A stretch of 64,000 bases of DNA from Gemmatimonadota bacterium (lineage in GTDB: Bacteria; Gemmatimonadota; Gemmatimonadetes; Gemmatimonadales; Gemmatimonadaceae), in the NCBI GenBank assembly GCA_003171215.1, contig PMYN01000016.1:46970-110969 (forward strand). The letters are read 5' to 3'. Shown here piece after piece: positions 1-64,000 of this stretch. Below the pieces are notes generated by a model that was given only the letters and a program-made list of their open reading frames with translations, did no database searches and was not told where the DNA came from. Numbering within the stretch: position 1 is the stretch's first letter; each line of letters begins with the position of its first letter. The position numbers and the translations under genes are program-made.

Positions 1-45
1 TGCGGCTCATCGGTTGGGCCCACTACGACGCCGAGCGCGAGGTCC

Positions 46-624
46 GTGCTTCCGTGGATCGTTCCTGGAATTGCCGTCATGGCGCTCGTGGCGTTTCTCA
101 TCGGGCAGCGCGTCGCGCGCGGCGGCTCGGGTGCGGCCGCGACGGACGCCGCGCTGGACGCCACGCCTGTTCCCGCAGGAATGCGGGCGTCGGACATCTC
201 CTCGATGAGTCCGGAGGAACGCGCCAGCCGGCTTTTCGACCGAGTGATGCGCTACCGCGAGGAAGGCAAGCTCGACAGCCTGAAGATCTTCGCGCCCATG
301 GCCATCCAGGCGTTCGACATGCTCGGTCCGCCGGATGCACACGCACGCTACGACGTCGGCATGATCGGCGTGGTGAGCGGCGACGTTCAGCTCGCGCGCG
401 CCGAAGCCGATACTATCCTCGCAGCGAACAAGACACACCTGCTCGGCCTTGTACTGGCCGTGAAAGCCGCCGGACTGCGCCAGGACGCGCGTGCCATGGC
501 GGAGTATCAGCGGAGACTCGTCGCAGCCGCCCCCGCCGAGCGTGCGAAGAAGCTGAAGGAGTATGAAGATCACAAGGCCGACATCGACGCGGCACTCAAA
601 CCGACCGGAGACCGCAAGCCGTGA
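46..624 (+). CDS. hypothetical membrane-anchored protein; the frame is open to the window edge, so the true start may lie upstream
   Basis: 192-aa ORF with a hydrophobic N-terminus (LPWIVPGIAVMALVAFLIG) and a helical, TPR-like remainder. G/C-rich third codon positions. Its end overlaps the next gene start. No family recognised. Confidence 0.4.
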   Translation: MLPWIVPGIAVMALVAFLIGQRVARGGSGAAATDAALDATPVPAGMRASDISSMSPEERASRLFDRVMRYREEGKLDSLKIFAPMAIQAFDMLGPPDAHARYDVGMIGVVSGDVQLARAEADTILAANKTHLLGLVLAVKAAGLRQDARAMAEYQRRLVAAAPAERAKKLKEYEDHKADIDAALKPTGDRKP

Positions 625-1484
625 CACGAGAGATTCACGTCGCCCATAGCCCCGATTCCGACGACGCATTCATGTTCTACGCGCTCGCCGAAGGCCTCGT
701 CGAGACCGACGGGATCACGTACGTCCACGAACTGCAGGACATCGAGACGCTGAACCAGCGCGCGCTTCGCGGTGAACTCCACGTCACCGCCGTCTCCATC
801 CACGCCTATGCGTCGCTCACCGATCGCTACGCGCTGCTTACGAGCGGCGCGTCGATGGGCGATCGGTACGGGCCGCGACTCGTCTCTCGCACACCGGCCA
901 CGCGGGCGGACGTGCGGGGCAAGCGCATCGCGATTCCCGGACCGCTCACGAGCGCATACCTGGCGCTTCGCTTGTACGAGCCCGATTTCGTTCCCGTTTT
1001 TACGCCCTTCGACAGGATCGAGGACGCGGTGGTGAACGGCGACGTGGATCTCGGATTGCTGATCCACGAAGGGCAGCTCACGTTCGGCGACCGCGGCCTG
1101 CATCTGGTCGCCGACATGGGCGAGTGGTGGTTCCAGGAGACCGGACTTCCGCTTCCACTTGGCGGCAACGTCATAAGAAAGGACCTTGGCTTGCCGCTGA
1201 TGCAGATGATTTCGCGACATCTTCGCGACAGTATTGCGTATGGATTGCAACATCGCCAGCAGGCCCTTGATCATGCAATGCGGTTCGCGCGTGGCCTCGA
1301 CCGGTCCAAGGCCGATACTTTCGTGGGTATGTACGTCAACGATTGGACCCTCGACTATGGCGACCGTGGCCGCCGCGCAATTCGAGAGTTCCTCGGTCGC
1401 GGCGTTGCGGCTGGATTCATTCCGCGCAGCGTGACGGTGGAATTCGTCGAAGACGCTGCGCCGCGGACACCCGCGGCGAAATGA
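621..1484 (+). CDS. MqnA/MqnD-family protein (futalosine-route menaquinone biosynthesis, periplasmic-binding-protein fold)
   Basis: The N-terminal HVAHSPDSDDAFMFYAL motif and ~287-aa length are typical of the MqnA/MqnD (COG2107-like) family. The GTG start overlaps the upstream stop (GTGA). Confidence 0.55.
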   Translation: MTREIHVAHSPDSDDAFMFYALAEGLVETDGITYVHELQDIETLNQRALRGELHVTAVSIHAYASLTDRYALLTSGASMGDRYGPRLVSRTPATRADVRGKRIAIPGPLTSAYLALRLYEPDFVPVFTPFDRIEDAVVNGDVDLGLLIHEGQLTFGDRGLHLVADMGEWWFQETGLPLPLGGNVIRKDLGLPLMQMISRHLRDSIAYGLQHRQQALDHAMRFARGLDRSKADTFVGMYVNDWTLDYGDRGRRAIREFLGRGVAAGFIPRSVTVEFVEDAAPRTPAAK

Positions 1485-2590
1485 GCGATCGGACTCCCGT
1501 CGCCGCGCGCATTTCGCGCGTCTTCAATTCCATCGGCGAGCCCACGACGCGACGCGTGCTTGTCGTGGACGATGAGGAGTCCATTCGCAATGCGATCGGA
1601 AAATTCCTGAAGTCGCGCGGCTACGACGTGGCGGTCGTCGAGAACGGTGCCGACGCGCTCGACGCGCTGCAGCGGGAGCGATTCGACGTCCTGCTCTGCG
1701 ATGTGCGCATGCCGTCGATGTCGGGCACCGAGGTCGTGCCGCGCGCCATCGAGCTCCGTCCGGATCTGGCCGTGCTCATGCTCACCGCTGTGAACGACGC
1801 CCCCACTGCGACCGAAGCGCTCGCGCAGGGCGCGATGGATTACCTCATGAAGCCCGTCGAACTCGACGACCTCGCGAAGGCCGTCGAGCGCGCCGTGCGG
1901 AAGCGCGACCTCGAAATCCAGCAGCGGAACATCGAACGGATGATTCGCGAGGAGGTCGCGCTTCGCACGGGGGAGCTGCGCCGCGAACAGGCACTGCTCG
2001 CCGAGATTTCCATCTCGATCGTGCGCGCGCTCGTGAACGCGCGGGAAGCGAAGGACCCGTTCCTTCGCGGTCACTCGCAGAGGGTCGCCGCGATGAGCGC
2101 CGCGATCGCGTCGGCGATGGGACTTCCCGACGACGCCGTCGAGGATCTCCGTCTCTCGGGCCAATTGCACGATATCGGGAAGATCGGCATTCCCGAGGCG
2201 CTCTTGCACAAGGCGGGTCCGCTGACCGAGGAGGAATACACGCGCGTGAAGGAACATGTGCGCATCGGCATGGACATCCTTTCTCCGCTCACGCCGCTCG
2301 CTCGCGTGCTCCCCGCCATCCAGGATCATCACGAGCGGTGGGACGGCAGCGGCTATCCGCGCCAGCTCGCCGGCGAACAGATCTCGCTAGGCGGGCGGAT
2401 CCTCGCCGCAGTCGATGCGTTCGACGCGCTCACCTCACGGCGCGCCTACCGCGAACCGCTGACGCCGCACGAGACCATAGAGCTGCTATCGCACAGCGTG
2501 GGGACCCATCTGGACCCGGCCGTAATTGAGGCGCTGCGCCGGACGGTTCTCGGGCACACGTCCTTGCATTTCGGCGACGAAGCGCACTAA
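1481..2590 (+). CDS. response regulator with receiver domain plus HD-GYP domain (RpfG-like c-di-GMP phosphodiesterase type)
   Basis: Receiver motifs VLVVDDEESIRN ... DVLLCDVRMPSMSG ... MKP. HD-GYP motifs LHDIGKIGIP and HHERWDGSGYP. The ATG at 1481 overlaps the upstream stop (ATGA). Confidence 0.85.
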   Translation: MSDRTPVAARISRVFNSIGEPTTRRVLVVDDEESIRNAIGKFLKSRGYDVAVVENGADALDALQRERFDVLLCDVRMPSMSGTEVVPRAIELRPDLAVLMLTAVNDAPTATEALAQGAMDYLMKPVELDDLAKAVERAVRKRDLEIQQRNIERMIREEVALRTGELRREQALLAEISISIVRALVNAREAKDPFLRGHSQRVAAMSAAIASAMGLPDDAVEDLRLSGQLHDIGKIGIPEALLHKAGPLTEEEYTRVKEHVRIGMDILSPLTPLARVLPAIQDHHERWDGSGYPRQLAGEQISLGGRILAAVDAFDALTSRRAYREPLTPHETIELLSHSVGTHLDPAVIEALRRTVLGHTSLHFGDEAH

Positions 2591-2710
2591 CTGTTGGCGG
2601 CGCACACGCGCACGTCCGCTCCAGTGTGGCGCCAGCGCTTGACGGCTTGCCGCGCCCGGTGTATTCAGCGGTTGTAGGATCCGCCAATTTATATTTCGAT
2701 AGGAGGCACA

Positions 2711-3442
2711 ATGACTCGCGGCGATGACATGCACAACGAGAAATCCTTCGACCGCGACGACGAGGGGGAAGAACTCGGCGGCTTCACGGGCGGCATTCCG
2801 TACGACGAGGAGGAGGACGAGGACGGAGGCTGGGCAATCAACAAGGACCACAGCGATTCGCTGTGGGACAGCGCCGAAGAATCCGACGATGACGACGAAG
2901 AGACCACCGAGCTCGTCGACGCAGGCGAGGGAACCGAGGAAGAGGAGCCCGACCTCTTCGGCGGCGGACTGAGCACGCCTCGCCGCCGCGGACGCCGTCC
3001 GGCCGAAAAGCCCGCGGTCGCCGAGATCGCCGTCACGGTCGCTCCCGCCGCGGCTGGCGCGGCGCTCGGCGCGGCCGTGGCAAAGAAGGGCGTTGCGCCT
3101 CCGAAGGCAGCTCCGAAGGCAGCTCCGAAGGCAGCTCCGAAGGCAGCTCCGAAGGCAGCTCCGAAGGCAGCTCCGAAGGCAGCTCCGAAGGCAGCTCCGA
3201 AGGCAGCTCCGAAGCCAGCTCCGAAGCCCGTCTCGAAGGCAGCGGCGAAGCCCGTGGCCAAGGCCGCGAAGCCCGCCAAGGCAAAGGCTGCGCCGAAGGC
3301 CAAGAAGGCCGCCGCGCCCAAGAAAAAGCCGATCAAGGCGGCGAAGAAGTCGCCGAAAATCAAGGCCGAGAAGGCCAAGAGCCCGAAGAAACCGGCGCCG
3401 AAAACGAAGAAAACGACGAAAAAGGCACGTCCGAAGAAGTAG
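2711..3442 (+). CDS. charge-bipolar protein: acidic N-terminal half plus Ala/Lys/Pro-rich histone-H1/AlgP-like basic tail
   Basis: AGGAGG lies 6 nt upstream of the ATG. The N-terminal part is rich in D/E (EEEDEDGGW, SDDDDEETTE, GTEEEEPD). The C-terminal part is (PKAA)n followed by KKAAAPKKKPIKAAKKSPK. Confidence 0.7.
   Translation: MTRGDDMHNEKSFDRDDEGEELGGFTGGIPYDEEEDEDGGWAINKDHSDSLWDSAEESDDDDEETTELVDAGEGTEEEEPDLFGGGLSTPRRRGRRPAEKPAVAEIAVTVAPAAAGAALGAAVAKKGVAPPKAAPKAAPKAAPKAAPKAAPKAAPKAAPKAAPKAAPKPAPKPVSKAAAKPVAKAAKPAKAKAAPKAKKAAAPKKKPIKAAKKSPKIKAEKAKSPKKPAPKTKKTTKKARPKK
3101..3220. repeat. 12-bp tandem repeat ccgaaggcagct: 9 perfect plus 1 imperfect copy, inside the CDS, encoding (PKAA)n
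   Basis: Counted directly. Perfect units start at 3101, 3113, 3125, 3137, 3149, 3161, 3173, 3185 and 3197. The 10th unit has one substitution. Confidence 0.95.
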
Positions 3443-3454
3443 GAGAGCAGTCTT

Positions 3455-3479
3455 AACGCGCCCTCATGCCGGGCGCGTT
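3455..3479 (+). terminator. stem-loop downstream of the histone-like gene (possible terminator, no strong T tract)
   Basis: aacgcgccc / gggcgcgtt form a 9-bp perfect stem with a 7-nt loop, 13 nt after the stop codon. Confidence 0.4.
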
Positions 3480-3516
3480 CCTCGAAGTTTCCCGGCGCCA
3501 GAGTTATCCTACGCGG

Positions 3517-4062
3517 ATGCCCGACTCCCCCGTCGCTCTGCTCCGTGCGCACGCGCGCCACGCGCCGTGGAACGCTCGCGGGCTCGCGGCGCATGCCACA
3601 TCACTGGTCGACGCCGCGGGAATGCGGCCCACGAACGCATCGGCTCGCGCCACTCCGAGTGCGCGAGCGATCCGGTTCTACGTCGCGAGCGGACTCCTCG
3701 ACCATCCCGAAGGCAAGGGCACGGCCGCGACCTACCACTATCGGCACCTGTTGCAGCTGCTCGCCATCAAGATCCGGCAGCGCGAGGGACAAACGCTCGA
3801 CGTCATCAAGACGGAAATGCTCGGGGTGACGGGTGATCTGCTCGAGAAACGTGTCGCGCAGTCGCTTGCCCCAGCGCTCGGGGCCGGTGCGGATCGCGCG
3901 GTGGCGCATGACGACGACGCGCCGGAGTCCTGGCGTCGCATCGGCGTCGCCGACGGCATCGAGCTCAGCGTCCGGCACGACTCTCCCGCGGCTACCGACG
4001 ACGCGCTCGTCGCGATTCGCGAGGCGATCCGGGCCGCACTTGGGCGCGAGGACTTGCGATGA
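3517..4062 (+). CDS. MerR-like helix-turn-helix protein (putative transcriptional regulator)
   Basis: The segment ARAIRFYVASGLLDHPEGKGTAATYHYRHLLQLLAIKIRQREGQTLDVI resembles the MerR recognition-helix/wing pattern (xIRyYxxxGLL...Y..xhl..L..I). The start is placed at ATG 3517 because the longer ORF start (3466) lies inside the upstream hairpin. Confidence 0.45.
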   Translation: MPDSPVALLRAHARHAPWNARGLAAHATSLVDAAGMRPTNASARATPSARAIRFYVASGLLDHPEGKGTAATYHYRHLLQLLAIKIRQREGQTLDVIKTEMLGVTGDLLEKRVAQSLAPALGAGADRAVAHDDDAPESWRRIGVADGIELSVRHDSPAATDDALVAIREAIRAALGREDLR

Positions 4063-4790
4063 ACGGCGCCACGCCCGCGCAGCGCTTCGACGGCAAGTCC
4101 GTCGTCGTCACCGGCGTCGGGCGCACCGGACAAGTGGGCGAAGTCGTCGCCAGGGAGTTCGCGAAACGCGGCGCGGCCGTCGCGATCATCGACCGCGACG
4201 GCGCCGGCGCCGAGACGCTTGCCGCCGCGATGCGCGCGGACGGGCTCGCCGTCAACGCGTACGGCTGCGATCTCACCGACGCCGCCGCGGCCGCCGCCAC
4301 ATTCGCGCGAATCGCCGCCACGAACGGCGCAAACATTCACGCGCTGGCGAACGTCGCCGGCGGGTTCGCGATGAGCGGGCCGGTCGCCGAGAGCGATCCG
4401 GCAGTCTTCCAGCGACAGCTCGCGATCAACCTCGGATCCGCGTACGGCGCGACGCGCGCCTGCATTCCGTTCATGCGCGCGGCTGGCGGCGGCATCGTGT
4501 TCATGGCCGCGGCCGCGATCCTCCCGGGCGGGAAGGTGGCCGGCATGGCAGGCTACGCGGCGTCTAAGGCGGGAGTCACCGCCCTGATGCGCGCGGTGGC
4601 TCAGGAGGAGCGGCCGAACGGCATCCGTGCGAACGCGCTTGCGCCGACGGCCATCCGCACCGGCGTGAATCTCGAGTCGATGGGTGACAAATTCGCGTAC
4701 GTGGAGCGGGAGTCCGTCGCAGGAGTCATCGCCTTCCTCTGTTCGAAAGAGGCCGCCAACATCACCGGCCAGGTCATCGAACTCGCTTGA
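4059..4790 (+). CDS. short-chain dehydrogenase/reductase (SDR) family oxidoreductase
   Basis: Rossmann motif VVVTGVGRTGQVG, catalytic YAASKAG, and a typical ~243-aa length. Confidence 0.85.
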   Translation: MNGATPAQRFDGKSVVVTGVGRTGQVGEVVAREFAKRGAAVAIIDRDGAGAETLAAAMRADGLAVNAYGCDLTDAAAAAATFARIAATNGANIHALANVAGGFAMSGPVAESDPAVFQRQLAINLGSAYGATRACIPFMRAAGGGIVFMAAAAILPGGKVAGMAGYAASKAGVTALMRAVAQEERPNGIRANALAPTAIRTGVNLESMGDKFAYVERESVAGVIAFLCSKEAANITGQVIELA

Positions 4791-5635
4791 CCGCCCCCCG
4801 CCGACGGCAGCTGTCTCGCCTCGTAGTGCTTGATCGCTCACTCGAGGCGCTTCCGCTCTTTCGGCTCAGCGACTCCGCCGATGACTCGGCGATCGATTTT
4901 ACTGCGGAAGGCGGGGGCCGCTGGCGCGTGCTGCCGGCACCTGGAGAGCGGCTTCCAGGCACGTTCGACCAGGATGTGTACGTCGAACTGCTGCGGCGTT
5001 TCCACGAGGCGGGTTCGCCGGCCGACGGCGCCGTGTCGTTCACGCTTCACGCATTCCTGCGCTCGATGGGGCGTCGTGTCGACGGCCGCACCTACGAGCA
5101 GCTGCGTGCCGCGCTGACCAGACTCGAGCGCACCACGCTCGAGTCGCACGGCGTGTATCACGATGCGGCCGCCGACAGTGCGGTCACCGGACAGATCACC
5201 GTGCTTTCATCCGTCCACATCGATCGCCGTCGACTGACCGACCGCGACCAGCTCGCGCTCTTCTCCCTGCTCACGAACAACGAGCCGGGTGACGCGCGCA
5301 TCGTCTTTTCGTCGGCGGTCCGCGCCAACCTGGCGGCCGGCCACACGGTAACGCTCTCGGCGCCGCGCTATTTCGCTCTCAACTCACCGGTGGCCCGCCG
5401 GATCTACCGGTTGCTGGAAGTCGCCCGGGCCGAGAGCGGACCTTCCTGGCGGATTTCCCTGGAACGCCTGGCGGCGCAACTGCCGCTTGTGCAGCGATAT
5501 CCGTCGCATCTTCAGCGCGTCCTGCAGCCGGCGCACGAAATGCTCGTGGCGGCCGGGCTTTTGCGCGCCGCGTCCTTCGAACAGGACGGAAAGGCCTGGT
5601 TCGCGGAATATTCGCTCGGCCCCAAGGTGTCCTGA
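4787..5635 (+). CDS. replication initiator protein A (RPA/RepA-like) family protein
   Basis: The N-terminus LVVLDRSLEALPLFRLS ... GTFDQDVYVELL ... VSFTLHAFLRSMGRRVDGRTYEQLRAALTRLERTTLES follows the RPA-family pattern (PF10134-like). The only available start is TTG at 4787, overlapping the SDR stop, or a nearby GTG. Confidence 0.55.
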   Translation: MTAPRRRQLSRLVVLDRSLEALPLFRLSDSADDSAIDFTAEGGGRWRVLPAPGERLPGTFDQDVYVELLRRFHEAGSPADGAVSFTLHAFLRSMGRRVDGRTYEQLRAALTRLERTTLESHGVYHDAAADSAVTGQITVLSSVHIDRRRLTDRDQLALFSLLTNNEPGDARIVFSSAVRANLAAGHTVTLSAPRYFALNSPVARRIYRLLEVARAESGPSWRISLERLAAQLPLVQRYPSHLQRVLQPAHEMLVAAGLLRAASFEQDGKAWFAEYSLGPKVS

Positions 5636-5719
5636 AGGGTTTTTGAAAGGAACCCTCCTTTGCGAAGGGCGTATGGAGAGGGTATTCTCCGTGTCCATCC
5701 TTCCGTCAGCTGGAGCCCC

Positions 5720-7330
5720 ATGCCTCGCTTCCCCAAGGCCGCCGTCGTCGGCCTGTTGCTCGTCCCGATTATTGCCGGCGCGTTCGTCCTTCAGGATCGC
5801 GGCGCGCAGCGTGGCGCAAAGCTGTTCGATCAGGTGCTCAGCCTCGTCGCCGATCGCTACGTCGATTCCGTGGATGTCGGCGCGCTCTATGAGAAGGCGG
5901 CGCGAGGGCTGATCGCACAACTGAAGGATCCGTATGCCGAGCTCTACTCGCCCAAGCAGGTTGAGGCCTTCAACCAGAACACGGGCGGTTTCTACGCCGG
6001 CACCGGCATGTCGATCGAGGACCAGCACGGGAACATCACCGTCGTCAAAGTCTTCCCGCACACACCCGCGGCCGAAGCGGGCATCATGACGGGCGACCAG
6101 ATCGTCTACGTCGACACGTTCAATGTTCGCGCGCACAGCTGGAAGACGGACTCGGTTTCCGCGCATTTGAAGGGAGCGCCGGGAACGAAGGTCACCGCGA
6201 AGTTCCTTCGCGCGGGCGTACCGGAACCGTTCGCGGTGCCGTTCGTCCGCCGCGTCGTCCGCATACCCGCCGTCGAGTTCGCGATCATGCTCGACAACAA
6301 GACAGCGTACATCCCGGTGCAGCAGTTCAACGCGACGGCGGCTCCCGAAGTCGCCGCGGCGCTGCAGCGGCTCACCGCGGAAGGCGCGAAGAGCGTCATC
6401 CTCGACCTGCGCGAGAATGGCGGCGGATATCTGGATCAGGCGATCGAGATGACCAACCTCTTCATCCCGAAGGGCAAGGAAATCCTGACCCAGCGCGGCC
6501 GCGGCGAACCGCCGGTGACGTACACCACCCAGAGTGCGGCGATGGTACCGTCGCTTCCGATGGTCGTGCTCACGGACGGCTACACCGCGTCGGCATCGGA
6601 AATCGTCGCCGGCGCACTGCAGGATCACGATCGCGCGCTGCTCCTCGGCACGACGTCATTCGGCAAGGGACTCGTGCAGGGAACGTACGGGCTTGACGGT
6701 GGCTACATGATCAAGCTGACGACCGGCAAGTGGTATACGCCGAGCGGACGTTCGATCCAGAAGGACAGGATCCTCACGGACGACGGACAGCTGATCGAAA
6801 CGCACCCCGATTCGCTCGAGAGCGACTCGGCGCGCAAGGCGCGCCCGAAGTTCAAGTCGGACGCCGGGCGCGTGGTGTACGGCGGCGGCGCGATCACGCC
6901 CGACGTCTACGTACCGTACGACACGCTGACGACCGCGGAACAGAAGCTGGCTCACGAGCTCACCGGGAAGAACGGGCTCGAGACGGCACTCGCGCTCGAC
7001 GCGTATGCGCTCGAGATGAAGACCAAGGTGAAGCCCGATTTCGTCATCACCGCCGAAATGCGCGACGACCTCTATCAGCGCTTCGCGAAGCGCGGCGTGG
7101 TGGTCGACCGGAAAGTCTATGATGCCGGCTCGCGCTACCTCGATCGCGTGCTGGACAGCAGGATCTCCGGGTTCGCGTTCGGCGATTCGACCGCGAAGCG
7201 CCGCCAGGTTTCCGATGACCGCCAGCTGCTGAGGGCGATTGAAATCCTGCGGAAGGGCGCGACCACCAAGGATCTGCTGGCGCTCGCCGCGGCGAACCCC
7301 GGCACGTTCGAAAAGCCGAAACAGAAGTAG
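5720..7330 (+). CDS. S41 family C-terminal processing peptidase (Ctp/Prc-like) with PDZ domain
   Basis: Signal-like N-terminus. PDZ segment (GDQIVYVD). S41 core LDLRENGGGYL ... TDGYTASASEIVAGALQDHDRALLLGTTSFGKG. ATG 5720 is chosen over the longer ORF start. Confidence 0.9.
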   Translation: MPRFPKAAVVGLLLVPIIAGAFVLQDRGAQRGAKLFDQVLSLVADRYVDSVDVGALYEKAARGLIAQLKDPYAELYSPKQVEAFNQNTGGFYAGTGMSIEDQHGNITVVKVFPHTPAAEAGIMTGDQIVYVDTFNVRAHSWKTDSVSAHLKGAPGTKVTAKFLRAGVPEPFAVPFVRRVVRIPAVEFAIMLDNKTAYIPVQQFNATAAPEVAAALQRLTAEGAKSVILDLRENGGGYLDQAIEMTNLFIPKGKEILTQRGRGEPPVTYTTQSAAMVPSLPMVVLTDGYTASASEIVAGALQDHDRALLLGTTSFGKGLVQGTYGLDGGYMIKLTTGKWYTPSGRSIQKDRILTDDGQLIETHPDSLESDSARKARPKFKSDAGRVVYGGGAITPDVYVPYDTLTTAEQKLAHELTGKNGLETALALDAYALEMKTKVKPDFVITAEMRDDLYQRFAKRGVVVDRKVYDAGSRYLDRVLDSRISGFAFGDSTAKRRQVSDDRQLLRAIEILRKGATTKDLLALAAANPGTFEKPKQK

Positions 7331-7334
7331 GCGA

Positions 7335-8381
7335 ATGCGATCTTCCATCTCCGTTCTCGCCGCCGCGGTCATCGCGGCGGCGCCCGCGGCCAGCGCGCAG
7401 GTCAACATCGCGCGCGAGGCGCTGCCGGGCGAGTCGCACCTCTCGAACCTCCACCAGCTGACCAACACCGGCACTCAGGCCGAAGCGTACTTCAGCCGCG
7501 ACGGCCGGTGGATCACGTTCCAGTCCACGCGCGAAGGCCGGACATGCGACCAGCAGTACGTGATGAAGACCGACGGCACCGGCCTCAAGCAGGTGTCCAA
7601 CGGAAAGGGAAAGACGACCTGCGGGTGGTTCCTTCCCGACGGCAAGACGCTCTTCTTCGGTTCGTCAGGCGCGAACCAGGCCGAGTGCCCGCCGAAGCTC
7701 GATCCCTCAAAGGGCTACGTGTGGGGCCTCGACCCGTTCGACATCTACACCGTCAAACGTGACGGAACGGGCCTCAAGCGCATCACGAATTACAACACCT
7801 ACACGGCGGAGGGCGTGCTCTCGCCCGACGGCAAGCGCATGGTGTTCACGTCGTTGAAGGACGGTGACCTCGACATCTATACGATGAACGTCGACGGCAC
7901 CGACGTCCGCCAACTCACGCATCAGGCGGGATACGACGGCGGCCCGTGGTGGTCGCCCGACGGCAAGAAGATCGCGTACCGCGCGTATCACCCGACCGAC
8001 CCGGCCGAGCTCAAGGATTACAAGGATCTCCTCAAGCAGAACATCGTGCGGCCAAACAAGATGGAGCTCTGGGTGATGAACGCCGACGGCAGCGACCAGC
8101 ACCAAGTCACGCACCTCGGTGGCGCGAACTTCGGCCCGTCATGGACCCACGACGGCAAGCGGCTGATCTTCTCGTCGAACTACAAGAATCCGCGCAGCGG
8201 GAACTTCGACCTCTACATGATCGGCCTCGACGGCTCCGGCCTCGAGCAGATTACCGTCGACGAGGGATTCGACGGCTTTCCCATGTTCAGCCCCGACGGC
8301 ACGAAGCTCATCTGGGCATCCCAGCGCGCGGATCCGAAGTCGGGCGACGTCAACCTCTACATCGCGGACTTCAAGCCCTGA
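7335..8381 (+). CDS. secreted TolB-like beta-propeller (PD40/WD40-like repeat) protein
   Basis: Signal peptide MRSSISVLAAAVIAAAPAASAQ. Repeated xSPDGKxxxF / DIYxM(N)xDGT motifs typical of PD40 repeats. Confidence 0.8.
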   Translation: MRSSISVLAAAVIAAAPAASAQVNIAREALPGESHLSNLHQLTNTGTQAEAYFSRDGRWITFQSTREGRTCDQQYVMKTDGTGLKQVSNGKGKTTCGWFLPDGKTLFFGSSGANQAECPPKLDPSKGYVWGLDPFDIYTVKRDGTGLKRITNYNTYTAEGVLSPDGKRMVFTSLKDGDLDIYTMNVDGTDVRQLTHQAGYDGGPWWSPDGKKIAYRAYHPTDPAELKDYKDLLKQNIVRPNKMELWVMNADGSDQHQVTHLGGANFGPSWTHDGKRLIFSSNYKNPRSGNFDLYMIGLDGSGLEQITVDEGFDGFPMFSPDGTKLIWASQRADPKSGDVNLYIADFKP

Positions 8382-8481
8382 CCGATGCGCGCGGCGCAAA
8401 ATCGCGCCGTGCGTTGCCGGGCCGGAAGCGCGGCGGTAGTATCAGCGGGACGGTTCGGTTTCTCCTCACGCCCCGCTTCCC

Positions 8482-9510
8482 ATGCCATTCCTCTATTTCC
8501 TCGTCGCTGTCGTGATCGGCGCGCTGTGGATAGGCGCGCGCTCCTTCAAGATCATCGGCCAGGCCGAAGTCATGGTCATCGAGCGCCTCGGCCGCTTCCA
8601 CCGCGTCGCCCGCTCGGGATTCAATATCCTGATCCCGTTCATCGAGCAGCCGCGGTCCATCGACGTGCGCTATCTCGCGTCGGACGCCAGCGGCCAGAAG
8701 CGTCTGATGGCAAGCACGACGAATCGCATCGACCTGCGAGAGCAGGTGCTCAACTTCCCGAGCCAGCCCGTCATCACGAAGGACAACGTCACGATCGACA
8801 TCGACGCGGTGATCTACTACCGCGTGGCCGACCCGCAGAAGGCGACGTACGCCGTGCAGAACCTGCCGTACGCGCTCGAGACGCTCACGCGCACGACGCT
8901 CCGCAACATCGTCGGCGAGATGGAGCTCGACCAGTGCCTCGTCAGCCGCGACCAGATCAACAAGCGGATGCGCGAGACGATCGAGGAAGCCTCGCTCGGC
9001 TGGGGCGTGGACGTCACGCGCGTCGAGCTGCAGAGCATCGAGCCGCCGCGCGACATCCAGCAGTCGATGGAGCTGCAGATGCGCGCCGAGCGCGAGCGCC
9101 GCGCGGCCGTCACGAACGCCGAGGCGGGAAAGCGCGCCGCGATCCTCGAATCGGAAGGCCTGCGCGAGTCGCAGATCCAGAAGGCCCAGGGCGAGAAGGA
9201 AGCGTCGATCCTCCGGGCGCAGGGACTCGCGGAAGCGCGGCTCGCGATGGCGAACGCCGAGGGAGAAGCGGTGAAGCTGCTCACGGCTTCGCTGCCGCCC
9301 GGCGAGGCCGCGATGTACCTGCTCGGGCTCAAGTACCTCGAAGCGCTGCCGTCGCTCGCGCAGGGCAAGGGGTCGACCATCTTCCTGCCGGCTGAAGCCG
9401 CCGGCGTGATGGGCGCGATCGGCTCGATGCGCGAGCTGCTTCGCGGCAGGCAAGTCGACACGAGCCCGCCTGCACTTCCCGGTGCCGGCCCATTGGGCCA
9501 GCTGAAGTAA
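8482..9510 (+). CDS. SPFH/band-7 (stomatin/prohibitin-like) membrane protein
   Basis: N-terminal TM, then IIGQAEVMVIERLGRFHRVARSGFNILIPFIE ... TKDNVTIDIDAVIYYRVADP, followed by a coiled-coil E/R/A-rich tail. Confidence 0.9.
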   Translation: MPFLYFLVAVVIGALWIGARSFKIIGQAEVMVIERLGRFHRVARSGFNILIPFIEQPRSIDVRYLASDASGQKRLMASTTNRIDLREQVLNFPSQPVITKDNVTIDIDAVIYYRVADPQKATYAVQNLPYALETLTRTTLRNIVGEMELDQCLVSRDQINKRMRETIEEASLGWGVDVTRVELQSIEPPRDIQQSMELQMRAERERRAAVTNAEAGKRAAILESEGLRESQIQKAQGEKEASILRAQGLAEARLAMANAEGEAVKLLTASLPPGEAAMYLLGLKYLEALPSLAQGKGSTIFLPAEAAGVMGAIGSMRELLRGRQVDTSPPALPGAGPLGQLK

Positions 9511-9513
9511 CCT

Positions 9514-9741
9514 ATGGACAAGATCACGCGTGAGCGCGCGGAGCGAATCGCCCGCGCGCACCCATGCGAAAGCTGCGGCGAATACACGTACAAGAAACTC
9601 ACGGTGAAACCGGCGCCGAAGACGAATCGCACGGAACTGAACGAGGCGTGGGTCGCGAAGAAGACGTGCGGCGTCTGCGGCCTGGAGTCGCTGATGGGCA
9701 TCGACGAGGAAGGCGAGATCGTGTGGGTGACCCAGCCGTGA
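9514..9741 (+). CDS. small zinc-ribbon protein (two CxxC pairs), function unknown
   Basis: 75 aa with CESCGE ... CGVCG. Starts 3 nt after the SPFH stop. G/C-rich third positions. Confidence 0.5.
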   Translation: MDKITRERAERIARAHPCESCGEYTYKKLTVKPAPKTNRTELNEAWVAKKTCGVCGLESLMGIDEEGEIVWVTQP

Positions 9742-9748
9742 AGAGATC

Positions 9749-10723
9749 ATGAGCGCACTCGATCTCGCGGCGCTCACCGTCGGCGCCCGTGTGCAGCACG
9801 AACTGATGGTGCGCAGCCGCGAGGACAAGGTTACGAAGAACGGCGACCCGTTCGCGGTGCTGCAGCTCGGGAACGCAAGCGGGCAGATCTCGGCGAACGT
9901 GTGGAAGGAGCAGCTTCCGTTTCTCGAGGGCGTGAAGGCGGGGAGCGTCGTGCAGGTCATCGGCGCGGTCGAGAGTTACCAGGGACGCCGCCAGCTCAAG
10001 ATCACCGCGCCGCTTCGCGTGGTTGCGGCGTCCGCCGTGAACATCGACGAATTCTTGCCGCGCGTCAGCGTCGACGCGGCGAAGCTGTGGGAAACGGTGG
10101 ACAAGTGGCGCCGCGAGATGCGCTCGCGACAACTGCGCGCGGCGGTCGACCTGTTCTTCGGCGATGATGCGTTTCGCGTGAAGTTCGAGCGCGCGCCGGG
10201 CGCACCGCGCGGGCACCATGCGCAGATCGGCGGCCTGCTCATGCACGTCGTCGAGGTCGGCACCATCGCGCGCGCTTCCGCGAAGACGATGCGCGGCGAC
10301 GTCGACCTCGTGACCGCCGGCGCGCTACTGCACGACATCGGCAAGGTCGAGACGTACTCGATCACCGCTGCGGGGTTCGACTACACGCAGGGCGGATTCC
10401 TCCTCCAGCATATCGTGCTCGGATCGCTGATGCTCGACCGCCGCCTGCGGACGCTGCCCGAAGGAACGCTGAGCGAGGCGCAGGAGCTCGAACTCCAGCA
10501 CTTCATTCAGTCGCATCACGGCATCCAGGAGCACGGCGCCGCCGTGCGGCCGATGACGCTGGAAGCCGAACTCCTGCACTGGGCCGATCAGAGCTCGGCC
10601 AACGGCAACAATTTCAACGATGCGATGGAGGATCCCGAGCTCTTCCCGGGCAGCGAAGAATTCTCGGTGAAGAAGTCCTGGCGTCTCGACCGGAAAGTCT
10701 GGCGCCGACAGCACGAGTGGTAA
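9749..10723 (+). CDS. OB-fold plus HD-domain protein (YhaM-like 3'-5' exoribonuclease family)
   Basis: N-terminal OB-fold-like segment (VTKNGDPFAVLQLGNASGQISANVW) followed by HD motifs (HHAQIGGLLMHV, LLHDIGKVE, HFIQSHHG). Confidence 0.75.
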   Translation: MSALDLAALTVGARVQHELMVRSREDKVTKNGDPFAVLQLGNASGQISANVWKEQLPFLEGVKAGSVVQVIGAVESYQGRRQLKITAPLRVVAASAVNIDEFLPRVSVDAAKLWETVDKWRREMRSRQLRAAVDLFFGDDAFRVKFERAPGAPRGHHAQIGGLLMHVVEVGTIARASAKTMRGDVDLVTAGALLHDIGKVETYSITAAGFDYTQGGFLLQHIVLGSLMLDRRLRTLPEGTLSEAQELELQHFIQSHHGIQEHGAAVRPMTLEAELLHWADQSSANGNNFNDAMEDPELFPGSEEFSVKKSWRLDRKVWRRQHEW

Positions 10724-10738
10724 CGCCGTGGGAGTAGA

Positions 10739-11019
10739 GTGGTAGCGGATGATGCAGCGCCCGGACGATGGGCGATGCTCGCACTGCTTTCGCTGGCCGA
10801 ACTGCTCGGCATGTCGCTCTGGTTCGCGGGAAGCGCGGCGGCCGGCCAGCTTCGCGAACAGTTCTCGCTCTCGGGCGGTGAAGTCGCGGCGCTGACCACC
10901 GCCGTGCAACTCGGGTTCGTCGCGCGTGGTCACTCGTCGCCTCGGTGATTCGCGAACGCCGCTGGCGGCTCGCCACTGGCGGCTACCTCGGCCACATGGC
11001 CGAACTTTATCCTCACTGA
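10739..11019 (+). pseudogene. internally deleted, frameshifted remnant of an MFS transporter paralogous to the gene immediately downstream
   Basis: Residues RWAMLALLSLAELLGMSLWFAGSAAAGQL...TTAVQLGFVA match RWRMLVLLAVSELLGMSLWFSGSAVAPIL...TTMVQLGFVA of the 11136 gene. After the stop at 10946, a second frame reads VIRERRWRLATGGYLGHMAELY, matching VIRNREWRLASGGYFGHIAELY about 140 residues further into the intact copy. Confidence 0.75.
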
Positions 11020-11066
11020 ATGTCTCGCACACCACACTTCCCTGTGAAATGGCCGAGTTTTGACGA

Positions 11067-11087
11067 GGTGTCTGAGACACCGGTGTC
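11067..11087. promoter_or_regulatory. candidate operator: GGTGTC-tga-GACACC-GGTGTC (two overlapping perfect palindromes) beside a TTGACG -35-like hexamer
   Basis: Read directly. Lies ~50 bp upstream of the MFS start. TTGACG at 11060-11065. Confidence 0.3.
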
Positions 11088-11135
11088 AAGATCGGTGCCA
11101 AAGACGCCGCCGGGAGCTCTCCGCCAGATGGCCAG

Positions 11136-12386
11136 ATGACCCTTTCGTCGGTGACCGCCCCACGACCGGAGCCGGATACCGATCCGGACCGCTGGCGCAT
11201 GCTTGTTTTGCTGGCCGTTTCCGAGCTGCTCGGGATGAGCCTGTGGTTTTCAGGCAGCGCGGTCGCGCCGATCCTGCAGGTCCGCTGGCACCTGACCGGC
11301 GAGCAGGTCGGCTGGCTCACCACGATGGTCCAGCTCGGCTTTGTGGCCGGTACCGCCGTGTCCGCGGTGCTCAACCTCGCCGATATCGTGCCCGCCAAGC
11401 GCCTGTTCGCCGTGTCGGCGATCTTGGGCGCGCTCGGCAATGCGTGGCTGGCTGTGGCCTCCGGATTCGGTCCTGCCCTCGTTTCCAGATTCGCGGCCGG
11501 GTTCTTCCTCGCCGGCGTGTACCCGCCGGCAATGAAGATGGCGGCGACGTGGTTCCGGGCCCGCCGAGGGCTCGCCGTGGGGACCGTGGTCGGCGCCCTG
11601 ACGGTCGGCAAGGCTGGCCCCTACCTCGTTCACGCGTTTCCTGGTGCCGGGGTGGTGCCGGTCGTCCTGACAGCCTCGGCCAGCGCGCTCGTCGCCGCCG
11701 CCATCATCATGCTCGGGTATCGCGACGGGCCTTATCCGTTCACTCCGCGTCCGTTCTCCTGGGGCCTGGTGAACTCCGTTATTCGCAATCGCGAATGGCG
11801 TCTGGCGAGCGGCGGATATTTTGGGCACATCGCAGAACTGTATTGTTTTTGGACGTGGATTCCGGCGTTCGTGGCGGCAAGTCTTTCAGCCCAAACCGGC
11901 CGCACCGTCGAGGCATCGTCAGCGGAAGCCTCGCTGCTCGCCTTCGGCGTCATCGCTGTCGGCGGCATCGGGTGCGTCTGGGGCGGCCTAGCCGCGGACC
12001 GGGTCGGCCGCGAGCGCCTCGTCATGTGGGCCATGGCCGCGAGCGGCACGTGCGCGCTGCTTATCGGCTTCACCTTCGGACGGAGTCTGTGGCTGCTCGT
12101 GCCGCTCGCGCTGGTATGGGGGTTCTTTGTGATTGCGGATTCGGCGCAGTTCAGCGTGTTAGTGACAGAGAGCGTTCCAGCTCACGCGGTAGGCACGGCG
12201 CTCACCGTCCAGACGTCGTTGGGGTTCTTGCTCACAACGTTCACGATTCAGGCGGTGCCGCCCGTGGTGCGTGCGGTGGGGTGGAGCTTGGCGTTCCCGA
12301 TGCTCGCGCTGGGACCGGCGGTAGGGATTCTGAGTATCCGGTCGCTCCTCGCCGTGCGGCGTCGAAGCACGCAGGCGAAAAGTTGA
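11136..12386 (+). CDS. MFS family transporter (about 12 TM segments)
   Basis: 416 aa, hydrophobic throughout, with MFS-like loops (PPAMKMAATWFRARRGLAVG, ADRVGRERLV). Confidence 0.85.
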   Translation: MTLSSVTAPRPEPDTDPDRWRMLVLLAVSELLGMSLWFSGSAVAPILQVRWHLTGEQVGWLTTMVQLGFVAGTAVSAVLNLADIVPAKRLFAVSAILGALGNAWLAVASGFGPALVSRFAAGFFLAGVYPPAMKMAATWFRARRGLAVGTVVGALTVGKAGPYLVHAFPGAGVVPVVLTASASALVAAAIIMLGYRDGPYPFTPRPFSWGLVNSVIRNREWRLASGGYFGHIAELYCFWTWIPAFVAASLSAQTGRTVEASSAEASLLAFGVIAVGGIGCVWGGLAADRVGRERLVMWAMAASGTCALLIGFTFGRSLWLLVPLALVWGFFVIADSAQFSVLVTESVPAHAVGTALTVQTSLGFLLTTFTIQAVPPVVRAVGWSLAFPMLALGPAVGILSIRSLLAVRRRSTQAKS

Positions 12387-12391
12387 GCCAC

Positions 12392-12685
12392 TTAGACTCG
12401 AGAGCGCCCGAGCTCGGAGGCCACATCAGGACGTCGCGTTTGTGGCGCCTCCGCGATTTGACTGGCACGCGATATGTGTAGTTCTGCGGCCTCCGCGATC
12501 TTGTGCCAGAGACGACTCACGATAGTGAGGCAATGTTCCACGTCTGAGATCGAGAATGCGCCTGCGAGGTCCATGTCCGACAGACTCAAGTCGAAATGGA
12601 GAGTGTCCCAGAAGTCGATCGGGGCAACGTCGTAGCCCTGAAGAACCAGGACGGCCAATTCTCCAGCTAGTATTCGACCGGGCAA
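12392..12685 (-). CDS. questionable hypothetical ORF in a lower-GC patch
   Basis: 97-aa ORF with atypical codon use for this window (GGT, CGA, ATA, CTA, GAA, TTG). No family recognised. An antisense frame ending at 12774 has better GC3 over its last 28 codons. Confidence 0.2.
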   Translation of the reverse strand: MPGRILAGELAVLVLQGYDVAPIDFWDTLHFDLSLSDMDLAGAFSISDVEHCLTIVSRLWHKIAEAAELHISRASQIAEAPQTRRPDVASELGRSRV

Positions 12686-12922
12686 CGATGTGGAACGAGA
12701 CCGGCCCGGACGGGCCCGGATACTACAAGAAGAACGGCAACGACATCATCAAGCTCATTCCCGGGGTCCCGTAGCGCCGGTCCGTTCGTCACGGCCGGCG
12801 CTCCCGGTGTGCGCTACGGCTGCACGCGCTTCACCGTCGTGATCGTCACAGACGACGGATACTGCGCGTACTACGCATCTCAAGCCGGACACGCCGACTG
12901 CCGATACTGAGCGTAGATATCT

Positions 12923-13615
12923 ATGACGCTCACACGAATCCGTTCCCGCATTGCGTTCGCCGGCGCTGCTCTCGCGATGCTGGCGCAGTCCGGCTGCAAG
13001 AAGACGCCGGTGGCACCCGTTGCCGTGAACGGGTTCACGATCGTGCAGGGAAACAATCAGGTGGCGCAGGCCGGTACCCTGCTGCCGACGCCCGTCGTGC
13101 TGCGAGTCATCGACATCAACGGCGACGGGATTCCAAATGTGACCGTGGTGTTTGCGATCGCGACCGGTGGTGGCACCGTCACGCCGGCCTCCGCGCTCAG
13201 CGACGCGAACGGTGAAGTGTCGGTCAAGTGGACACTCGGCCAGGGTGCGCCCGTGCAGTCGCTTGCTGCGTCGACCGGGGTGACAGCTCCGGCTATTCTG
13301 TTGGCCGACGCGCTCTTCCCCACGGCGATCGTCTCTGCGCAAGGCAACAATCAGACCGGCAAGACAGGCCAGGCACTCGCGAACAGCATCGTGATTCGGG
13401 TAACCGGCGACAACAACGTGCCGCTCACCGGAATCCCCGTGCAGTTCCAGGTCGTCAGCGGCGGCGGCGCGATCTCTCCGCAAACGGCCCTCACGAATTC
13501 GTTCGGCGAGGTGACGGTGAAATGGACGCTTGGCACGCTCGCCGGATCGAACAGCGCGACCGCGAGCGCAGCGACGCTGAATCCCGTTCAGCTCTCGGCG
13601 ACCGCTACTCCGTAA
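12923..13615 (+). CDS. lipoprotein with two bacterial Ig-like (Big_1/invasin-type) repeats
   Basis: Lipobox LAQSGC. Two internal repeats of the form QGNNQ.(A/G).(A/T)G..L...(V/I)V(L/I)RV.D.NG.(G/P)..(N/G).(T/P)V.F......GG.(V/I).P..AL(S/T)(D/N)..GEV(S/T)VKWTLG. Confidence 0.65.
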   Translation: MTLTRIRSRIAFAGAALAMLAQSGCKKTPVAPVAVNGFTIVQGNNQVAQAGTLLPTPVVLRVIDINGDGIPNVTVVFAIATGGGTVTPASALSDANGEVSVKWTLGQGAPVQSLAASTGVTAPAILLADALFPTAIVSAQGNNQTGKTGQALANSIVIRVTGDNNVPLTGIPVQFQVVSGGGAISPQTALTNSFGEVTVKWTLGTLAGSNSATASAATLNPVQLSATATP

Positions 13616-13819
13616 TCACGCGGAGAGGGCCCTAGCGTCAACGCCGGCGACGCCCAAGCCGTAATTACCGCGAATACGCGTGCATTCCGCCATGTGGGGG
13701 ACGCGACGCGAACGCACGCGCCTGCCGCCACGTATCGGACGGACTCACCAGCATAATTTGATCAAGTCAGGAGAGCGATCCACGGCTCGTGCGGTAGAAC
13801 GCCCCTCGGAGGTGGTGGT

Positions 13820-16396
13820 GTGGGCGTTCTCCGAAGCGCAGCCATGAGGATCCGTTTGCGCAGTCTCCGGCGGATGTCCGCCATCCGCCTGTTCCTGGCG
13901 CTGGGCGCGAGCATCTTCGGCGGAGAGGCGCTGGTGATGCTGTTTCTCGCGCGGCTGCGGCCGCTGTCGCCCTGGGGCGGCGCGCTGCTCGACGCCACGC
14001 TCCTGCTGATCGTGCTGTTCCCCGTGTTCTACACTCTGGTGCTGCGCCCGCTCACGACCGACCTCGTGCAGCGCGAACAGGCCGAGCACGCGTTGCAGGG
14101 AATCGAGGCGCAACTCCGGGCGACGCTCGACTCCACCGTGGACGGGATTCTCGCAGTGGACGGCGAGGGCAATACGCTGCACACGAACCCCCGATTCACC
14201 GAGCTCTGGCGCATCCCCAAGCCGGTCGTCGAGCGCGGCGACGACCGGGAGATGCTGGAGTTCGTGCTTGACCAGTTGGTCGATCCCGCCGGGTTTCTCG
14301 CCAAGGTGCGGGCGCTGTACGGTTCGGACGCCGTGGATGCGGACACGCTGCGCTTCAAGGACGGCCGGGTGTTCGAGCGCCATTCCGTCCCCATGTTCCT
14401 GGAGGGCGCCCGCAGCGGCCGTGTGTGGTCCTTCCGCGACGTCAGCGAGCGTGAGCGGGCAGAGCAGGCGCTGAAGCAGACCTCCGATCGCCTGGAACAG
14501 GTGATCCGCGTGACCGACATCGGCATCTTCGATCATGACCTCGTGACCGATGTCATCTTCTGGTCGGCACCGCTGCGGCACTTGTACGGCTGGGGCGCGG
14601 ACGAGCCCGTCACCATGTCGATGTACCACCACATCATCCATCCCGAGGATCGCAGACGCGTCCTCGAGGCGATGCAGCGCGTCCTCGACCCGTCAGGTGA
14701 CGGATTCTTTGCCGCCGAACATCGGATCGTCCGCCATGACGGCGCCGTCCGGTGGGTGGCCAAGCAGGCGCAGACGTTCTTCGAGGGGAAGGGCGAGGCG
14801 CAACACGCCGTGCGCACCGTCGGCGCGGTCGAGGACATCACCGACCGCAAGGAAGCTGAGGTAGCCGTGCGGAACAGCGAGGAGGAGTTCCGCAGCCTGT
14901 TCAACAACGCGGAAGTTGGCATGTTCAGGACGCGGCTCGACGGCTCGGAAATCGTGGCCGTGAACGATCAGTTCGTCAGGATTTTCGGGCGCACGCGAGA
15001 GGAACTCCAGGGTTCGCCGTCGGTGATTCACTGGGCGGATCCGCAACAGCGGATCGAGATAGTGCGGCGACTCCACGCCGAGGGGCGCGTGACGGATTTC
15101 GAGTGCGGCATGCTGACCAAACGTGGCGAGGTGCGGCAGTGCGTCACGTCGTTGCGGCTCTATCCGGCCCAGGGCATCCTCGAGGGATCCATCGCGGACA
15201 TCACCGACCGCAAGCGGGCCGAGGAGGAACGCAACAGGCTCGAGGCCCAGTTCCAGCACGCGCAGAAGATGGAGTCCGTGGGCCGGCTGGCGGGCGGCGT
15301 CGCCCACGACTTCAACAACATGCTCGGGGTGATCCTCGTGCACGCGGAACTGGCCCTGATGCAGATGGACCCGGCGCAGCCGCTCTACGACGACTTGGCG
15401 GCAATTCACAACGCCGCCGCGCGTTCGGCCGAGCTCACACAGCAGTTGCTGGCCTTCGCCTGCAAGCAGCAGATCGTGCCGCACGTGCTGGACCTCAACG
15501 AGACGGTGACGCAGTCGCTCAGGATGCTGCAGCGGTTGATCGGCGAGGACATCAGCCTTTCGTGGCAGCCGGGGGCGGCGCTCTGGCCGATATCGATGGA
15601 TCCGTCACAGCTGGACCAGATGCTGGCGAACCTGTGCGTCAACGCCCGCGACGCGATCGCGGACGTGGGCAGCATGACGATCTCGACCTCCAACTGCGTC
15701 ATCGATGCGCCAGCCTGTCTCGCGCTCACGCACAGGGACGCCACGCCCGGGGAGTACGTGCGGCTCACGGTGAGCGACAGCGGGTGCGGCATGAGCAGCG
15801 AGGTACTGGAGCAGATCTTCGAGCCGTTCTTCACGACCAAGGCCGTCGGCGAAGGCACGGGACTCGGGCTGTCAACCGTCTACGGCGCCTTGAGGCAGAA
15901 CAATGGCTTTATTACGGTGGTCAGCGCCCCGGATCAGGGGACGACCTTCGACATCTATCTGCCCCGATGCGAGTGTCGGATGCAGGTCGCGGAGACCTCA
16001 GGTGCCACGGCCCTCGCGCCGTCCGGTCGCGAAACCGTGCTCTTGGTGGAGGACGACCCTGCCGTGCTCCGCATGACCACGAAGGCGCTCGAAGAGCGGG
16101 GCTACACCGTGCTCTGTGCCGGTGGGCCCGGGGAGGCGATCCGGACGGCGGACGAGCATGCGGGCGAGATCGACCTGCTGCTGACCGATGTGATAATGCC
16201 CGAGATGAACGGCCGCGACCTGGTTGACACGCTGTTGTCCACCCGTCCGCGACTCAAGTACCTCTTCATGTCGGGGTTCCCGGCGCGCGGAAGCAGCGGA
16301 CATCATACGCTCATGGAAGCGGCGCACTTCATCGCGAAACCATTCGCGCTCATGACGTTCGCCGCCAAGGTGCGGGAGGTTTTGGACCGCGAGTAG
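13820..16396 (+). CDS. hybrid sensor histidine kinase (2 TM, multiple PAS domains, HisKA, HATPase_c, C-terminal receiver)
   Basis: PAS-like repeats (ITDRKxAE junctions occur three times). H-box VAHDFNNMLGVI. N/G boxes NLCVNARDA, DSGCGM, GEGTGLGLS. Receiver VLLVEDDPAV ... DLLLTDVIMPEMNG ... AKPF. Confidence 0.9.
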   Translation: MGVLRSAAMRIRLRSLRRMSAIRLFLALGASIFGGEALVMLFLARLRPLSPWGGALLDATLLLIVLFPVFYTLVLRPLTTDLVQREQAEHALQGIEAQLRATLDSTVDGILAVDGEGNTLHTNPRFTELWRIPKPVVERGDDREMLEFVLDQLVDPAGFLAKVRALYGSDAVDADTLRFKDGRVFERHSVPMFLEGARSGRVWSFRDVSERERAEQALKQTSDRLEQVIRVTDIGIFDHDLVTDVIFWSAPLRHLYGWGADEPVTMSMYHHIIHPEDRRRVLEAMQRVLDPSGDGFFAAEHRIVRHDGAVRWVAKQAQTFFEGKGEAQHAVRTVGAVEDITDRKEAEVAVRNSEEEFRSLFNNAEVGMFRTRLDGSEIVAVNDQFVRIFGRTREELQGSPSVIHWADPQQRIEIVRRLHAEGRVTDFECGMLTKRGEVRQCVTSLRLYPAQGILEGSIADITDRKRAEEERNRLEAQFQHAQKMESVGRLAGGVAHDFNNMLGVILVHAELALMQMDPAQPLYDDLAAIHNAAARSAELTQQLLAFACKQQIVPHVLDLNETVTQSLRMLQRLIGEDISLSWQPGAALWPISMDPSQLDQMLANLCVNARDAIADVGSMTISTSNCVIDAPACLALTHRDATPGEYVRLTVSDSGCGMSSEVLEQIFEPFFTTKAVGEGTGLGLSTVYGALRQNNGFITVVSAPDQGTTFDIYLPRCECRMQVAETSGATALAPSGRETVLLVEDDPAVLRMTTKALEERGYTVLCAGGPGEAIRTADEHAGEIDLLLTDVIMPEMNGRDLVDTLLSTRPRLKYLFMSGFPARGSSGHHTLMEAAHFIAKPFALMTFAAKVREVLDRE

Positions 16397-16483
16397 GTCA
16401 CCTCCCGGCCGGGCTAAAGTTTTCATGCTCCGGTGCCGAGACTGACGGTGTCAGGTACGTCTCTCGCCTTTTCGGAGTCTCGC

Positions 16484-17074
16484 ATGACAAGTCCCGGCAG
16501 CTCCGCGCGTCGTCGCCGCGCCGCGTACACCTGCATCATCGCGCTCTGCGCCGCGTGCGGCGGCGGCACGCGCGTCACCACCCTGCCGAAGATCGACAGG
16601 ACCGACGCCGGACGCATCGTGCCCGACTGGTACGTCAATCCGCCTCGGGATGCGAAGTTCGTCGTCGCCTCGGGATCGGCCACGTCGAGCGACATGCAGC
16701 TCGCACTCACCAAGGCGCAAACGGTCGCCCGCGCGACGCTCGCCGAGGAAATGCAGGCGACGTACAAGGTGCTCTCAAGGCAGTTCGCCGAGGAGGTCGG
16801 ACGCGACGATTCAAACCGGCTGCTCGACCAGTTCACGCGAACGGTCGAGGCCGTCGTGAACGCCAACCTCGTGAACACCACGCTCCGGCAGCAATACCTG
16901 CAGAAGGAGCCGCCCGGCTATCGCGCCTTCGTGCTCGTGGCGGTTTCGCGTGACGACATCGCCGCGCGCCTGCTCAAGGAGCTGAAGGCCAGCGAGGCAC
17001 TTTATACGCGACTGCGCGCGACCCAGGCGTTCAAGGATCTCGAGGCGCAGACGACAGCACCTGCGGTGCCGTGA
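16484..17074 (+). CDS. LPP20-family lipoprotein
   Basis: Lipobox IALCAACGG, then VPDWYVNPP ... MQLALTKAQTVARATLAEEM ... YRAFVLVAVSRDDI, which follows the LPP20 (H. pylori Lpp20 / FlgP-type) pattern. ATG 16484 chosen. Confidence 0.55.
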   Translation: MTSPGSSARRRRAAYTCIIALCAACGGGTRVTTLPKIDRTDAGRIVPDWYVNPPRDAKFVVASGSATSSDMQLALTKAQTVARATLAEEMQATYKVLSRQFAEEVGRDDSNRLLDQFTRTVEAVVNANLVNTTLRQQYLQKEPPGYRAFVLVAVSRDDIAARLLKELKASEALYTRLRATQAFKDLEAQTTAPAVP

Positions 17075-18969
17075 AGCGGCCCGTCACGCGTCGCCTCGGC
17101 GGCGGCGTGACGCTGTTCGTCCTGCTCCTGCTGGCGCCGCGACCCGGCGCCGGGCAGTCCGTCGCGGTTCCCGTGGTGGCGGTCGGCGAAGGTCGGTCGT
17201 TTCCCGCGGCGCTCGCGACGGCGATTCGGATGGCCGTTGAGTCTGGCGCCGGGGCCACCGTGCAAGGGAGTGTGACCTCGAGAGGCGAACGCGTGATGAC
17301 CGATTCGATCCGCGCCGTGAGCCGCGGCGTGGTCACGCGTTACGTCGTGCTCGACAGCGGCGCGGTCGGCGGAGGAATGCGCGTGCGCATCATGGCGATG
17401 GTCTCGCGCATCGCGGAGGGCGAGGCCGCCGGCGCGCGCGCCCGGCGCATTGCCGCGCCGGGCGAACTCTGGACCGCGAACGCCACGCTCGAGTCCGATC
17501 GACGAGCGGACGAAGGGCGCCTTCTCTCGGAGATTTTCGGCGCGATCGACCGCCAGCCAAACGCGTATTCGTACGAAGTCGAGGCCGGCCCGCCGGTCGC
17601 GAGCGGCGCCGACTTGCGGCTCCGGCTCCGCGTGATCCGTTCGCCGAGCCCGGCGTACGAGATCCTGCGCAACCGCGCGCGCGCGATTCTCTCCGCTGTC
17701 GCGGGACCCGCCGGTGCGCGCACGCTGCACGTGCCGCCACTCGCGAGCGAGCAGGTCGAGGTGCTTCCCTGCGTCTCGCATTGCGGCCTGAGCGAGCGTC
17801 GCGTGCTCAATCCGCGCGCCGCGTTGGACGACACCGACAGCCTTGGCAGCTTCGACCCGCCCGTGCTCACCAGTGTGAGCGCGGTGAGGGTGCCGACCCT
17901 CTTTCCGGACCTTCGTTCGGCCGGCGGCTTCGCCGTGGCGTTCACCGACACCGCGAAACAGCGACAGGAGTTGGTGCACATCCGTTCCACTCAGGGATAT
18001 CTCGCGGTGGTGGATTACCTGCGGACGACCTTCGACGAGGCGCGGTTCCGTCTCCAGCTCGACGACTGGGGCATCGACGTCATCGAGTCCTTCCGCGCAC
18101 CATGGACCGGGCAGCCGCAGCACCGATTCTCGACCACGGCGCTTCCGGGCAAGCCGCCGATTACGCTCGTGCAGGGCTTTCGAGCGCACACTTCCGGCGG
18201 CCCCGGCGCCGCGACGACACTGGGATCCGGCTACGTCGTGCTCGTGCTCCCCGCCGCAGAACCGGCGCGCACCGACACGGCGCTCGTGGACATCCGGCTC
18301 GCGCCCGAGGAGGTCGCGCGAATCTCCGAACTGGGCGTGGCCCCGCTGCCGACGACGCATCGCCTTCCCGCCATTACCTGCCCGGCTCCGAGACCCCCGC
18401 GCGCCACCGGCGGCTCCGGTGCGCGGAAGACGTGCATTCGGCCAAGTGCGGTGGACGTCATGTGGCGGTCGCTCGACGAGGAGCATCCGCTCGCTCCAGC
18501 GCCGGCGCGCCCCTCAACGGAGGCGCCAACGGGCGTTCCGCTTGCCGTGCTCGACGCGATCGCCAGCCCTCCGTTGTCGGACGGTGACGGTGCCGTCTCG
18601 CTCCCCGGCAGGGCGGCGGCATCGGTCATCGCGGTCGGGACCGCGGTCGTCGACCCGGCGGCGCCCACCCAGGCCTGCTCGGTCGCGCGCCTGCGATCGC
18701 AGCGCGAGCTGGTTCGATTTCTCGTTGGTTCGCGCCTGGAAGGTCGCATTGGAATGTCCTCGTCGGAGAGCCGCGGCGGCCAGGTGCAGGAGCTGTTTCG
18801 CGAAGACATCACGGAGAACGTCGCCGGCCGGCTCGTCGGCGCGGCGCTGGCGGCGCAATGGACGGCCCACGCTCCGGAGCGGTGCCGCGTTGCGCTCTGG
18901 CTCTCCGATGGATTGTCGGTGCGCCGCGCCGCCTCACCCGACTCCGGCGAACTGCGGCGCGTGCCGTGA
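17071..18969 (+). CDS. large secreted protein of unknown function with LPP20-like modules at both ends
   Basis: Signal peptide (GVTLFVLLLLAPRPGAGQS). N-terminal VAVGEGRSFPAALATAIRMAVESGAGATVQG...VVTRYVVLDSG...MRVRIMAMV and C-terminal ACSVARLRSQRELVRFLVGSRLEG...NVAGRLVGAALAAQW...CRVALWL both show the LPP20-style alpha/beta pattern. The start overlaps the upstream stop (GTGA). Confidence 0.5.
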   Translation: MKRPVTRRLGGGVTLFVLLLLAPRPGAGQSVAVPVVAVGEGRSFPAALATAIRMAVESGAGATVQGSVTSRGERVMTDSIRAVSRGVVTRYVVLDSGAVGGGMRVRIMAMVSRIAEGEAAGARARRIAAPGELWTANATLESDRRADEGRLLSEIFGAIDRQPNAYSYEVEAGPPVASGADLRLRLRVIRSPSPAYEILRNRARAILSAVAGPAGARTLHVPPLASEQVEVLPCVSHCGLSERRVLNPRAALDDTDSLGSFDPPVLTSVSAVRVPTLFPDLRSAGGFAVAFTDTAKQRQELVHIRSTQGYLAVVDYLRTTFDEARFRLQLDDWGIDVIESFRAPWTGQPQHRFSTTALPGKPPITLVQGFRAHTSGGPGAATTLGSGYVVLVLPAAEPARTDTALVDIRLAPEEVARISELGVAPLPTTHRLPAITCPAPRPPRATGGSGARKTCIRPSAVDVMWRSLDEEHPLAPAPARPSTEAPTGVPLAVLDAIASPPLSDGDGAVSLPGRAAASVIAVGTAVVDPAAPTQACSVARLRSQRELVRFLVGSRLEGRIGMSSSESRGGQVQELFREDITENVAGRLVGAALAAQWTAHAPERCRVALWLSDGLSVRRAASPDSGELRRVP

Positions 18970-21900
18970 AGGCGTGTCCGCCGCCGCCCGTTCGAGCGCC
19001 TCGCGCAGCGACGCGGGCGTGACCGGCTTCGAGACGTAGTCATCCATGCCGGCCGCCAGGCAGATTTCCCGGTCGCCCGGCATCGCGTTCGCCGTCGTCG
19101 CCACGATCCGCGCGTCGGCGTTCGGACCGCCACCGCGCCGGATCTGCCCAGTCGCCTCGAGTCCATCCATCCTGGGCATCTGAAGATCCATCAGGATGAG
19201 GTCGAAGGGACGCGTCATCGCCTCCGCAACGCCCGCGACCCCGTCGTGCGTCACCGTGACGTGGCAACCGAGCTTTTCGAGCATCTTGGTCGCCACCATC
19301 TGATTCACCGGATTGTCTTCGACGAGCAACACTTCGCGAGGGACGACATCGTCGTGCGCGGCGGTCGACGCCTCAGGCGCCACGACCCTGCACTGCGTCG
19401 CGGACAATCGTCCGGATTGCAGGAGGGAGTGCCGCGTGATCAACTGATCGGTGTCGCGCCATCCCGGCGGCCGCGCCAGCACCGCGTCGACGGCAGCTCT
19501 CACGAGCTCCGGAGTCAGCGGTTTCGACAGGCGGGCGTTGAAGCCGGCCCGACGGAATCGCTCGGCGTCGCCGCGCCGTCCCTGCGAAGCCGTCACGATG
19601 AGAGAGATCGGCACCAGCGACGCGTCCGCCCGAATCGCGCGCGCCAACCATTCGCCATCCATTCCCGGCATCACCGACTCCAACATTGCGGCGCGCACGG
19701 GGTCGCCGGCGCGCGACGCGCAGTGCAGCAGTTCGAGCGCGTCGACACCATTCGACACGACGTCCACGCGCATGCCCCAGTCCCGCATCCAACCCGACAG
19801 CACGCCGCGGCTCTCCGCGGATTCGTCCACGATCAGCGCGCGGACGCCGGCCAGCCGCACCGGCAGCGGCGCCGGGTCGTCGACCACGTTCGCCTTCGGC
19901 AAACAGACGGTAAACCAGAACGTGGAGCCGGATCCAAGCACGCTGTTCGCGCCAATCTCGCCGCCCATCAGCTCGACGAGCCGCTTGCAGATCGACAGGC
20001 CGAGACCCGTGCCACCGAAACGACGCGTAGTGCTCGAGTCCGCTTGAGTGAAGGGCTGGAAGAGCGCGCCCAACTGACTGCTCGAGATCCCGATGCCCGT
20101 GTCGGTGACGTCGACGCGATATCGGATCCCCTCCTCATTCGTGCTACCCGCCACCTCCACCCTCACCTCTCCCTCCTCGGTGAACTTGATCGCGTTGCCC
20201 ACGAGATTGATCAACACCTGCCGGATCCGGCTCGGATCGCCCACCACGCGCCGCGGCAAGTCACCAGGTGTGTTCACGACGAGGCTGATGCCTTGCATCT
20301 CTGCCTTCACCGCCAGCAGATCGGCCACGTCCTGGATCACGACCCGCAGGTCGAAGGGGATGGATTCGACCTGTAACCTCCCGACTTCGGCCTTTGAGAA
20401 ATCGAGGATGTCATTGATGATGACCAGCAGTGATTCCGCCGATCGGCGCGACGACTCGACATATACGCGCTGCTCGTCGGTAAGGGTTGTTTCCGCGAGC
20501 AAGCACGTCATGCCCAACACCCCATTCATCGGCGTGCGGATCTCGTGCGACATGATCGCCAGGAAGTTCGACTTCGCCTTTCCCGCGGACTCCGCTGCCT
20601 CCTTCGCGGCGATCAGCGCGGCTTCCGACGCCTTGCGGACTGTGATGTCTTCAATGAACGCCACATACTCGCCGCCTCCTGCGACATCGAACTGCGCGCT
20701 CACCGAGACGTCGAACGTGGTGCCATCCTTGCGCCGGTGTCGAGTCTCAAACCGCGCCTCAGCACCCTGCGCGATGCGTTGGTGCCGAGCCATGACGCAG
20801 GCCGGCGAGTCGACCGCGTTGAGGCTGGCGACATGGCGCCCAACCAGTTCGGGCGCAGAGAAGCCGCTCATCCGACAGTAGTTCGCGTTGACGTCGACGA
20901 TGTGACCACGGGTGTCCAACATCAGAAACCCGTCTATCGCGGTCTGGAGGATCGCGCGATAGCGCGCGGCGCTCTCGCGCAAGGCCTCGTTCGCCTCCTG
21001 CCGCTGATGCGTGACGGCGGCGAGCCCCTGCTCAAGACCCTTCTGGCGCGTGCGATACCAATGCGCGATGCCCGCGCCGGCGAGAAGGATGCCGAACAAC
21101 GTCGTGAGCAGAATCAGCGCGGCGTGCCCCTGCTCGCCGTCCAGAAACTCCGATTCGTTCAGCTGGACGACCACGAACCACGGCGTGCCGGGTACCGGAC
21201 GAAGATCGGCGAGCACGCGCACGCCATGCTGATCGAACGTGTCCATCGCCCCGGAATACCCGCGGAGCACGCGAGCTGCGGGAAAATCGGTGTGCGACAA
21301 GGGCGCGAAGGCCGAGCGCGCGAGGGGTCCCTCATTGTCGTTGATGAGTACGACCTGGGAGTCGACGCTCTGCACGAGTTGCGTCCGGCCGGTACGTGAC
21401 GCACCGGGCCACTGCCGAAACTGAGCAAACAGTCGGTCGTTCGCTCGGGCGCGCAGGAGGATCGCGCCCAGCGGCTTCCCGGAGGTGTCCCGAACGGCGA
21501 CAATCACATCTACCATCACGCCGTCGGGCGTGCGAAAGAAGTGCGACATCACGGGCCGCGCGGTCGTGAACGCTTCCTCGATGGCGCGCTGCGACGTGAC
21601 GCCGAGAGGGAACCGGAAACCGTTGACGACCGAGCGCATGTGTGCGTCCGTTCCCATCACCGCGCCATCCACGTAGCCGTTCGCGCGTATCGCGGAGGCC
21701 AGAATATCCCGCACGGAAATCGCGGCGGCGATGGAGGAGGCGTGATCGAGCCTCAGCATGGCCTCGCGGACGGGGCGCTGGCCCGCCAGCGCGGCCGCAT
21801 CGTTCAACCGATCCTCCCGCCAATCATCGGCCTGGCCCACGCGTAGCGCGGCGATGGTCGCAAGCGTCGCATGCTGCCTCTGGCGAGCCCGGACGAGTTC

Positions 21901-22092
21901 GACTCGATACATCGTCCAGCCACCAATCAGGATGGCCGAAGCGATGAGACCGAACATCGTCCCCCAAACGTAGCGGCGTCGCACCCTGACTAGGGCACGC
22001 CAGGCAGGGAGGGCGTCAGGCCGCACCGGAACTTTGCGGCCTCGCGACACCTCGTCGGTTGGTGGATCCGACGCCGATAAGAGAGAGTGCAT
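18934..22092 (-). CDS. hybrid sensor histidine kinase (periplasmic Cache-like sensor, TM, PAS, HisKA, HATPase_c, two receiver domains)
   Basis: H-box MSHEIRTPMNGVLGM. NLVGNAIKFT, DTGIGI, GGTGLGLSI. Receivers ALIVDESAESR... and VLLVEDNPVNQ...DLILMDLQMPRMDG...SKP. The 3' end overlaps the convergent gene by 36 nt. Confidence 0.9.
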   Translation of the reverse strand: MHSLLSASDPPTDEVSRGRKVPVRPDALPAWRALVRVRRRYVWGTMFGLIASAILIGGWTMYRVELVRARQRQHATLATIAALRVGQADDWREDRLNDAAALAGQRPVREAMLRLDHASSIAAAISVRDILASAIRANGYVDGAVMGTDAHMRSVVNGFRFPLGVTSQRAIEEAFTTARPVMSHFFRTPDGVMVDVIVAVRDTSGKPLGAILLRARANDRLFAQFRQWPGASRTGRTQLVQSVDSQVVLINDNEGPLARSAFAPLSHTDFPAARVLRGYSGAMDTFDQHGVRVLADLRPVPGTPWFVVVQLNESEFLDGEQGHAALILLTTLFGILLAGAGIAHWYRTRQKGLEQGLAAVTHQRQEANEALRESAARYRAILQTAIDGFLMLDTRGHIVDVNANYCRMSGFSAPELVGRHVASLNAVDSPACVMARHQRIAQGAEARFETRHRRKDGTTFDVSVSAQFDVAGGGEYVAFIEDITVRKASEAALIAAKEAAESAGKAKSNFLAIMSHEIRTPMNGVLGMTCLLAETTLTDEQRVYVESSRRSAESLLVIINDILDFSKAEVGRLQVESIPFDLRVVIQDVADLLAVKAEMQGISLVVNTPGDLPRRVVGDPSRIRQVLINLVGNAIKFTEEGEVRVEVAGSTNEEGIRYRVDVTDTGIGISSSQLGALFQPFTQADSSTTRRFGGTGLGLSICKRLVELMGGEIGANSVLGSGSTFWFTVCLPKANVVDDPAPLPVRLAGVRALIVDESAESRGVLSGWMRDWGMRVDVVSNGVDALELLHCASRAGDPVRAAMLESVMPGMDGEWLARAIRADASLVPISLIVTASQGRRGDAERFRRAGFNARLSKPLTPELVRAAVDAVLARPPGWRDTDQLITRHSLLQSGRLSATQCRVVAPEASTAAHDDVVPREVLLVEDNPVNQMVATKMLEKLGCHVTVTHDGVAGVAEAMTRPFDLILMDLQMPRMDGLEATGQIRRGGGPNADARIVATTANAMPGDREICLAAGMDDYVSKPVTPASLREALERAAADTPSRHAPQFAGVG

Positions 22093-22114
22093 AAGGCGAG
22101 TATCGGCATCTTCT

Positions 22115-22895
22115 TCAGCGACGCGAGCGATATCTCGACCGTTTCCGCCCTGTGTTTGGCATTCTGACGTCAGATATAGCTACGAACCCCCTGTCATCCG
22201 GATGCAACCGCGCGGCTACGTCCGCGCCGTTTCGCGAAAGTGCTCGCTCGCATAGCCGAGCATCGAGGCATATTCGGGGCTCACCGTCACACCGCCGCTG
22301 GCGAGATCGATATCGTAGAGTCCGACGTTGCCGGCCTTGAGGGCGAGGTGCAAGCGCTGGTCGCTCGCCCTCGAGGAACTCCGCCAGATCGACTTTCACG
22401 ACGAGAAACCAGGGCGAATCCGGTATGGCGCGGAGCTCTGCGAGCACCGGTACACGATGCTGATCCGTGCCGTCCCAGGCGCCCTGCTGCGAAAGCACGG
22501 CGCCCACGACCGGAGGATCGGACGAGCGTATGGACGAAAGAGGAGGTCGACCGCAGCGCATTGAGGCGCACGACATCCGAGCCGACCTGTTCAATGAGCA
22601 GTGTCTCCGCGCTGCGGCTTGGTGTAGGCCAGCGCTGCATCATCGGGAACAGTCCATCGCTGGCTCGCACGCGTAGCATCACCACGGCCATGGCCCGGCC
22701 GGCGGCGTTGCGGACGACGGCGGCCACGTCGACATGCACCCCACCAGACGTCCGGAAGAGACCCGAAATCTCCGCGGTTCCGTTCGTGACCGCACGCTGG
22801 GTCAACGGGTGCCGCACGCGGTCAGCGCGTTCCTCGAGAGAGCCGGCGAGCTGCGGGGATAGCGCCCGTTCTACGGTAATTATCGGCAGGTTTTT
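22115..22895 (-). pseudogene. frameshifted relic of a paralog of the adjacent kinase's sensor region (periplasmic domain plus start of a PAS domain)
   Basis: Three different minus-strand frames carry matching pieces. FRTSGGVHVDVAAVVRNAAGRAMAVVMLRVRASDGLFPMMQRWPTPSRS matches FRTPDGVMVDVIVAVRDTSGKPLGAILLRARANDRLFAQFRQWPGASRT. VPVLAELRAIPDSPWFLVVKVDLAEFLEGE matches VRVLADLRPVPGTPWFVVVQLNESEFLDGE. These are followed by LALKAGNVGLYDIDLASGGVTVSPEYASMLGY and, in another frame, RLHPDDRG. No TM segment or kinase core follows. Confidence 0.6.
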
Positions 22896-22998
22896 CCGGA
22901 ACTTGAGTGATTCCGTCGAAGTGTTACTCGACGAGCAGTTTCGGGTAGTATTCCGCCGGACCGCCGGCACAGACGCCGTGCGAGAACGCCGCGTGCGC

Positions 22999-23199
22999 TT
23001 ACTTCTGCAACGCCGGCGAGGGCGATCCGAGAGACGCTGAATCCATCGGTTCGCCGTCACCGAGCCGAATCGCCTCGAGGATCCGGTCGGGGTCCGTAGG
23101 GCGCTCGCGCGCGAGGATGTTGCGCAGTTCGCTGGCGATGAGTCGCAGTGACGCATCCGAGTCGTAGAGGATCTCGGCCATCGGTCGCGGGGTGGTCAT
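22999..23199 (-). CDS. small hypothetical protein, tightly coupled downstream of cheY
   Basis: 66-aa ORF. Its ATG lies 1 nt after the cheY stop (TGAcATG). G/C-rich third positions. No family recognised. Confidence 0.4.
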   Translation of the reverse strand: MTTPRPMAEILYDSDASLRLIASELRNILARERPTDPDRILEAIRLGDGEPMDSASLGSPSPALQK

Positions 23200-23200
23200 G

Positions 23201-23575
23201 TCACGCCGCCACGCTGGCGGTGACGAGGGCGTCGATCTTCTCCTTGAGCACTTGTGGAGTGAAGGGCTTCACAACGTAGTTGTTCACCCCCGACTCGAGC
23301 GCGGTGATGATGTCCTCGCGCAGCGATCGCGTGGTCATCATGAGGATCGGAACCGCCTTGCCATCATCGCGGGCGCGAATCGCGCGGGCGAAATCGACCC
23401 CCGCCATATTCGGCATATTCCAGTCGGTGATGATGAATCCGACGGACGAGTCGAACTTGTTCAGCGCTTCCCTCCCGTCCGACGCCTCCACCACGTCGGT
23501 GATGCCGATGCGCTGCAGGGAGTTGACGACGATGCGGCGCATGGTGGCCGAATCGTCGATGATCAGGAATTTCAT
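23201..23575 (-). CDS. cheY: chemotaxis response regulator CheY
   Basis: 124-aa single receiver domain: MKFLIIDDSATMRRIV ... FIITDWNMPNMAG ... MMTT ... YVVKPFTPQVL, the classical CheY signature. Confidence 0.9.
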   Translation of the reverse strand: MKFLIIDDSATMRRIVVNSLQRIGITDVVEASDGREALNKFDSSVGFIITDWNMPNMAGVDFARAIRARDDGKAVPILMMTTRSLREDIITALESGVNNYVVKPFTPQVLKEKIDALVTASVAA

Positions 23576-23614
23576 GGACTCGTTCCGGTCGCTGTGGTCG
23601 CCGTGGCCGTGTGG

Positions 23615-23908
23615 TCAGAGATCGCCGCTGGCGAGAATCTTCTTTGCCACCTGATCCACCACGTTCGAGCTGTCGTACGCGCCCTGGAGCACGTTCTGCC
23701 GGATCTGCGCGATGCGCTGCTCGGTCAGTGCCGAGTTCTTGGAGCGGGCGAGGCCCTCGGCGGAGATTTCGACACTGTCACGCGGCGCGGCCTGCGGCGG
23801 GCCGGATGCGGCGCCGGTCGCGGCGGAGCGATCGACATTGGAAGGATCTGCGACCGCGCGTGTGCTGCGCGGCGTGACGTCGCTCGAATACCCGTTATTG
23901 ATCTTCAT
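23615..23908 (-). CDS. flgM: anti-sigma-28 factor FlgM
   Basis: 97 aa with a disordered N-terminal half. C-terminus DSVEISAEG...RIAQIRQNVLQGAYDSSNVVDQVAKKIL matches the FlgM sigma-28-binding region. AGGAGG lies upstream. Confidence 0.75.
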   Translation of the reverse strand: MKINNGYSSDVTPRSTRAVADPSNVDRSAATGAASGPPQAAPRDSVEISAEGLARSKNSALTEQRIAQIRQNVLQGAYDSSNVVDQVAKKILASGDL

Positions 23909-23982
23909 GGCCGTGGTTCCTCCTGGTACGATTCAGTATCGGTCCGGGCGCCGCGAACTTTAGCGTGCTTGAGCTGATGCGC

Positions 23983-24342
23983 TCAGCGCTGGACGTCGAG
24001 CCGGGTTCCGGATGTGACACCGCGGGACGGCTTGCCGGGCACGGCGGGAGCCTCGTTGGCGATGGCGGAGCGGAGCGAGGCGGCCGCGTCGGCGGAGAGC
24101 CGCGCCATGCGGAAACGGGAGAGCTGCGCGGACGCCGCATGCCCTTCGACGGCCACGGCGGCCTTCGAGATCAGGTCGTCGACCTCGGTACCGTCGGCAG
24201 GCGCGGTCCCCGCAGTGTCCTCCGCCGCGGACGAGTCGGATTCGCCCGCGCCCGGGTCCGCGCCGTCCTTGAACGCGTCGAGTGAAGCGCTCACGAGGCC
24301 AGCCCAGCGAGGAGTCGGAACCGAGAAACGGGCAGGCGCCAT
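23983..24342 (-). CDS. hypothetical protein, second gene of the flgM-cheY operon
   Basis: 120-aa ORF from the ATG at 24342. Strong GC3. The start overlaps the stop of the small upstream ORF (TGATG). No family recognised. The longer 258-aa track ORF extends through the promoter region and is not credible. Confidence 0.45.
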   Translation of the reverse strand: MAPARFSVPTPRWAGLVSASLDAFKDGADPGAGESDSSAAEDTAGTAPADGTEVDDLISKAAVAVEGHAASAQLSRFRMARLSADAAASLRSAIANEAPAVPGKPSRGVTSGTRLDVQR

Positions 24343-24518
24343 CAGCGCACCAGCTTGAGAGGTGGCGGCAGCGGCACCACGTACGACTCGGCGATGGCCG
24401 CAACCTGGTCGAGGTGCACGGACTCGGCTCCCACGCGATCCCGGACGAGTTTGAGACGCGAGTGCAGGTCCCCGGTGAAGGCCTCCGGCCGCACCGACAG
24501 GTGATCGAGCGCTTTCAT
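24342..24518 (-). CDS. small hypothetical ORF (58 aa), possibly translated from a leaderless mRNA
   Basis: MKALDHLSVRPEAFTGDLHSRLKLVRDRVG... has very high GC3. The ATG lies 8 nt downstream of a sigma-28 -10 element. The stop overlaps the next start. Confidence 0.35.
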   Translation of the reverse strand: MKALDHLSVRPEAFTGDLHSRLKLVRDRVGAESVHLDQVAAIAESYVVPLPPPLKLVR

Positions 24519-24526
24519 ATGTATGG

Positions 24527-24553
24527 GTATCGGGGCCGGCCACCGAAACTTGA
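24527..24553 (-). promoter_or_regulatory. sigma-28 (FliA)-type promoter for the flgM-cheY operon
   Basis: The minus strand reads TCAAGTTT-N11-CCCGATAC, against the enterobacterial consensus TAAAGTTT-N11-GCCGATAA. Confidence 0.55.
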
Positions 24554-24561
24554 GTCTCCGG

Positions 24562-24588
24562 TTCAGTCCTCGTTCGACCATCCGATAG
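24562..24588 (+). promoter_or_regulatory. weaker sigma-28-like promoter candidate for flgL-fliW
   Basis: TTCAGTCC-N11-TCCGATAG. The -10 closely resembles the fliC and motA -10 elements, but the -35 matches only 5 of 8. Lies ~85 nt upstream of the flgL ATG. Confidence 0.3.
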
Positions 24589-24672
24589 TAAAGGAGAGGC
24601 CCCCGCGGCACTGGCACGCTTTCTGCACCTGCCACTCGCGTCAGGCTCGACGGCATCGACCGGGGGTACCGG

Positions 24673-25596
24673 ATGCGAATCAGCGACAGGATGAACACGA
24701 CGGCCACCATCACCAACTTCGCGCAGCTTCGCGATCAGGTGGACGCCGCCCAGACGCAAGTATCGTCGGGCCTGAGCTTTTCCGAGGCGTCGCAGAACCC
24801 CACGGCCGCCGCCGGCGTCATGCAGAACAACACCCAGCTGAACGCGCTGGCGCAGTATCAGAAGAATGCCGACACCGCGACCCGGCGCGTCAATCTCGAG
24901 GAGAGCGTGCTCGACCAGATGAACACGCTCCTCACGAATGCCCAGCAGCTCGCCATGTCACAGGCCACGGCGACGGCGACGCCGGCCACGATGCAGACTA
25001 CGGCGCAGCAGGTGAACCAGTTGCTCGCGCAGGCCGTGCAGCTCTCCAATACAAAGGATGGGAGCGAGTATCTGTTTGGCGGCACGAACTCGGGCACGGC
25101 GCCGTTCACGGTCAATACCTCGGAAGCCGCGTACACGTTTTCGGCCGCCAGCCCGCCCGCGAGTGGCGAGCGCCAGGTCGAGATCGCGCCCAGTCAGCTC
25201 ATTCCCACGAACCACGACGGGACCCAGGTATTCGGCACCGACGGCTCCCGCGGTGTTCCGGCGTCGGGAGCGCTGGCGTCATTGGCGAACCTCGCCGCGG
25301 CGCTGCAGAGCGGAAGCCAGGGCGCCGTCACCAACACGCTCACCGATCTCGACAATCAGCTCACCAACGTGCAGTCGCTGACGGGCCAGACCGGCGCCTG
25401 GGCCAACAGGTTGGAGATCACGGGCTCGAACATCACGGCGTTCACGAACCAGCTCACCACCAGCAATGCCACGTTGCAGGACGTCGACATCGAGACCGCG
25501 ATGACGAACCTCACCGGCCGCCAGACCGCTTATCAGGCCGCAATGGCGGCGACGTCGCGCGTCATGGGACTCTCCCTCGCCAACTACCTGACATGA
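24673..25596 (+). CDS. flgL: flagellar hook-filament junction protein FlgL (HAP3)
   Basis: N-terminus MRISDRMNTTATITNFAQLRDQVDAAQTQVSSG and C-terminus DIETAMTNLTGRQTAYQAAMAATSRVMGLSLANYL are flagellin-superfamily termini of the FlgL type. Confidence 0.85.
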   Translation: MRISDRMNTTATITNFAQLRDQVDAAQTQVSSGLSFSEASQNPTAAAGVMQNNTQLNALAQYQKNADTATRRVNLEESVLDQMNTLLTNAQQLAMSQATATATPATMQTTAQQVNQLLAQAVQLSNTKDGSEYLFGGTNSGTAPFTVNTSEAAYTFSAASPPASGERQVEIAPSQLIPTNHDGTQVFGTDGSRGVPASGALASLANLAAALQSGSQGAVTNTLTDLDNQLTNVQSLTGQTGAWANRLEITGSNITAFTNQLTTSNATLQDVDIETAMTNLTGRQTAYQAAMAATSRVMGLSLANYLT

Positions 25597-26069
25597 TGCC
25601 CGCCATCGCAGTCGAATCGCCCGCGTGCGCGCCCAGCAACGTCATGTCCCGTCTGTTCGGCCCGATCGACATCCACGAGGAGCAGCTCCTGGAGTTCCGC
25701 GACGGACTCCTCGGCTTCTCGCTCTGCAAGCGCTGGCTGCTCATCAATGGCAAGAAGCCGGGCACGGCGTGGTTGCAGTCGGCGGATCACGGCGCGCTGG
25801 CGTTCATGCTGATCGATCCATTCGTGGCGTTTGAGGGCTACACGGCGCACCTCGGGCCGGCGGAGATCGAACGGCTCGACGCGCAGGATCCGTCGCAGAT
25901 CGCGGTGTTCGCGATCGTGACGTTGCCGTCAGCGGACGCGCCCGAGGCGACGGCCAACCTCCGGGGGCCGGTCGTGATCAATGTGGGGGCGCGCGTTGGG
26001 GCACAGATCGTCGCGAGTGAGGGAACCTGGAGCGTGCGGCAGCCGATCCCGGCGACCGCGCTCGACTGA
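25593..26069 (+). CDS. fliW: flagellar assembly factor FliW (CsrA antagonist); the homology-preferred start is ATG 25644
   Basis: FGPIDIHEEQLLEFRDGLLGFS ... AFMLIDPF ... ATANLRGPVVIN aligns with the FliW family pattern. The ATG at 25593 overlaps the flgL stop. Confidence 0.85.
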   Translation: MMPAIAVESPACAPSNVMSRLFGPIDIHEEQLLEFRDGLLGFSLCKRWLLINGKKPGTAWLQSADHGALAFMLIDPFVAFEGYTAHLGPAEIERLDAQDPSQIAVFAIVTLPSADAPEATANLRGPVVINVGARVGAQIVASEGTWSVRQPIPATALD

Positions 26070-26320
26070 CGCAACGATGCCCGCCTCCCTCCTCCGCGGG
26101 CACTTCTTGCCTGCCGAACCCGGCGAATCATGCCGACCCGCTCGTGACGACTAGTGGCGACGCGTGGCCTCGCCGCAATGCGGCTCTTCTGCCAGCCGGC
26201 GGTGAAGGAATGGGTGCCGGCCATTTCGTCGGTTGCGTGCGTGCTCTCGGCTCTCGCGCTCGAGAGGTCGCCGGTGTGTGGTCGGCCATCCAGACCACGG
26301 CGCTCGGAAACCACATGCTC

Positions 26321-26352
26321 AACGCCAGCAACGTGCGCAACGTGCGCAACGA
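26321..26352. repeat. 9-bp direct repeat (aacgccagc aacgtgcgc aacgtgcgc aacga) just upstream of the fliC promoter
   Basis: Read directly. Two perfect copies are flanked by a degenerate copy and a partial copy. The repeat ends 12 nt before the -35 element. Confidence 0.8.
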
Positions 26353-26364
26353 ACTCGATGTCGC

Positions 26365-26391
26365 TAAAGTCTCCGCCCATCGCTCCGATAC
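26365..26391 (+). promoter_or_regulatory. sigma-28 (FliA) promoter of the flagellin gene
   Basis: TAAAGTCT-N11-TCCGATAC against the consensus TAAAGTTT-N11-GCCGATAA. Lies ~80 nt upstream of the fliC ATG. Confidence 0.7.
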
Positions 26392-26428
26392 TGAACCCTG
26401 AAGCCGCGACACCCACGCCGTGGCCGAT

Positions 26429-26464
26429 GAGGGAACGGAATCCCTCGTTCACTTACGCAAGGAG
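26429..26464 (+). promoter_or_regulatory. candidate CsrA binding sites in the fliC 5' leader: a GGA-loop hairpin plus a GGA overlapping the Shine-Dalgarno
   Basis: GAGGGA-acGGAa-TCCCTC forms a perfect 6-bp stem (26429-26446) with GGA in the loop. AAGGAG lies at 26459-26464, 6 nt before the ATG. Confidence 0.45.
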
Positions 26465-26470
26465 CGGGTC

Positions 26471-27619
26471 ATGGATATCAACACGAACGTGAGCGCGATG
26501 CGCGCCGCGGCAAACCTGAACAAGACGCAGAACGCGATCGCATCGTCCACGGCGAAACTGTCGTCGGGCTTCCGCATCAACTCGGCCGCCGACGACGCCG
26601 CGGGCCTCGGCATCGCCAACAAGCTGGATTCCGATGTGGGCGCGTATCAGCAGGCCTCGCGCAACGCGAGCCAGGCGAGCTCGATCTACAACATCGCCGA
26701 AGGCGCCGCGACGTCGATCCAGGGCATGCTCAACCAGATGAAACAGCTCGCAACCGAGGCAGCGTCCGACACGGTGGACTCCAATGGCCGCGCCGCGATC
26801 AACGCGGAGTTCACGCAGCTCCAGAGCGAAATCGACCGTACCGTCAACACCACAACGTTCCAGGGCAGCAAACTGATCAGCGGGGGTTTCGGAGCGACGG
26901 TGAACAAGACTGGGAGTTCGGCGCTCCTGGCAATCGCAGGTGTGGATGACGTGAAGCTCTCGGGCACCGCGGCTGGCACGTATTCGATTAGCGAGTCCGG
27001 TAACTCTGCCACGATGAGTAACACATCCAACGGGGTCACGACTACGCAAACCCAAACTGTCGTGCCCGGAGCCGGAAAGATCAGCTTCTCCCAGTTTGGC
27101 ATCACGATCGACACTGGAAGTGCCTCAACAGTCGATGCGTCTGGTGCTAAACGGGCGTTCGTCGACGCTGGGGCGGTGCTTGACAGCACGACGCTCGTGG
27201 TCGATGGTGGCTCAGCCACATTCCTCGTTGGCGCCTCGGGTCAGTACGCCACGAATGACACGTTGTCCCTCAACGGCGGCCAGCTTGACCTCAGCACCTC
27301 GACGCTCGGAATCGGTAGCTCGTCCGTCGACACGCTTGCAAACGCACAGGCGGCACTGACGGCCCTCGACAGCGCGATCACCTCGGTGAACAGCACGCTC
27401 GGCACCATCGGCGCCGGCCAGAACCGCCTGACCAACGCCATCAGCAACCTCAGCTCGACAGTCCAGAACTACCAGGCCGCCGAAGGCACCATCAAGGACG
27501 TCGACATGGCATCTGAAATGGTCAGCTTCTCGAAGAACCAGATCCTGGCGCAGGCGGGCACCGCGATGCTCGCCCAGGCGAACCAGGCCGGCTCAAGCGT
27601 CCTGAAGCTTCTCCAGTAA
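26471..27619 (+). CDS. fliC: flagellin
   Basis: MDINTNVSAMRAAANLNKTQNAIASSTAKLSSGFRINSAADDAAGLGIANKL at the N-terminus. GAGQNRLTNAISNL...DVDMASEMVSFSKNQILAQAGTAMLAQANQ at the C-terminus. Confidence 0.95.
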   Translation: MDINTNVSAMRAAANLNKTQNAIASSTAKLSSGFRINSAADDAAGLGIANKLDSDVGAYQQASRNASQASSIYNIAEGAATSIQGMLNQMKQLATEAASDTVDSNGRAAINAEFTQLQSEIDRTVNTTTFQGSKLISGGFGATVNKTGSSALLAIAGVDDVKLSGTAAGTYSISESGNSATMSNTSNGVTTTQTQTVVPGAGKISFSQFGITIDTGSASTVDASGAKRAFVDAGAVLDSTTLVVDGGSATFLVGASGQYATNDTLSLNGGQLDLSTSTLGIGSSSVDTLANAQAALTALDSAITSVNSTLGTIGAGQNRLTNAISNLSSTVQNYQAAEGTIKDVDMASEMVSFSKNQILAQAGTAMLAQANQAGSSVLKLLQ

Positions 27620-27655
27620 TCCTGGCGAACGCGGCAGGCGTAATGCAGGCAGCGT

Positions 27656-27686
27656 CCCCGGGGCCGAAATCGGCCTCGGGGATTCT
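27656..27686 (+). terminator. stem-loop after fliC (likely intrinsic terminator)
   Basis: ccccggggccg / cggcctcgggg form an 11-bp stem (one G-U pair) with an aaat loop, followed by attct. Confidence 0.5.
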
Positions 27687-27720
27687 CCCGTCTCACCATC
27701 AGCACTGACGCAGCAAGAAG

Positions 27721-30510
27721 ATGACGACTCCCATCGGCACCGTGCAGGGCCTCGCCAGCGGCATTCAGTGGCAAACCATGATCCAGCAGATCGTGGCCGC
27801 CGACTCCGCGCGCGAACTCACTCCCGTCACTACCCAACAAACGGCAGATACCAACGCGAGCGCCGCATGGACGCAGTTCCAAACTGTGATGGGAACATTC
27901 CAGACGGCCGCCGCCGCGCTCGCCGATCCCACCGCATTCGATCTCTTCACGGCCACCGCGCCCAACAGCCCGTCGTCGCAACACGCGCTCCTCTCGGCCA
28001 CCGCCACCACCGGCGCGCAACCCGGCACGTATGCGATGCAGGTGCTCTCGCTCGCCTCCGCCGAGAGCTTGAGCGGTACATCGTTCAGCAGTTCCACGTC
28101 GCCCCGCAACATCAGCGGCCAGTTCGACCTGAACGGCGTCGCCATCACGATCGCCTCGACCGATTCGCTCAGCTCGATTGCCGACAAGATCAACGCCGCC
28201 AACGCCGGCACCACGCCGAGCGGCGTGCAGGCGACCATCCTCTCGGGTACGGGCGGGTCGCACCTGGTGCTCACGAGTGCCACCACGGGTTCGCAGGGGA
28301 TCTCGGTGGTGGACGACACGTCGACGAATGGCACCATGGTCGGAACGTTCGCGGCGCTGGGCTTCACCGACAGCACCGCCGTCGCGAACATCGCCGCCTC
28401 GGGCGCGACACAGACGTTCGCGATGTCGAGCGCCACGCAATCGATCGGCTCGTTGCTCAGTCTCACACCGCCGGCCGGCACGACGATCCTCGTGGGCGGC
28501 AAGCAGATCGCAGTGGACCTGAGCACCGACTCCCTCACGACCATCGCCGCCAAGATCAACACCGCGACCGGAAACCCCAAGGCCGCGAGCGTGCAGTCCA
28601 CCACCGTCGGTTCCACCACGACCTACCAACTCGTCACCGACGGCACCGTAGAAGCCGACCCGTCCGCCACGCCCGCCTCCGACAGCGTCCGCGCACTGGC
28701 AATGCTCGGCTTCACGAAAGCCGGCACCGGCGGCATCGCACAGGTGGTGCAGAGCGCGAACACGTTCACGGACACGAGCACGAGCGCCGGGGCGACTGCT
28801 GGCACACTGCTCTCGAACTTTCAGGTAAACGGCCAGTCGCTCGGCCTCGCCACCGGCGACACCATCAACATCGGCGGCACCCGCGGCGACGGATCGAGCG
28901 TGACCAAGACGTTCACTGTCGCGGACGGTTCCACCATGGCGGACCTTCTCGCCGCCATCAACGATCCGACCTCGGGGTTCGGAACCACGTCCCGCGCTGC
29001 GAATGCGTCGCTTACCTCGACGGGCACGACTGCGGGACAGATCGCCCTCACCGACGGCACCACCGGAGACTCGCAACTCTCGCTCGCCCTCTCCGTGACG
29101 CGCAGCCACAGCGGCGGCACCGGCGCCACGGTCAGCCTCGGCTCGTTCGGAGCCGGCAACGGCGGAACCGTCGGCCGCAGCCGTGAAGTGACCGCCGGCG
29201 CCGACGCGCAGTTCAAGATCGACGGCCAGACGCTCACCCGCAGCTCGAACTCCGTCACCGACGCGATCGCCGGCGTAACGCTGAACCTGCAGAACGCCGA
29301 GCCCGGAACGACCGTCAACCTGACGATTGCGCGCGACACCTCCGGGATCGAATCGAAGATCAACGGCTACGTCACCGCCTACAATGCGGTGCAGAGCTTC
29401 ATCACCACCAACACCGACAACGGCAGCAGCTCGAGCACGCTCAGCTCCACGAGCGCGCAGACGACCACCGCGGGCCCGCTCGCGAACGACATGTCCATCA
29501 AGTCGATGGGCTACTCGATCACGTCGGCATTGATCCAGTCGGTGACCGGGCTGGCCAGCGGAAGCACCTACACGGCCGCCTCGCAAGCCGGACTCATGAC
29601 CGACTCGACCGGCAAGCTCTCGCTGAACACCACGACATTCGAGGCCGCACTACAGAACAACTTCGCTGCGGTGAAGAACATTTTCGTGACGTCGGGCACG
29701 ACGACCGGCAGCGGCCTGAGCTTCGTCTCGGCCGGAACGTCCGCGAAAGCGTCGACCACTCCGTACGCAGTGACGATCTCGCAGGCCGCCACCATGGCGA
29801 GCGTCACGGGATCGGCGTTCTCGACGTACACCGCGACCGCCGGCTCGCCCGACACGATGTCCATCGCCGACACCGCGACCGGCAAGAGCACCGCCATCAC
29901 GCTGGCGAACGGCGACTCCATCGACACGATTGTGCAGCGGATGAACGACGCGTTCTCGCAGCAGGGCATGCACCTGCAGGCGGTGAGGACGGCCGGCAGC
30001 CAAGTGCAGCTCGTCACGAGCGACTACGGCACGACCGGCGGATTCACGGTGTCGGGCACGAACGCGCTCGGCATCGCGGCGCAGAAGTATGCGGGCCTGA
30101 ACGTGGCGGGAAGCATCAACGGCGTTGCGGCGACCGGGAGCGGCCAGTACCTGACCGGCGCCTCGACCAACGCCAGCGCCGGCCTCATCGTTCGTTACAC
30201 CGGCACGGCCGCAGGCACCGGCACCGTCGCTCTCTCACTCGGCGTCGGCGGCCTCACCAACGAGATCGCCACCGGCCTCACGGCCGCGAACACCGGCTCC
30301 ATCGCCCTCGAGATCAACCAGACGCAGCAGGCGGCGACCAACCTCCAGTCGCAGATCGACTCCATCCAGCAGCAGCTCGCCACAGAGCAGACGAACCTCA
30401 CCGCCGAGTACGTGAAGATGGAATCGGCCATGTCCTCCGCGCAGTCGCTCGGCGCCACGCTCACATCACAGATCAATCAGCTCACGCCTGTCACGTCCAG
30501 CACGGCGTGA
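27721..30510 (+). CDS. fliD: flagellar filament cap protein FliD (HAP2), unusually long at 929 aa
   Basis: The N-terminus GLASGIQWQTMIQQIVAADSARELTPV matches the FliD N-terminal pattern. The C-terminus QQAATNLQSQIDSIQQQLATEQTNLTAEYVKMESAMSSAQS matches the FliD C-terminal coiled coil. The long Thr/Ser/Gly/Ala-rich middle contains repeated modules. Confidence 0.85.
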   Translation: MTTPIGTVQGLASGIQWQTMIQQIVAADSARELTPVTTQQTADTNASAAWTQFQTVMGTFQTAAAALADPTAFDLFTATAPNSPSSQHALLSATATTGAQPGTYAMQVLSLASAESLSGTSFSSSTSPRNISGQFDLNGVAITIASTDSLSSIADKINAANAGTTPSGVQATILSGTGGSHLVLTSATTGSQGISVVDDTSTNGTMVGTFAALGFTDSTAVANIAASGATQTFAMSSATQSIGSLLSLTPPAGTTILVGGKQIAVDLSTDSLTTIAAKINTATGNPKAASVQSTTVGSTTTYQLVTDGTVEADPSATPASDSVRALAMLGFTKAGTGGIAQVVQSANTFTDTSTSAGATAGTLLSNFQVNGQSLGLATGDTINIGGTRGDGSSVTKTFTVADGSTMADLLAAINDPTSGFGTTSRAANASLTSTGTTAGQIALTDGTTGDSQLSLALSVTRSHSGGTGATVSLGSFGAGNGGTVGRSREVTAGADAQFKIDGQTLTRSSNSVTDAIAGVTLNLQNAEPGTTVNLTIARDTSGIESKINGYVTAYNAVQSFITTNTDNGSSSSTLSSTSAQTTTAGPLANDMSIKSMGYSITSALIQSVTGLASGSTYTAASQAGLMTDSTGKLSLNTTTFEAALQNNFAAVKNIFVTSGTTTGSGLSFVSAGTSAKASTTPYAVTISQAATMASVTGSAFSTYTATAGSPDTMSIADTATGKSTAITLANGDSIDTIVQRMNDAFSQQGMHLQAVRTAGSQVQLVTSDYGTTGGFTVSGTNALGIAAQKYAGLNVAGSINGVAATGSGQYLTGASTNASAGLIVRYTGTAAGTGTVALSLGVGGLTNEIATGLTAANTGSIALEINQTQQAATNLQSQIDSIQQQLATEQTNLTAEYVKMESAMSSAQSLGATLTSQINQLTPVTSSTA

Positions 30511-30547
30511 GCCGATACTCTGGGAATACCGTTCCGGAGTCCAACGC

Positions 30548-30946
30548 ATGAGGAAGTCGTACGCCAGCGCCAGCGCCAGCGCCTACCGCGAGGCCGAAGT
30601 GCTCTCGGCGCCGCCCGGCCGGCTCGTGGTCATCACATTCGACGGCGTGCTCGCATCGCTGACCCGCGCACGCGTCGGCATCGCCATGTCGAATCACGAA
30701 GTCCTGCTCTCGTCCGTCGACAAGGCGCGCGGCCTGCTCTGCCAGCTGCTCACGTCGCTCGACCGCGACCGCGGCGGCGACATCGCGAAACGCCTCTTCG
30801 CGCTCTACCTGTTCGTCCTCGGCGAGCTCCTCGAAATCTCGATGCGTCCGGATCTCGGGCGCCTCGACCGGAATATTTCACTCATTCGCGAGCTGCGCGA
30901 CGCATTCGACCAGATCGCATCGCAGCCCAAGGGACAGCTCTCGTGA
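30548..30946 (+). CDS. fliS: flagellin-specific chaperone FliS
   Basis: YREAEVLSAPPGRLVVITFDGVLASLTRA ... KARGLLCQLLTSLD ... IAKRLFALYLFVLGEL fits the FliS four-helix-bundle pattern. Confidence 0.85.
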   Translation: MRKSYASASASAYREAEVLSAPPGRLVVITFDGVLASLTRARVGIAMSNHEVLLSSVDKARGLLCQLLTSLDRDRGGDIAKRLFALYLFVLGELLEISMRPDLGRLDRNISLIRELRDAFDQIASQPKGQLS

Positions 30947-31308
30947 CACCGGCTGCCACGTTCGCCATCGAACGATTCTCGCATCTCTCGAGACTATTCG
31001 ATCACGCCCTGACGCACGCCCGAGGCGATTCCCTCGCACTGTCCGAAATCCTCGACCAGGCCGCGATGCTCCTCGACGAAATCGCTCCAGCGGTCGCCGC
31101 CTGCAAGGGCGGTCCGGAAGAAGACATGGTCCTCGAGGCCGCATGCGATGCCCGCGAGCATCACGTCGCCCTGGTGCAGTCGATCGGACTGGAGATCGAG
31201 CGCATCGCGAAGGACCTCGATCGCCTCTCGAGGTCGTCCAAGGCAACTTCGCGCTACGGCGCCGCCATGCAGGGTCCCAAAATCAGGCTGCTCGAACGTT
31301 CGGCCTGA
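30943..31308 (+). CDS. hypothetical helical protein at the fliT position (possible export chaperone)
   Basis: 121-aa ORF. The start overlaps the fliS stop. Sequence appears helical. No family recognised. Confidence 0.4.
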   Translation: MTPAATFAIERFSHLSRLFDHALTHARGDSLALSEILDQAAMLLDEIAPAVAACKGGPEEDMVLEAACDAREHHVALVQSIGLEIERIAKDLDRLSRSSKATSRYGAAMQGPKIRLLERSA

Positions 31309-31386
31309 GCCGATAGGCAAGAGTTGCCGGTCGGTCACTCACTGCATTAGTCTTGCAGGCCTCGGACTTCTCTCGCAGCAACCGGA

Positions 31387-32853
31387 ATGGCGCAGATCCT
31401 GTACGTGGACGACGAACCGTCCATCGGCCTGATACTCCACGATACCCTCGAACGCGCGGGGCACCAGCCCGTCGGCGCCCGTAGTGTCGCGGAAGCGCTC
31501 GGAGTGCTCGCGCGGGAGAGCGTCGACCTCATCGTATCCGACTACCGGATGCCCGGGGTCACCGGCCTCGAATTCCTGAGCCTCCTCGCCGACGAAGGCT
31601 ACGACGTGCCGCTCATAATGCTGACCGGGTACGGCAGCATCGAGCACGCGGTCGCGAGCATCAAGGCCGGGGCGATCGACTACATCACCAAGCCGATCCG
31701 GCCGCAGCAGCTCGAGGTCGCGGTCGAACATGCGCTCGAGTTCGTGCGCCTTCGTCGCGAAAACGAATCGCTTCGGCGCGAGGTGATGGAACTGCGTAAC
31801 GAGCGCCGGATCATCGGCGAATCGACGGCGCTCCGCAGGATCCTGCAGACGGTCGCGATGGCGGCGCGCACGCGGGCCACGGTCTTGCTGCAAGGCGAGA
31901 GCGGCACCGGTAAGGAGCTTTTCGCGCACGCGGTCTGCGACCAGAGCGACCGCGCGGATCGTCCGTTCGTGAAACTGAACTGCGCCGCGCTGCCCGAGGG
32001 GCTCATCGAGAGCGCACTGTTCGGTCACGAGCGCGGCGCGTTCACTGGTGCGGTCAAGCGCGTGGAAGGCGCGTTCGAGCGGGCGCACGGCGGCACGCTC
32101 CTGCTCGACGAAGTCAGCGAGATGCGCCTCGATCTCCAGGCCAAGCTGCTGCGGGTCCTACAGGAACAGGAGTTCGAGCGCGTCGGCGGCACGTCGCCCA
32201 TCAAGGTGGACGTACGGATCATCGCGACGACGAATCGCGACCTCGCCGCGGAGGCCGCCGCCGGAACGTTTCGCCGCGACCTCTATTATCGGCTCAGCGT
32301 CATCCCGATTCTCATTCCTCCGCTTCGCGAACGCCCGGAGGACATTCCGCTGCTCGCGATACGTTTTGCGATAAAGTGCGGCGCCGAGATGGGCAAGGAA
32401 GTGCGCGGAATCTCTCCCGAGGCGCTCCGCTACCTCCAGGCGCAGGAGTGGCCCGGCAACGTGCGCGAGTTGCATCACGCGGTGGAGCGCGCGGTGATCC
32501 TCTCGGACGATTCGATCGTCCAGGCCCACGCGTTCGACTCCGCGCGCTATGGACTCACGCCGATCCACGGCATGCGCGCGCTGACGCGAACGGCGGTGGC
32601 GACGCCGGCCCGCGGGACCGCGGTTGGCGTGCCCAACACGACCGGCCCTGCGACCACCAGCGGAATTGATCCCGGCGTCACCCTCACGACGCTGAATGTC
32701 GCGGAGGTGGAGCGCACGCTGATCACCCGCGCGCTGGAGATGGCGGGTGGTAATCGGACGCGGGCCTCCGAGCTCCTCGGCATCAGCGTAAGAACGCTCC
32801 GGAACAAACTGAACAGTCCGACCGAGAGCGCCGAGGAAGAACAGGCGAGTTGA
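31387..32853 (+). CDS. sigma-54-dependent response regulator (NtrC family; FleR/FlrC/FlbD-like flagellar activator candidate)
   Basis: Receiver ILYVDDEPSIG...DLIVSDYRMPGVTG...TKP. AAA+ domain GESGTGKELFA, GAFTGA (the GAFTGA loop), LLLDEV. C-terminal Fis-type HTH RTRASELLGISVRTLRNKL. Confidence 0.9.
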   Translation: MAQILYVDDEPSIGLILHDTLERAGHQPVGARSVAEALGVLARESVDLIVSDYRMPGVTGLEFLSLLADEGYDVPLIMLTGYGSIEHAVASIKAGAIDYITKPIRPQQLEVAVEHALEFVRLRRENESLRREVMELRNERRIIGESTALRRILQTVAMAARTRATVLLQGESGTGKELFAHAVCDQSDRADRPFVKLNCAALPEGLIESALFGHERGAFTGAVKRVEGAFERAHGGTLLLDEVSEMRLDLQAKLLRVLQEQEFERVGGTSPIKVDVRIIATTNRDLAAEAAAGTFRRDLYYRLSVIPILIPPLRERPEDIPLLAIRFAIKCGAEMGKEVRGISPEALRYLQAQEWPGNVRELHHAVERAVILSDDSIVQAHAFDSARYGLTPIHGMRALTRTAVATPARGTAVGVPNTTGPATTSGIDPGVTLTTLNVAEVERTLITRALEMAGGNRTRASELLGISVRTLRNKLNSPTESAEEEQAS

Positions 32854-32895
32854 GTTCGACCTGAGATTGCACGGACTCTTCCACATCTGATCGCG

Positions 32896-32930
32896 CGGGC
32901 GGCAATTGCTGCCGCCCGTCATTTGTTTTC
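32896..32930 (+). terminator. intrinsic terminator after the sigma-54 activator gene
   Basis: cgggcggca / tgccgcccg form a 9-bp perfect GC-rich stem with a 5-nt loop, followed by tcatttgttttc. Confidence 0.65.
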
Positions 32931-32971
32931 GCACCCGCGCACTCGCGCGGATCTTTGCGACGCAATGATCC

Positions 32972-32997
32972 GTAACTGTTTGTAATCAAACGGTTAC
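32972..32997. promoter_or_regulatory. 26-bp imperfect inverted repeat GTAACTGTTTG-TAAT-CAAACGGTTAC (candidate enhancer/UAS)
   Basis: 10 of 11 positions are symmetric. The centre lies ~55 bp upstream of the flgB sigma-54 promoter. A second perfect palindrome, TTGCGaCGCAA, lies at 32955-32965. Confidence 0.3.
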
Positions 32998-33036
32998 CGC
33001 GATCACGACGAACGCCGCCGGCACGCCGAAGGCGTG

Positions 33037-33052
33037 TGGCATCGTCGTTGCT
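33037..33052 (+). promoter_or_regulatory. sigma-54 promoter of the flgB operon
   Basis: TGGCAT-cgtcg-TTGCT has GG and GC exactly 12 nt apart, matching the consensus TGGCAC-N5-TTGCW. Confidence 0.65.
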
Positions 33053-33059
33053 TTAGTGA

Positions 33060-33377
33060 ATGGCGAAACCTCGACCCATTCACATGCCCATCGACTTCGT
33101 CGGCCGTACCACGTTGGCCAGTCAGCTGAAGGCAAGTCTCGATGCGAGCGCGCAACGGACCCGAACGATAGCGGACCGGGTATCGCGCGCTTCGCTGCCG
33201 CCTCAGGGGTTTTCGCTCCCGGCTGCCGATGGCAAGTCGCCAGCCGGCCAGGAAGCGCCGATTGATGTCGAGACTGAAATGGTGAACCTCGCCGACGAAC
33301 AGTTGCGCTACGCCACCACGGCCAAGCTCCTCCAGAAAACTTATGCGGGCCTGCATGAAAGCCTGCAGAGCAAGTAA
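33060..33377 (+). CDS. flgB: proximal rod protein FlgB (divergent); the alternative start ATG 33084 is more compatible with the promoter
   Basis: First gene before flgC. The C-terminus IDVETEMVNLADEQLRYATTAKLLQKTYAGL fits the FlgB C-terminal pattern. The N-terminal rod motif (N-[IV]-[SA]-N-x-x-T-x-G-[FY]) is not recognisable. Confidence 0.6.
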   Translation: MAKPRPIHMPIDFVGRTTLASQLKASLDASAQRTRTIADRVSRASLPPQGFSLPAADGKSPAGQEAPIDVETEMVNLADEQLRYATTAKLLQKTYAGLHESLQSK

Positions 33378-33380
33378 TAG

Positions 33381-33812
33381 ATGTCGAATCCAATTCCGCT
33401 CCTTCCCACGGGAGCGCCGCCCGTGGGCCGCCCGATGTTCGGCACGCTCGCCGTCTCCGCGACCGGCCTGTCCGCCCAGCGCTTCCGCATGGACACCATC
33501 GCGACGAACGTCGCGAACGCCGAGACCACGCACACGGCGGAAGGCGGACCGTATCGCCGCCGCACGGTGGAGATGCAACCGGCCGCCGGCGCCGGCGTCG
33601 AGGTCACCGGCGTCGCGGAGGACGCGACGGCCGGCCCGCTCGTGTACGACCCGGGCCATCCCGACGCGAACGCCGACGGCTACGTCCGCTATCCGAACGT
33701 CAGCGTGACCGACGAGATGGTGGGCCTGATGGACGCCCGCCGCATGTATGAAGCGAACGCCACCGTCTTTCAGGCGACGAAGTCGATGCTGAAAGCCGCC
33801 ATCGATATCTAA
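33381..33812 (+). CDS. flgC: proximal rod protein FlgC
   Basis: ATGLSAQRFRMDTIATNVANAETTHTAEGGPYRRR ... YVRYPNVSVTDEMVGLMDARRMYEANATVFQATKSM. Confidence 0.9.
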   Translation: MSNPIPLLPTGAPPVGRPMFGTLAVSATGLSAQRFRMDTIATNVANAETTHTAEGGPYRRRTVEMQPAAGAGVEVTGVAEDATAGPLVYDPGHPDANADGYVRYPNVSVTDEMVGLMDARRMYEANATVFQATKSMLKAAIDI

Positions 33813-33822
33813 GGAATCGAAA

Positions 33823-34176
33823 ATGAGCGTCACAGGCGTCAACAACTCGCTGCAGGACCTGCTCGCCACGCGCATCGACCAGACGATCGGCCGGCCGCTC
33901 GACCCGCGGCCTCAGACCGGCGGCACGGCTGCGACCGGCTTCGGCGCGCCCGGCCCGAGCGCATCGAAGTCGGGGAAAGCATCTGCGCTGACGCCGCAGG
34001 CGCCCGAGGGCACGGATCCGGCGCTATGGAGCATCCTCACCGGCGAGGAGCGCGCCTACTTCGCGAACAACATGTCGAGCGGCCTGCTGACCTATTCAAA
34101 GGTCATGATGCCGAACCGCACCACGGCGTCCGCGCTTCCGGTCGCCCGAGGCGGTCGCGTGGACGTGAGGGCCTGA
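33823..34176 (+). CDS. hypothetical protein inserted between flgC and fliE
   Basis: 117 aa with strong GC3. AAGGAA lies upstream. Ends 2 nt before the fliE ATG. The middle is low-complexity and Gly/Pro/Ala-rich. No family recognised. Confidence 0.45.
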   Translation: MSVTGVNNSLQDLLATRIDQTIGRPLDPRPQTGGTAATGFGAPGPSASKSGKASALTPQAPEGTDPALWSILTGEERAYFANNMSSGLLTYSKVMMPNRTTASALPVARGGRVDVRA

Positions 34177-34178
34177 CG

Positions 34179-34511
34179 ATGACGGCTCCGATCGGCGCCG
34201 CGGTCAGCGCCTTCGCGCAAGGAATTCCCATGCAGGGCGGCGGAGACACCGGCGCTCGTCAGGTCCCTGTACTTGGCAAGAGCGCCGAAGGCGGGTCGTT
34301 CGGCGACACGCTCGCGAAAGCGATCAACACGGTCTCGGCGCAACAGGACGGCGCGAACAGCACGCTCAACGCATTCCTGCGCGGCGACAACGTGGAGCTT
34401 CACACCGTGATGGCCGCATCAGAAGAGGCGTCGCTCTCTCTCGAAATGCTGATCGCCGTGCGCGACAAGTTCACCGACGCGTACAAGTCCCTCATTTCGA
34501 TGCAGGGTTGA
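34179..34511 (+). CDS. fliE: flagellar hook-basal body protein FliE
   Basis: SFGDTLAKAINTVSAQQDGANSTLNAFLRGDNVELHTVMAASEEASLSLEMLIAVRDKFTDAYKSLISMQ is a typical FliE. Confidence 0.85.
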   Translation: MTAPIGAAVSAFAQGIPMQGGGDTGARQVPVLGKSAEGGSFGDTLAKAINTVSAQQDGANSTLNAFLRGDNVELHTVMAASEEASLSLEMLIAVRDKFTDAYKSLISMQG

Positions 34512-34517
34512 TAGTTC

Positions 34518-36062
34518 ATGCTGAATGATCTGATGCATCGCGCCGGCGGCGCACGCCGCGTGATGTTTGGTGCGGTGGGGCTCGGCACGGCGCTTCTCAT
34601 CATGGTCATCTCGCGCGTCGCGAACGCGCCGAACTGGGTGCCCGCGATGACCAACGTTCCGCTGCAGAGCGCCTCGGGACTCGCCGACAAGCTCGACCAG
34701 GCCGGCATCAAGTACAAGCTCGACGCGGGCGGCTCGTCCATCCTCGTGGCCGAGGGCGACGTCGCGAAGGCGCGCGTCGCGCTCGCGAAGGACGGACTGC
34801 CGAACGGCGCGCGTCCCGGCCTCGAGCTGTTCGACCGCCCCACCTGGGGCTGGAACGACTTCACGCAGCGGGTGAACTACCGCCGCGCTCTCGAAGGCGA
34901 ACTCGAGCGTACGATCGGCGGCATGCGCGGCGTCGACCGCGCCGAGGTTCACCTCGCACTCTCAGACCAGTCGGCGTTCCGCCGCGCCGATGAGCGATCG
35001 GCAACCGCCTCGGTTGTGCTCGCGCTCAAGCAGGGCGGCGAGCCGAGCGCGGATGTGGTCCAGGGAATCGCGCACCTGGTCTCCGCGAGCGTCGACGGAC
35101 TCGCGCCGGAGAACGTCAGCATCCACGACGAGACCGGCCGCCAATGGTCGGAACCCAACGATGGCAACTCCGCGGCTGGACTGAGCGGCCACGAGCTCCG
35201 CGTGCAACAGGGCGTGGAGACGTATCTCGAGCACAAGGCCGAAGACCTCATATCGCAGCTCGTCGGCCCGAACAATGCACGCGTCCGCGTGTCGGCGAGC
35301 ATCAACTTCGACAAGGTCGAGCGCACCACGCAGGCTATCGATCCCGAGAAGCAGGCGCTCGCCAGCGAACAGAAGTCTGAAATAACACCCGGCCAGCAGG
35401 GCGGCGCGGCCCAGACGAACATCGCGAACAGCTACGAGAACACGAAGAGCACCGAAGTGTTTTCCGGCGCGATCGGCAACGTGAAGCGCGTGACGGTGGC
35501 CGTGCTCGTCAACGACAAGCGACTTCCACCGTCCAGCGCCACCGACACGGTCCCGCGCTACCAGGCGCGCACGGCAGAGGAGCTCTCGCGCATCGAGATG
35601 CTTGTCCGCAGCGCGCTTGGAGTCGACTCGACCCGCGGTGACGCGGTTTCGGTCGTCAGCCTTCCATTCGATCAACCCAGGATCAAGGTGCCACCGCTGC
35701 CGCCCGTCGATTTCGCGACGCGCGTCGAGCAGTACCAGCGTCCGGCCGTGACGGGCGTCGCGCTGTTGCTCGCGTTCCTGCTCGCGATGTTCACGATGCG
35801 CTCCCTGAAGTCGTCGCGCGGCGCGTCGGGCCTCGCCCTTCCCGGCGCGCTCGCGATGAGCGGCGCCAACATGTTGCCGGCTGGCGCGCACGTCCCGAAC
35901 TCGTCGCTCTCGGTCGTCCCCGCGCCGCGCGCCATCTCGGCCGCCCCGAAATTCGTCATTCCCCAGGCCAACACCGAGATCCGCGACAAGGTCATTTCGA
36001 CCGTCGCGCAGAATCCCGACTCGGCCGCGCGCCTCGTGAAGTCCTGGATCAAGGACGGCTGA
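34518..36062 (+). CDS. fliF: MS-ring protein FliF
   Basis: 514 aa with an N-terminal TM. LVAEGDVAKARVALAKDGLP ... NYRRALEGELERTI ... VHLALSDQSAF ... ASVVL, plus a C-terminal TM and tail. Confidence 0.9.
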   Translation: MLNDLMHRAGGARRVMFGAVGLGTALLIMVISRVANAPNWVPAMTNVPLQSASGLADKLDQAGIKYKLDAGGSSILVAEGDVAKARVALAKDGLPNGARPGLELFDRPTWGWNDFTQRVNYRRALEGELERTIGGMRGVDRAEVHLALSDQSAFRRADERSATASVVLALKQGGEPSADVVQGIAHLVSASVDGLAPENVSIHDETGRQWSEPNDGNSAAGLSGHELRVQQGVETYLEHKAEDLISQLVGPNNARVRVSASINFDKVERTTQAIDPEKQALASEQKSEITPGQQGGAAQTNIANSYENTKSTEVFSGAIGNVKRVTVAVLVNDKRLPPSSATDTVPRYQARTAEELSRIEMLVRSALGVDSTRGDAVSVVSLPFDQPRIKVPPLPPVDFATRVEQYQRPAVTGVALLLAFLLAMFTMRSLKSSRGASGLALPGALAMSGANMLPAGAHVPNSSLSVVPAPRAISAAPKFVIPQANTEIRDKVISTVAQNPDSAARLVKSWIKDG

Positions 36063-36063
36063 G

Positions 36064-37098
36064 ATGACCTCGACCGCCGTGGCGCGTCGATCCACCGAAG
36101 ACAAGCTGACCGGCCGCCAAAAGGCTGCCATCCTCTGCATGGCGGTCGGCGCGGAGGAAGCGGCAAAGATCACGCAACGCCTCACGAGCGACGAGGTCGA
36201 CCTGATCTCGTTCGAGATCGCAAAGATGGATCGCGTGCAGCCCGATCTCGCCGAAAGCGTGCTCGTCGAGTGGATCGAATCCGCGGTCGCGAGCGAGGCG
36301 CTTTCGAGCGGCGGCGTGGACTACGCGAAGGAGATCCTCGAGAAGGCGTTCGGCTCGACGAAGGCCTCGAACATCCTCAAGCGCGTGGTCACGCAGCTCG
36401 CCGACACGGCCGGACTCTCGCGGCTGCACAATGCGGACCCGCAGCAAATCGCCAACATGTTCCGCAACGAGCATCCGCAGACGATCGCACTGATCCTCGC
36501 GCATCTCGTTTCGCCGCAGACCGCGGCCGTGCTCAAGGAGCTCGACCCCGCGCTCGGCGGCGACATCGCCTTCCGCATGGCGAAGATGGAGAAGGTCTCG
36601 CCGGAGATGCTCCTCCTGATCGAGAAGTCGCTAGGCACCGACACGGAGCTCGAGTTCCAGCAGGGGATGTCGCGCGCGGGCGGTCCGGCCGCGGTCGCCG
36701 AGGTCCTCAACCTGCTGCACGGCTCGCTCGAGAAACAGATCCTCGAGAAGATCTCCGGCCAGGACAGCGCGCTCGCGGAGCAGATCAAGAACCTGATGTT
36801 CGTGTTCGAGGACATCGTCGGGGTCGAAGACCACGCGGTGCAGCGCATCCTGCGCGACATCGAGACGAAGACGCTCGCGCTCGCGCTCAAGGGCGCGAGC
36901 GGCGAACTCAGGCAGCGCATCATGTCGCAGATGTCGCAGCGTGCGGTGGCGGCGCTGAAGGAAGAGATCGAAATGCTCGGCTCCGTGCGCGTGCGGGATG
37001 TCGAGGCGGCGCAGGCGACGATCGTCGCGCAGGCGCGGGCACTCGAAGAGGCGGGAGAGATCGTGCTCAACGGAAGCGAGAATGACCTCGTCAGCTAG
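36064..37098 (+). CDS. fliG: rotor/switch protein FliG
   Basis: LTGRQKAAILCMAVGAEEAAKI ... MFVFEDIVGVEDHAVQRILRDI ... LALALKGAS ... MSQRA. Confidence 0.92.
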   Translation: MTSTAVARRSTEDKLTGRQKAAILCMAVGAEEAAKITQRLTSDEVDLISFEIAKMDRVQPDLAESVLVEWIESAVASEALSSGGVDYAKEILEKAFGSTKASNILKRVVTQLADTAGLSRLHNADPQQIANMFRNEHPQTIALILAHLVSPQTAAVLKELDPALGGDIAFRMAKMEKVSPEMLLLIEKSLGTDTELEFQQGMSRAGGPAAVAEVLNLLHGSLEKQILEKISGQDSALAEQIKNLMFVFEDIVGVEDHAVQRILRDIETKTLALALKGASGELRQRIMSQMSQRAVAALKEEIEMLGSVRVRDVEAAQATIVAQARALEEAGEIVLNGSENDLVS

Positions 37099-37732
37099 GC
37101 CGTTCATCATCCGCGGCGATGCCGTCCGGACACGGGGCGGCACCTGGCGGCCGGACAGCCTGGCCGGCCTGCACAAGGCCGGCGCCGACGTGGGCGATCC
37201 CGCTGCCGACGCGGCGGCCGCGCACGGGAAGGAAGTCACCGAGGCCTACTCGCTCGGATTCGAGCAAGGCCGCCGCGAGGGCGAGCAGACGGAACAGGCG
37301 CGTCTCCGGAACTCGCTGCATTCGGTCGTCGACGCGCTCGACGTGATACGCGCGAGCGAAGAGCGCTGGAACGGCGCGCTGGAGGAGAACATCGGCGCGC
37401 TCGCGTGCGCCATCGCGCGGCATATCGTCGATCGCGAAATCACGGCCGACTCCGAACTCGTCTCTCGCCTCGTGAAACGGGCGGTCGCCGAGTTCCGGAT
37501 CGATCAGCCGGTGCGCGTGCGCGTGAACCCGAACGACCTCTCGATCATCGAGGCGAACTCGGACAGCGCGGACGCCGGCACCGGCAAGACGGCGCGCGAC
37601 GTACACTGGATCGGCGATCCGCGAATCGGCATCGGCGGATGCGTCGTCGAGGGACGCGAACGCATCGTGGACGGTCGCGTGGACACCGCGCTGGAGCGCG
37701 CCTACCGGCGCATCGCGTACCATCATGCCTAA
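37082..37732 (+). CDS. fliH: flagellar export ATPase regulator FliH
   Basis: Lies between fliG and fliI. EAYSLGFEQGRREGEQ ... LACAIARHIVDREI ... VRVNPNDL ... GGCVVEGRERIVDGRVDTAL. Confidence 0.8.
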   Translation: MTSSARPFIIRGDAVRTRGGTWRPDSLAGLHKAGADVGDPAADAAAAHGKEVTEAYSLGFEQGRREGEQTEQARLRNSLHSVVDALDVIRASEERWNGALEENIGALACAIARHIVDREITADSELVSRLVKRAVAEFRIDQPVRVRVNPNDLSIIEANSDSADAGTGKTARDVHWIGDPRIGIGGCVVEGRERIVDGRVDTALERAYRRIAYHHA

Positions 37733-39059
37733 GCTCCTCGCGCGACGCGTCGCCGAGCTGCCGCGGCTCGCGTCGTACGGGCGGGTGGTGCGCATCACCG
37801 GTCTCGTCGTCGAGGCCGCCGGCATCGACGTGGGACTCGGCGAGATCTGCAGCATCTCCTCGCTCTCCGACGGCCGCTCGGTGCTCGCGGAAGTCTGCGG
37901 CTTTCACGACAAGGGTGTGCTGCTCATGTCGCTCGGCGAGCTCGAAGGGATTCACCCGGGTTCCATGGTCGTGCCGCTTGGCCGGTCGATGGGCGTGCAG
38001 GTCGGCGAGTCGCTCCTCGGCCGGGTCCTCAACGGTCTGGGCCAGCCGATCGACGGCGGACCGAAGCTCGAACTCACCGAACGCATGCCGCTCGCGGCGG
38101 AGCCGCCGAATCCGCTGCACCGCCAGGTGATCAGCGAGCCGCTCGAAACGGGAGTTCGCGTGATCGACGGGCTGCTCGCGATCGGCCGCGGCCAGCGCAT
38201 CGGCATCTTCTCCGGCAGCGGCGTGGGCAAGAGCACGCTGCTCGGCATGATCGCGCGACAGGCGAAGGCTGACGTGAACGTCATCGCGCTGCTCGGCGAG
38301 CGCGGACGCGAAGTGCGCGACTTCATCGAGAACGCGCTCGGGCCGGAAGGACTGGCGCGTTCCGTCGTGATCGTCGCGACCGGCGACCAGGCCGCGCTCG
38401 TCCGGGCGCGCGGCGCGCTCGTCGCGACCGCGATCGCCGAATATTTCCGCGACCAGGGCAAGCACGTGATGCTGATGGTCGATTCCGTGACCCGGGTAGC
38501 CATGGCGTGGCGCGAGATCGGGCTCGCCGTCGGCGAGCCGCCAACGACCAAGGGATATCCGCCGTCGGTGTTCGCGTCGCTGCCGCGTCTCCTCGAGCGC
38601 GCGGGCAACGCTGCGACCGGCGGCATCACGGGCATCTACACCGTCCTCGTGGACGGCGACGACTTCAACGAGCCCGTGGCTGACGCGGCTCGCTCGATTC
38701 TCGACGGCCACATCGTGCTCACGCGAAAGCTCGCGGGCGCCGCCCACTATCCGGCCGTCGACGTGCTCGAGAGCAAGAGCCGCGTGAAGGATCACGTGAC
38801 CACGCCCGAACAGCAGGCGGCGGCACTCAAGCTGCTTCGCTCGGAGGCAGCGTTCCGCGAGAAAGAGGATCTCATCCTCGTCGGCGCGTATCTGAAGGGC
38901 ACCGATCCGGCGATCGACGCCGCCTTGCAGCTTCGCGATCCGGTCCTCGCGTTCCTCAGGCAGCCGCCATCCGAACACTCGCCGATCGCGAAGACGAGGA
39001 GCGAGCTTCTCTCACTCGTCGCTCGCCTCGACGCCGCCACCGTGCGGAAGACCGCGTGA
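37725..39059 (+). CDS. fliI: flagellum-specific ATPase FliI
   Basis: Walker A GSGVGKSTLLGMI, Walker B MLMVDSVTR, and TGIYTVLVDGDDFNEPV. Confidence 0.95.
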   Translation: MPKLLARRVAELPRLASYGRVVRITGLVVEAAGIDVGLGEICSISSLSDGRSVLAEVCGFHDKGVLLMSLGELEGIHPGSMVVPLGRSMGVQVGESLLGRVLNGLGQPIDGGPKLELTERMPLAAEPPNPLHRQVISEPLETGVRVIDGLLAIGRGQRIGIFSGSGVGKSTLLGMIARQAKADVNVIALLGERGREVRDFIENALGPEGLARSVVIVATGDQAALVRARGALVATAIAEYFRDQGKHVMLMVDSVTRVAMAWREIGLAVGEPPTTKGYPPSVFASLPRLLERAGNAATGGITGIYTVLVDGDDFNEPVADAARSILDGHIVLTRKLAGAAHYPAVDVLESKSRVKDHVTTPEQQAAALKLLRSEAAFREKEDLILVGAYLKGTDPAIDAALQLRDPVLAFLRQPPSEHSPIAKTRSELLSLVARLDAATVRKTA

Positions 39060-39529
39060 CCGCCCCGCACTTCCGGTTCCGCCTGCAGCGACTGCTCGAC
39101 CTCCGAGAACTCGCCGAGCGCAAGGCGGCCATCGGGCTCGCGACGGCGAGGAACGCCGAGGAAGAGGCGCGCCGTGAGCAGGAGTTGCTCGCCACGCAGC
39201 GGGCGGCGGCGCGCGAACTGCTGCTGCCGCCGGCCGGCGCACGCGGTCGCGTGTCCGAACTCCGCCAGGTCGCCGTGCTGCTCGAGCGCCTCGACGCGGG
39301 TGCCGCGCAAGCTGAGTACAAGGTTTCCAAGGCAGCACACCAGGTGCACCAGAAGCAGGTGCAGCTGGGCGAGAGTGTGACGGACCGTCGCGTGCTCGAT
39401 CGCCTGAAGGAGCGGCACCACGAGAGCTGGCGGATCGCCGAGGAGCGGGCAGATCGCGCGGTGATGGACGAGATCGGACGCGCGCGATTCGCCGAGCGCC
39501 CAGACCAAACCCGCACACCGGACGAATGA
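39056..39529 (+). CDS. fliJ: flagellar export chaperone/stalk protein FliJ
   Basis: 157-aa coiled coil. FRFRLQRLLDLRELAERKAA ... fits the FliJ pattern. The GTG start overlaps the fliI stop. Confidence 0.75.
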   Translation: MTAPHFRFRLQRLLDLRELAERKAAIGLATARNAEEEARREQELLATQRAAARELLLPPAGARGRVSELRQVAVLLERLDAGAAQAEYKVSKAAHQVHQKQVQLGESVTDRRVLDRLKERHHESWRIAEERADRAVMDEIGRARFAERPDQTRTPDE

Positions 39530-39533
39530 GCGC

Positions 39534-40142
39534 ATGGCAAAACGCATCCTGATGTTCGTCGCGACATTCGCGATCGCGCTGGGCGGAGCTACTGGCATCG
39601 TGGTGCTGCGCTGGAAACCCGTCGCGGCGCCTCCGATCGCTTCTTCCGCAGCGCTGACGGACCGGACCACGTCGCCCGATTCTTCGGCTGCGCGCGACAG
39701 CGCCGCGACAATCGACACGGCAAAGTCGACCAAGAGCTCGCCTGCCACCGCGCAGCCTGCGCCGGCGGCGGCGCACGACTCCGTCGTCCTCGCGTCGGCA
39801 TTGCCTGCGCTCAGCGCGCCCAGCGCGGCCGGAGCACAGATCACGCCGGGCACGCCGGGCACGCCGGGCACGCCGAAGTCGCCCGGCCAAACCGCAGCGG
39901 CCACGCAACAGCAGATCACGCCGGTCAGCTCGATGCTGGCCGGCGGGCGACTCAGCAAGATCTTCACCGCGATGCCGGCCCGCGAGGCCGCAAAAGTGCT
40001 CGAACAGATGGACGATTCGGACGTGAGGGAAATACTCGGCCGACTCAGTGACAAGAAGGCCGCCGAGTTGCTCGCGCTGCTTCCGACCGCACGCGCAGCC
40101 ACCATCAGCAAGGCATTGACGGGTCCGGGGACAGGCAAGTGA
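39534..40142 (+). CDS. membrane-anchored MgtE_N-like flagellar protein (YlxF/FlbB/MotE-like)
   Basis: N-terminal TM, a long Ala/Ser/Pro linker with GTPGTPGTP (9-bp DNA repeat x3), and a C-terminus KIFTAMPAREAAKVLEQMDDSDVREILGRLSDKKAAELLALL typical of the MgtE N-terminal-like fold. Confidence 0.55.
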   Translation: MAKRILMFVATFAIALGGATGIVVLRWKPVAAPPIASSAALTDRTTSPDSSAARDSAATIDTAKSTKSSPATAQPAPAAAHDSVVLASALPALSAPSAAGAQITPGTPGTPGTPKSPGQTAAATQQQITPVSSMLAGGRLSKIFTAMPAREAAKVLEQMDDSDVREILGRLSDKKAAELLALLPTARAATISKALTGPGTGK

Positions 40143-41968
40143 TGATCGCGACGGCGACGCTGCCCCTCCCGACCGTTCCGGCGACGGCGTCCGACGCGAC
40201 CGCGTCACAGGGCATGGTCGCCGTCGGCACGGGAACAATGACTCCCGCCGAGCAGGCGGCGTTCGCCGGTGTGCTCGCGCTATTGATCGAGCCCAAGGCG
40301 GCCGGCGTTCCGACGGCCGCGGTTCAGCCGGCCGCAAGCGACGATAGCGGCGACGCCGGGCAGTCGACGGAAGATTCGTCGGACGAGCCCAAGACCGATG
40401 CGCACAAAACGCTCGACCCTGCGAGCGATCTCACGGGCATCGCGCGCACGCTGAACGCATCGATGATCGTGCGCGATCTCGGCGCGCTCCAGCCGGTGTT
40501 TCGCGCGAAACTGGAGACGGTGATTCAGCGCATGAGCGAGGAGTACGGGCATACCGTTTCCGTCACCGAAACGTACCGCAACCAGGCCCGGCAGGATCAG
40601 CTCCTTCAGCAGGGACGGACGAAATCGGGGCCGATCGTAACGTGGACGAGCCACTCGTTGCACACGCGGGGCCGTGCCGCAGACCTGCTCATCGACGGCT
40701 CGTGGAACAATCCCGTGGGATTCCAGCATCTGCAGCAGATCGCGAGCGAGGAAGGCTTGTCGACGCTCGGCCCGCGCGATCCCGGACACGTCGAGTTGCG
40801 CGAAGACCCGCTCGGCACCATCACGAGCATGGCGCAGATCACCGGGATCGGCGTACAGGGCACGCCCGTCGCGACGCACCAGACGTCGGTGAACACGCCG
40901 TTCATCTTGTCCGGTGCGCGCGTTGCCGCGCAGGCGCCGCAAGCTGTCGCGGCTTTTCAGGTTGACGAGGTCGACCAGCCGGCGCAGGCCGCACCTGTTG
41001 GATCGGAAGTGCAGGTTGCTCAGGTTGCTCAGCTCGCTCAGGTCGCGAGAGTGGCTGTGGTCGCACCCGTTGCGCAGGTGGCGCAGGTGGCGCCCACCGC
41101 GCCGGTCGCGGCGCTCGTGCATTCGGAGCGGGCGTCGGCGCCGGCTGTCCGAGCGGCGATCACTCCGCCCGCTTCGGCCGCAGCGCCCGCAGTGCCCGCA
41201 GCGCCCGCACCAGCATCGCATCACTCATCGGCGCCCACGATCGAGACACCGGCTCGTGGCGCTTCGTACAAGGGCGAAGCGACACCGGCAGCCTCTTCTG
41301 CGTCGGGCGGCGGATCGTCCACGGACCCGGGAAGTGATCGCCGGCGCCGCGACCCTTCAAGCACCGCCGCGCCCGCGGCGGAATCGGTTGCGCCCGCCAG
41401 GACGACGGCCGCTCCGCCGCTCGCGGCCGCGTCGCAAATTTCCGGCGCCGAAACATCGTCAACGATCGAGACTGGAACGACCGCGCCGGTCGCCGATACC
41501 GGCACCGCTGCGCGCGCTGCGGCGCTGATCGCGTTGCAAGAGGCAAAGGACGCGTTGCCGGTGTCGCACATGCTGTTGCAACTCGACAATCCGGACGGTG
41601 GACTGGATCGCATTCGCGTCGGCGTTCGCGGTGCGATGGTCGGCGCAACTATTGACACGCACGATCCAGTTGCCGCCACCGACATGGCAAGAAACGTCCA
41701 GCAGCTCGCCAGCGCGCTGCAGGCGCGCGGATTGGACGCAGACTCGCTTCGCGTGCGGGTCGCCGGAGGTGCGAGCATGGCATCCCCGGGAGACCTCGCT
41801 CGCGCGGTGGCAGCGAGCGGTGATCGATCCGCGCCTCCCCTTGGCACGCTTTTCGCACAAGCTGGATCCCCATCATCACGCACGCGCGGCGAAGCGCAGG
41901 GGCAACGGTCCCAGCAGGACCCTTCTCGCCAACGCGCTCGCAAGGATCAACAAGGAGCTCAGCAGTGA
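40139..41968 (+). CDS. fliK: FliK-position protein: hook-length-control (Flg_hook-like) C-terminal domain plus an embedded LAS/M15-type zinc peptidoglycan peptidase domain
   Basis: Residues ~105-222 (nt ~40451-40804) read ETYRNQARQDQLLQQGRTKSGPIVTWTSHSLHTRGRAADLLIDGSW...GPRDPGHVE, the Peptidase_M15_4/VanY-like signature with an H, D, H ligand pattern. The C-terminus LLQLDNPDGGLDRIRVGVRGAMVGATIDTHDPVAATDMARNVQQLASALQARGLDADSLRVRV is FliK-like. Both ends overlap the neighbouring genes. Confidence 0.65.
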   Translation: MMIATATLPLPTVPATASDATASQGMVAVGTGTMTPAEQAAFAGVLALLIEPKAAGVPTAAVQPAASDDSGDAGQSTEDSSDEPKTDAHKTLDPASDLTGIARTLNASMIVRDLGALQPVFRAKLETVIQRMSEEYGHTVSVTETYRNQARQDQLLQQGRTKSGPIVTWTSHSLHTRGRAADLLIDGSWNNPVGFQHLQQIASEEGLSTLGPRDPGHVELREDPLGTITSMAQITGIGVQGTPVATHQTSVNTPFILSGARVAAQAPQAVAAFQVDEVDQPAQAAPVGSEVQVAQVAQLAQVARVAVVAPVAQVAQVAPTAPVAALVHSERASAPAVRAAITPPASAAAPAVPAAPAPASHHSSAPTIETPARGASYKGEATPAASSASGGGSSTDPGSDRRRRDPSSTAAPAAESVAPARTTAAPPLAAASQISGAETSSTIETGTTAPVADTGTAARAAALIALQEAKDALPVSHMLLQLDNPDGGLDRIRVGVRGAMVGATIDTHDPVAATDMARNVQQLASALQARGLDADSLRVRVAGGASMASPGDLARAVAASGDRSAPPLGTLFAQAGSPSSRTRGEAQGQRSQQDPSRQRARKDQQGAQQ

Positions 41969-42666
41969 CCGCACCGATCACGGGGACGTCCTCGACGACC
42001 AACAAGCTTCCGCTCAGCGGCTCGACCAGTTCGGGCGGTGCCAATCCTCTCGCCGGCATGAACGACTCGCTGGGAGAGAACGCGTTCATGCAGCTGCTGG
42101 TCGCGCAGATGACGCATCAGGACCCGACGGCGCCGACCGACAGCACCGCCATGGCATCGGAGCTCGCTCAGTTCTCCTCGCTCCAGGAACTCACGACCAT
42201 CAACACGACGCTGCAGGGACAGGGCACGACCACCACCGATCTCGCGAGCGCGGTAAACAACTCCGCGGCGCTGAGCCTCATCGGCAAGACCGTCACGGCC
42301 GCCAGCAGCCAGGTCGCAGTCGGTTCCAATGGGACCACGACCGTGAGCACGACGGTCCCCTCCACCGGAGGCGACCTCATCCTGACGATCACCGACTCGA
42401 ACGGGAACAAAGTTGCGACGAAGGACCTCGGACAGGTCACGGCGGGCACGCAGTCCGTTTCGCTCGCCGGCCTGACGGGCGGCCTCGCCAGCGGCGAGTA
42501 CAACGTGAAGTTCACCCTCACCGATGCGTCGGGCACGGTCACAAATCCCGCCTCGATGATCACCGCGAAGATCGACGGCGTCACGTTCAGCAGCAGCGGC
42601 GCGGAGGCAACCAGCGGCCCGCTGACGATTCCGATCGGCTCCATCGCCTCCGTCACTTCCAACTAA
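41965..42666 (+). CDS. flgD: hook capping/scaffold protein FlgD
   Basis: LGENAFMQLLVAQMTHQDPTAPTDSTAMASELAQFSSLQEL, plus a C-terminal beta-rich (FlgD Ig-like) part. Confidence 0.9.
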   Translation: MTAPITGTSSTTNKLPLSGSTSSGGANPLAGMNDSLGENAFMQLLVAQMTHQDPTAPTDSTAMASELAQFSSLQELTTINTTLQGQGTTTTDLASAVNNSAALSLIGKTVTAASSQVAVGSNGTTTVSTTVPSTGGDLILTITDSNGNKVATKDLGQVTAGTQSVSLAGLTGGLASGEYNVKFTLTDASGTVTNPASMITAKIDGVTFSSSGAEATSGPLTIPIGSIASVTSN

Positions 42667-42689
42667 ACCGACCCAGGAGCACCAGCACC

Positions 42690-44015
42690 ATGATGCCATC
42701 GCTTTTCGCCGGCGTGTCCGGTCTGCAGAATCACCAGACTGAAATGGACGTCATTGGCAACAACATCGCGAATGTCGACACCGTCGCGTTCAAGTCGAGC
42801 TCCGTCACGTTCAAGGAGGGATTCGCGCAGCTCCTGCAGGGCGCGAGCCGTCCACCGGGCAACCAGGGCGGCATCAACCCGATCCAGGTGGGACTCGGCA
42901 TGCAGATCGGTTCGATCAACACCAATATGACGCAGGGCAACCTGCAGTCCACCGGCGTGAACACGGACGTCGCAATCAACGGCGATTCGTTCTTCGTCGC
43001 GCGGCAGGGGAACCAGAGCTTCTATTCACGGTCCGGAAACTTCCAGATCGACGCACAGGGTAATCTCGTGGAACCGGACAACGGCTTCATCGTGCAGGGC
43101 AAGATGGCGGTGAACGGCACATTCTCGGATACCGTCGGCGACATCCAGCTTCCGTTCGGCCAGAAGGCGGCGGCGAATCCGACGAGCACCATGGAGCTGG
43201 GCGGCAATCTCGACGGTTCGCAACCGGTCTTCGACACCACCGATCTCAACACCACAAGGGCCGACGATGGATTCACCGTCGACACAATGGCCAACCCGGC
43301 AAACGCCAACTCCTTCACCACCACTACGGTGACCGCGTACGATTCACTCGGCACCAAGTACGACGTGAAAGTCGACCTCTGGAAGAGCTCGGACACCGAG
43401 TGGAGCTGGCAAGTGGACAAGACCAGCCTCCCCGGATGCGACCCGGACTCGATCGCGGGAAGCGGCACTCTGGCGTTCAATGGGGACGGCTCGCTCGATA
43501 CCACCGACACGGCGGGGACTGCGATCACGTTCACTCCTCCGGGAACAGGAGCGATCCCGGTGACCATCGCGATGGACCCCGGCTCAGGCGTGAACGGCAT
43601 CACCCAGTACGCCGGCACGACGACCGCGGTATTGCAGAACCAGAACGGCTACTCCTCCGGCACACTGGAAAATTTCTCAATCGACAACAATGGCGTGATT
43701 ACGGGTTCGTTCACCAACGGCGTGAACGTGTCGCTGGCGCAGATCGCGCTTGCCGACTTCAACAACCCGGCCGGTCTACTCCGCGTGGGAGACAACATGT
43801 ACCAGCAATCGGGCAACTCCGGCGGAGCCGTTGTCGGGTTTGCCGGAGCGGGAAGCCAGTCGACGCTCACGAGCGGCGCGCTCGAGATGTCGAACGTCGA
43901 TCTCGCGACGGAGTTCACCAACATGATCGTGGCCGAGCGCGGCTACGAGGCCAACGCGAAGACGATCACGACTTCGGACAACATGCTGCAATCGCTGATC
44001 CAGATGGTGCAGTGA
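42690..44015 (+). CDS. flgE: flagellar hook protein FlgE
   Basis: MMPSLFAGVSGLQNHQTEMDVIGNNIANVDTVAFKSS ... LEMSNVDLATEFTNMIVAERGYEANAKTITTSDNMLQSLIQM. Only the part of the 805-aa track ORF downstream of ATG 42690 is the gene. Confidence 0.95.
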   Translation: MMPSLFAGVSGLQNHQTEMDVIGNNIANVDTVAFKSSSVTFKEGFAQLLQGASRPPGNQGGINPIQVGLGMQIGSINTNMTQGNLQSTGVNTDVAINGDSFFVARQGNQSFYSRSGNFQIDAQGNLVEPDNGFIVQGKMAVNGTFSDTVGDIQLPFGQKAAANPTSTMELGGNLDGSQPVFDTTDLNTTRADDGFTVDTMANPANANSFTTTTVTAYDSLGTKYDVKVDLWKSSDTEWSWQVDKTSLPGCDPDSIAGSGTLAFNGDGSLDTTDTAGTAITFTPPGTGAIPVTIAMDPGSGVNGITQYAGTTTAVLQNQNGYSSGTLENFSIDNNGVITGSFTNGVNVSLAQIALADFNNPAGLLRVGDNMYQQSGNSGGAVVGFAGAGSQSTLTSGALEMSNVDLATEFTNMIVAERGYEANAKTITTSDNMLQSLIQMVQ

Positions 44016-44115
44016 CCTGAGTCGAGCTGAGTCGAGCTGAGTCGAGCTGAGTCGAGCTGAGTCGAGCTGAGTCGAGCTGAGTCGAGCTGAGTCGAGCTGA
44101 GTCGAGCTGAGCTGA
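44016..44115. repeat. perfect 10-bp tandem repeat (gtcgagctga) x9 with partial copies at both ends
   Basis: Counted directly. Units start at 44021, 44031 ... 44101. The array begins 1 nt after the flgE stop and ends ~35 nt before the terminator hairpin. Confidence 0.98.
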
Positions 44116-44149
44116 GCGTCACCGCCGTTCGAATCTTTGCCATGAAAGC

Positions 44150-44182
44150 GCGAGCCGGTCCACCCTGGGCCGGCTCGCTTTC
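44150..44182 (+). terminator. intrinsic terminator of the flgB...flgE operon
   Basis: gcgagccggtcc / gggccggctcgc form a 12-bp stem (one G-U pair) with an accct loop, followed by tttcg. Confidence 0.6.
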
Positions 44183-44335
44183 GTCGCAGCGAGTGCGACC
44201 CGGACCGGTCACTCGGCAAGAAGTGCCGCGCGCGTGATCGCATGGCGGACGCAGGCGAATCACGCGTCGCAGGCAATTCATCAGAACCTTCGCGACGGCA
44301 ATCAGTTAGCGCTGGATCCCGGTTCCGCGATTCTG

Positions 44336-44351
44336 TGGCACGCCGTGTGCG
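44336..44351 (+). promoter_or_regulatory. sigma-54 promoter candidate of the fliL operon
   Basis: TGGCAC-gccgt-GTGCG with GG/GC spacing of 12 nt. Lies ~50 nt upstream of the fliL ATG. Confidence 0.5.
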
Positions 44352-44401
44352 TTATCAAATCGCGAAACCGACGGATCCGCACTCTCTCTTTCTGCGCGAG
44401 A

Positions 44402-44944
44402 ATGCCAGCACCAACCGCCGCATTGGATAAGGAATCGTCCGCTGAAACCCCGCCAGAAGCGGCGCCGCGGCGCAAGCTCGTCGTTCCCCTCATCATCGGC
44501 GCGGCGATCGTCGTCGGCGGATCGGTCGGCGCGCTCGTACTCGGGCCTCGCGTCGCTCGGGCGCGAAGTCTCGCGCGCGATTCGACGTCGGCCGGCGTGC
44601 GCACTGAGAAAGCGGCCGCCGACCACGGCGCGGCGCCTGCCGACGCGCCGGTCCACATGATCGAGAACCTGGTGCTCAACCCCGCGGGGTCGGGCGGAGC
44701 GCGCTTTCTCCTTGCGTCCGTCGGCCTCCAGACCACGAGCGCCGTCGCGAACGAGCTGGTCATCAAGCGCGACGTCGAGGCACGCGACGTGGTCCTCGCG
44801 ATCCTCGGCGGCAAACGCGTCGAGGAGCTGGCCGAGATTTCGAATCGCGATCGGTTCCGGGTCGAACTCAAGAACGCGCTCGATTCGCTCCTGGGACCCG
44901 GCGTCGTACGCCGGATCTACTTCCCGCAGTTCGTGATTCAGTAA
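44402..44944 (+). CDS. fliL: flagellar basal-body-associated protein FliL
   Basis: Single TM (LVVPLIIGAAIVVGGSVGALVLG). HMIENLVLNPAGSGGARFLLASVGLQT ... RDRFRVELKNALDSLLG...VRRIYFPQFVIQ. Confidence 0.85.
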   Translation: MPAPTAALDKESSAETPPEAAPRRKLVVPLIIGAAIVVGGSVGALVLGPRVARARSLARDSTSAGVRTEKAAADHGAAPADAPVHMIENLVLNPAGSGGARFLLASVGLQTTSAVANELVIKRDVEARDVVLAILGGKRVEELAEISNRDRFRVELKNALDSLLGPGVVRRIYFPQFVIQ

Positions 44945-44950
44945 GCCGCC

Positions 44951-45958
44951 ATGGCATCCGAGCAACTCTCCCAGAGCGAAATCGATGCGCTTCTTGGCCG
45001 CGGCGGAGCCGCCGCCGTGCCCGTCGCCGCGCCGGTCTTCACGCCGTCGGCGGCGGAACCCTACGATTTCCGCCGTCCGCGCCATGTGTCGAAGGAGCGG
45101 CTGCGTACGCTCGAAGCCATGTACGAACGACTGGTGAAGTCGCTCGAGGCGTGGCTCATCGGCCGCGTGCGCAAGCAAGTCGAACTCCGGTTGCAGAGCG
45201 TCGAGCAGTTCAGCTTCGGTGAGTTCACGCTCTCACTCCCCACGCCGTGCGCCTCGTTCGGATTCGACATCCTGAACATCGAAGGGCAGCAGGGCGTGAT
45301 CGACGTCGGGCACGAGTTCGCGTACCTGCTCGTCGACCGTTTCTTCGGTGGCGGCGGACAGCCTGCCTCGATGCACCGCGCCCTGACACCGATCGAGCGC
45401 CTCGCCGTTCGCACGGTCGTCGAGCGCATCGCGGTCCTGCTCGCGGAAACGTGGAAGGATTACGTCGAACTCCAGCTCGACATCACGACGTTCGAGTCGT
45501 TCCCCGACATGGTCCAGGGAGCGGGACGCTCGGATCCCGTGCTCGTCGCGAACATCGAAGTCACGATCGGTTCGGAAGCGTCGATGCTGCTGCTCTGCCT
45601 GCCGCTCGCGGTGCTGGACAAGTTCTTCTCATCCGCGGAGCAGCAGCGCGTGAAGGTGATGACGGGCTCGGAGGCGGAGCGTCAGGCGACGCGCCGCCTT
45701 ACCGAGTCCGCCCTCCGCGCCACGCACGCCGATGTCGCCGCGCGGTTTCCGGCGTTCAACATGCCGATGCGCAACCTGCTCAACCTTCCGCCCGGAAGCA
45801 TCCTCACGACGGGATTTCCCACCGACATTCCTCTCGAAGTTCACATCGGCGGCCAGCCGCGATTCCTCGCGAGCGCCGGCCGGCTTGGCAACACGATGGC
45901 CATTCGCCTGCTCGACGGCCCGATCGCCGCCACCGGCACCGCCGTCGTTCCTCGCTGA
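44951..45958 (+). CDS. fliM: switch protein FliM
   Basis: The N-terminal CheY-P binding motif LSQSEIDALLG. YDFRRPRHVSKERLRTLEAMYERL ... and a C-terminal SpoA-like domain. Confidence 0.92.
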   Translation: MASEQLSQSEIDALLGRGGAAAVPVAAPVFTPSAAEPYDFRRPRHVSKERLRTLEAMYERLVKSLEAWLIGRVRKQVELRLQSVEQFSFGEFTLSLPTPCASFGFDILNIEGQQGVIDVGHEFAYLLVDRFFGGGGQPASMHRALTPIERLAVRTVVERIAVLLAETWKDYVELQLDITTFESFPDMVQGAGRSDPVLVANIEVTIGSEASMLLLCLPLAVLDKFFSSAEQQRVKVMTGSEAERQATRRLTESALRATHADVAARFPAFNMPMRNLLNLPPGSILTTGFPTDIPLEVHIGGQPRFLASAGRLGNTMAIRLLDGPIAATGTAVVPR

Positions 45959-45978
45959 CCCTTGCGCAACCCAACCGC

Positions 45979-46329
45979 ATGACCGACGCAGCCTCGGCTT
46001 CCATGACTGAGCCCACAGCATCACTCCCGACGTTCGCCGAACTCTCTCCCACAGCCTCGTCGCAGGGAGAAGTCCCGATCGCAATGCTCCTCGACCTCTC
46101 GCTCCCGGTCGCCATCGAACTCGGCCGCACCAAGATGACCGTGCAGGACATTCTTCGCCTCGGCCGCGGTTCGGTGATTCAGCTCGACCGTCTCGCTGGT
46201 GAGCCGATCGACATCTATGTGGGCGATCGCCGCTTCGCCGAGGGTGAGGTGGTGGTGATTGACGAGCATTTCGGCATTCGTATCACGCGCGTCCTGTCGA
46301 GCGCGCCCGCGGTCGACGCGGCTGCCTGA
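45979..46329 (+). CDS. fliN: switch protein FliN
   Basis: LLDLSLPVAIELGRTKMTVQDILRLGRGSVIQLDRLAGEPIDIYVGDRRFAEGEVVVIDEHFGIRITRV (SpoA domain). Confidence 0.92.
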   Translation: MTDAASASMTEPTASLPTFAELSPTASSQGEVPIAMLLDLSLPVAIELGRTKMTVQDILRLGRGSVIQLDRLAGEPIDIYVGDRRFAEGEVVVIDEHFGIRITRVLSSAPAVDAAA

Positions 46330-46342
46330 CGAATCGCCTGCG

Positions 46343-47587
46343 ATGAACGTCGCTTCATTCCTCGGCGTGCTGGGTGTGCTGGGCTTCGTGCTCACGCTCC
46401 TGGTCATCACGCTCAGGCTGCTCAAGCGATACGCGCCATTCGCGAACGGCGCGAACCAGCGCATGAAGCTCGAGGTCGTGCAACGGCTTCCGCTCGGGCC
46501 GCGGCAATCGATCGCCGTCGTGAAGATCGGCGAGGAGTACGTCGCCGTGTCGGTTGGTGACGGCGGCGTTCGCCGGATCGCCGACGTCGCGGCGCCGGGG
46601 CCGGAGACTTCGCGGGTGTCCGGCCCGGCCGATGAAGGAACGAACTCGCGTCCTGCATTTCGCGACGTCCTGAGCCGGACGTTCAAGGCCGGCGCGTTCG
46701 TGCTGTTGATCGCCGGCGCAGCGCACGCGCTCAACGCGCAACAGCCCGCGACGTCCAAAGGTTCCAGCCCGGCGACGGCGAAGCAGCCGGACTCCGCATC
46801 AATGAAATCGCCCGCCGCCGCGCAGGGGAAATCGCCCACCGCCGCGCAAGGGAAGACGCCCGCCAAGGCCGCGACGAAACCGGTGAGCGTCGACACGATG
46901 CTGTCGAAACTCGCGCCACGCCTCGACCTCCGCGTCGGAAATGAGAGCGCCGGCGGCCTCAGGCTCTCCGGCACCGTCGGTATCGTCGTAATGATGGGTC
47001 TTCTCACGCTCCTGCCGACGCTCGTGCTGATGATGACCGCCTTCACGCGAATCTTCATCGTCCTCGGATTCCTGCGGCAGGCACTCGGCACGCAGAGCGC
47101 GCCTCCCACGCAGCTCGTCGCGGGATTTGCGCTGCTGCTGACCGGATTCGTGATGGCACCGACGCTCGAACAGGTGAACGCGTCGGCGATCCAGCCCTGG
47201 ATGGACGGCAAGATCGAGCAGAGCGCCATGTTCGCCGAGGGCGTCAAGCCGTTTCGCGCGTTCATGCTGCGCCAGACGCGCGAGCGCGACCTCTCCACGT
47301 TCATGGATCTCAGCCGCCAGCCGCGCGTGGCCCGGGCAGAGGATGTGCCCCTGGTCGTGCTCGTTTCGGCGTTCGTGACCAGCGAACTGCGCACGTCGTT
47401 CCAGATCGGCTTCGCGCTCTTCCTCCCGTTCATCGTGATCGACGTCGTCGTCGCATCCGTGCTCATGTCCATGGGCATGATGATGCTGCCGCCGGTGATG
47501 ATCTCGCTGCCGTTCAAGCTCCTCCTCTTCGTGCTCGTGGACGGCTGGACGCTCGTCGTGAACGGTCTCATTCAGAGCTTCCACTGA
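46343..47587 (+). CDS. fliP: single ORF encoding a FliO-like N-terminal module fused to export-gate protein FliP
   Basis: The N-terminus FLGVLGVLGFVLTLLVITLRLLKRY...MKLEVVQRLPLGPRQSIAVVKIGEEYVAVSVGDGGV is FliO-like. After a linker with a 24-bp duplication (KSPAAAQG/KSPTAAQG) comes a signal-like AFVLLIAGAAHALNAQ, then the FliP core LLTLLPTLVLMMTAFTRIFIVLGFLRQALG...FKLLLFVLVDGW. There is no in-frame stop between the two modules. Confidence 0.8.
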   Translation: MNVASFLGVLGVLGFVLTLLVITLRLLKRYAPFANGANQRMKLEVVQRLPLGPRQSIAVVKIGEEYVAVSVGDGGVRRIADVAAPGPETSRVSGPADEGTNSRPAFRDVLSRTFKAGAFVLLIAGAAHALNAQQPATSKGSSPATAKQPDSASMKSPAAAQGKSPTAAQGKTPAKAATKPVSVDTMLSKLAPRLDLRVGNESAGGLRLSGTVGIVVMMGLLTLLPTLVLMMTAFTRIFIVLGFLRQALGTQSAPPTQLVAGFALLLTGFVMAPTLEQVNASAIQPWMDGKIEQSAMFAEGVKPFRAFMLRQTRERDLSTFMDLSRQPRVARAEDVPLVVLVSAFVTSELRTSFQIGFALFLPFIVIDVVVASVLMSMGMMMLPPVMISLPFKLLLFVLVDGWTLVVNGLIQSFH

Positions 47588-47856
47588 TGTCCGACGCGCT
47601 GATCGTCGACCTCGCGCGCAACGCCATCCTCATGGCGCTCGCGCTTGCGGGCCCGATGCTGCTCGTCGCGCTGACGGTGGGGCTGTTCGTGAGTGTCCTG
47701 CAGGCCGTCACGCAGATCCAGGAGCAGACGCTCGCGTTCGTGCCCAAGCTGCTCGCCGTCGCCTGCGTCTTTCTCCTCGGTCTTCCCTGGCTGATGCAGA
47801 TGGCGGTGCGCTACACCACCGAGCTGCTGCGCAGCCTTCCATCGCTCGCATCGTGA
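47587..47856 (+). CDS. fliQ: export-gate protein FliQ
   Basis: 89 aa. LARNAILMALALAGPMLLVALTVGLFVSVLQAVTQIQEQTLAFVPK. Confidence 0.92.
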   Translation: MSDALIVDLARNAILMALALAGPMLLVALTVGLFVSVLQAVTQIQEQTLAFVPKLLAVACVFLLGLPWLMQMAVRYTTELLRSLPSLAS

Positions 47857-48653
47857 TGCAGGCCGTCGCCGGGTTCGACCCGTTCGCTGCCGGATCGGCA
47901 GCCACGCTGGTGCTCGTCGGCACGCGCATCGGTGCCATGCTGCTCGTCGCGCCCGCGTTCTCGGCGACGATGGTTCCGCGTGCGGTCCGCATTGGACTTC
48001 TCGTCGTGCTCACGGTGCTGCTGCAGCCCGCAGCGCTCGTCTCGCTTCGTGCCGTGCCCGCGCTGACGGCAGCCGCATTCGCCTCCGAAGCGCTCATTGG
48101 GTTCGCGATCGGCCTCGGTGTCGCGCTGCTCGTGGGCGCGGCCGAGACGGCCGGCGACGTGATGGCGGTGCAGATGGGACTGAGCGGCGCGGCGCTTCTC
48201 GATCCGCTGGACGCCTCGCAGGCCCCCGCACTCGGCACCTTCACGCGCCTGTTCGCGACCACGCTGCTGCTGTCGTTGAACTTCCACATGGTCATGCTCG
48301 GCGCGCTCGCCGACAGCACCACGCGCTTTCCCGTCGGCGCACCTGTTTCGCTGTCCGGCGGAGCGTTCGCCGTGCTTCAGCTCGGCGGCACGCTGTTCGT
48401 GCTCGGCGTCCGGTTCGCCGCGCCCGTGATCGCCGCGGTGCTGATCGCGAACGTCGCGCTCGCGGTCCTCGGACGAGCAGCGCCACAACTCAACGTGCTC
48501 ACGGTTGCCTTCCCGCTTCAAATCACGATTGGTCTCTTCGCACTCCTCGCGGCGCTGCCCGCCATGGCGCGCTTCTTCGAGGGGTGGAGCGGCACATACG
48601 ACGGGATGATGATCCACGTTGCGCGCGGTCTGTCGGGCGCGCCCGCCTACTAG
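47853..48653 (+). CDS. fliR: export-gate protein FliR
   Basis: 266-aa polytopic protein. RIGAMLLVAPAFS ... FAIGLGVALL ... AGDVMAVQMGLSGAALLDP. Confidence 0.9.
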   Translation: MMQAVAGFDPFAAGSAATLVLVGTRIGAMLLVAPAFSATMVPRAVRIGLLVVLTVLLQPAALVSLRAVPALTAAAFASEALIGFAIGLGVALLVGAAETAGDVMAVQMGLSGAALLDPLDASQAPALGTFTRLFATTLLLSLNFHMVMLGALADSTTRFPVGAPVSLSGGAFAVLQLGGTLFVLGVRFAAPVIAAVLIANVALAVLGRAAPQLNVLTVAFPLQITIGLFALLAALPAMARFFEGWSGTYDGMMIHVARGLSGAPAY

Positions 48654-48666
48654 GAGCATCACGACC

Positions 48667-49767
48667 ATGGCTGAAGGCAGCGAGCAGGAAAAAACCGAGG
48701 AAGCGACACCCAGGAAGCGCCAGGAGGCGATGGACGAAGGGCGCATCCCGCGCTCCATCGAACTCCAGAGCGCCGCGTTCCTGCTCGCGGCCGCGTTCGT
48801 CGTCAATTTCATCGCGCCGATCGCCTCGACGCACATGGTCAGCCTCTTCGGCTCCGGTCTCCGCGCGATCGGCGGCTCGTCCGGCTCGCCCGCGGAGATG
48901 CTCGACCTGCTCCAAGGCACCGGCCGCGAGCTCCTTCTTATAGTAGCGGCCCTCGCCGGCGCCCTCTCGCTCTCGGCGCTGGCCGTCGGCGCGCTACAAG
49001 GACGCGGCGTGCTCTCGACGTCCCCGTTGATGCCCAAGCTCGAGCGCCTCAATCCGATCGCGAACGCCGGCCGGTTCGTGGGCTGGCAGCCGATCGCCGA
49101 TCTCCTGAAGGCGCTCCTCAAAGTGGGGATCGTCGGCTGGGCGGTGTACCGCTCGCTCGCGGTCGCGTGGCCCGATATCGCCGACCTTTCGAGCCGCGAC
49201 ACCATGGGCATGGTCGATGCGATGCGGCATTACACCGTGCGCCTGCTCGTGAGCGCCGGCGTCGCGTACCTGATCCTCGCATGCGCGGACTACGTCTTCC
49301 AGCTCTGGCAGCACTCGAAACGCATGCGGATGAGCAAGGACGAGGTCAAGCGCGAGTCGAAGCAGCAGGACGGCGATCCGCTGCTGAAGTCGCGCATGCG
49401 CGCGATTGCCCGCAGCCGCATCAGGCGCCAGATGTTCCGCGACGTGGCGAAGGCCGATGTCGTCATCGTCAACCCGACGCACATCGCCGTCGCGCTCCAG
49501 TACGACGCCGGCAAGGCTCCCGCACCGATCGTGCTCGCCATGGGAGAGCGCAAAGTCGCCGAGCGCATCAAGCAGCTCGCATTCGAGCATGGCGTGCCCG
49601 TCATCGAGAACAAGGCACTCGCGCGTGCGCTCATCGGCGCGGCGCAGGTCGGCGCGATGATACCGGCCGAGCTGTACGCGGCCGTGGCTGAGGTGCTCGC
49701 GTTCGTGATTCGCCAGCGCGCCCGCTACGGCGCGTGGCGTGACGGCCGGGGGACGGTCTCCGCGTGA
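48667..49767 (+). CDS. flhB: export switch protein FlhB
   Basis: MAEGSEQEKTEEATPRKRQEAMDEGRIPRS. Autocleavage motif NPTHIAVAL. C-terminus VPVIENKALARAL. Confidence 0.95.
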   Translation: MAEGSEQEKTEEATPRKRQEAMDEGRIPRSIELQSAAFLLAAAFVVNFIAPIASTHMVSLFGSGLRAIGGSSGSPAEMLDLLQGTGRELLLIVAALAGALSLSALAVGALQGRGVLSTSPLMPKLERLNPIANAGRFVGWQPIADLLKALLKVGIVGWAVYRSLAVAWPDIADLSSRDTMGMVDAMRHYTVRLLVSAGVAYLILACADYVFQLWQHSKRMRMSKDEVKRESKQQDGDPLLKSRMRAIARSRIRRQMFRDVAKADVVIVNPTHIAVALQYDAGKAPAPIVLAMGERKVAERIKQLAFEHGVPVIENKALARALIGAAQVGAMIPAELYAAVAEVLAFVIRQRARYGAWRDGRGTVSA

Positions 49768-51857
49768 GCCCCCGCGCGCTTCCCGCCGGCGAGACGGCGC
49801 AGACGCGGTTCGCCGAAGTGGGCGTCGCGATCGCTGTCGTGTTCATCATCGCGCTGCTCGTGGTGCCGCTGCCGCCGGTCATGCTGGACATGTTCTTGTC
49901 GCTCTCGATCGGCATCTCGCTCGTCGTGCTGCTCGTCGCGCTCTACACGCGCGACCCACTCGAGTTCAGCTCGTTCCCCGCCCTCCTCCTCCTGCTCACG
50001 CTGTTCCGGCTCGCGCTGAACGTCAGTTCCACGCGCCTCATCCTCTCGCAGGGACGCGCGGGCCAGGTGATCGAAGCATTTGGACAGTTCGTCATCGGCG
50101 GCAACTACGCCGTAGGTCTCGTCCTGTTCCTGATCCTCGTCGGCATCAACTTCATCGTCATCACGAAGGGCGCCGGCCGCGTGGCCGAGGTCGCCGCGCG
50201 CTTCACGCTCGACGCGATGCCCGGCAAGCAGATGGCGATCGACGCCGACCTGAACGCCGGCCTCATCGACGAGGCCGCCGCCCGCCAGCGCCGCACGGTC
50301 ATCGCGCAGCAGGCCGACTTCTACGGCGCGATGGACGGCGCCTCGAAATTCGTGAAGGGCGATGCGGTCGCCGGCGTGCTCATCACCGGCATCAATATCG
50401 TCGGCGGCATGTTCATCGGTGTCGTGCAACGCGGCCTGCCACTTTCGCAGGCGGCGTCCACGTACACGATACTCACCGTCGGCGAGGGACTCGTCGCGCA
50501 GATCCCCGCGCTGATCGTCTCCACGGCCGCCGGCCTCATGGTCACGCACGCCGCAAGCGGTTCGCGCATCGGTTCCGTGCTCGCGTCGCAGCTCAGCGCG
50601 CAGCCGCGGGCGATGTACATCGCCGCCGGCGTGCTCGCCGCGTTCGGCCTCGTGCCCGGCCTGCCGTCGGTTCCGTTCCTCGCGCTCGCCGGCGCACTCG
50701 CATCGCTCGCGCGGCTCGCGGATCGGGCGCACGCCGATCGCGACGCGAAGGCCGCCGCCGAAGTGAAGCAGGCAGCGGCGGTTCCTCCGACCGCGAGCCC
50801 GATGAAGGACCTGCTGCAGATCGATCCCATCGAGCTCGAGGTCGGCTACGCGCTCATCCCGCTCGTGGATGAGGCGCAGGGCGGCGACCTGCTCGAGCGC
50901 ATCGGATTGCTGCGCAAGCAGGCGGCACTCGAACTCGGCGTGCTCGTGCCCGCCGTGCGCATTCGCGACGACGTCCGGCTCCCCGCCAACGAATACGTCA
51001 TCAAACTGCGCGGCTCGCAAATCGCGCGCGCCGAGGTCATGCCGCGTTTCGTTCTCGCGCTCGACACCGGAGGCGTTCTGCAGTCGATCGACGGCATCGA
51101 AACGGTCGATCCGAGCTTCGGCATGCCGGCCCGATGGATCTCGCCGGGTCGCCGCACGGAAGCGGAGGCCGCCGGATTCGTCGTGGTCGAGGCGACCACG
51201 ATGATCGCCACGCACCTGATGGAAACCGTCAAGTCCAACGCCGCCGACCTGCTCGGCCGCCAGGACGTGCAGGAAATGCTCGAGACGCTCAAGAAGACGC
51301 ATCCCGTCCTCGTGGATGACGTCGTCCCGGCGAAGGTCTCGCTCGGCACGCTGCATCGTGTGCTGCAGCGCCTGCTGCGCGAGCGCGTGCCGATCCGCGA
51401 CCTCGTCACGATTCTCGAGGCAGTCGGCGACTCCGCGGAGCTGGCCAAGGACCCGGAGCAGCTCACCGAGCACGTGCGTCGTGCGCTCGGCAACGTCATC
51501 GCGAGGCTCTTTCTCGACGACAGCGGCGGCATGCGCGCGATCGCGCTCGGACCGCGACTGGAATCCTCGCTCATGGGCGTCTTCGGACCGCGGAATCCGC
51601 AGAACGCGGCGAGCACACTCACGTCGGATGCGCTCGCCGGCCTGCTCCGCGAGCTGCAGAAGCTCGCGACGACCACCGGCGAGGCCGGCCCGGTGCCGCT
51701 CGTGGTGCCGCCCGGCTTGCGCGTGGGCGTCCGCCGGCTGCTCGAACCGGTGATGCCGGCCCTGCCGGTGGTGTCACTCGCCGAGTTGCCGCCGTTCGTG
51801 AACCTCACGACGGTCGCGCTCTGGGAAATGAAGGAGTTGAAGCTTGCTGCCGCCTGA
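49764..51857 (+). CDS. flhA: export-gate protein FlhA
   Basis: 697 aa. FVIGGNYAVGLVLFLILVGINFIVITKGAGRVAEVAARFTLDAMPGKQMAIDADLNAG ... and a C-terminal cytoplasmic domain. Confidence 0.95.
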   Translation: MSPRALPAGETAQTRFAEVGVAIAVVFIIALLVVPLPPVMLDMFLSLSIGISLVVLLVALYTRDPLEFSSFPALLLLLTLFRLALNVSSTRLILSQGRAGQVIEAFGQFVIGGNYAVGLVLFLILVGINFIVITKGAGRVAEVAARFTLDAMPGKQMAIDADLNAGLIDEAAARQRRTVIAQQADFYGAMDGASKFVKGDAVAGVLITGINIVGGMFIGVVQRGLPLSQAASTYTILTVGEGLVAQIPALIVSTAAGLMVTHAASGSRIGSVLASQLSAQPRAMYIAAGVLAAFGLVPGLPSVPFLALAGALASLARLADRAHADRDAKAAAEVKQAAAVPPTASPMKDLLQIDPIELEVGYALIPLVDEAQGGDLLERIGLLRKQAALELGVLVPAVRIRDDVRLPANEYVIKLRGSQIARAEVMPRFVLALDTGGVLQSIDGIETVDPSFGMPARWISPGRRTEAEAAGFVVVEATTMIATHLMETVKSNAADLLGRQDVQEMLETLKKTHPVLVDDVVPAKVSLGTLHRVLQRLLRERVPIRDLVTILEAVGDSAELAKDPEQLTEHVRRALGNVIARLFLDDSGGMRAIALGPRLESSLMGVFGPRNPQNAASTLTSDALAGLLRELQKLATTTGEAGPVPLVVPPGLRVGVRRLLEPVMPALPVVSLAELPPFVNLTTVALWEMKELKLAAA

Positions 51858-52434
51858 ACGCGAGACCGTCGAGGAACTGCGCCGGCGCCCGCACGGCGCG
51901 GTACGAGTGCTGGTCGCCGGCGCGACGAGTGCAAGCGGCAGCGCGGACGTCGCCGCGATGCTCACCACCGCGCTCACCATGGCGGGTTTGCGAAACGACA
52001 GCGTCCATGTCGTGCACGCCGGCGCCATGCTGGACGGCCTGCACTCCGCCTCAGCGGCAGGTGCGAAACGGTTCGTGGTCGTCACCGGCGGTGGCGCGGC
52101 CGCGCTCGCGTCGGCGTTCGCAATGGTCAAGGCAATCGAGACGCGCCATCCCGGTGCGCGAATCGAGGTGCTTGTCACAAGGCAGGACGAATCGCGCGCG
52201 CACGCCTCATACCTGCGTGTGCGCTCGGCGTCCGAGCGGTTTCTCGGTCGTGAGGTGGGTTTCGCCGGTGCTTTTCCAGATCTCGATGCAGGCCCGGTGG
52301 GCGAGTGCGACGCAGCGGACCCGACGACGCGCCGGGCCACGCGCGCCAGCCGCGCGGCGCGCATTTGGGCCGCCAGACTGCTCGCGGAATGCAGCGAAGA
52401 AGCGTGGCCGGAAGCCGCGCATTCGATGGACTAA
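51844..52434 (+). CDS. short FlhG/MinD-like protein with a decayed P-loop (at the flhG position, TTG start)
   Basis: Lies between flhA and fliA. VRVLVAGATSASGSADVAAMLTTALTMAG aligns in spacing with MinD/FlhG iaV.SGKGGVGKTtvs.NLa.aLa..G but has no lysine. FVVVTGGGAAALASAFAMVKAI resembles vlvVt.pe..sl.dAYa.iK.l. At 196 aa it is shorter than a canonical FlhG. Confidence 0.35.
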   Translation: MLPPERETVEELRRRPHGAVRVLVAGATSASGSADVAAMLTTALTMAGLRNDSVHVVHAGAMLDGLHSASAAGAKRFVVVTGGGAAALASAFAMVKAIETRHPGARIEVLVTRQDESRAHASYLRVRSASERFLGREVGFAGAFPDLDAGPVGECDAADPTTRRATRASRAARIWAARLLAECSEEAWPEAAHSMD

Positions 52435-52444
52435 CGGAGGACAC

Positions 52445-53209
52445 ATGGAACAGGACACGGATTCACGTTGGGCTCGCCTCGCTACCGGTGACGAAGAGGC
52501 TCGGCAACAATTGCTCAACGAACACCTCGGCTTGGTGTACTTCGTCGCACGGCAGATCAGCACCGGCGTCGCGAAGTCCGTCGAGTTCGACGAGCTGGTG
52601 AGCGCGGGATCCTTCGGACTCATCAACGCGCTGCACAGCTTCGACCCGGCGCGCGGCCTCGCCTTCAGCACGTACGCCGCCCCCCGAATTCGCGGCGCCG
52701 TGCTCGACGAGCTGCGCCGGCAGGACAGCGTCCCGCGCTCGATCCGCCGCAAGACGCGCGAGCTGAACGGCGCGGCCGAGGCAGTCGGCCGCAAGAACGG
52801 ACAGCGGCCGTCCGAGCGGGAGATCGCGGAGCAGCTCGGCATCGACCTGCCCACGCTGTGGCGGTGGCAGGCGGACCTCGAGGGCGCGGTGCATCTCTCG
52901 CTCGATCGGAGCGCGCAGCCGGAAGGCGACGACGCGGCCTCGCCGTCGGACACCATGGCGATCGCCGATCCCGACGACGTCGAAGAGCGGATGACCTTGC
53001 ATCAGGAAGTCGCGCTGCTCCGCGACGCGATCCTCCGACTCGGCAAACAGGAGCGCACGGTGCTGTCACTCTACTACTTCGAGGAACTGAAGCTGCACGA
53101 GATCGCGAAGGTGCTGGAGCTGACCGAGTCACGCGTGTCGCAGATCCGGTCGAAGGCGATCGGCAACCTTCGCAAGCTCATGGCGCCTCTCCGGGAAGCG
53201 GTGGCGTAG
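52445..53209 (+). CDS. fliA: flagellar sigma factor FliA (sigma-28)
   Basis: Region 2 LVYFVARQI ... FDELVSAGSFGLINALHSFDPARGLAFSTYAAPRIRGAVLDELR. Region 4 ERTVLSLYYFEELKLHEIAKVLELTESRVSQIRSKAIGNLR. Confidence 0.92.
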   Translation: MEQDTDSRWARLATGDEEARQQLLNEHLGLVYFVARQISTGVAKSVEFDELVSAGSFGLINALHSFDPARGLAFSTYAAPRIRGAVLDELRRQDSVPRSIRRKTRELNGAAEAVGRKNGQRPSEREIAEQLGIDLPTLWRWQADLEGAVHLSLDRSAQPEGDDAASPSDTMAIADPDDVEERMTLHQEVALLRDAILRLGKQERTVLSLYYFEELKLHEIAKVLELTESRVSQIRSKAIGNLRKLMAPLREAVA

Positions 53210-53348
53210 TGGTTCGTCGCGCCTCTCCCCGGATCCGCCGCCGTTCCCCGGCGGCAGGAAGTGCCGCCGGCGCGCGACGGACTGAATTGCGGCGCTCGGA
53301 TCGCGGTCGCAAGTCATTACTCCGCAATCCGTTACCAGGTGCGTCAAG

Positions 53349-53364
53349 TGGCATGATCGTTGCG
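53349..53364 (+). promoter_or_regulatory. sigma-54 promoter of the flgF operon
   Basis: TGGCAT-gatcg-TTGCG with GG/GC spacing of 12 nt. The predicted +1 is ~22 nt before the TTG start and upstream of an AGGAG. Confidence 0.65.
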
Positions 53365-53396
53365 TTGTCGGTGTGCGGTGAACTACAGGAGTCACG

Positions 53397-54140
53397 TTGG
53401 GCACATCTATAGTACCGGCACAACCCACGGGCATGGATGTCGCGGCTGCCGCGCTCCGCTACTGGGAGCAGCGCCAGAACATCGCGTCGAGCAACATCGC
53501 GAACGTCAGCACGGACGGCTTCAAGGCTGAGCGTGCGTTTGCGCAGCTCATGGGTGACGGAGCCTCGCCGGTAATCCGCGCCGCGACCGATCTGAGCGCC
53601 GGTCCGATGTCCGCGACCGGTGCGCCGCTCGATCTTGCCGTTCAAGGCGCGGGATTCTTTGTCGTGCAGACCGCCAATGGCGAGCGCCTGACCCGCGGTG
53701 GCCCGATGCAGATCGACGCACGGCACCAGCTGGTCGACCGATCGGGCGATCCGGCTCTTGGCCAGGCCGACGCGGCTGGCGGCACGGCCGGACCCATCAC
53801 GATTCCGCCGGGGACAGCGACGCTCACGATCGACGCCGGCGGCGCCGTGATCGCCGACGGCAAGCAGGTCGCGCGGCTGCGACTCGAACAGGCGCAGCCG
53901 GGCTCCCAGCTGCAACACAACACGAACGGTCACTTCATTCCCGCGGCGTCGATGGCGAGCGTGCCGGTCGCCCTGCGAACGGTGCGCCAGGGAATGATCG
54001 AGCAGAGCAACGTCAGTTCCGTCGGCTCGATGGTAGACATGATCGCCATTCAACGCGCGTACGCCAACGTCCAGCAAATCATGACAGCGATGGACGCGGC
54101 ACGCGGGATCGCGACGACCGAAATCGGCAAGCCGGACTGA
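53397..54140 (+). CDS. flgF: proximal rod protein FlgF
   Basis: RQNIASSNIANVSTDGFKAERAF ... LDLAVQGAGFFVV ... MIEQSNVSSVGSMVDMIAIQRAYANVQQIM. TTG start with AGGAG 5 nt upstream. Confidence 0.88.
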   Translation: MGTSIVPAQPTGMDVAAAALRYWEQRQNIASSNIANVSTDGFKAERAFAQLMGDGASPVIRAATDLSAGPMSATGAPLDLAVQGAGFFVVQTANGERLTRGGPMQIDARHQLVDRSGDPALGQADAAGGTAGPITIPPGTATLTIDAGGAVIADGKQVARLRLEQAQPGSQLQHNTNGHFIPAASMASVPVALRTVRQGMIEQSNVSSVGSMVDMIAIQRAYANVQQIMTAMDAARGIATTEIGKPD

Positions 54141-54174
54141 TCTCCTCACATATGACTACGAGCGGAGCATCGAG

Positions 54175-54963
54175 ATGAATCCCGCACTCAATACAGCGGC
54201 CACAGGCATGGCGGCGCAGCAAACGCGCACCGACGTCATCGCGAACAATCTCGCGAACGTGAACACCACGAGCTTCAAGTCGAGCCGGCCGAACTTCGTG
54301 GACCTGCTGTACCAGACCGTGCAGGGGCAGCAGACGGTGGGAAGCGGCGACGCGAACACGACGCAGGCGATCCAGGTTGGACGCGGCACGCGGCTCGTCG
54401 GCATAGAGCGCGTGCAGTCGCAGGGCGCGCTCGCTCAGACCAGCAGCCCGACCGACATCGGCATCAACGGTGAAGGCTACTTCCAGGTTCAGCAGGCGAA
54501 CGGGCAGCTCAGCTACACCCGCGACGGATCATTCCAGATTTCGGACCAGGGCACGCTGGTGACGAGCGACGGCCTAACGGTCGTTCCCGGCATCAAGATC
54601 CCGCCGAATGCCTCGAATCTCACGATCTCCGGCAACGGCATCGTGTCGGCCACGCAGGCGGGCTCGACGACGAGCACCGAGCTCGGACGTATCGAGCTCG
54701 CACGCTTCGCGAACTCTGCCGGCCTGCTCGCCTTGGGCGGCAATCTGTATCAATCCACCGCTGCCTCGGGAGAGCCCGTCACCGGCTATCCGCAGGATGA
54801 CGGATTAGGCCAGCTCCAGCAGGGGTATCTCGAGGGGAGCAACGTGGACATCGTGCAGGAAATGGTGAACATGATCGACGCGCAGCGGGCATACGAGATC
54901 AACTCGAAGGCGATCTCAAACAGCGACACGATGATGGGCATGGCCAACAACCTGATCCGATGA
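54175..54963 (+). CDS. flgG: distal rod protein FlgG
   Basis: MNPALNTAATGMAAQQTRTDVIANNLANVNTTSFKSSR ... YLEGSNVDIVQEMVNMIDAQRAYEINSKAISNSDTMM. Confidence 0.95.
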   Translation: MNPALNTAATGMAAQQTRTDVIANNLANVNTTSFKSSRPNFVDLLYQTVQGQQTVGSGDANTTQAIQVGRGTRLVGIERVQSQGALAQTSSPTDIGINGEGYFQVQQANGQLSYTRDGSFQISDQGTLVTSDGLTVVPGIKIPPNASNLTISGNGIVSATQAGSTTSTELGRIELARFANSAGLLALGGNLYQSTAASGEPVTGYPQDDGLGQLQQGYLEGSNVDIVQEMVNMIDAQRAYEINSKAISNSDTMMGMANNLIR

Positions 54964-55391
54964 TGAAGCGCATCCGATTCATCTCGCTCGCGAGCGCCGC
55001 GCTGCTCGCCGGCGCGGCGCACAACGCGCTGGCGCAGGGCGCGCTGGCGCAGGGCGCCGTGCCCACGGCGGCCCGCGACATCGCGCGCGGCATCGAACTC
55101 ACGGCCGCCGACGTGTCGGGCGACTCGGCGCTCGCGTCGCGCATCGGCTGGGTGTCGCGACGCATGATCCACGAAGGTGAGCCGCTCAAGACGCCCGCAG
55201 TGTCGCCCGCGCAGCTCGTGACCGCCGGGTCGGAGGTCACCGTGCGAGCGGAGTCGGGAGGCGTGGTCGTGACGCGCATCGGCACGGCGCTTTCCTCCGG
55301 TTCGTTGGGTACCCGCGTTCGCGTGCGACTCGATGCCCACCACACCATCACCGGCATCGTCGCGTCATCCGCGACGGTGAAGATCGCATGA
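54960..55391 (+). CDS. flgA: P-ring assembly chaperone FlgA (SAF domain)
   Basis: Signal peptide, then AARDIARGIELTAADV ... VSRRMIHEGEPL ... VTAGSEVTV ... GTALSSGSLGTRVRVR. The signal region contains a 15-bp duplication (ALAQG x2). Confidence 0.8.
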   Translation: MMKRIRFISLASAALLAGAAHNALAQGALAQGAVPTAARDIARGIELTAADVSGDSALASRIGWVSRRMIHEGEPLKTPAVSPAQLVTAGSEVTVRAESGGVVVTRIGTALSSGSLGTRVRVRLDAHHTITGIVASSATVKIA

Positions 55392-56035
55392 GATTGCTCC
55401 GTCCGACGAGGATGATTATCACCATCGCGCTGACGAGCGTCGCCGTGCTCCCGGCCGGCGCGCAGGCAAAGGGGAAGAACGCGCCCGCCACACCGCCCGT
55501 TCTCGATTCGCTCGCCCTGGAACCGCCCGTCCGGCAGTCCTGGACGTCGGACAACGCACGGCATCACGTGGGCGACATCATCACGATCGTCATCGACGAG
55601 AACACCACGGCGTCCGCGAACCTGACCGACAACAATACGGAATCCAGGAAGAAAGGACTCGGCCTCTCCATCCAGCCGCCCGCGCCCGCCGCCACCACTT
55701 CGGCGGCGGTGAACTTCAACAACGACGGCGACTCGCAGAAGAGCGGAGCGGTGCTTCGCCAGAATGGGTTCAGCGCGCAGATGAGCGGGCGAGTCGTGGC
55801 GATCTCGCCCGCCGGCCTGCTGAAGATCAGCGCGCACAAGCTGGTCAACGTCGACAAGAGCCAGCAGGACGTGACCCTCAGCGGTTGGATCCGCTCCGAG
55901 GACATCTCGGCCTCGACCAACGCCGTCTCCTCGTCGCACATCGCCGACGCCGAGATCAACTACATGCAAAAGGGATCGCTTGGCACGCCGCGCGCGGGAA
56001 TCATTTCCAGGATTCTCGGGGCGCTGTGGCCGTGA
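55388..56035 (+). CDS. flgH: L-ring protein FlgH (no lipobox cysteine visible)
   Basis: VGDIITIVIDENTTASANLTDNNTES ... LLKISAHKLVNVDKSQQDVTLSGWIRSEDI ... ADAEINY. The signal peptide ends AVLPAGAQA and contains no Cys. Confidence 0.9.
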   Translation: MRLLRPTRMIITIALTSVAVLPAGAQAKGKNAPATPPVLDSLALEPPVRQSWTSDNARHHVGDIITIVIDENTTASANLTDNNTESRKKGLGLSIQPPAPAATTSAAVNFNNDGDSQKSGAVLRQNGFSAQMSGRVVAISPAGLLKISAHKLVNVDKSQQDVTLSGWIRSEDISASTNAVSSSHIADAEINYMQKGSLGTPRAGIISRILGALWP

Positions 56036-57087
56036 TCATCCCCGGCGCGCGTGTTCGCGCACTGAGCGTCGCGATCGCGGCACTCGTTGCGTCGCACGCC
56101 GCGCCCGCACAAGACGTGCGCGTTCGCGACCTCGTGCTCGCCGACGTCGCGCCGCCCGTGCGGCTGATGGGATATGGACTGGTGACCGGCCTGAACGGCA
56201 CCGGCGACCGCGTCTCCGGCACGTCCGGATCTGGCCAAACCGTGCAGTCGATCGTGAACCTGCTCAGCCGCTTCAATATCGCCATTCCCCCGACCCTGCT
56301 CCGCACGCGCAACGTCGCGGCGGTCCTGGTGACGTCCGAAGTCTCGACGTATCTCCGTCCCGGCGGTCGATTCGAAGTCGCGGTCTCGTCGCTCGGCGAC
56401 GCGCAGTCGCTTCGCGGCGGCGTGCTCTGGATGACTCCCCTCGTTGCCGATGCGGGCGGGAAGCCGCTCGCGGGAGCGCAGGGGCCGGTCATTATCAGCT
56501 CCGGCGCCACGAACACGAGAATGTTCAGTTCCGTCATCGGAACGACCGGCACAATTCCGAACGGCGGCGTGCTCGAGGCTGACCTCCCACGCCCGAAGGC
56601 CGCGGCGTCCACCATGTTGCTGCTGCGGGAGCCCGACATCTCCACGGCGTCGCGCATTGCGGCGGCCGTCGATTCCGCGCTGGGCGGAAAGGGACTCGCG
56701 CTGGTGCAGGATCCAGGCGCGGTGCGACTCGCGTTGAAGGACACGAGCGCCGGTCTCGCCTTCGCTCTCGCCGCGATCCGCGACATCAAGGTGCGTCCTG
56801 TGCGAACGGCCCGCATCATCGTGGACAGTCGCGACGGCACGATCGTCGCCGGCGGCGACCTCGTGGTGGGCGAGGCGGTCGTGAGCCATGGCGGCATCAC
56901 GATCAGTATCGGCGCGAAGGCGGATTCAACCACGGTACCGGGCGACATTCGCGCCACCGCGGGCGCGACGGTCCAGACCATCGGCGCCGCGCTCCAGGCG
57001 GCACAGGCGTCTGCGAGCGACATCGCGGCGATCTTCGAGGCGCTGCGCAGCGTCGGTGCGATCTCGGCCGAGGTCGTGGTCAGGTGA
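56032..57087 (+). CDS. flgI: P-ring protein FlgI
   Basis: RVRDLVLADVAPPVRLMGYGLVTGLNGTGDR ... VTSEVSTYLRPGGRFEVAVSSLGDAQSLRGGVLWMTPL. The GTG start overlaps the flgH stop. Confidence 0.92.
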   Translation: MIIPGARVRALSVAIAALVASHAAPAQDVRVRDLVLADVAPPVRLMGYGLVTGLNGTGDRVSGTSGSGQTVQSIVNLLSRFNIAIPPTLLRTRNVAAVLVTSEVSTYLRPGGRFEVAVSSLGDAQSLRGGVLWMTPLVADAGGKPLAGAQGPVIISSGATNTRMFSSVIGTTGTIPNGGVLEADLPRPKAAASTMLLLREPDISTASRIAAAVDSALGGKGLALVQDPGAVRLALKDTSAGLAFALAAIRDIKVRPVRTARIIVDSRDGTIVAGGDLVVGEAVVSHGGITISIGAKADSTTVPGDIRATAGATVQTIGAALQAAQASASDIAAIFEALRSVGAISAEVVVR

Positions 57088-57431
57088 CCGCGCCGGTGCC
57101 GGCGGGCGCAGCGCAGGCGCCAGCCGATCCGCGGACGGCGCGCACCGAGCAGCTGCAGCGGACCGCCAGACAGCTCGAGGGCGTGTTCGTCCTCCAGATG
57201 CTGAAGGCCATGCGCGCCACCGTTCCGAAGGGCGGCGTCTCCGACGCAAACAGCGGCGAGGAGACCTTCACGGCGATGCTCGACGAAAAAGTCGCGGACA
57301 AGGTTCCCGCGCAGTGGCAGCACGGCTTGACCGATGCACTCATGAAGCAGCTCATGGGGCGGGACGCGACGTTCCACGCCTCGGGCACACCAACGACTTC
57401 CATCCCGCCAGCTCCGGAGCAACCCCAATGA
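57084..57431 (+). CDS. flgJ: single-domain FlgJ (rod-binding domain only, no glycosidase domain)
   Basis: 115 aa. LQRTARQLEGVFVLQMLKAMRATVPKGGV...GEETFTAMLDEKVADKV fits the Rod-binding (FlgJ N-terminal) pattern. The ORF ends without any muramidase-like sequence. Confidence 0.75.
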   Translation: MTAPVPAGAAQAPADPRTARTEQLQRTARQLEGVFVLQMLKAMRATVPKGGVSDANSGEETFTAMLDEKVADKVPAQWQHGLTDALMKQLMGRDATFHASGTPTTSIPPAPEQPQ

Positions 57432-57967
57432 GCGCTACGCCGCTCGCCACGATCGCGGCCTCGGGGCCGTTGGCGCAATCCCCTTCCTCGGTCGCGGCAC
57501 TCGCAGAAACGCTCCGTGCCGAAGCGCGCCTGCTCGAAGATCTGGTGTCGATCATGAACCGCCAACGCGACGCCGTCTCGCATGACGACATCGACGCGCT
57601 CGACGACACCGTGTTCTCGACACACCGCGTGCTCGTCACGCTCGGCGAGGCGCGCCGCCGCCGCCGTACGCTGACGGCGCTGCTCGGGGGCAGCGACGAC
57701 CTGAGCCTGACGGCGCTCGACGTACTGTTCGAGGCTAAGGTACCGCTCGAGATTCGCTCGGCCGCGGGCCGCCTGACCGAGACGGCGAAGCTCCTGCAGC
57801 GCGAGGTCGAGATCAATCGCCGCGTCCTCCGCGTCGCGATCGAAGCCGGCGACCGACTCGTACGCGTGCTCATGGGCGCCCCGCTGACGACGTCGATCAG
57901 CTACGCTCCCGCGCCGAACACGCGCACCGGATCTCCCGGCGGAGCCATCCTCGACCGGAGAATCTGA
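57428..57967 (+). CDS. flgN: FlgN-like export chaperone for hook-associated proteins
   Basis: 179-aa helical protein immediately before flgK. LAETLRAEARLLEDLVSIMNRQRDAVSHDDIDALDDTV ... fits the FlgN pattern. ATGA overlap with flgJ. Confidence 0.65.
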   Translation: MSATPLATIAASGPLAQSPSSVAALAETLRAEARLLEDLVSIMNRQRDAVSHDDIDALDDTVFSTHRVLVTLGEARRRRRTLTALLGGSDDLSLTALDVLFEAKVPLEIRSAAGRLTETAKLLQREVEINRRVLRVAIEAGDRLVRVLMGAPLTTSISYAPAPNTRTGSPGGAILDRRI

Positions 57968-59349
57968 TGTCCTCGCTCTCCGCCCTTTCGAATATCGGGC
58001 AGTCCGCGCTGATGGCGCAGGAAGCCGCGATGCAGGTCACGGGGCAGAACATCGCAAACGCGCAGACACCCGGCTACTCGCGCCAGACCATCGCCCTGCA
58101 GGCGAGCACGCCGGAGAACACACCGAACGGAGTGTTCGGCACGGGCGTCTCCATCACCGCCATCTCGCGCGACCGCGATGCCCTGCTCGACCAGCAGTAT
58201 CGCACGCAGTCGGCACCGGCATCCGGGTTCCAGGAGCGCAGCACGCTACTCGGGCAGATCCAGGACGTCTACGGCGAGCCGTCGACCACGGGGCTCGCGA
58301 ACACGATGGACAATTTCTTCAACTCATGGAGCGAGCTCGCCTCGAATCCGGCGGACGCGAGCGCGAAGGCCGTCGTGCAGCAGGCCGGCGCGCAGCTCGC
58401 GTCGACATTCAACACCTACGTGACCCAGCTCTCGAACATCGCGGCGAACACGCGGACCGGCATCTCGAACTCGATCGCGCAGGTGAACACCGTCGCGTCG
58501 CAGATCGCGGCCGTGAATCAGCAGATCGTGGCTGCGAGTTCGTCCGGCGCGTCACCGAACGACCTGATGGACCAGCGTGACACCATGCTCGACCAGCTCT
58601 CGCAGTTGGTGCCGATCAGCGTCTCGTCCAACAAGGACGGCAGCGACCAGGTGAACATCGGCGGAATCCAGATCGTCAACGGGACGGCGACGCAATCGCT
58701 CGCTCTCAGCGCCTCGCTGACCATCACGACATCCACCGGCGACGCGCTCCGGTCGCTCGGCGGCCAGATCGGCGCCATGCTCGCAGTGTTGAACACCGAC
58801 CTGCCGGCCGCTCAGAGCGGGCTCGACACGCTCGCGGCGTCGATCGTCTCGACCGTGAACGCGGAGTACGCGAACGGAGCGCCGGCAGGAGCGCCGATCG
58901 AGTTCTTCGCCGGCACGAGCCCGAAAGGCACGAGCCCGACCGCGCAGAGCATGTGCCTTTCGGGCACGGTCGCCGCCGACTCGTCCGCGATCGTGACTTC
59001 ACGCAACGGGAGCGGGGCCGGCGACAACACCGTCGCGCTCGCGATCGCGGCGCTCCAGACCTCCTCGACCGCCGTGGCCGGTCCCCCGTCCAACTCGTTC
59101 AGCGGCGCGTACAGTTCGCTCGTCACGACGGTCGCCAACGCCAAGAACGCGTCCGACAGTTCGACCACGGTCTATCAGGCCCTGCAGCAGCAGGCCGACA
59201 CCCAGCGACAGTCGGTGAGCGGCGTCAACACGGACGAGGAGTTGACGCAGATGATCCAGCTGCAGCAGTCGTACGTCGCCGCGTCGAAGCTCATCCAGAC
59301 CATCCAAGCGATGTCGACGGCGCTGCTGTCGATCGCGCCGGCCAGCTGA
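57967..59349 (+). CDS. flgK: hook-filament junction protein FlgK (HAP1)
   Basis: LSNIGQSALMAQEAAMQVTGQNIANAQTPGYSRQ ... VSGVNTDEELTQMIQLQQSYVAASKLIQTIQAM. Confidence 0.92.
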   Translation: MSSLSALSNIGQSALMAQEAAMQVTGQNIANAQTPGYSRQTIALQASTPENTPNGVFGTGVSITAISRDRDALLDQQYRTQSAPASGFQERSTLLGQIQDVYGEPSTTGLANTMDNFFNSWSELASNPADASAKAVVQQAGAQLASTFNTYVTQLSNIAANTRTGISNSIAQVNTVASQIAAVNQQIVAASSSGASPNDLMDQRDTMLDQLSQLVPISVSSNKDGSDQVNIGGIQIVNGTATQSLALSASLTITTSTGDALRSLGGQIGAMLAVLNTDLPAAQSGLDTLAASIVSTVNAEYANGAPAGAPIEFFAGTSPKGTSPTAQSMCLSGTVAADSSAIVTSRNGSGAGDNTVALAIAALQTSSTAVAGPPSNSFSGAYSSLVTTVANAKNASDSSTTVYQALQQQADTQRQSVSGVNTDEELTQMIQLQQSYVAASKLIQTIQAMSTALLSIAPAS

Positions 59350-59362
59350 TCGCGCTCACCCG

Positions 59363-59572
59363 ATGCTCATCCTGAGCCGGAAGGCGGGCGATTCCGTGCT
59401 GATCGACGGCGGCGTGCGCATCGTCGTGCTGGGCATCGAGGGATCCTCGGTGCGGTTGGGAATCGACGCGCCGACCGACGTGCGCGTGCTGCGCGGCGAG
59501 ATCCTGAAGCAAGTCGAGCGCGAGAACGAACGCGCTCGCGTCAGCCTCGATTCTCGCGCTGCCGAAGTCTGA
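59363..59572 (+). CDS. csrA: carbon storage regulator CsrA (flagellar, FliW-partnered type)
   Basis: MLILSRKAGDSVLIDGGVRIVVLGIEGSSVRLGIDAPTDVRVLRGEI is the canonical CsrA core. It is followed by a short C-terminal extension. Confidence 0.95.
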   Translation: MLILSRKAGDSVLIDGGVRIVVLGIEGSSVRLGIDAPTDVRVLRGEILKQVERENERARVSLDSRAAEV

Positions 59573-60209
59573 CCAGCGTACCGATCGACATCGTCACGCC
59601 ACCGCGAGTCACGTCGACCGTTCCCTCCACATCCCGGATGAGATAGCGCAGCGCCGAAAGTTCGGGTGGATCGCCGCGTGCGTCGTGACGATCCGCATCG
59701 GCGGCCTGCGTGAAAATGCGCACGGCATTCGTGTCCGCACCGAAATCCATCAGAATCGTTCCCCGGTCACCCGGCGTCACCGACTGCTGCCTCGCGGCCA
59801 CACACAGCAGGAGGAGGACCGCCTGCGTGAGCGCGGTGGGTTCGATCAGGACCGGCGGAATCGTGGCGTCGGCATTCACGCGAACATCCAGGTCGCGAAA
59901 TGTCGTATGGCGCCTGAAGAGCGCGACGGCGTCGGCGACGACGTCCATCACCAGAATGGCTTCAGCCGGCTCGTTGGCGTCGAACACCATCAACCGGTAC
60001 AGCCGGAGAAGGTGGAGCAGGCCTTCGGAGTCGACCGTGTCCTCCGCCGGCTTTTGCAGTTCCGGCGCGCGGGCGGCGAGCAGTGCGGAGAGCGGCGGCG
60101 CGAGGCTGGCGAACGAGAGGAGATTGCTGAACTCGTGGTTCAGCCCGCGAAGCACCGCGTTGGATGTTCCGAGCCATGACTGCGTCGCCGAAGACTTCGA
60201 TTGGGTCAT
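59541..60209 (-). CDS. orphan soluble histidine-kinase-like protein with H-box but degenerate ATP-binding boxes
   Basis: H-box LRGLNHEFSNLLS. A kinase-like layout follows (VMDVVADAVALFRR...DLDVRVNAD...IEPTALTQAVLLLL) but without N-box (N..NA.DA) or G-box (D.G.G) residues. The 3' end overlaps csrA by 32 nt. Confidence 0.45.
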   Translation of the reverse strand: MTQSKSSATQSWLGTSNAVLRGLNHEFSNLLSFASLAPPLSALLAARAPELQKPAEDTVDSEGLLHLLRLYRLMVFDANEPAEAILVMDVVADAVALFRRHTTFRDLDVRVNADATIPPVLIEPTALTQAVLLLLCVAARQQSVTPGDRGTILMDFGADTNAVRIFTQAADADRHDARGDPPELSALRYLIRDVEGTVDVTRGGVTMSIGTLVRLRQRENRG

Positions 60210-60237
60210 TTCATCCGCTGGAACCGATGTCCACGAC

Positions 60238-60264
60238 TAGAGTTTCGACGGTTTCATCCGATAC
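60238..60264 (+). promoter_or_regulatory. sigma-28 promoter of motAB
   Basis: TAGAGTTT-N11-TCCGATAC. The -10 is identical to that of fliC, and the -35 matches the consensus at 7 of 8 positions. Confidence 0.6.
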
Positions 60265-60282
60265 TCAGGGAGTCACACGTGA

Positions 60283-61170
60283 TTGCACAACCACTCTCGC
60301 TTCGGACGCGGCGTGTTCCTCATTGTCGGCCTGGTCGTCGTTTTCGGGAGCATCGTGGGCGGCTACGTCATGCATCATGGTCAGCTCGCGGTACTCATCC
60401 AGGTCAACGAATTGTTGATCATCGGAGGGGCCGGCCTGGGATCGATGATCATCGGCAACGATCCCGGTACGCTGAAGCGCGCGCTGTCCATGACGCTGGG
60501 GCTGCTGAAACCGGATCCGTTCAAGGCGAGCGCCTACAACGAACTGCTTCAGGTATTGTACCAGATTCTCCGGACCGCCCGCAAGGACGGCTTGGTGGGG
60601 CTCGAGGCGCACATCGAGAACCCCGAATCGAGCGAGATTTTCAGGAAGTATCCGAATTTCATGCATCACAAGCAGGCCGTTGCCCTGCTCTGTGACACCT
60701 TGAAAGTCCTGCTCAGCGGCACGGTGGAGGACCACCACCTTGCCGATATTCTCGATATGGACCTCGAGCAGCAGCACAATGAGTCGACGGCCGTGGCCGC
60801 GGCGATCACCAAAACCGCAGACGCCATGCCGGGTTTCGGAATCGTCGCCGCCGTGCTCGGCGTCATCATCACGATGGGGTCGATCGGCGGTGCGGCGAGC
60901 GAGATCGGCGAGAAGGTCGCCGCGGCCTTGGTGGGAACGTTCCTCGGCATTCTGCTTTCGTACGGCGTGCTCGGGCCCATCGCGCAGTCGATCGAGGCGC
61001 GAATCGCGTCCGAGCACGCGTACATGCTGTGCATCCGCACCGCGATTCTGGCCTTCGCTCGCGGAGACTCGCCGACGTCAGCCGTGGAGTTTGCCCGACG
61101 CAATATCGAGCCGGCCGCCCGTCCCTCTTTCGCACAACTCGAAAGCCTGACGCGCGGGGCCACCACGTAG
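60283..61170 (+). CDS. motA: stator protein MotA (the homology-preferred start may be GTG 60313)
   Basis: VFLIVGLVVVFGSIVGGYVMHHGQLAVLIQVNELLIIGGAGLGSMIIG aligns with the E. coli MotA N-terminus. C-terminal part LVGTFLGILLSYGVLGPIA. Confidence 0.92.
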   Translation: MHNHSRFGRGVFLIVGLVVVFGSIVGGYVMHHGQLAVLIQVNELLIIGGAGLGSMIIGNDPGTLKRALSMTLGLLKPDPFKASAYNELLQVLYQILRTARKDGLVGLEAHIENPESSEIFRKYPNFMHHKQAVALLCDTLKVLLSGTVEDHHLADILDMDLEQQHNESTAVAAAITKTADAMPGFGIVAAVLGVIITMGSIGGAASEIGEKVAAALVGTFLGILLSYGVLGPIAQSIEARIASEHAYMLCIRTAILAFARGDSPTSAVEFARRNIEPAARPSFAQLESLTRGATT

Positions 61171-61171
61171 C

Positions 61172-61990
61172 ATGTCGAAGTCCGCGGGCGAACGGCCGAT
61201 CATCATCAAGAAGATCAGGAAGGGCGGTCACGCGCATCATGGCGGCTCCTGGAAGGTCGCGTACGCCGACTTCGTGACCGCCATGATGGCCTTCTTTATG
61301 GTGCTCTGGATCGTCGGCATGGACGAGCAGACGCGCAAGTCGATTGAGGGCTACTTCTCCAATCCCGCGGGATACAAGAAGGGGTACGGGTCCGGCAGCA
61401 GCCCGATCTCGAGCGGCAATTCGCCGGCGCGCATCGCAACGAACCAGCTCAAGATGATCATCCACACCGCCGAACAGAAATCGTTCAGCGACGCGGCGGA
61501 CCGCATCAAGACGCGGCTCGACTCCGCGAAAGGCGCACTCGGCAGCGCGCGTTTCGAGGTCGCGGTCGGCGAGGACGGCCTGCGCATCGAGTTGCTGGAA
61601 AGCGGCAAGGGAGACACGTTCTTCGAGCGCGGATCGGCTGCGATGCAGCCCGCTGCCCGGCTCGGCTTGACGCTCATCGCGCAGGAGCTGGTCGCCCTCC
61701 GGAATCGCGTGGTGGTCGAGGGACACACCGACGCCGCGACCTACGGCGTCAATGCGGCCTACACGAACTGGGAGCTCTCGTCGGATCGCGCCAATGCGGC
61801 GCGCCGCGTGCTCGAGAGCGCGGGAATCCCTTCGGCGCGCGTCAGCGAAGTTCGGGGATATGCCGATACGAAGCCTCGCGTTCCGGAAAACTCCATGGCA
61901 CCGGAGAACCGCCGGATTTCCGTGCTCCTTCCGTTCAGCCAGCTTCGCACCGGCACCGACAGCGGTGCAACGCACGGCGGAACGAACTGA
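61172..61990 (+). CDS. motB: stator protein MotB (OmpA-like peptidoglycan-binding C-terminus)
   Basis: HGGSWKVAYADFVTAMMAFFMVLWIV (plug/TM with the conserved Asp). OmpA-like VVVEGHTDA...NWELSSDRANAARRVL...ADTKP. Confidence 0.92.
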   Translation: MSKSAGERPIIIKKIRKGGHAHHGGSWKVAYADFVTAMMAFFMVLWIVGMDEQTRKSIEGYFSNPAGYKKGYGSGSSPISSGNSPARIATNQLKMIIHTAEQKSFSDAADRIKTRLDSAKGALGSARFEVAVGEDGLRIELLESGKGDTFFERGSAAMQPAARLGLTLIAQELVALRNRVVVEGHTDAATYGVNAAYTNWELSSDRANAARRVLESAGIPSARVSEVRGYADTKPRVPENSMAPENRRISVLLPFSQLRTGTDSGATHGGTN

Positions 61991-61997
61991 GGATCGG

Positions 61998-63218
61998 TCA
62001 GGCGAGCTGGAGGATGTTGCGTGCCCAGGCGGATGCTTCGGATGACCACTCCGGCATCTGGTTGAGAACCCCCATGCGGCTGCCGAGCTCAATCGCCTGC
62101 TCCCAGTCGCCGCACGCGTAGCTGCTCGCCAGGGTGAGGTATGGCGTATACGGACCTTCCTCGCGAAGAAGCGCCGCCTCCACCTCGGGTGCGACGCGCA
62201 CCTTCTTGAGCAGGTCGCCCATCGAGAGGCCGAGAATCGCGTCGAAACGGGAGAGGAGCCCCGTCATGAACAGCGAAGCGGAAACGGCGGCGCGGCCGCT
62301 GCGCTGCGCGATCATTTCGCAAAGGCGGGCGCGCTCGATCGCGGAGAGAACGAGTTCGGCCTCGACGCCGGTCCGACGCGGCGTGGAGCTTGCGAACATC
62401 AGGGCGAGCCAGCGGTGCAACGCCGTGCGCCCCACGAGCCGGATGGCCTGCTGGATCGACTCGATGCCGCTGCCACCGGCGGCAGCCGAGTTCACGATGC
62501 GGAGCAACTTGTAGCTCAATCCCGGATCGGCGCGGAATTCGTGCTCGAGCTCGCGGTCGTGCGTGTTGCTGTCGACGAGCCGGTTCATCAGGCGCGCGAT
62601 GCCTAGCGCTTCAATCGGCAGGTCCTTGCGCTGGACGATCTCGGGCTTGCTGAAGTAGTTACCCTGGTAGAGCGAGAAGCCGAGTTCGCGGCAGAGGATG
62701 TACTTCGTCGCGCTGTCCACCTTCTCCGCGAGCAGCTGCACCTTCATCGGGGCCAGCCGCTTCACCAGCGCGCGAAGTTGCTCCGTCGGCGTCGCCAGCA
62801 CGTCGATCTTGACGACGTTTGCGAGTTCGAGAAACGGCGCGTACTCGTCTCCCGAGGCGAAGTCGTCGAGCGCGAGCAAGAAGCCCTTCTTCTTGAGCGC
62901 GACGCACGCGGCGATCGTTTCTTCGTCGCACGCCACCGTCTCGAGCATCTCGATGGTGAAGCACGTCGGGTCCAGGAGATCGAAGTCGTGCTCGAGCAGC
63001 AGTTCGCGCGGAAAGTTGACCCAGGCGCGCACGCCGTTGGTCGTGTGTTCCATCCCGATCGCGAGCACCGTGTTGACGAGTGTCACGCTCGTCATCTTGA
63101 GGTCGTCTGTCGGTCCCGCCGCCGCCGCATGCAGCGAAGGCCGGTATAGCAACTCGTATCCGACCAGGTCGTGCTGGCGGTCGAAAATCGGCTGGCGGGC
63201 GACGAATGCGTCTGACAT
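61998..63218 (-). CDS. EAL-like plus HDOD domain signalling protein (YuxH/COG3434 type)
   Basis: FVARQPIFDRQHDLVGYELLYR ... FLLALDDF ... VKIDV ... LLAEKVDS ... YQGNYFSKP is the EAL-fold layout. The HDOD-like part follows: SYKLLRIVNSAAAGGSGIESIQQAIRLVG. Confidence 0.8.
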   Translation of the reverse strand: MSDAFVARQPIFDRQHDLVGYELLYRPSLHAAAAGPTDDLKMTSVTLVNTVLAIGMEHTTNGVRAWVNFPRELLLEHDFDLLDPTCFTIEMLETVACDEETIAACVALKKKGFLLALDDFASGDEYAPFLELANVVKIDVLATPTEQLRALVKRLAPMKVQLLAEKVDSATKYILCRELGFSLYQGNYFSKPEIVQRKDLPIEALGIARLMNRLVDSNTHDRELEHEFRADPGLSYKLLRIVNSAAAGGSGIESIQQAIRLVGRTALHRWLALMFASSTPRRTGVEAELVLSAIERARLCEMIAQRSGRAAVSASLFMTGLLSRFDAILGLSMGDLLKKVRVAPEVEAALLREEGPYTPYLTLASSYACGDWEQAIELGSRMGVLNQMPEWSSEASAWARNILQLA

Positions 63219-63268
63219 GGATCGGCGAGGCGAGGCGAGAAGGCACTGACCGGCGAATGCACCACTGT

Positions 63269-64000
<732 letters not shown>

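Follow-up and report, generated by a model that had tools for sequence, protein, structure and literature searches.

Rod passage through the cell wall is still being worked out for the many bacteria whose FlgJ has no lytic domain. Among the described solutions, the dual-domain FlgJ of beta- and gamma-proteobacteria joins a rod cap to a GH73 glucosaminidase, such that the hydrolase travels on a secreted early substrate and is delivered to the growing rod. Where FlgJ has no lytic domain, the same problem is answered by SltF (Rhodobacter) and BB0259 (Borrelia), two FlgJ-binding lytic transglycosylases that are separate proteins exported through Sec, and PleA (Caulobacter) is a separate flagellar lytic enzyme partnered with single-domain FlgJ. 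FlgJ is a wall hydrolase that is itself exported via the flagellar type III system, and the need for dedicated hydrolysis in rod passage is under active debate (PMC13584718, 2026).

Two further groups of proteins bear on the locus described here. The first comprises the rulers, for which it is established in Salmonella that FliK is secreted continuously through rod and hook assembly and that a FliK-beta-lactamase fusion is exported to the periplasm and active there (PMC13344023). The second comprises Ply500-like endopeptidases dedicated to wall transit, including TagX of the Acinetobacter T6SS, which serves a machine crossing the wall (PMC5061870), and ChiX of Serratia chitinase secretion, which is dedicated to cargo or machine crossing the sacculus.

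We analysed a 64-kb stretch of Gemmatimonadota DNA (hereafter the window) carrying a flagellar cluster in which the slot normally held by fliK is occupied by an ORF of 609 amino acids plus stop, within the gene order fliJ, MgtE_N-like gene, fliK-slot gene, flgD and flgE:

39056-39529, FliJ (Pfam FliJ E=4e-11)
39534-40142, + strand, upstream MgtE_N-like (YlxF-type) gene, overlapping the start of the fusion (Pfam MgtE_N E=2e-8)
40139..41968, + strand, peptidase-FliK fusion, complete gene with both domains in one frame of the ORF
41965-42666, + strand, flgD (hook cap), overlapping the stop of the fusion (Pfam FlgD E=7e-18)
42690-44015, FlgE

The ORF starts with GTG at 40139 (ATG at 40142), overlapping the stop of the MgtE_N-like gene, and its own stop overlaps the flgD start at 41965. 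An earlier note on this DNA had placed the gene in the fliK slot with overlaps on both sides, and the coordinates and the Pfam matches of FliJ, MgtE_N and FlgD agree with that placement; the peptide strings that it quoted are all present in the translation. The MgtE_N-like gene precedes the fusion in nearly all related loci, and a 10-bp tandem repeat after flgE was sought in those loci and was not found in them. The protein consists of four parts (N-terminal region, LAS/M15 domain, linker and C-terminal FliK/T3S4 switch domain), given here with their component features, all on the + strand unless a line gives none:

40139..40471, + strand, residues 1-111, N-terminal disordered region (A/T/P/S/D-rich, low pLDDT at the model edge)
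40262..40276, + strand, F42-A-G-V-L46, resembling the gate-recognition motif (FxxxPhi) of early flagellar type III substrates
40472..40801, + strand, residues ~112-221, LAS / MEROPS-M15 zinc peptidase domain, Ply500/CwlK/ChiX/TagX-like (profile, fold, active site)
40661..40684, + strand, H175-x6-D182 within S173-x-H-x-x-G-x-A-x-D182, first two predicted zinc ligands (codons verified)
40778..40789, + strand, D214-P-G-H217, predicted catalytic acid and third zinc ligand (D214 and H217 invariant)
40802..41500, + strand, residues 222-454 (233 residues), low-complexity linker, presumed ruler segment (A 25%, P 11%, S 10%, V 10%, T 9%)
41012-41043, 41059-41110, 41166-41209 and 41506-41527, 9-bp DNA repeats in or near the linker
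41501..41767, + strand, residues ~455-543, FliK C-terminal / T3S4 substrate-specificity switch domain (Pfam, fold)
41768..41965, + strand, residues 544-609, disordered C-terminal tail, A/Q/S/G/R-rich (composition, low pLDDT)

Searching Pfam and NCBIfam directly with the whole protein returned only sub-threshold or irrelevant matches, and identifying its domains required family-level scans and profile searches. The isolated C-terminal domain matched Pfam Flg_hook (PF02120) with E=1.1e-5 and 25.6 bits against a gathering score of 29.8, whereas 19 of 22 family members matched it (best E=4.1e-10), and PF02120 is precomputed on many homologs of the fusion. Its AF2 model has an alpha-beta3-alpha-beta core with pLDDT 81-95, and a fold search against 350,542 PDB chains ranked the PscP switch domain best (5CUK, prob 1.00, E=8.6e-3) and FliK-C second (2RRL, prob 0.99, E=0.038), both weak matches; a profile of the domain run against PDB sequences recovered no FliK. 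The family and fold matches bear out the FliK-type switch domain that had been proposed for this end of the protein, and we interpret the gene at 40139-41968 as probably the fliK of this organism, encoding its type III secretion ruler and substrate-specificity switch protein. Given that identity, hook-length control and FlhB switching would be its predicted functions. Linker length among homologs ranges from 66 to 339 residues, and the 9-bp repeats reported after the peptidase were located as the four tracts above.

For the peptidase domain, a family profile searched against the PDB found Ply500 (2VO9, E=6e-14) and LysB4 (E=2.5e-13), Ply500 was also found with the single window sequence (E=2.2e-5), and identity to phage L-Ala-D-Glu endopeptidases is 28-41%. 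The AF2 model (mean pLDDT 85.3) gave a Foldseek list in which the top 16 entries are all M15/LAS peptidases, with Ply500, LysECD7, ChiX, LysB4, VanX and LdcB as top matches (2VO9 at E=1.4e-6 and 31% identity, ChiX third-best) and Hedgehog N-domains next. Gathering thresholds were compared for three Pfam families (VanY PF02557, Peptidase_M15_3 PF08291 and Peptidase_M15_4 PF13539), and the window domain stayed below gathering against both M15_3 (E=0.0034, 17.9 bits, cut-off 23.2) and VanY (E=0.069, 13.4 bits, cut-off 25), while among family members 22 of 24 matched VanY and 21 of 24 matched M15_3, with best E about 1e-5. Because these scores are sub-gathering, we read the domain as a divergent subfamily of the clan that is, judged by its sequence, outside any single Pfam family as now defined, and its substrate could differ.

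The active site allowed a closer comparison. Across 193 homologs, some only ~35% identical to the query overall, H175, D182, D214 and H217 never vary, and R147, R151, Q152, Q158-G-R160, S173 and T-W-T170 are likewise 100% conserved. H175, D182 and H217 align with H80, D87 and H133 of Ply500 and D214 with its D130, and the spacing is identical to that of H68, D75, D120 and H123 in ChiX. Thus, while the LAS/M15 assignment of the earlier note stands on a significant family profile and on ligands that align with both enzymes, its details needed correction: the ligands it named, H172 and D181, are replaced by predicted ligands H175, D182 and H217 with catalytic D214 (H172 is not conserved), and its R-x3-Q motif is R147-x4-Q152. 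This conservation suggests an active site under selection and a catalytically competent domain, which, judged by its closest relatives, would most likely cut the L-Ala-D-Glu bond of the stem peptide.

No Sec signal or TM segment was found in the fusion, the maximum 19-residue hydropathy (1.46) lying in the linker. Its extreme N-terminus is small-hydrophobic (MMIATATLPL), and K and R are absent from the first 25 residues. Of 156 homologs, 82 have a motif of the form F..PhiPhi within residues 20-75, with positions clustering at residues 30-49; shuffled sequences gave a mean of 3.8 (maximum 11), so the enrichment is approximately 20-fold. The Salmonella gate-recognition motif lies at residues 36-40 of FlgD and 39-43 of FlgE (PMC8983047), and the position in the fusion agrees with this. 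These features, read by analogy with known early substrates, point to export by the flagellar type III apparatus, and given that neither a Sec signal nor a membrane anchor is present, we propose that the fusion reaches the periplasm only by this route.

The other wall-directed proteins of the cluster are described next, beginning with its FlgJ:

57084..57431, + strand, single-domain FlgJ, rod-binding only, 115 aa (Pfam Rod-binding E=2e-10)

This FlgJ, directly followed by flgN, matches only positions 17-101 of the 294-position TIGR02541 model (its N-terminal third) and has no glucosaminidase (GH73) domain, in keeping with the earlier description of it as a rod-binding domain only; the fliK-slot protein has no GH73 match either. 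Scanning about 70 ORFs across the 64-kb window revealed no SLT, glucosaminidase, M23 or NlpC/P60 domain, which upholds the claim that no other lytic enzyme is visible there, and five ORFs had no family match at all (16433-17074, 17071-18969, 22240-23040, 30943-31308 and 59541-60209). The hydrolase survey covered these 64 kb, and the flagellum could draw on housekeeping lytic transglycosylases encoded outside this stretch. The cluster also encodes FlgI, FlgH, FlgA and a MotB with an OmpA-like peptidoglycan-binding domain.

Taken as a whole, the explanation that we favour, and hold to be somewhat better than an even bet, is that the fliK of Gemmatimonadota acquired a LAS/M15 peptidase between its export signal and its ruler linker and that this peptidase is exported for local opening of the wall. 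The earlier note had already suggested that the ruler delivers such an enzyme, a hypothesis with which all our evidence agrees and whose key step gains support from the published periplasmic activity of exported FliK-beta-lactamase. As an early (rod/hook-class) substrate, the fusion would pass N-terminus first through the flagellar type III apparatus, its sole way into the periplasm, and while the rod is still periplasmic the exported copies would emerge at the rod tip, where the M15 domain would refold, bind zinc and cut peptide stems locally. Such cutting would loosen the sacculus and let the rod and P-ring region pass, such that the fusion would supply the lytic activity missing from the single-domain FlgJ of the cluster. 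Later copies would act as a conventional ruler, the long linker spanning the rod-hook channel and the C-terminal T3S4 domain flipping FlhB. Once the outer membrane has been penetrated, most exported copies would be lost from the cell, an apparent waste if the enzyme works in the periplasm and a point against the wall-opening role. A broader version, which we offer only tentatively, is that the wall-breaching enzyme shifted phylum-wide from rod cap to ruler and from glycosidase to stem-peptide endopeptidase, the domain passing unfolded through the nascent rod, refolding and cutting at its tip, with the same polypeptide later measuring the hook; the domain might then be required for efficient flagellation, and its folding or wall engagement at the tip may influence how fast the ruler transits, thereby linking wall passage with switch timing.

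Any such reading presupposes that the fusion is real: that no frameshift in sequencing or assembly has merged separate peptidase and fliK genes, and that the long ORF is not one of the many spurious ones that arise in high-GC DNA. Frame statistics alone could raise this concern: the GC3 signal is unambiguous only for residues 1-250 and weaker after ~250, GC1 and then GC2 dominate mid-ORF, and GC3 of the C-terminal third is just 0.53-0.72. The GC1/GC2 shift is, however, accounted for by the Ala/Pro/Ser/Val-rich composition of the linker, and comparison across genomes is decisive. A related-loci search, made with a subset alignment of the family, found a single ORF with both domains, placed in the same slot, at 75 of 80 Gemmatimonadota reference-genome loci, the remaining 5 being cut by contig ends and thus not complete copies, such that every complete copy from 80 independent assemblies is a single ORF; at all 80 loci the gene order recurs and the fliK-slot gene is the only ORF with a C-terminal FliK domain, and a separate fliK is absent from every one. 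An additional set of homologs, some from the finished genomes of cultured strains, shows the same arrangement in 118 of 118 cases, and an independent gene caller predicts a single gene. The two domains being in frame, this conservation and the independent gene calls refute the frameshift or two-gene artefact, which the earlier note had listed as a possible refutation, and leave it a negligible probability. The database survey for M15-FliK fusions that the earlier note had suggested found both domains in 181 of 196 homologs in addition to the 118 of 118; an exhaustive search yielded 322 cluster representatives at E<=1e-30, and a word-indexed search with the isolated peptidase segment yielded only three small VanY-like proteins. 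The carriers include the cultured Gemmatimonas aurantiaca, G. groenlandica and strain T265, and, going by these homologs, the fusion is found apparently throughout the phylum Gemmatimonadota.

Granting a real gene, the domain may serve another purpose. The evidence for an active, exported peptidase fits equally a role in remodelling the wall around the basal body (P-ring docking, anchoring of the MotB/OmpA-like stator, or room for periplasmic scaffolds), the cluster supplies FlgI, FlgH, FlgA and the peptidoglycan-binding MotB for such a setting, and rod passage in some bacteria does not need wall hydrolysis. We nevertheless regard remodelling as rather unlikely, since nothing specific points to it, the activity that single-domain FlgJ lacks offers the most economical link, and TagX and ChiX, the closest characterised machine-associated relatives, act in wall transit. 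Unlikely as well is a non-catalytic M15 fold serving as a folded N-terminal head of the ruler, whose refolding pulls the ruler through or which binds hook cap or peptidoglycan as a reference, its active-site residues kept for binding only: the canonical FliK N-terminal region does interact with hook and cap and its exit speeds secretion, and a LAS fold may bind ligands without being an enzyme, for instance in the Hedgehog N-domains among our fold matches, but complete invariance of metal ligands, catalytic Asp and substrate-side residues across 193 diverged sequences is typical of an enzyme and not of a scaffold. Distinctly improbable, in our judgement, is an extracellular lysin, in which FliK released during hook growth attacks neighbouring (e.g., Gram-positive) cells or degrades free muropeptides. 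In its favour, the Salmonella model has FliK-type rulers released into the medium as soon as the hook lies outside the cell, phage endolysins are among the relatives of the domain, and flagella are known to export non-flagellar toxins such as MakA (PMC6123715). Yet the fusion has none of the cell-wall-binding domain typical of lysins, ruler copy number is low, the peptidase is strictly conserved phylum-wide within a core fliK gene and not an accessory one, and a FlgJ without hydrolase makes the internal need obvious. Local wall opening for the rod thus remains our preferred reading.

Its significance extends to annotation, as current pipelines give an ortholog the label 'FliK' or the label 'M15 family metallopeptidase / CwlK / YcbK' but not the two together, such that Gemmatimonadota genomes can seem to be without fliK or to have an unexplained peptidase in the flagellar operon. 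Searches of the open-access literature for a FliK-peptidase, M15, VanY or Gemmatimonadetes flagellar description returned nothing relevant, which is not proof of absence. If correct, the fusion would be a third solution to wall passage beside dual-domain FlgJ and FlgJ with a separate lytic transglycosylase, it would be the first type III ruler protein with a catalytic domain, and it would add flagella to the envelope machines that have a Ply500-like endopeptidase of their own (TagX, ChiX). Because cultured strains carry the gene (G. aurantiaca, G. groenlandica and T265), the hypothesis is directly testable.

Compared with known rulers, the fusion shares with FliK of Salmonella and E. coli and with the injectisome rulers YscP/PscP the C-terminal T3S4/Flg_hook domain, a long, variable, disordered linker, the slot next to flgD-flgE and the N-terminal features of an early export substrate; it differs in adding a 110-residue zinc peptidase between export signal and linker, and no sequence similarity to FliK-N was detected. 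To our knowledge no ruler with an enzyme domain has been described. Dual-domain FlgJ, likewise a hydrolase on a secreted early substrate, would be the functional analogue of the proposed role, except that the carrier here is the ruler and not the rod cap, and the enzyme is a LAS metallopeptidase acting on peptide stems and not a glycosidase acting on glycan strands. The fusion departs from SltF and BB0259 in being a peptidase, in lacking a signal peptide and in its covalent union with FliK. The H-x6-D ... D-x2-H active site is also that of TagX and ChiX, both LAS L-Ala-D-Glu endopeptidases of the Ply500-like kind, yet two TM helices hold TagX in the membrane, a holin gives ChiX access to the periplasm, and neither is a type III substrate or joined to a regulatory or ruler module. 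The closest relatives in sequence and structure are enzymes of the Ply500/LysB4/CwlK type (phage endolysins and B. subtilis CwlK), with which all catalytic residues are shared, while the fusion domain, at the 28-41% identity given above, has shorter loops between D182 and D214 and is embedded in a flagellar protein. Finally, the FliK-beta-lactamase engineered by the Hughes laboratory is an artificial construct whose enzyme works in the periplasm after flagellar type III export while the rod assembles, and the Gemmatimonadota fusion would be its natural equivalent, with a wall-cutting enzyme.

In the high-GC window (about 66%), an almost complete flagellar regulon runs along the + strand between roughly 24.6 and 62 kb. 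Within it, the target gene, an ORF combining an M15 peptidase domain, a linker and a C-terminal FliK domain (FliK-C), occupies the fliK slot:

+ strand, part 1: flgL-like, fliC, fliD, fliS, sigma-54 activator
+ strand, part 2: flgB, flgC, probable fliE, fliF, fliG, fliH, fliI, fliJ
+ strand, part 3: MgtE_N-like gene, target gene, flgD, flgE
+ strand, part 4: fliL, fliM, fliN, fliO-P, fliQ, fliR, flhB, flhA, sigma factor
+ strand, part 5: flgF, flgG, flgA, flgH, flgI, flgJ, flgN, flgK, motA, motB
40139-41968, + strand: target gene, 609 aa
57084-57431: flgJ, 115 aa, rod-binding domain only

The earlier note had placed the target ORF exactly and had described it as overlapping both neighbors, which we also see: its start (GTG, or ATG one codon on) overlaps the stop of the MgtE_N-like gene and its own stop overlaps the start of flgD, a pattern typical of translational coupling. 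The order fliJ, ylxF-like gene, X, flgD, flgE is that of the Bacillus subtilis fla/che operon, where X is fliK.

Several other features of the region were recorded alongside. A perfect tandem repeat at 44017-44111 (10-bp unit CTGAGTCGAG, 9.5 copies, 100% matches) begins two bases past the flgE stop in the flgE-fliL intergenic region, and neither it nor a comparable short non-triplet repeat was present in the 82 related loci searched; possible readings are a regulatory element, a phase-variable one or an oddity of the assembly. FliO (residues 54-142) and FliP (245-437) are fused in a single 442-aa ORF at 46259-47587, and a fused 452-aa FliO-FliP was also called in a related genome (locus L081, 16430-17788). 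At 929 aa, the filament cap FliD (27721-30510) is unusually long; it contains an extra Flagellin_IN motif. In the 426-aa sigma factor after flhA (51929-53209), sigma-70 region 2 starts only at residue 195; unless translation in fact begins internally, the preceding ~190 residues form an N-terminal extension that matches no family. Neither flhF nor flhG was seen in the interval from flhA to this gene. An ORF at 4787-5635, upstream of the flagellar genes and adjoining a MerR-like regulator, gave a Pfam match at E=1e-21 to RPA (plasmid replication initiator protein A), a hint of an element that is integrated or comes from a plasmid.

As to whether the target is one gene or two, the codon-position GC plot gave strong GC3 (0.82-0.87) in the ORF's own frame over residues 1-250, then dominant GC1 followed by GC2 in the middle and weaker GC3 in the last third, a plot that by itself is insufficient against a frameshift, such that the comparative data decide. 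The mid-ORF shift arises because the linker is rich in Ala (25%), Pro (11%), Ser (10%), Val (10%) and Thr (9%). GC3 in the last third (41700-41965) is 0.53-0.72, well below the 0.82-0.90 of neighboring genes, which may reflect a low-complexity tail or relaxed codon selection, and coincides with no frame change in homologs.

Searched exhaustively with HMMER, a set of 1.84 billion representative proteins gave 1068 matches to the target (322 at E<=1e-30), and among the 150 matches listed most were 400-800 aa long and many aligned from about residue 105 to the C-terminus. Both domains were found in 181 of 196 retrieved homologs, invariably in the order peptidase then FliK-C and separated by a linker of 66-339 residues, as well as in all 118 further homologs. 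With each GTDB species represented by one genome, relatives turned up in 152 genomes, the best 80 of which were nearly all labelled Gemmatimonadota, spanning Gemmatimonadales and Longimicrobiales, with a few unclassified MAGs and one genome labelled Kuenenia as exceptions. At all of these 80 loci the gene lay between fliG-H-I-J and flgD-flgE, with the MgtE_N-like gene in nearly all; profile HMMs identified a single stop-to-stop ORF with both domains in 75, the remaining 5 being cut off by a contig end, and a separate FliK-C ORF in none of the 80. On a 5.78-Mb contig, an independent gene caller likewise predicted one gene, of 633 aa, at this position. The earlier note had allowed for a frameshift that splits peptidase and FliK into separate genes; the comparative single-ORF data and the independent gene call exclude such an artefact. 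Because the two domains are kept in one ORF across relatives, the fusion is real, old and under selection, and of its reality and conservation we are virtually certain.

The FliK-type switch domain that had been read at the C-terminus was borne out by profile and fold searches. The isolated segment matched Pfam Flg_hook at E=1.1e-5, slightly below the gathering score, and 19 of 22 family members matched it as well (best E 4e-10). An AlphaFold model from the family alignment showed an alpha-beta3-alpha-beta core (pLDDT 81-95), whose best two fold matches among 350,542 PDB chains were the PscP switch domain (5CUK, probability 1.00) and Salmonella FliK-C (2RRL, 0.99), with weak E-values of 8.6e-3 and 0.038, respectively. 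To our knowledge these two are the sole solved type III ruler switch domains. Given these E-values, and since a sequence profile search of the PDB with this domain found no FliK, the assignment relies on the agreement of independent lines (Pfam, fold, gene position and no other fliK), from which we conclude that the domain is FliK.

For the internal domain, a single-sequence PDB search matched the L-alanyl-D-glutamate peptidase Ply500 at E=2.2e-5, and a 24-sequence family profile strengthened this to E=6e-14, followed by LysB4 (2.5e-13) and weaker matches that are also LAS (LysECD7, YodJ, Streptomyces DD-carboxypeptidase, ChiX, Hedgehog). The AlphaFold model (mean pLDDT 85) had Ply500 as its top structural match (E=1.4e-6, 31% identity), with LysECD7, ChiX, LysB4, VanX, LdcB and VanXY next. 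Phage relatives share 28-41% identity, and most of them bear the name L-Ala-D-Glu endopeptidase, CwlK or endolysin. H175/D182 align with Ply500 His80/Asp87 and D214/H217 with Asp130/His133 (residue numbers differ by 12 from the PDB chain index), in agreement with the LAS/M15 peptidase proposed earlier, although the ligands then named, H172/D181, were wrong, and H172 is variable. The ChiX paper confirms that Asp130 is the residue proposed for catalysis in Ply500 and gives the equivalent ChiX set as His68, Asp75, His123 and catalytic Asp120, such that ChiX and the window protein share the spacings H-x6-D and D-x2-H. Across 193 aligned homologs, some as little as about 35% identical to the query overall, E144, R147, R151, Q152, Q158-G159-R160, G164, T168-W169-T170, S173, H175, A180, D182, G206, D214 and H217 are 100% conserved, which is what a functional enzyme with its active site intact would show, and not a fold in decay. 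The domain falls below the gathering threshold of every Pfam M15 family and thus represents a divergent subfamily. It is likely to be an active peptidoglycan peptidase.

The flagellar export system could carry the enzyme to the wall. The protein has no Lys/Arg in its first 25 residues and no segment of membrane-spanning hydrophobicity, which makes Sec, Tat and membrane insertion unlikely. Its extreme N-terminus of small non-polar residues (MMIATATLPL) and an F-x-x-x-hydrophobic motif at residues 42-46 correspond to the two features known from early substrates of flagellar export: the Salmonella gate-recognition motif lies at FlgD 36-40 and FlgE 39-43, and Salmonella FliK also requires a hydrophobic N-terminus (PMC8983047). 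Within residues 20-75, F-[A/S]-x-[L/V/M]-L occurs in 82 of 156 homologs and clusters at 30-49; shuffles matched for composition gave 3.8 on average and at most 11. In the Gemmatimonas lineage (loci L026 and L051; homologs P0223 and P0262, the latter from G. aurantiaca), the peptidase domain begins at residue ~250-290 versus ~112 in the window protein, with an extra ~150-200 residues between export motif and M15 domain that include conserved-looking helical stretches (e.g., 'LLALGDAKGADARAALDA(I/L)LAQAG'). Salmonella FliK is secreted continuously through rod and hook assembly, and a FliK-beta-lactamase fusion is exported to the periplasm and gives ampicillin resistance (PMC13344023), a direct precedent for a ruler-borne enzyme refolding and working there.

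The gene content of the regulon gives a possible reason for such an enzyme. The local FlgJ, directly followed by flgN, aligns with no more than the N-terminal third of full-length FlgJ models and so lacks a lytic domain, as had been noted. No SLT, GH73, M23 or NlpC/P60 domain was found in the ORFs scanned across the 64-kb window, in agreement with the earlier note, which saw no lytic transglycosylase or muramidase in the regulon. Single-domain FlgJ elsewhere is bound by a separate lytic transglycosylase (e.g., SltF, BB0259). Several sizeable ORFs within the flagellar region or next to it, the longest named at 632 aa, lack a Pfam/NCBIfam match (16433-18969, 22240-23040, 30943-31308 and 59541-60209(-), the last with a sole sub-threshold match to NCBIfam ZraS at E=0.004); within the window, only these could hide an unrecognised lytic enzyme.

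The best explanation is a bifunctional FliK, a ruler and switch that would also bear an active stem-peptide endopeptidase, carry it to the rod tip and there open the sacculus locally. We lean slightly towards wall passage for the rod as the role of the peptidase domain. Three caveats apply: once the outer membrane has been penetrated, any ruler copies exported would escape into the medium; dedicated wall hydrolysis does no more than enhance flagellation in Salmonella and is absent in B. subtilis; and enzymes encoded outside the 64 kb might serve the flagellum. The peptidase might instead serve another periplasmic remodelling role, for which the beta-lactamase precedent would hold equally, or act as an extracellular lysin, a role that its endolysin-annotated phage relatives would fit. 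The M15 domain could also be a non-catalytic head domain, against which its conserved residues speak.

Automatic database names of the homologs conflict ('flagellar hook-length control protein FliK'; 'YcbK (DUF882)'; 'D-alanyl-D-alanine dipeptidase'; 'peptidoglycan L-alanyl-D-glutamate endopeptidase CwlK'; 'hypothetical'; and, in the RefSeq entries of the cultured species G. aurantiaca and G. groenlandica, 'M15 family metallopeptidase'), probably because the subfamily is divergent, and none joins both identities. Searches of the open-access literature turned up no account of flagellar assembly in Gemmatimonadota and none of a fusion between FliK and a peptidase. Ruler-borne wall opening would have parallels in two Ply500-like LAS endopeptidases that are dedicated wall-openers, TagX for the T6SS (PMC5061870), seen to release GlcNAc-MurNAc-L-Ala, and ChiX for chitinase secretion, and FlgJ is a wall hydrolase itself exported by the flagellar type III system (PMC13584718). 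With both kinds of module already known, as is the joining of a hydrolase to an exported protein of the flagellum (FlgJ), the peptidase-FliK fusion is therefore not categorically new, yet it is surprising and well supported.
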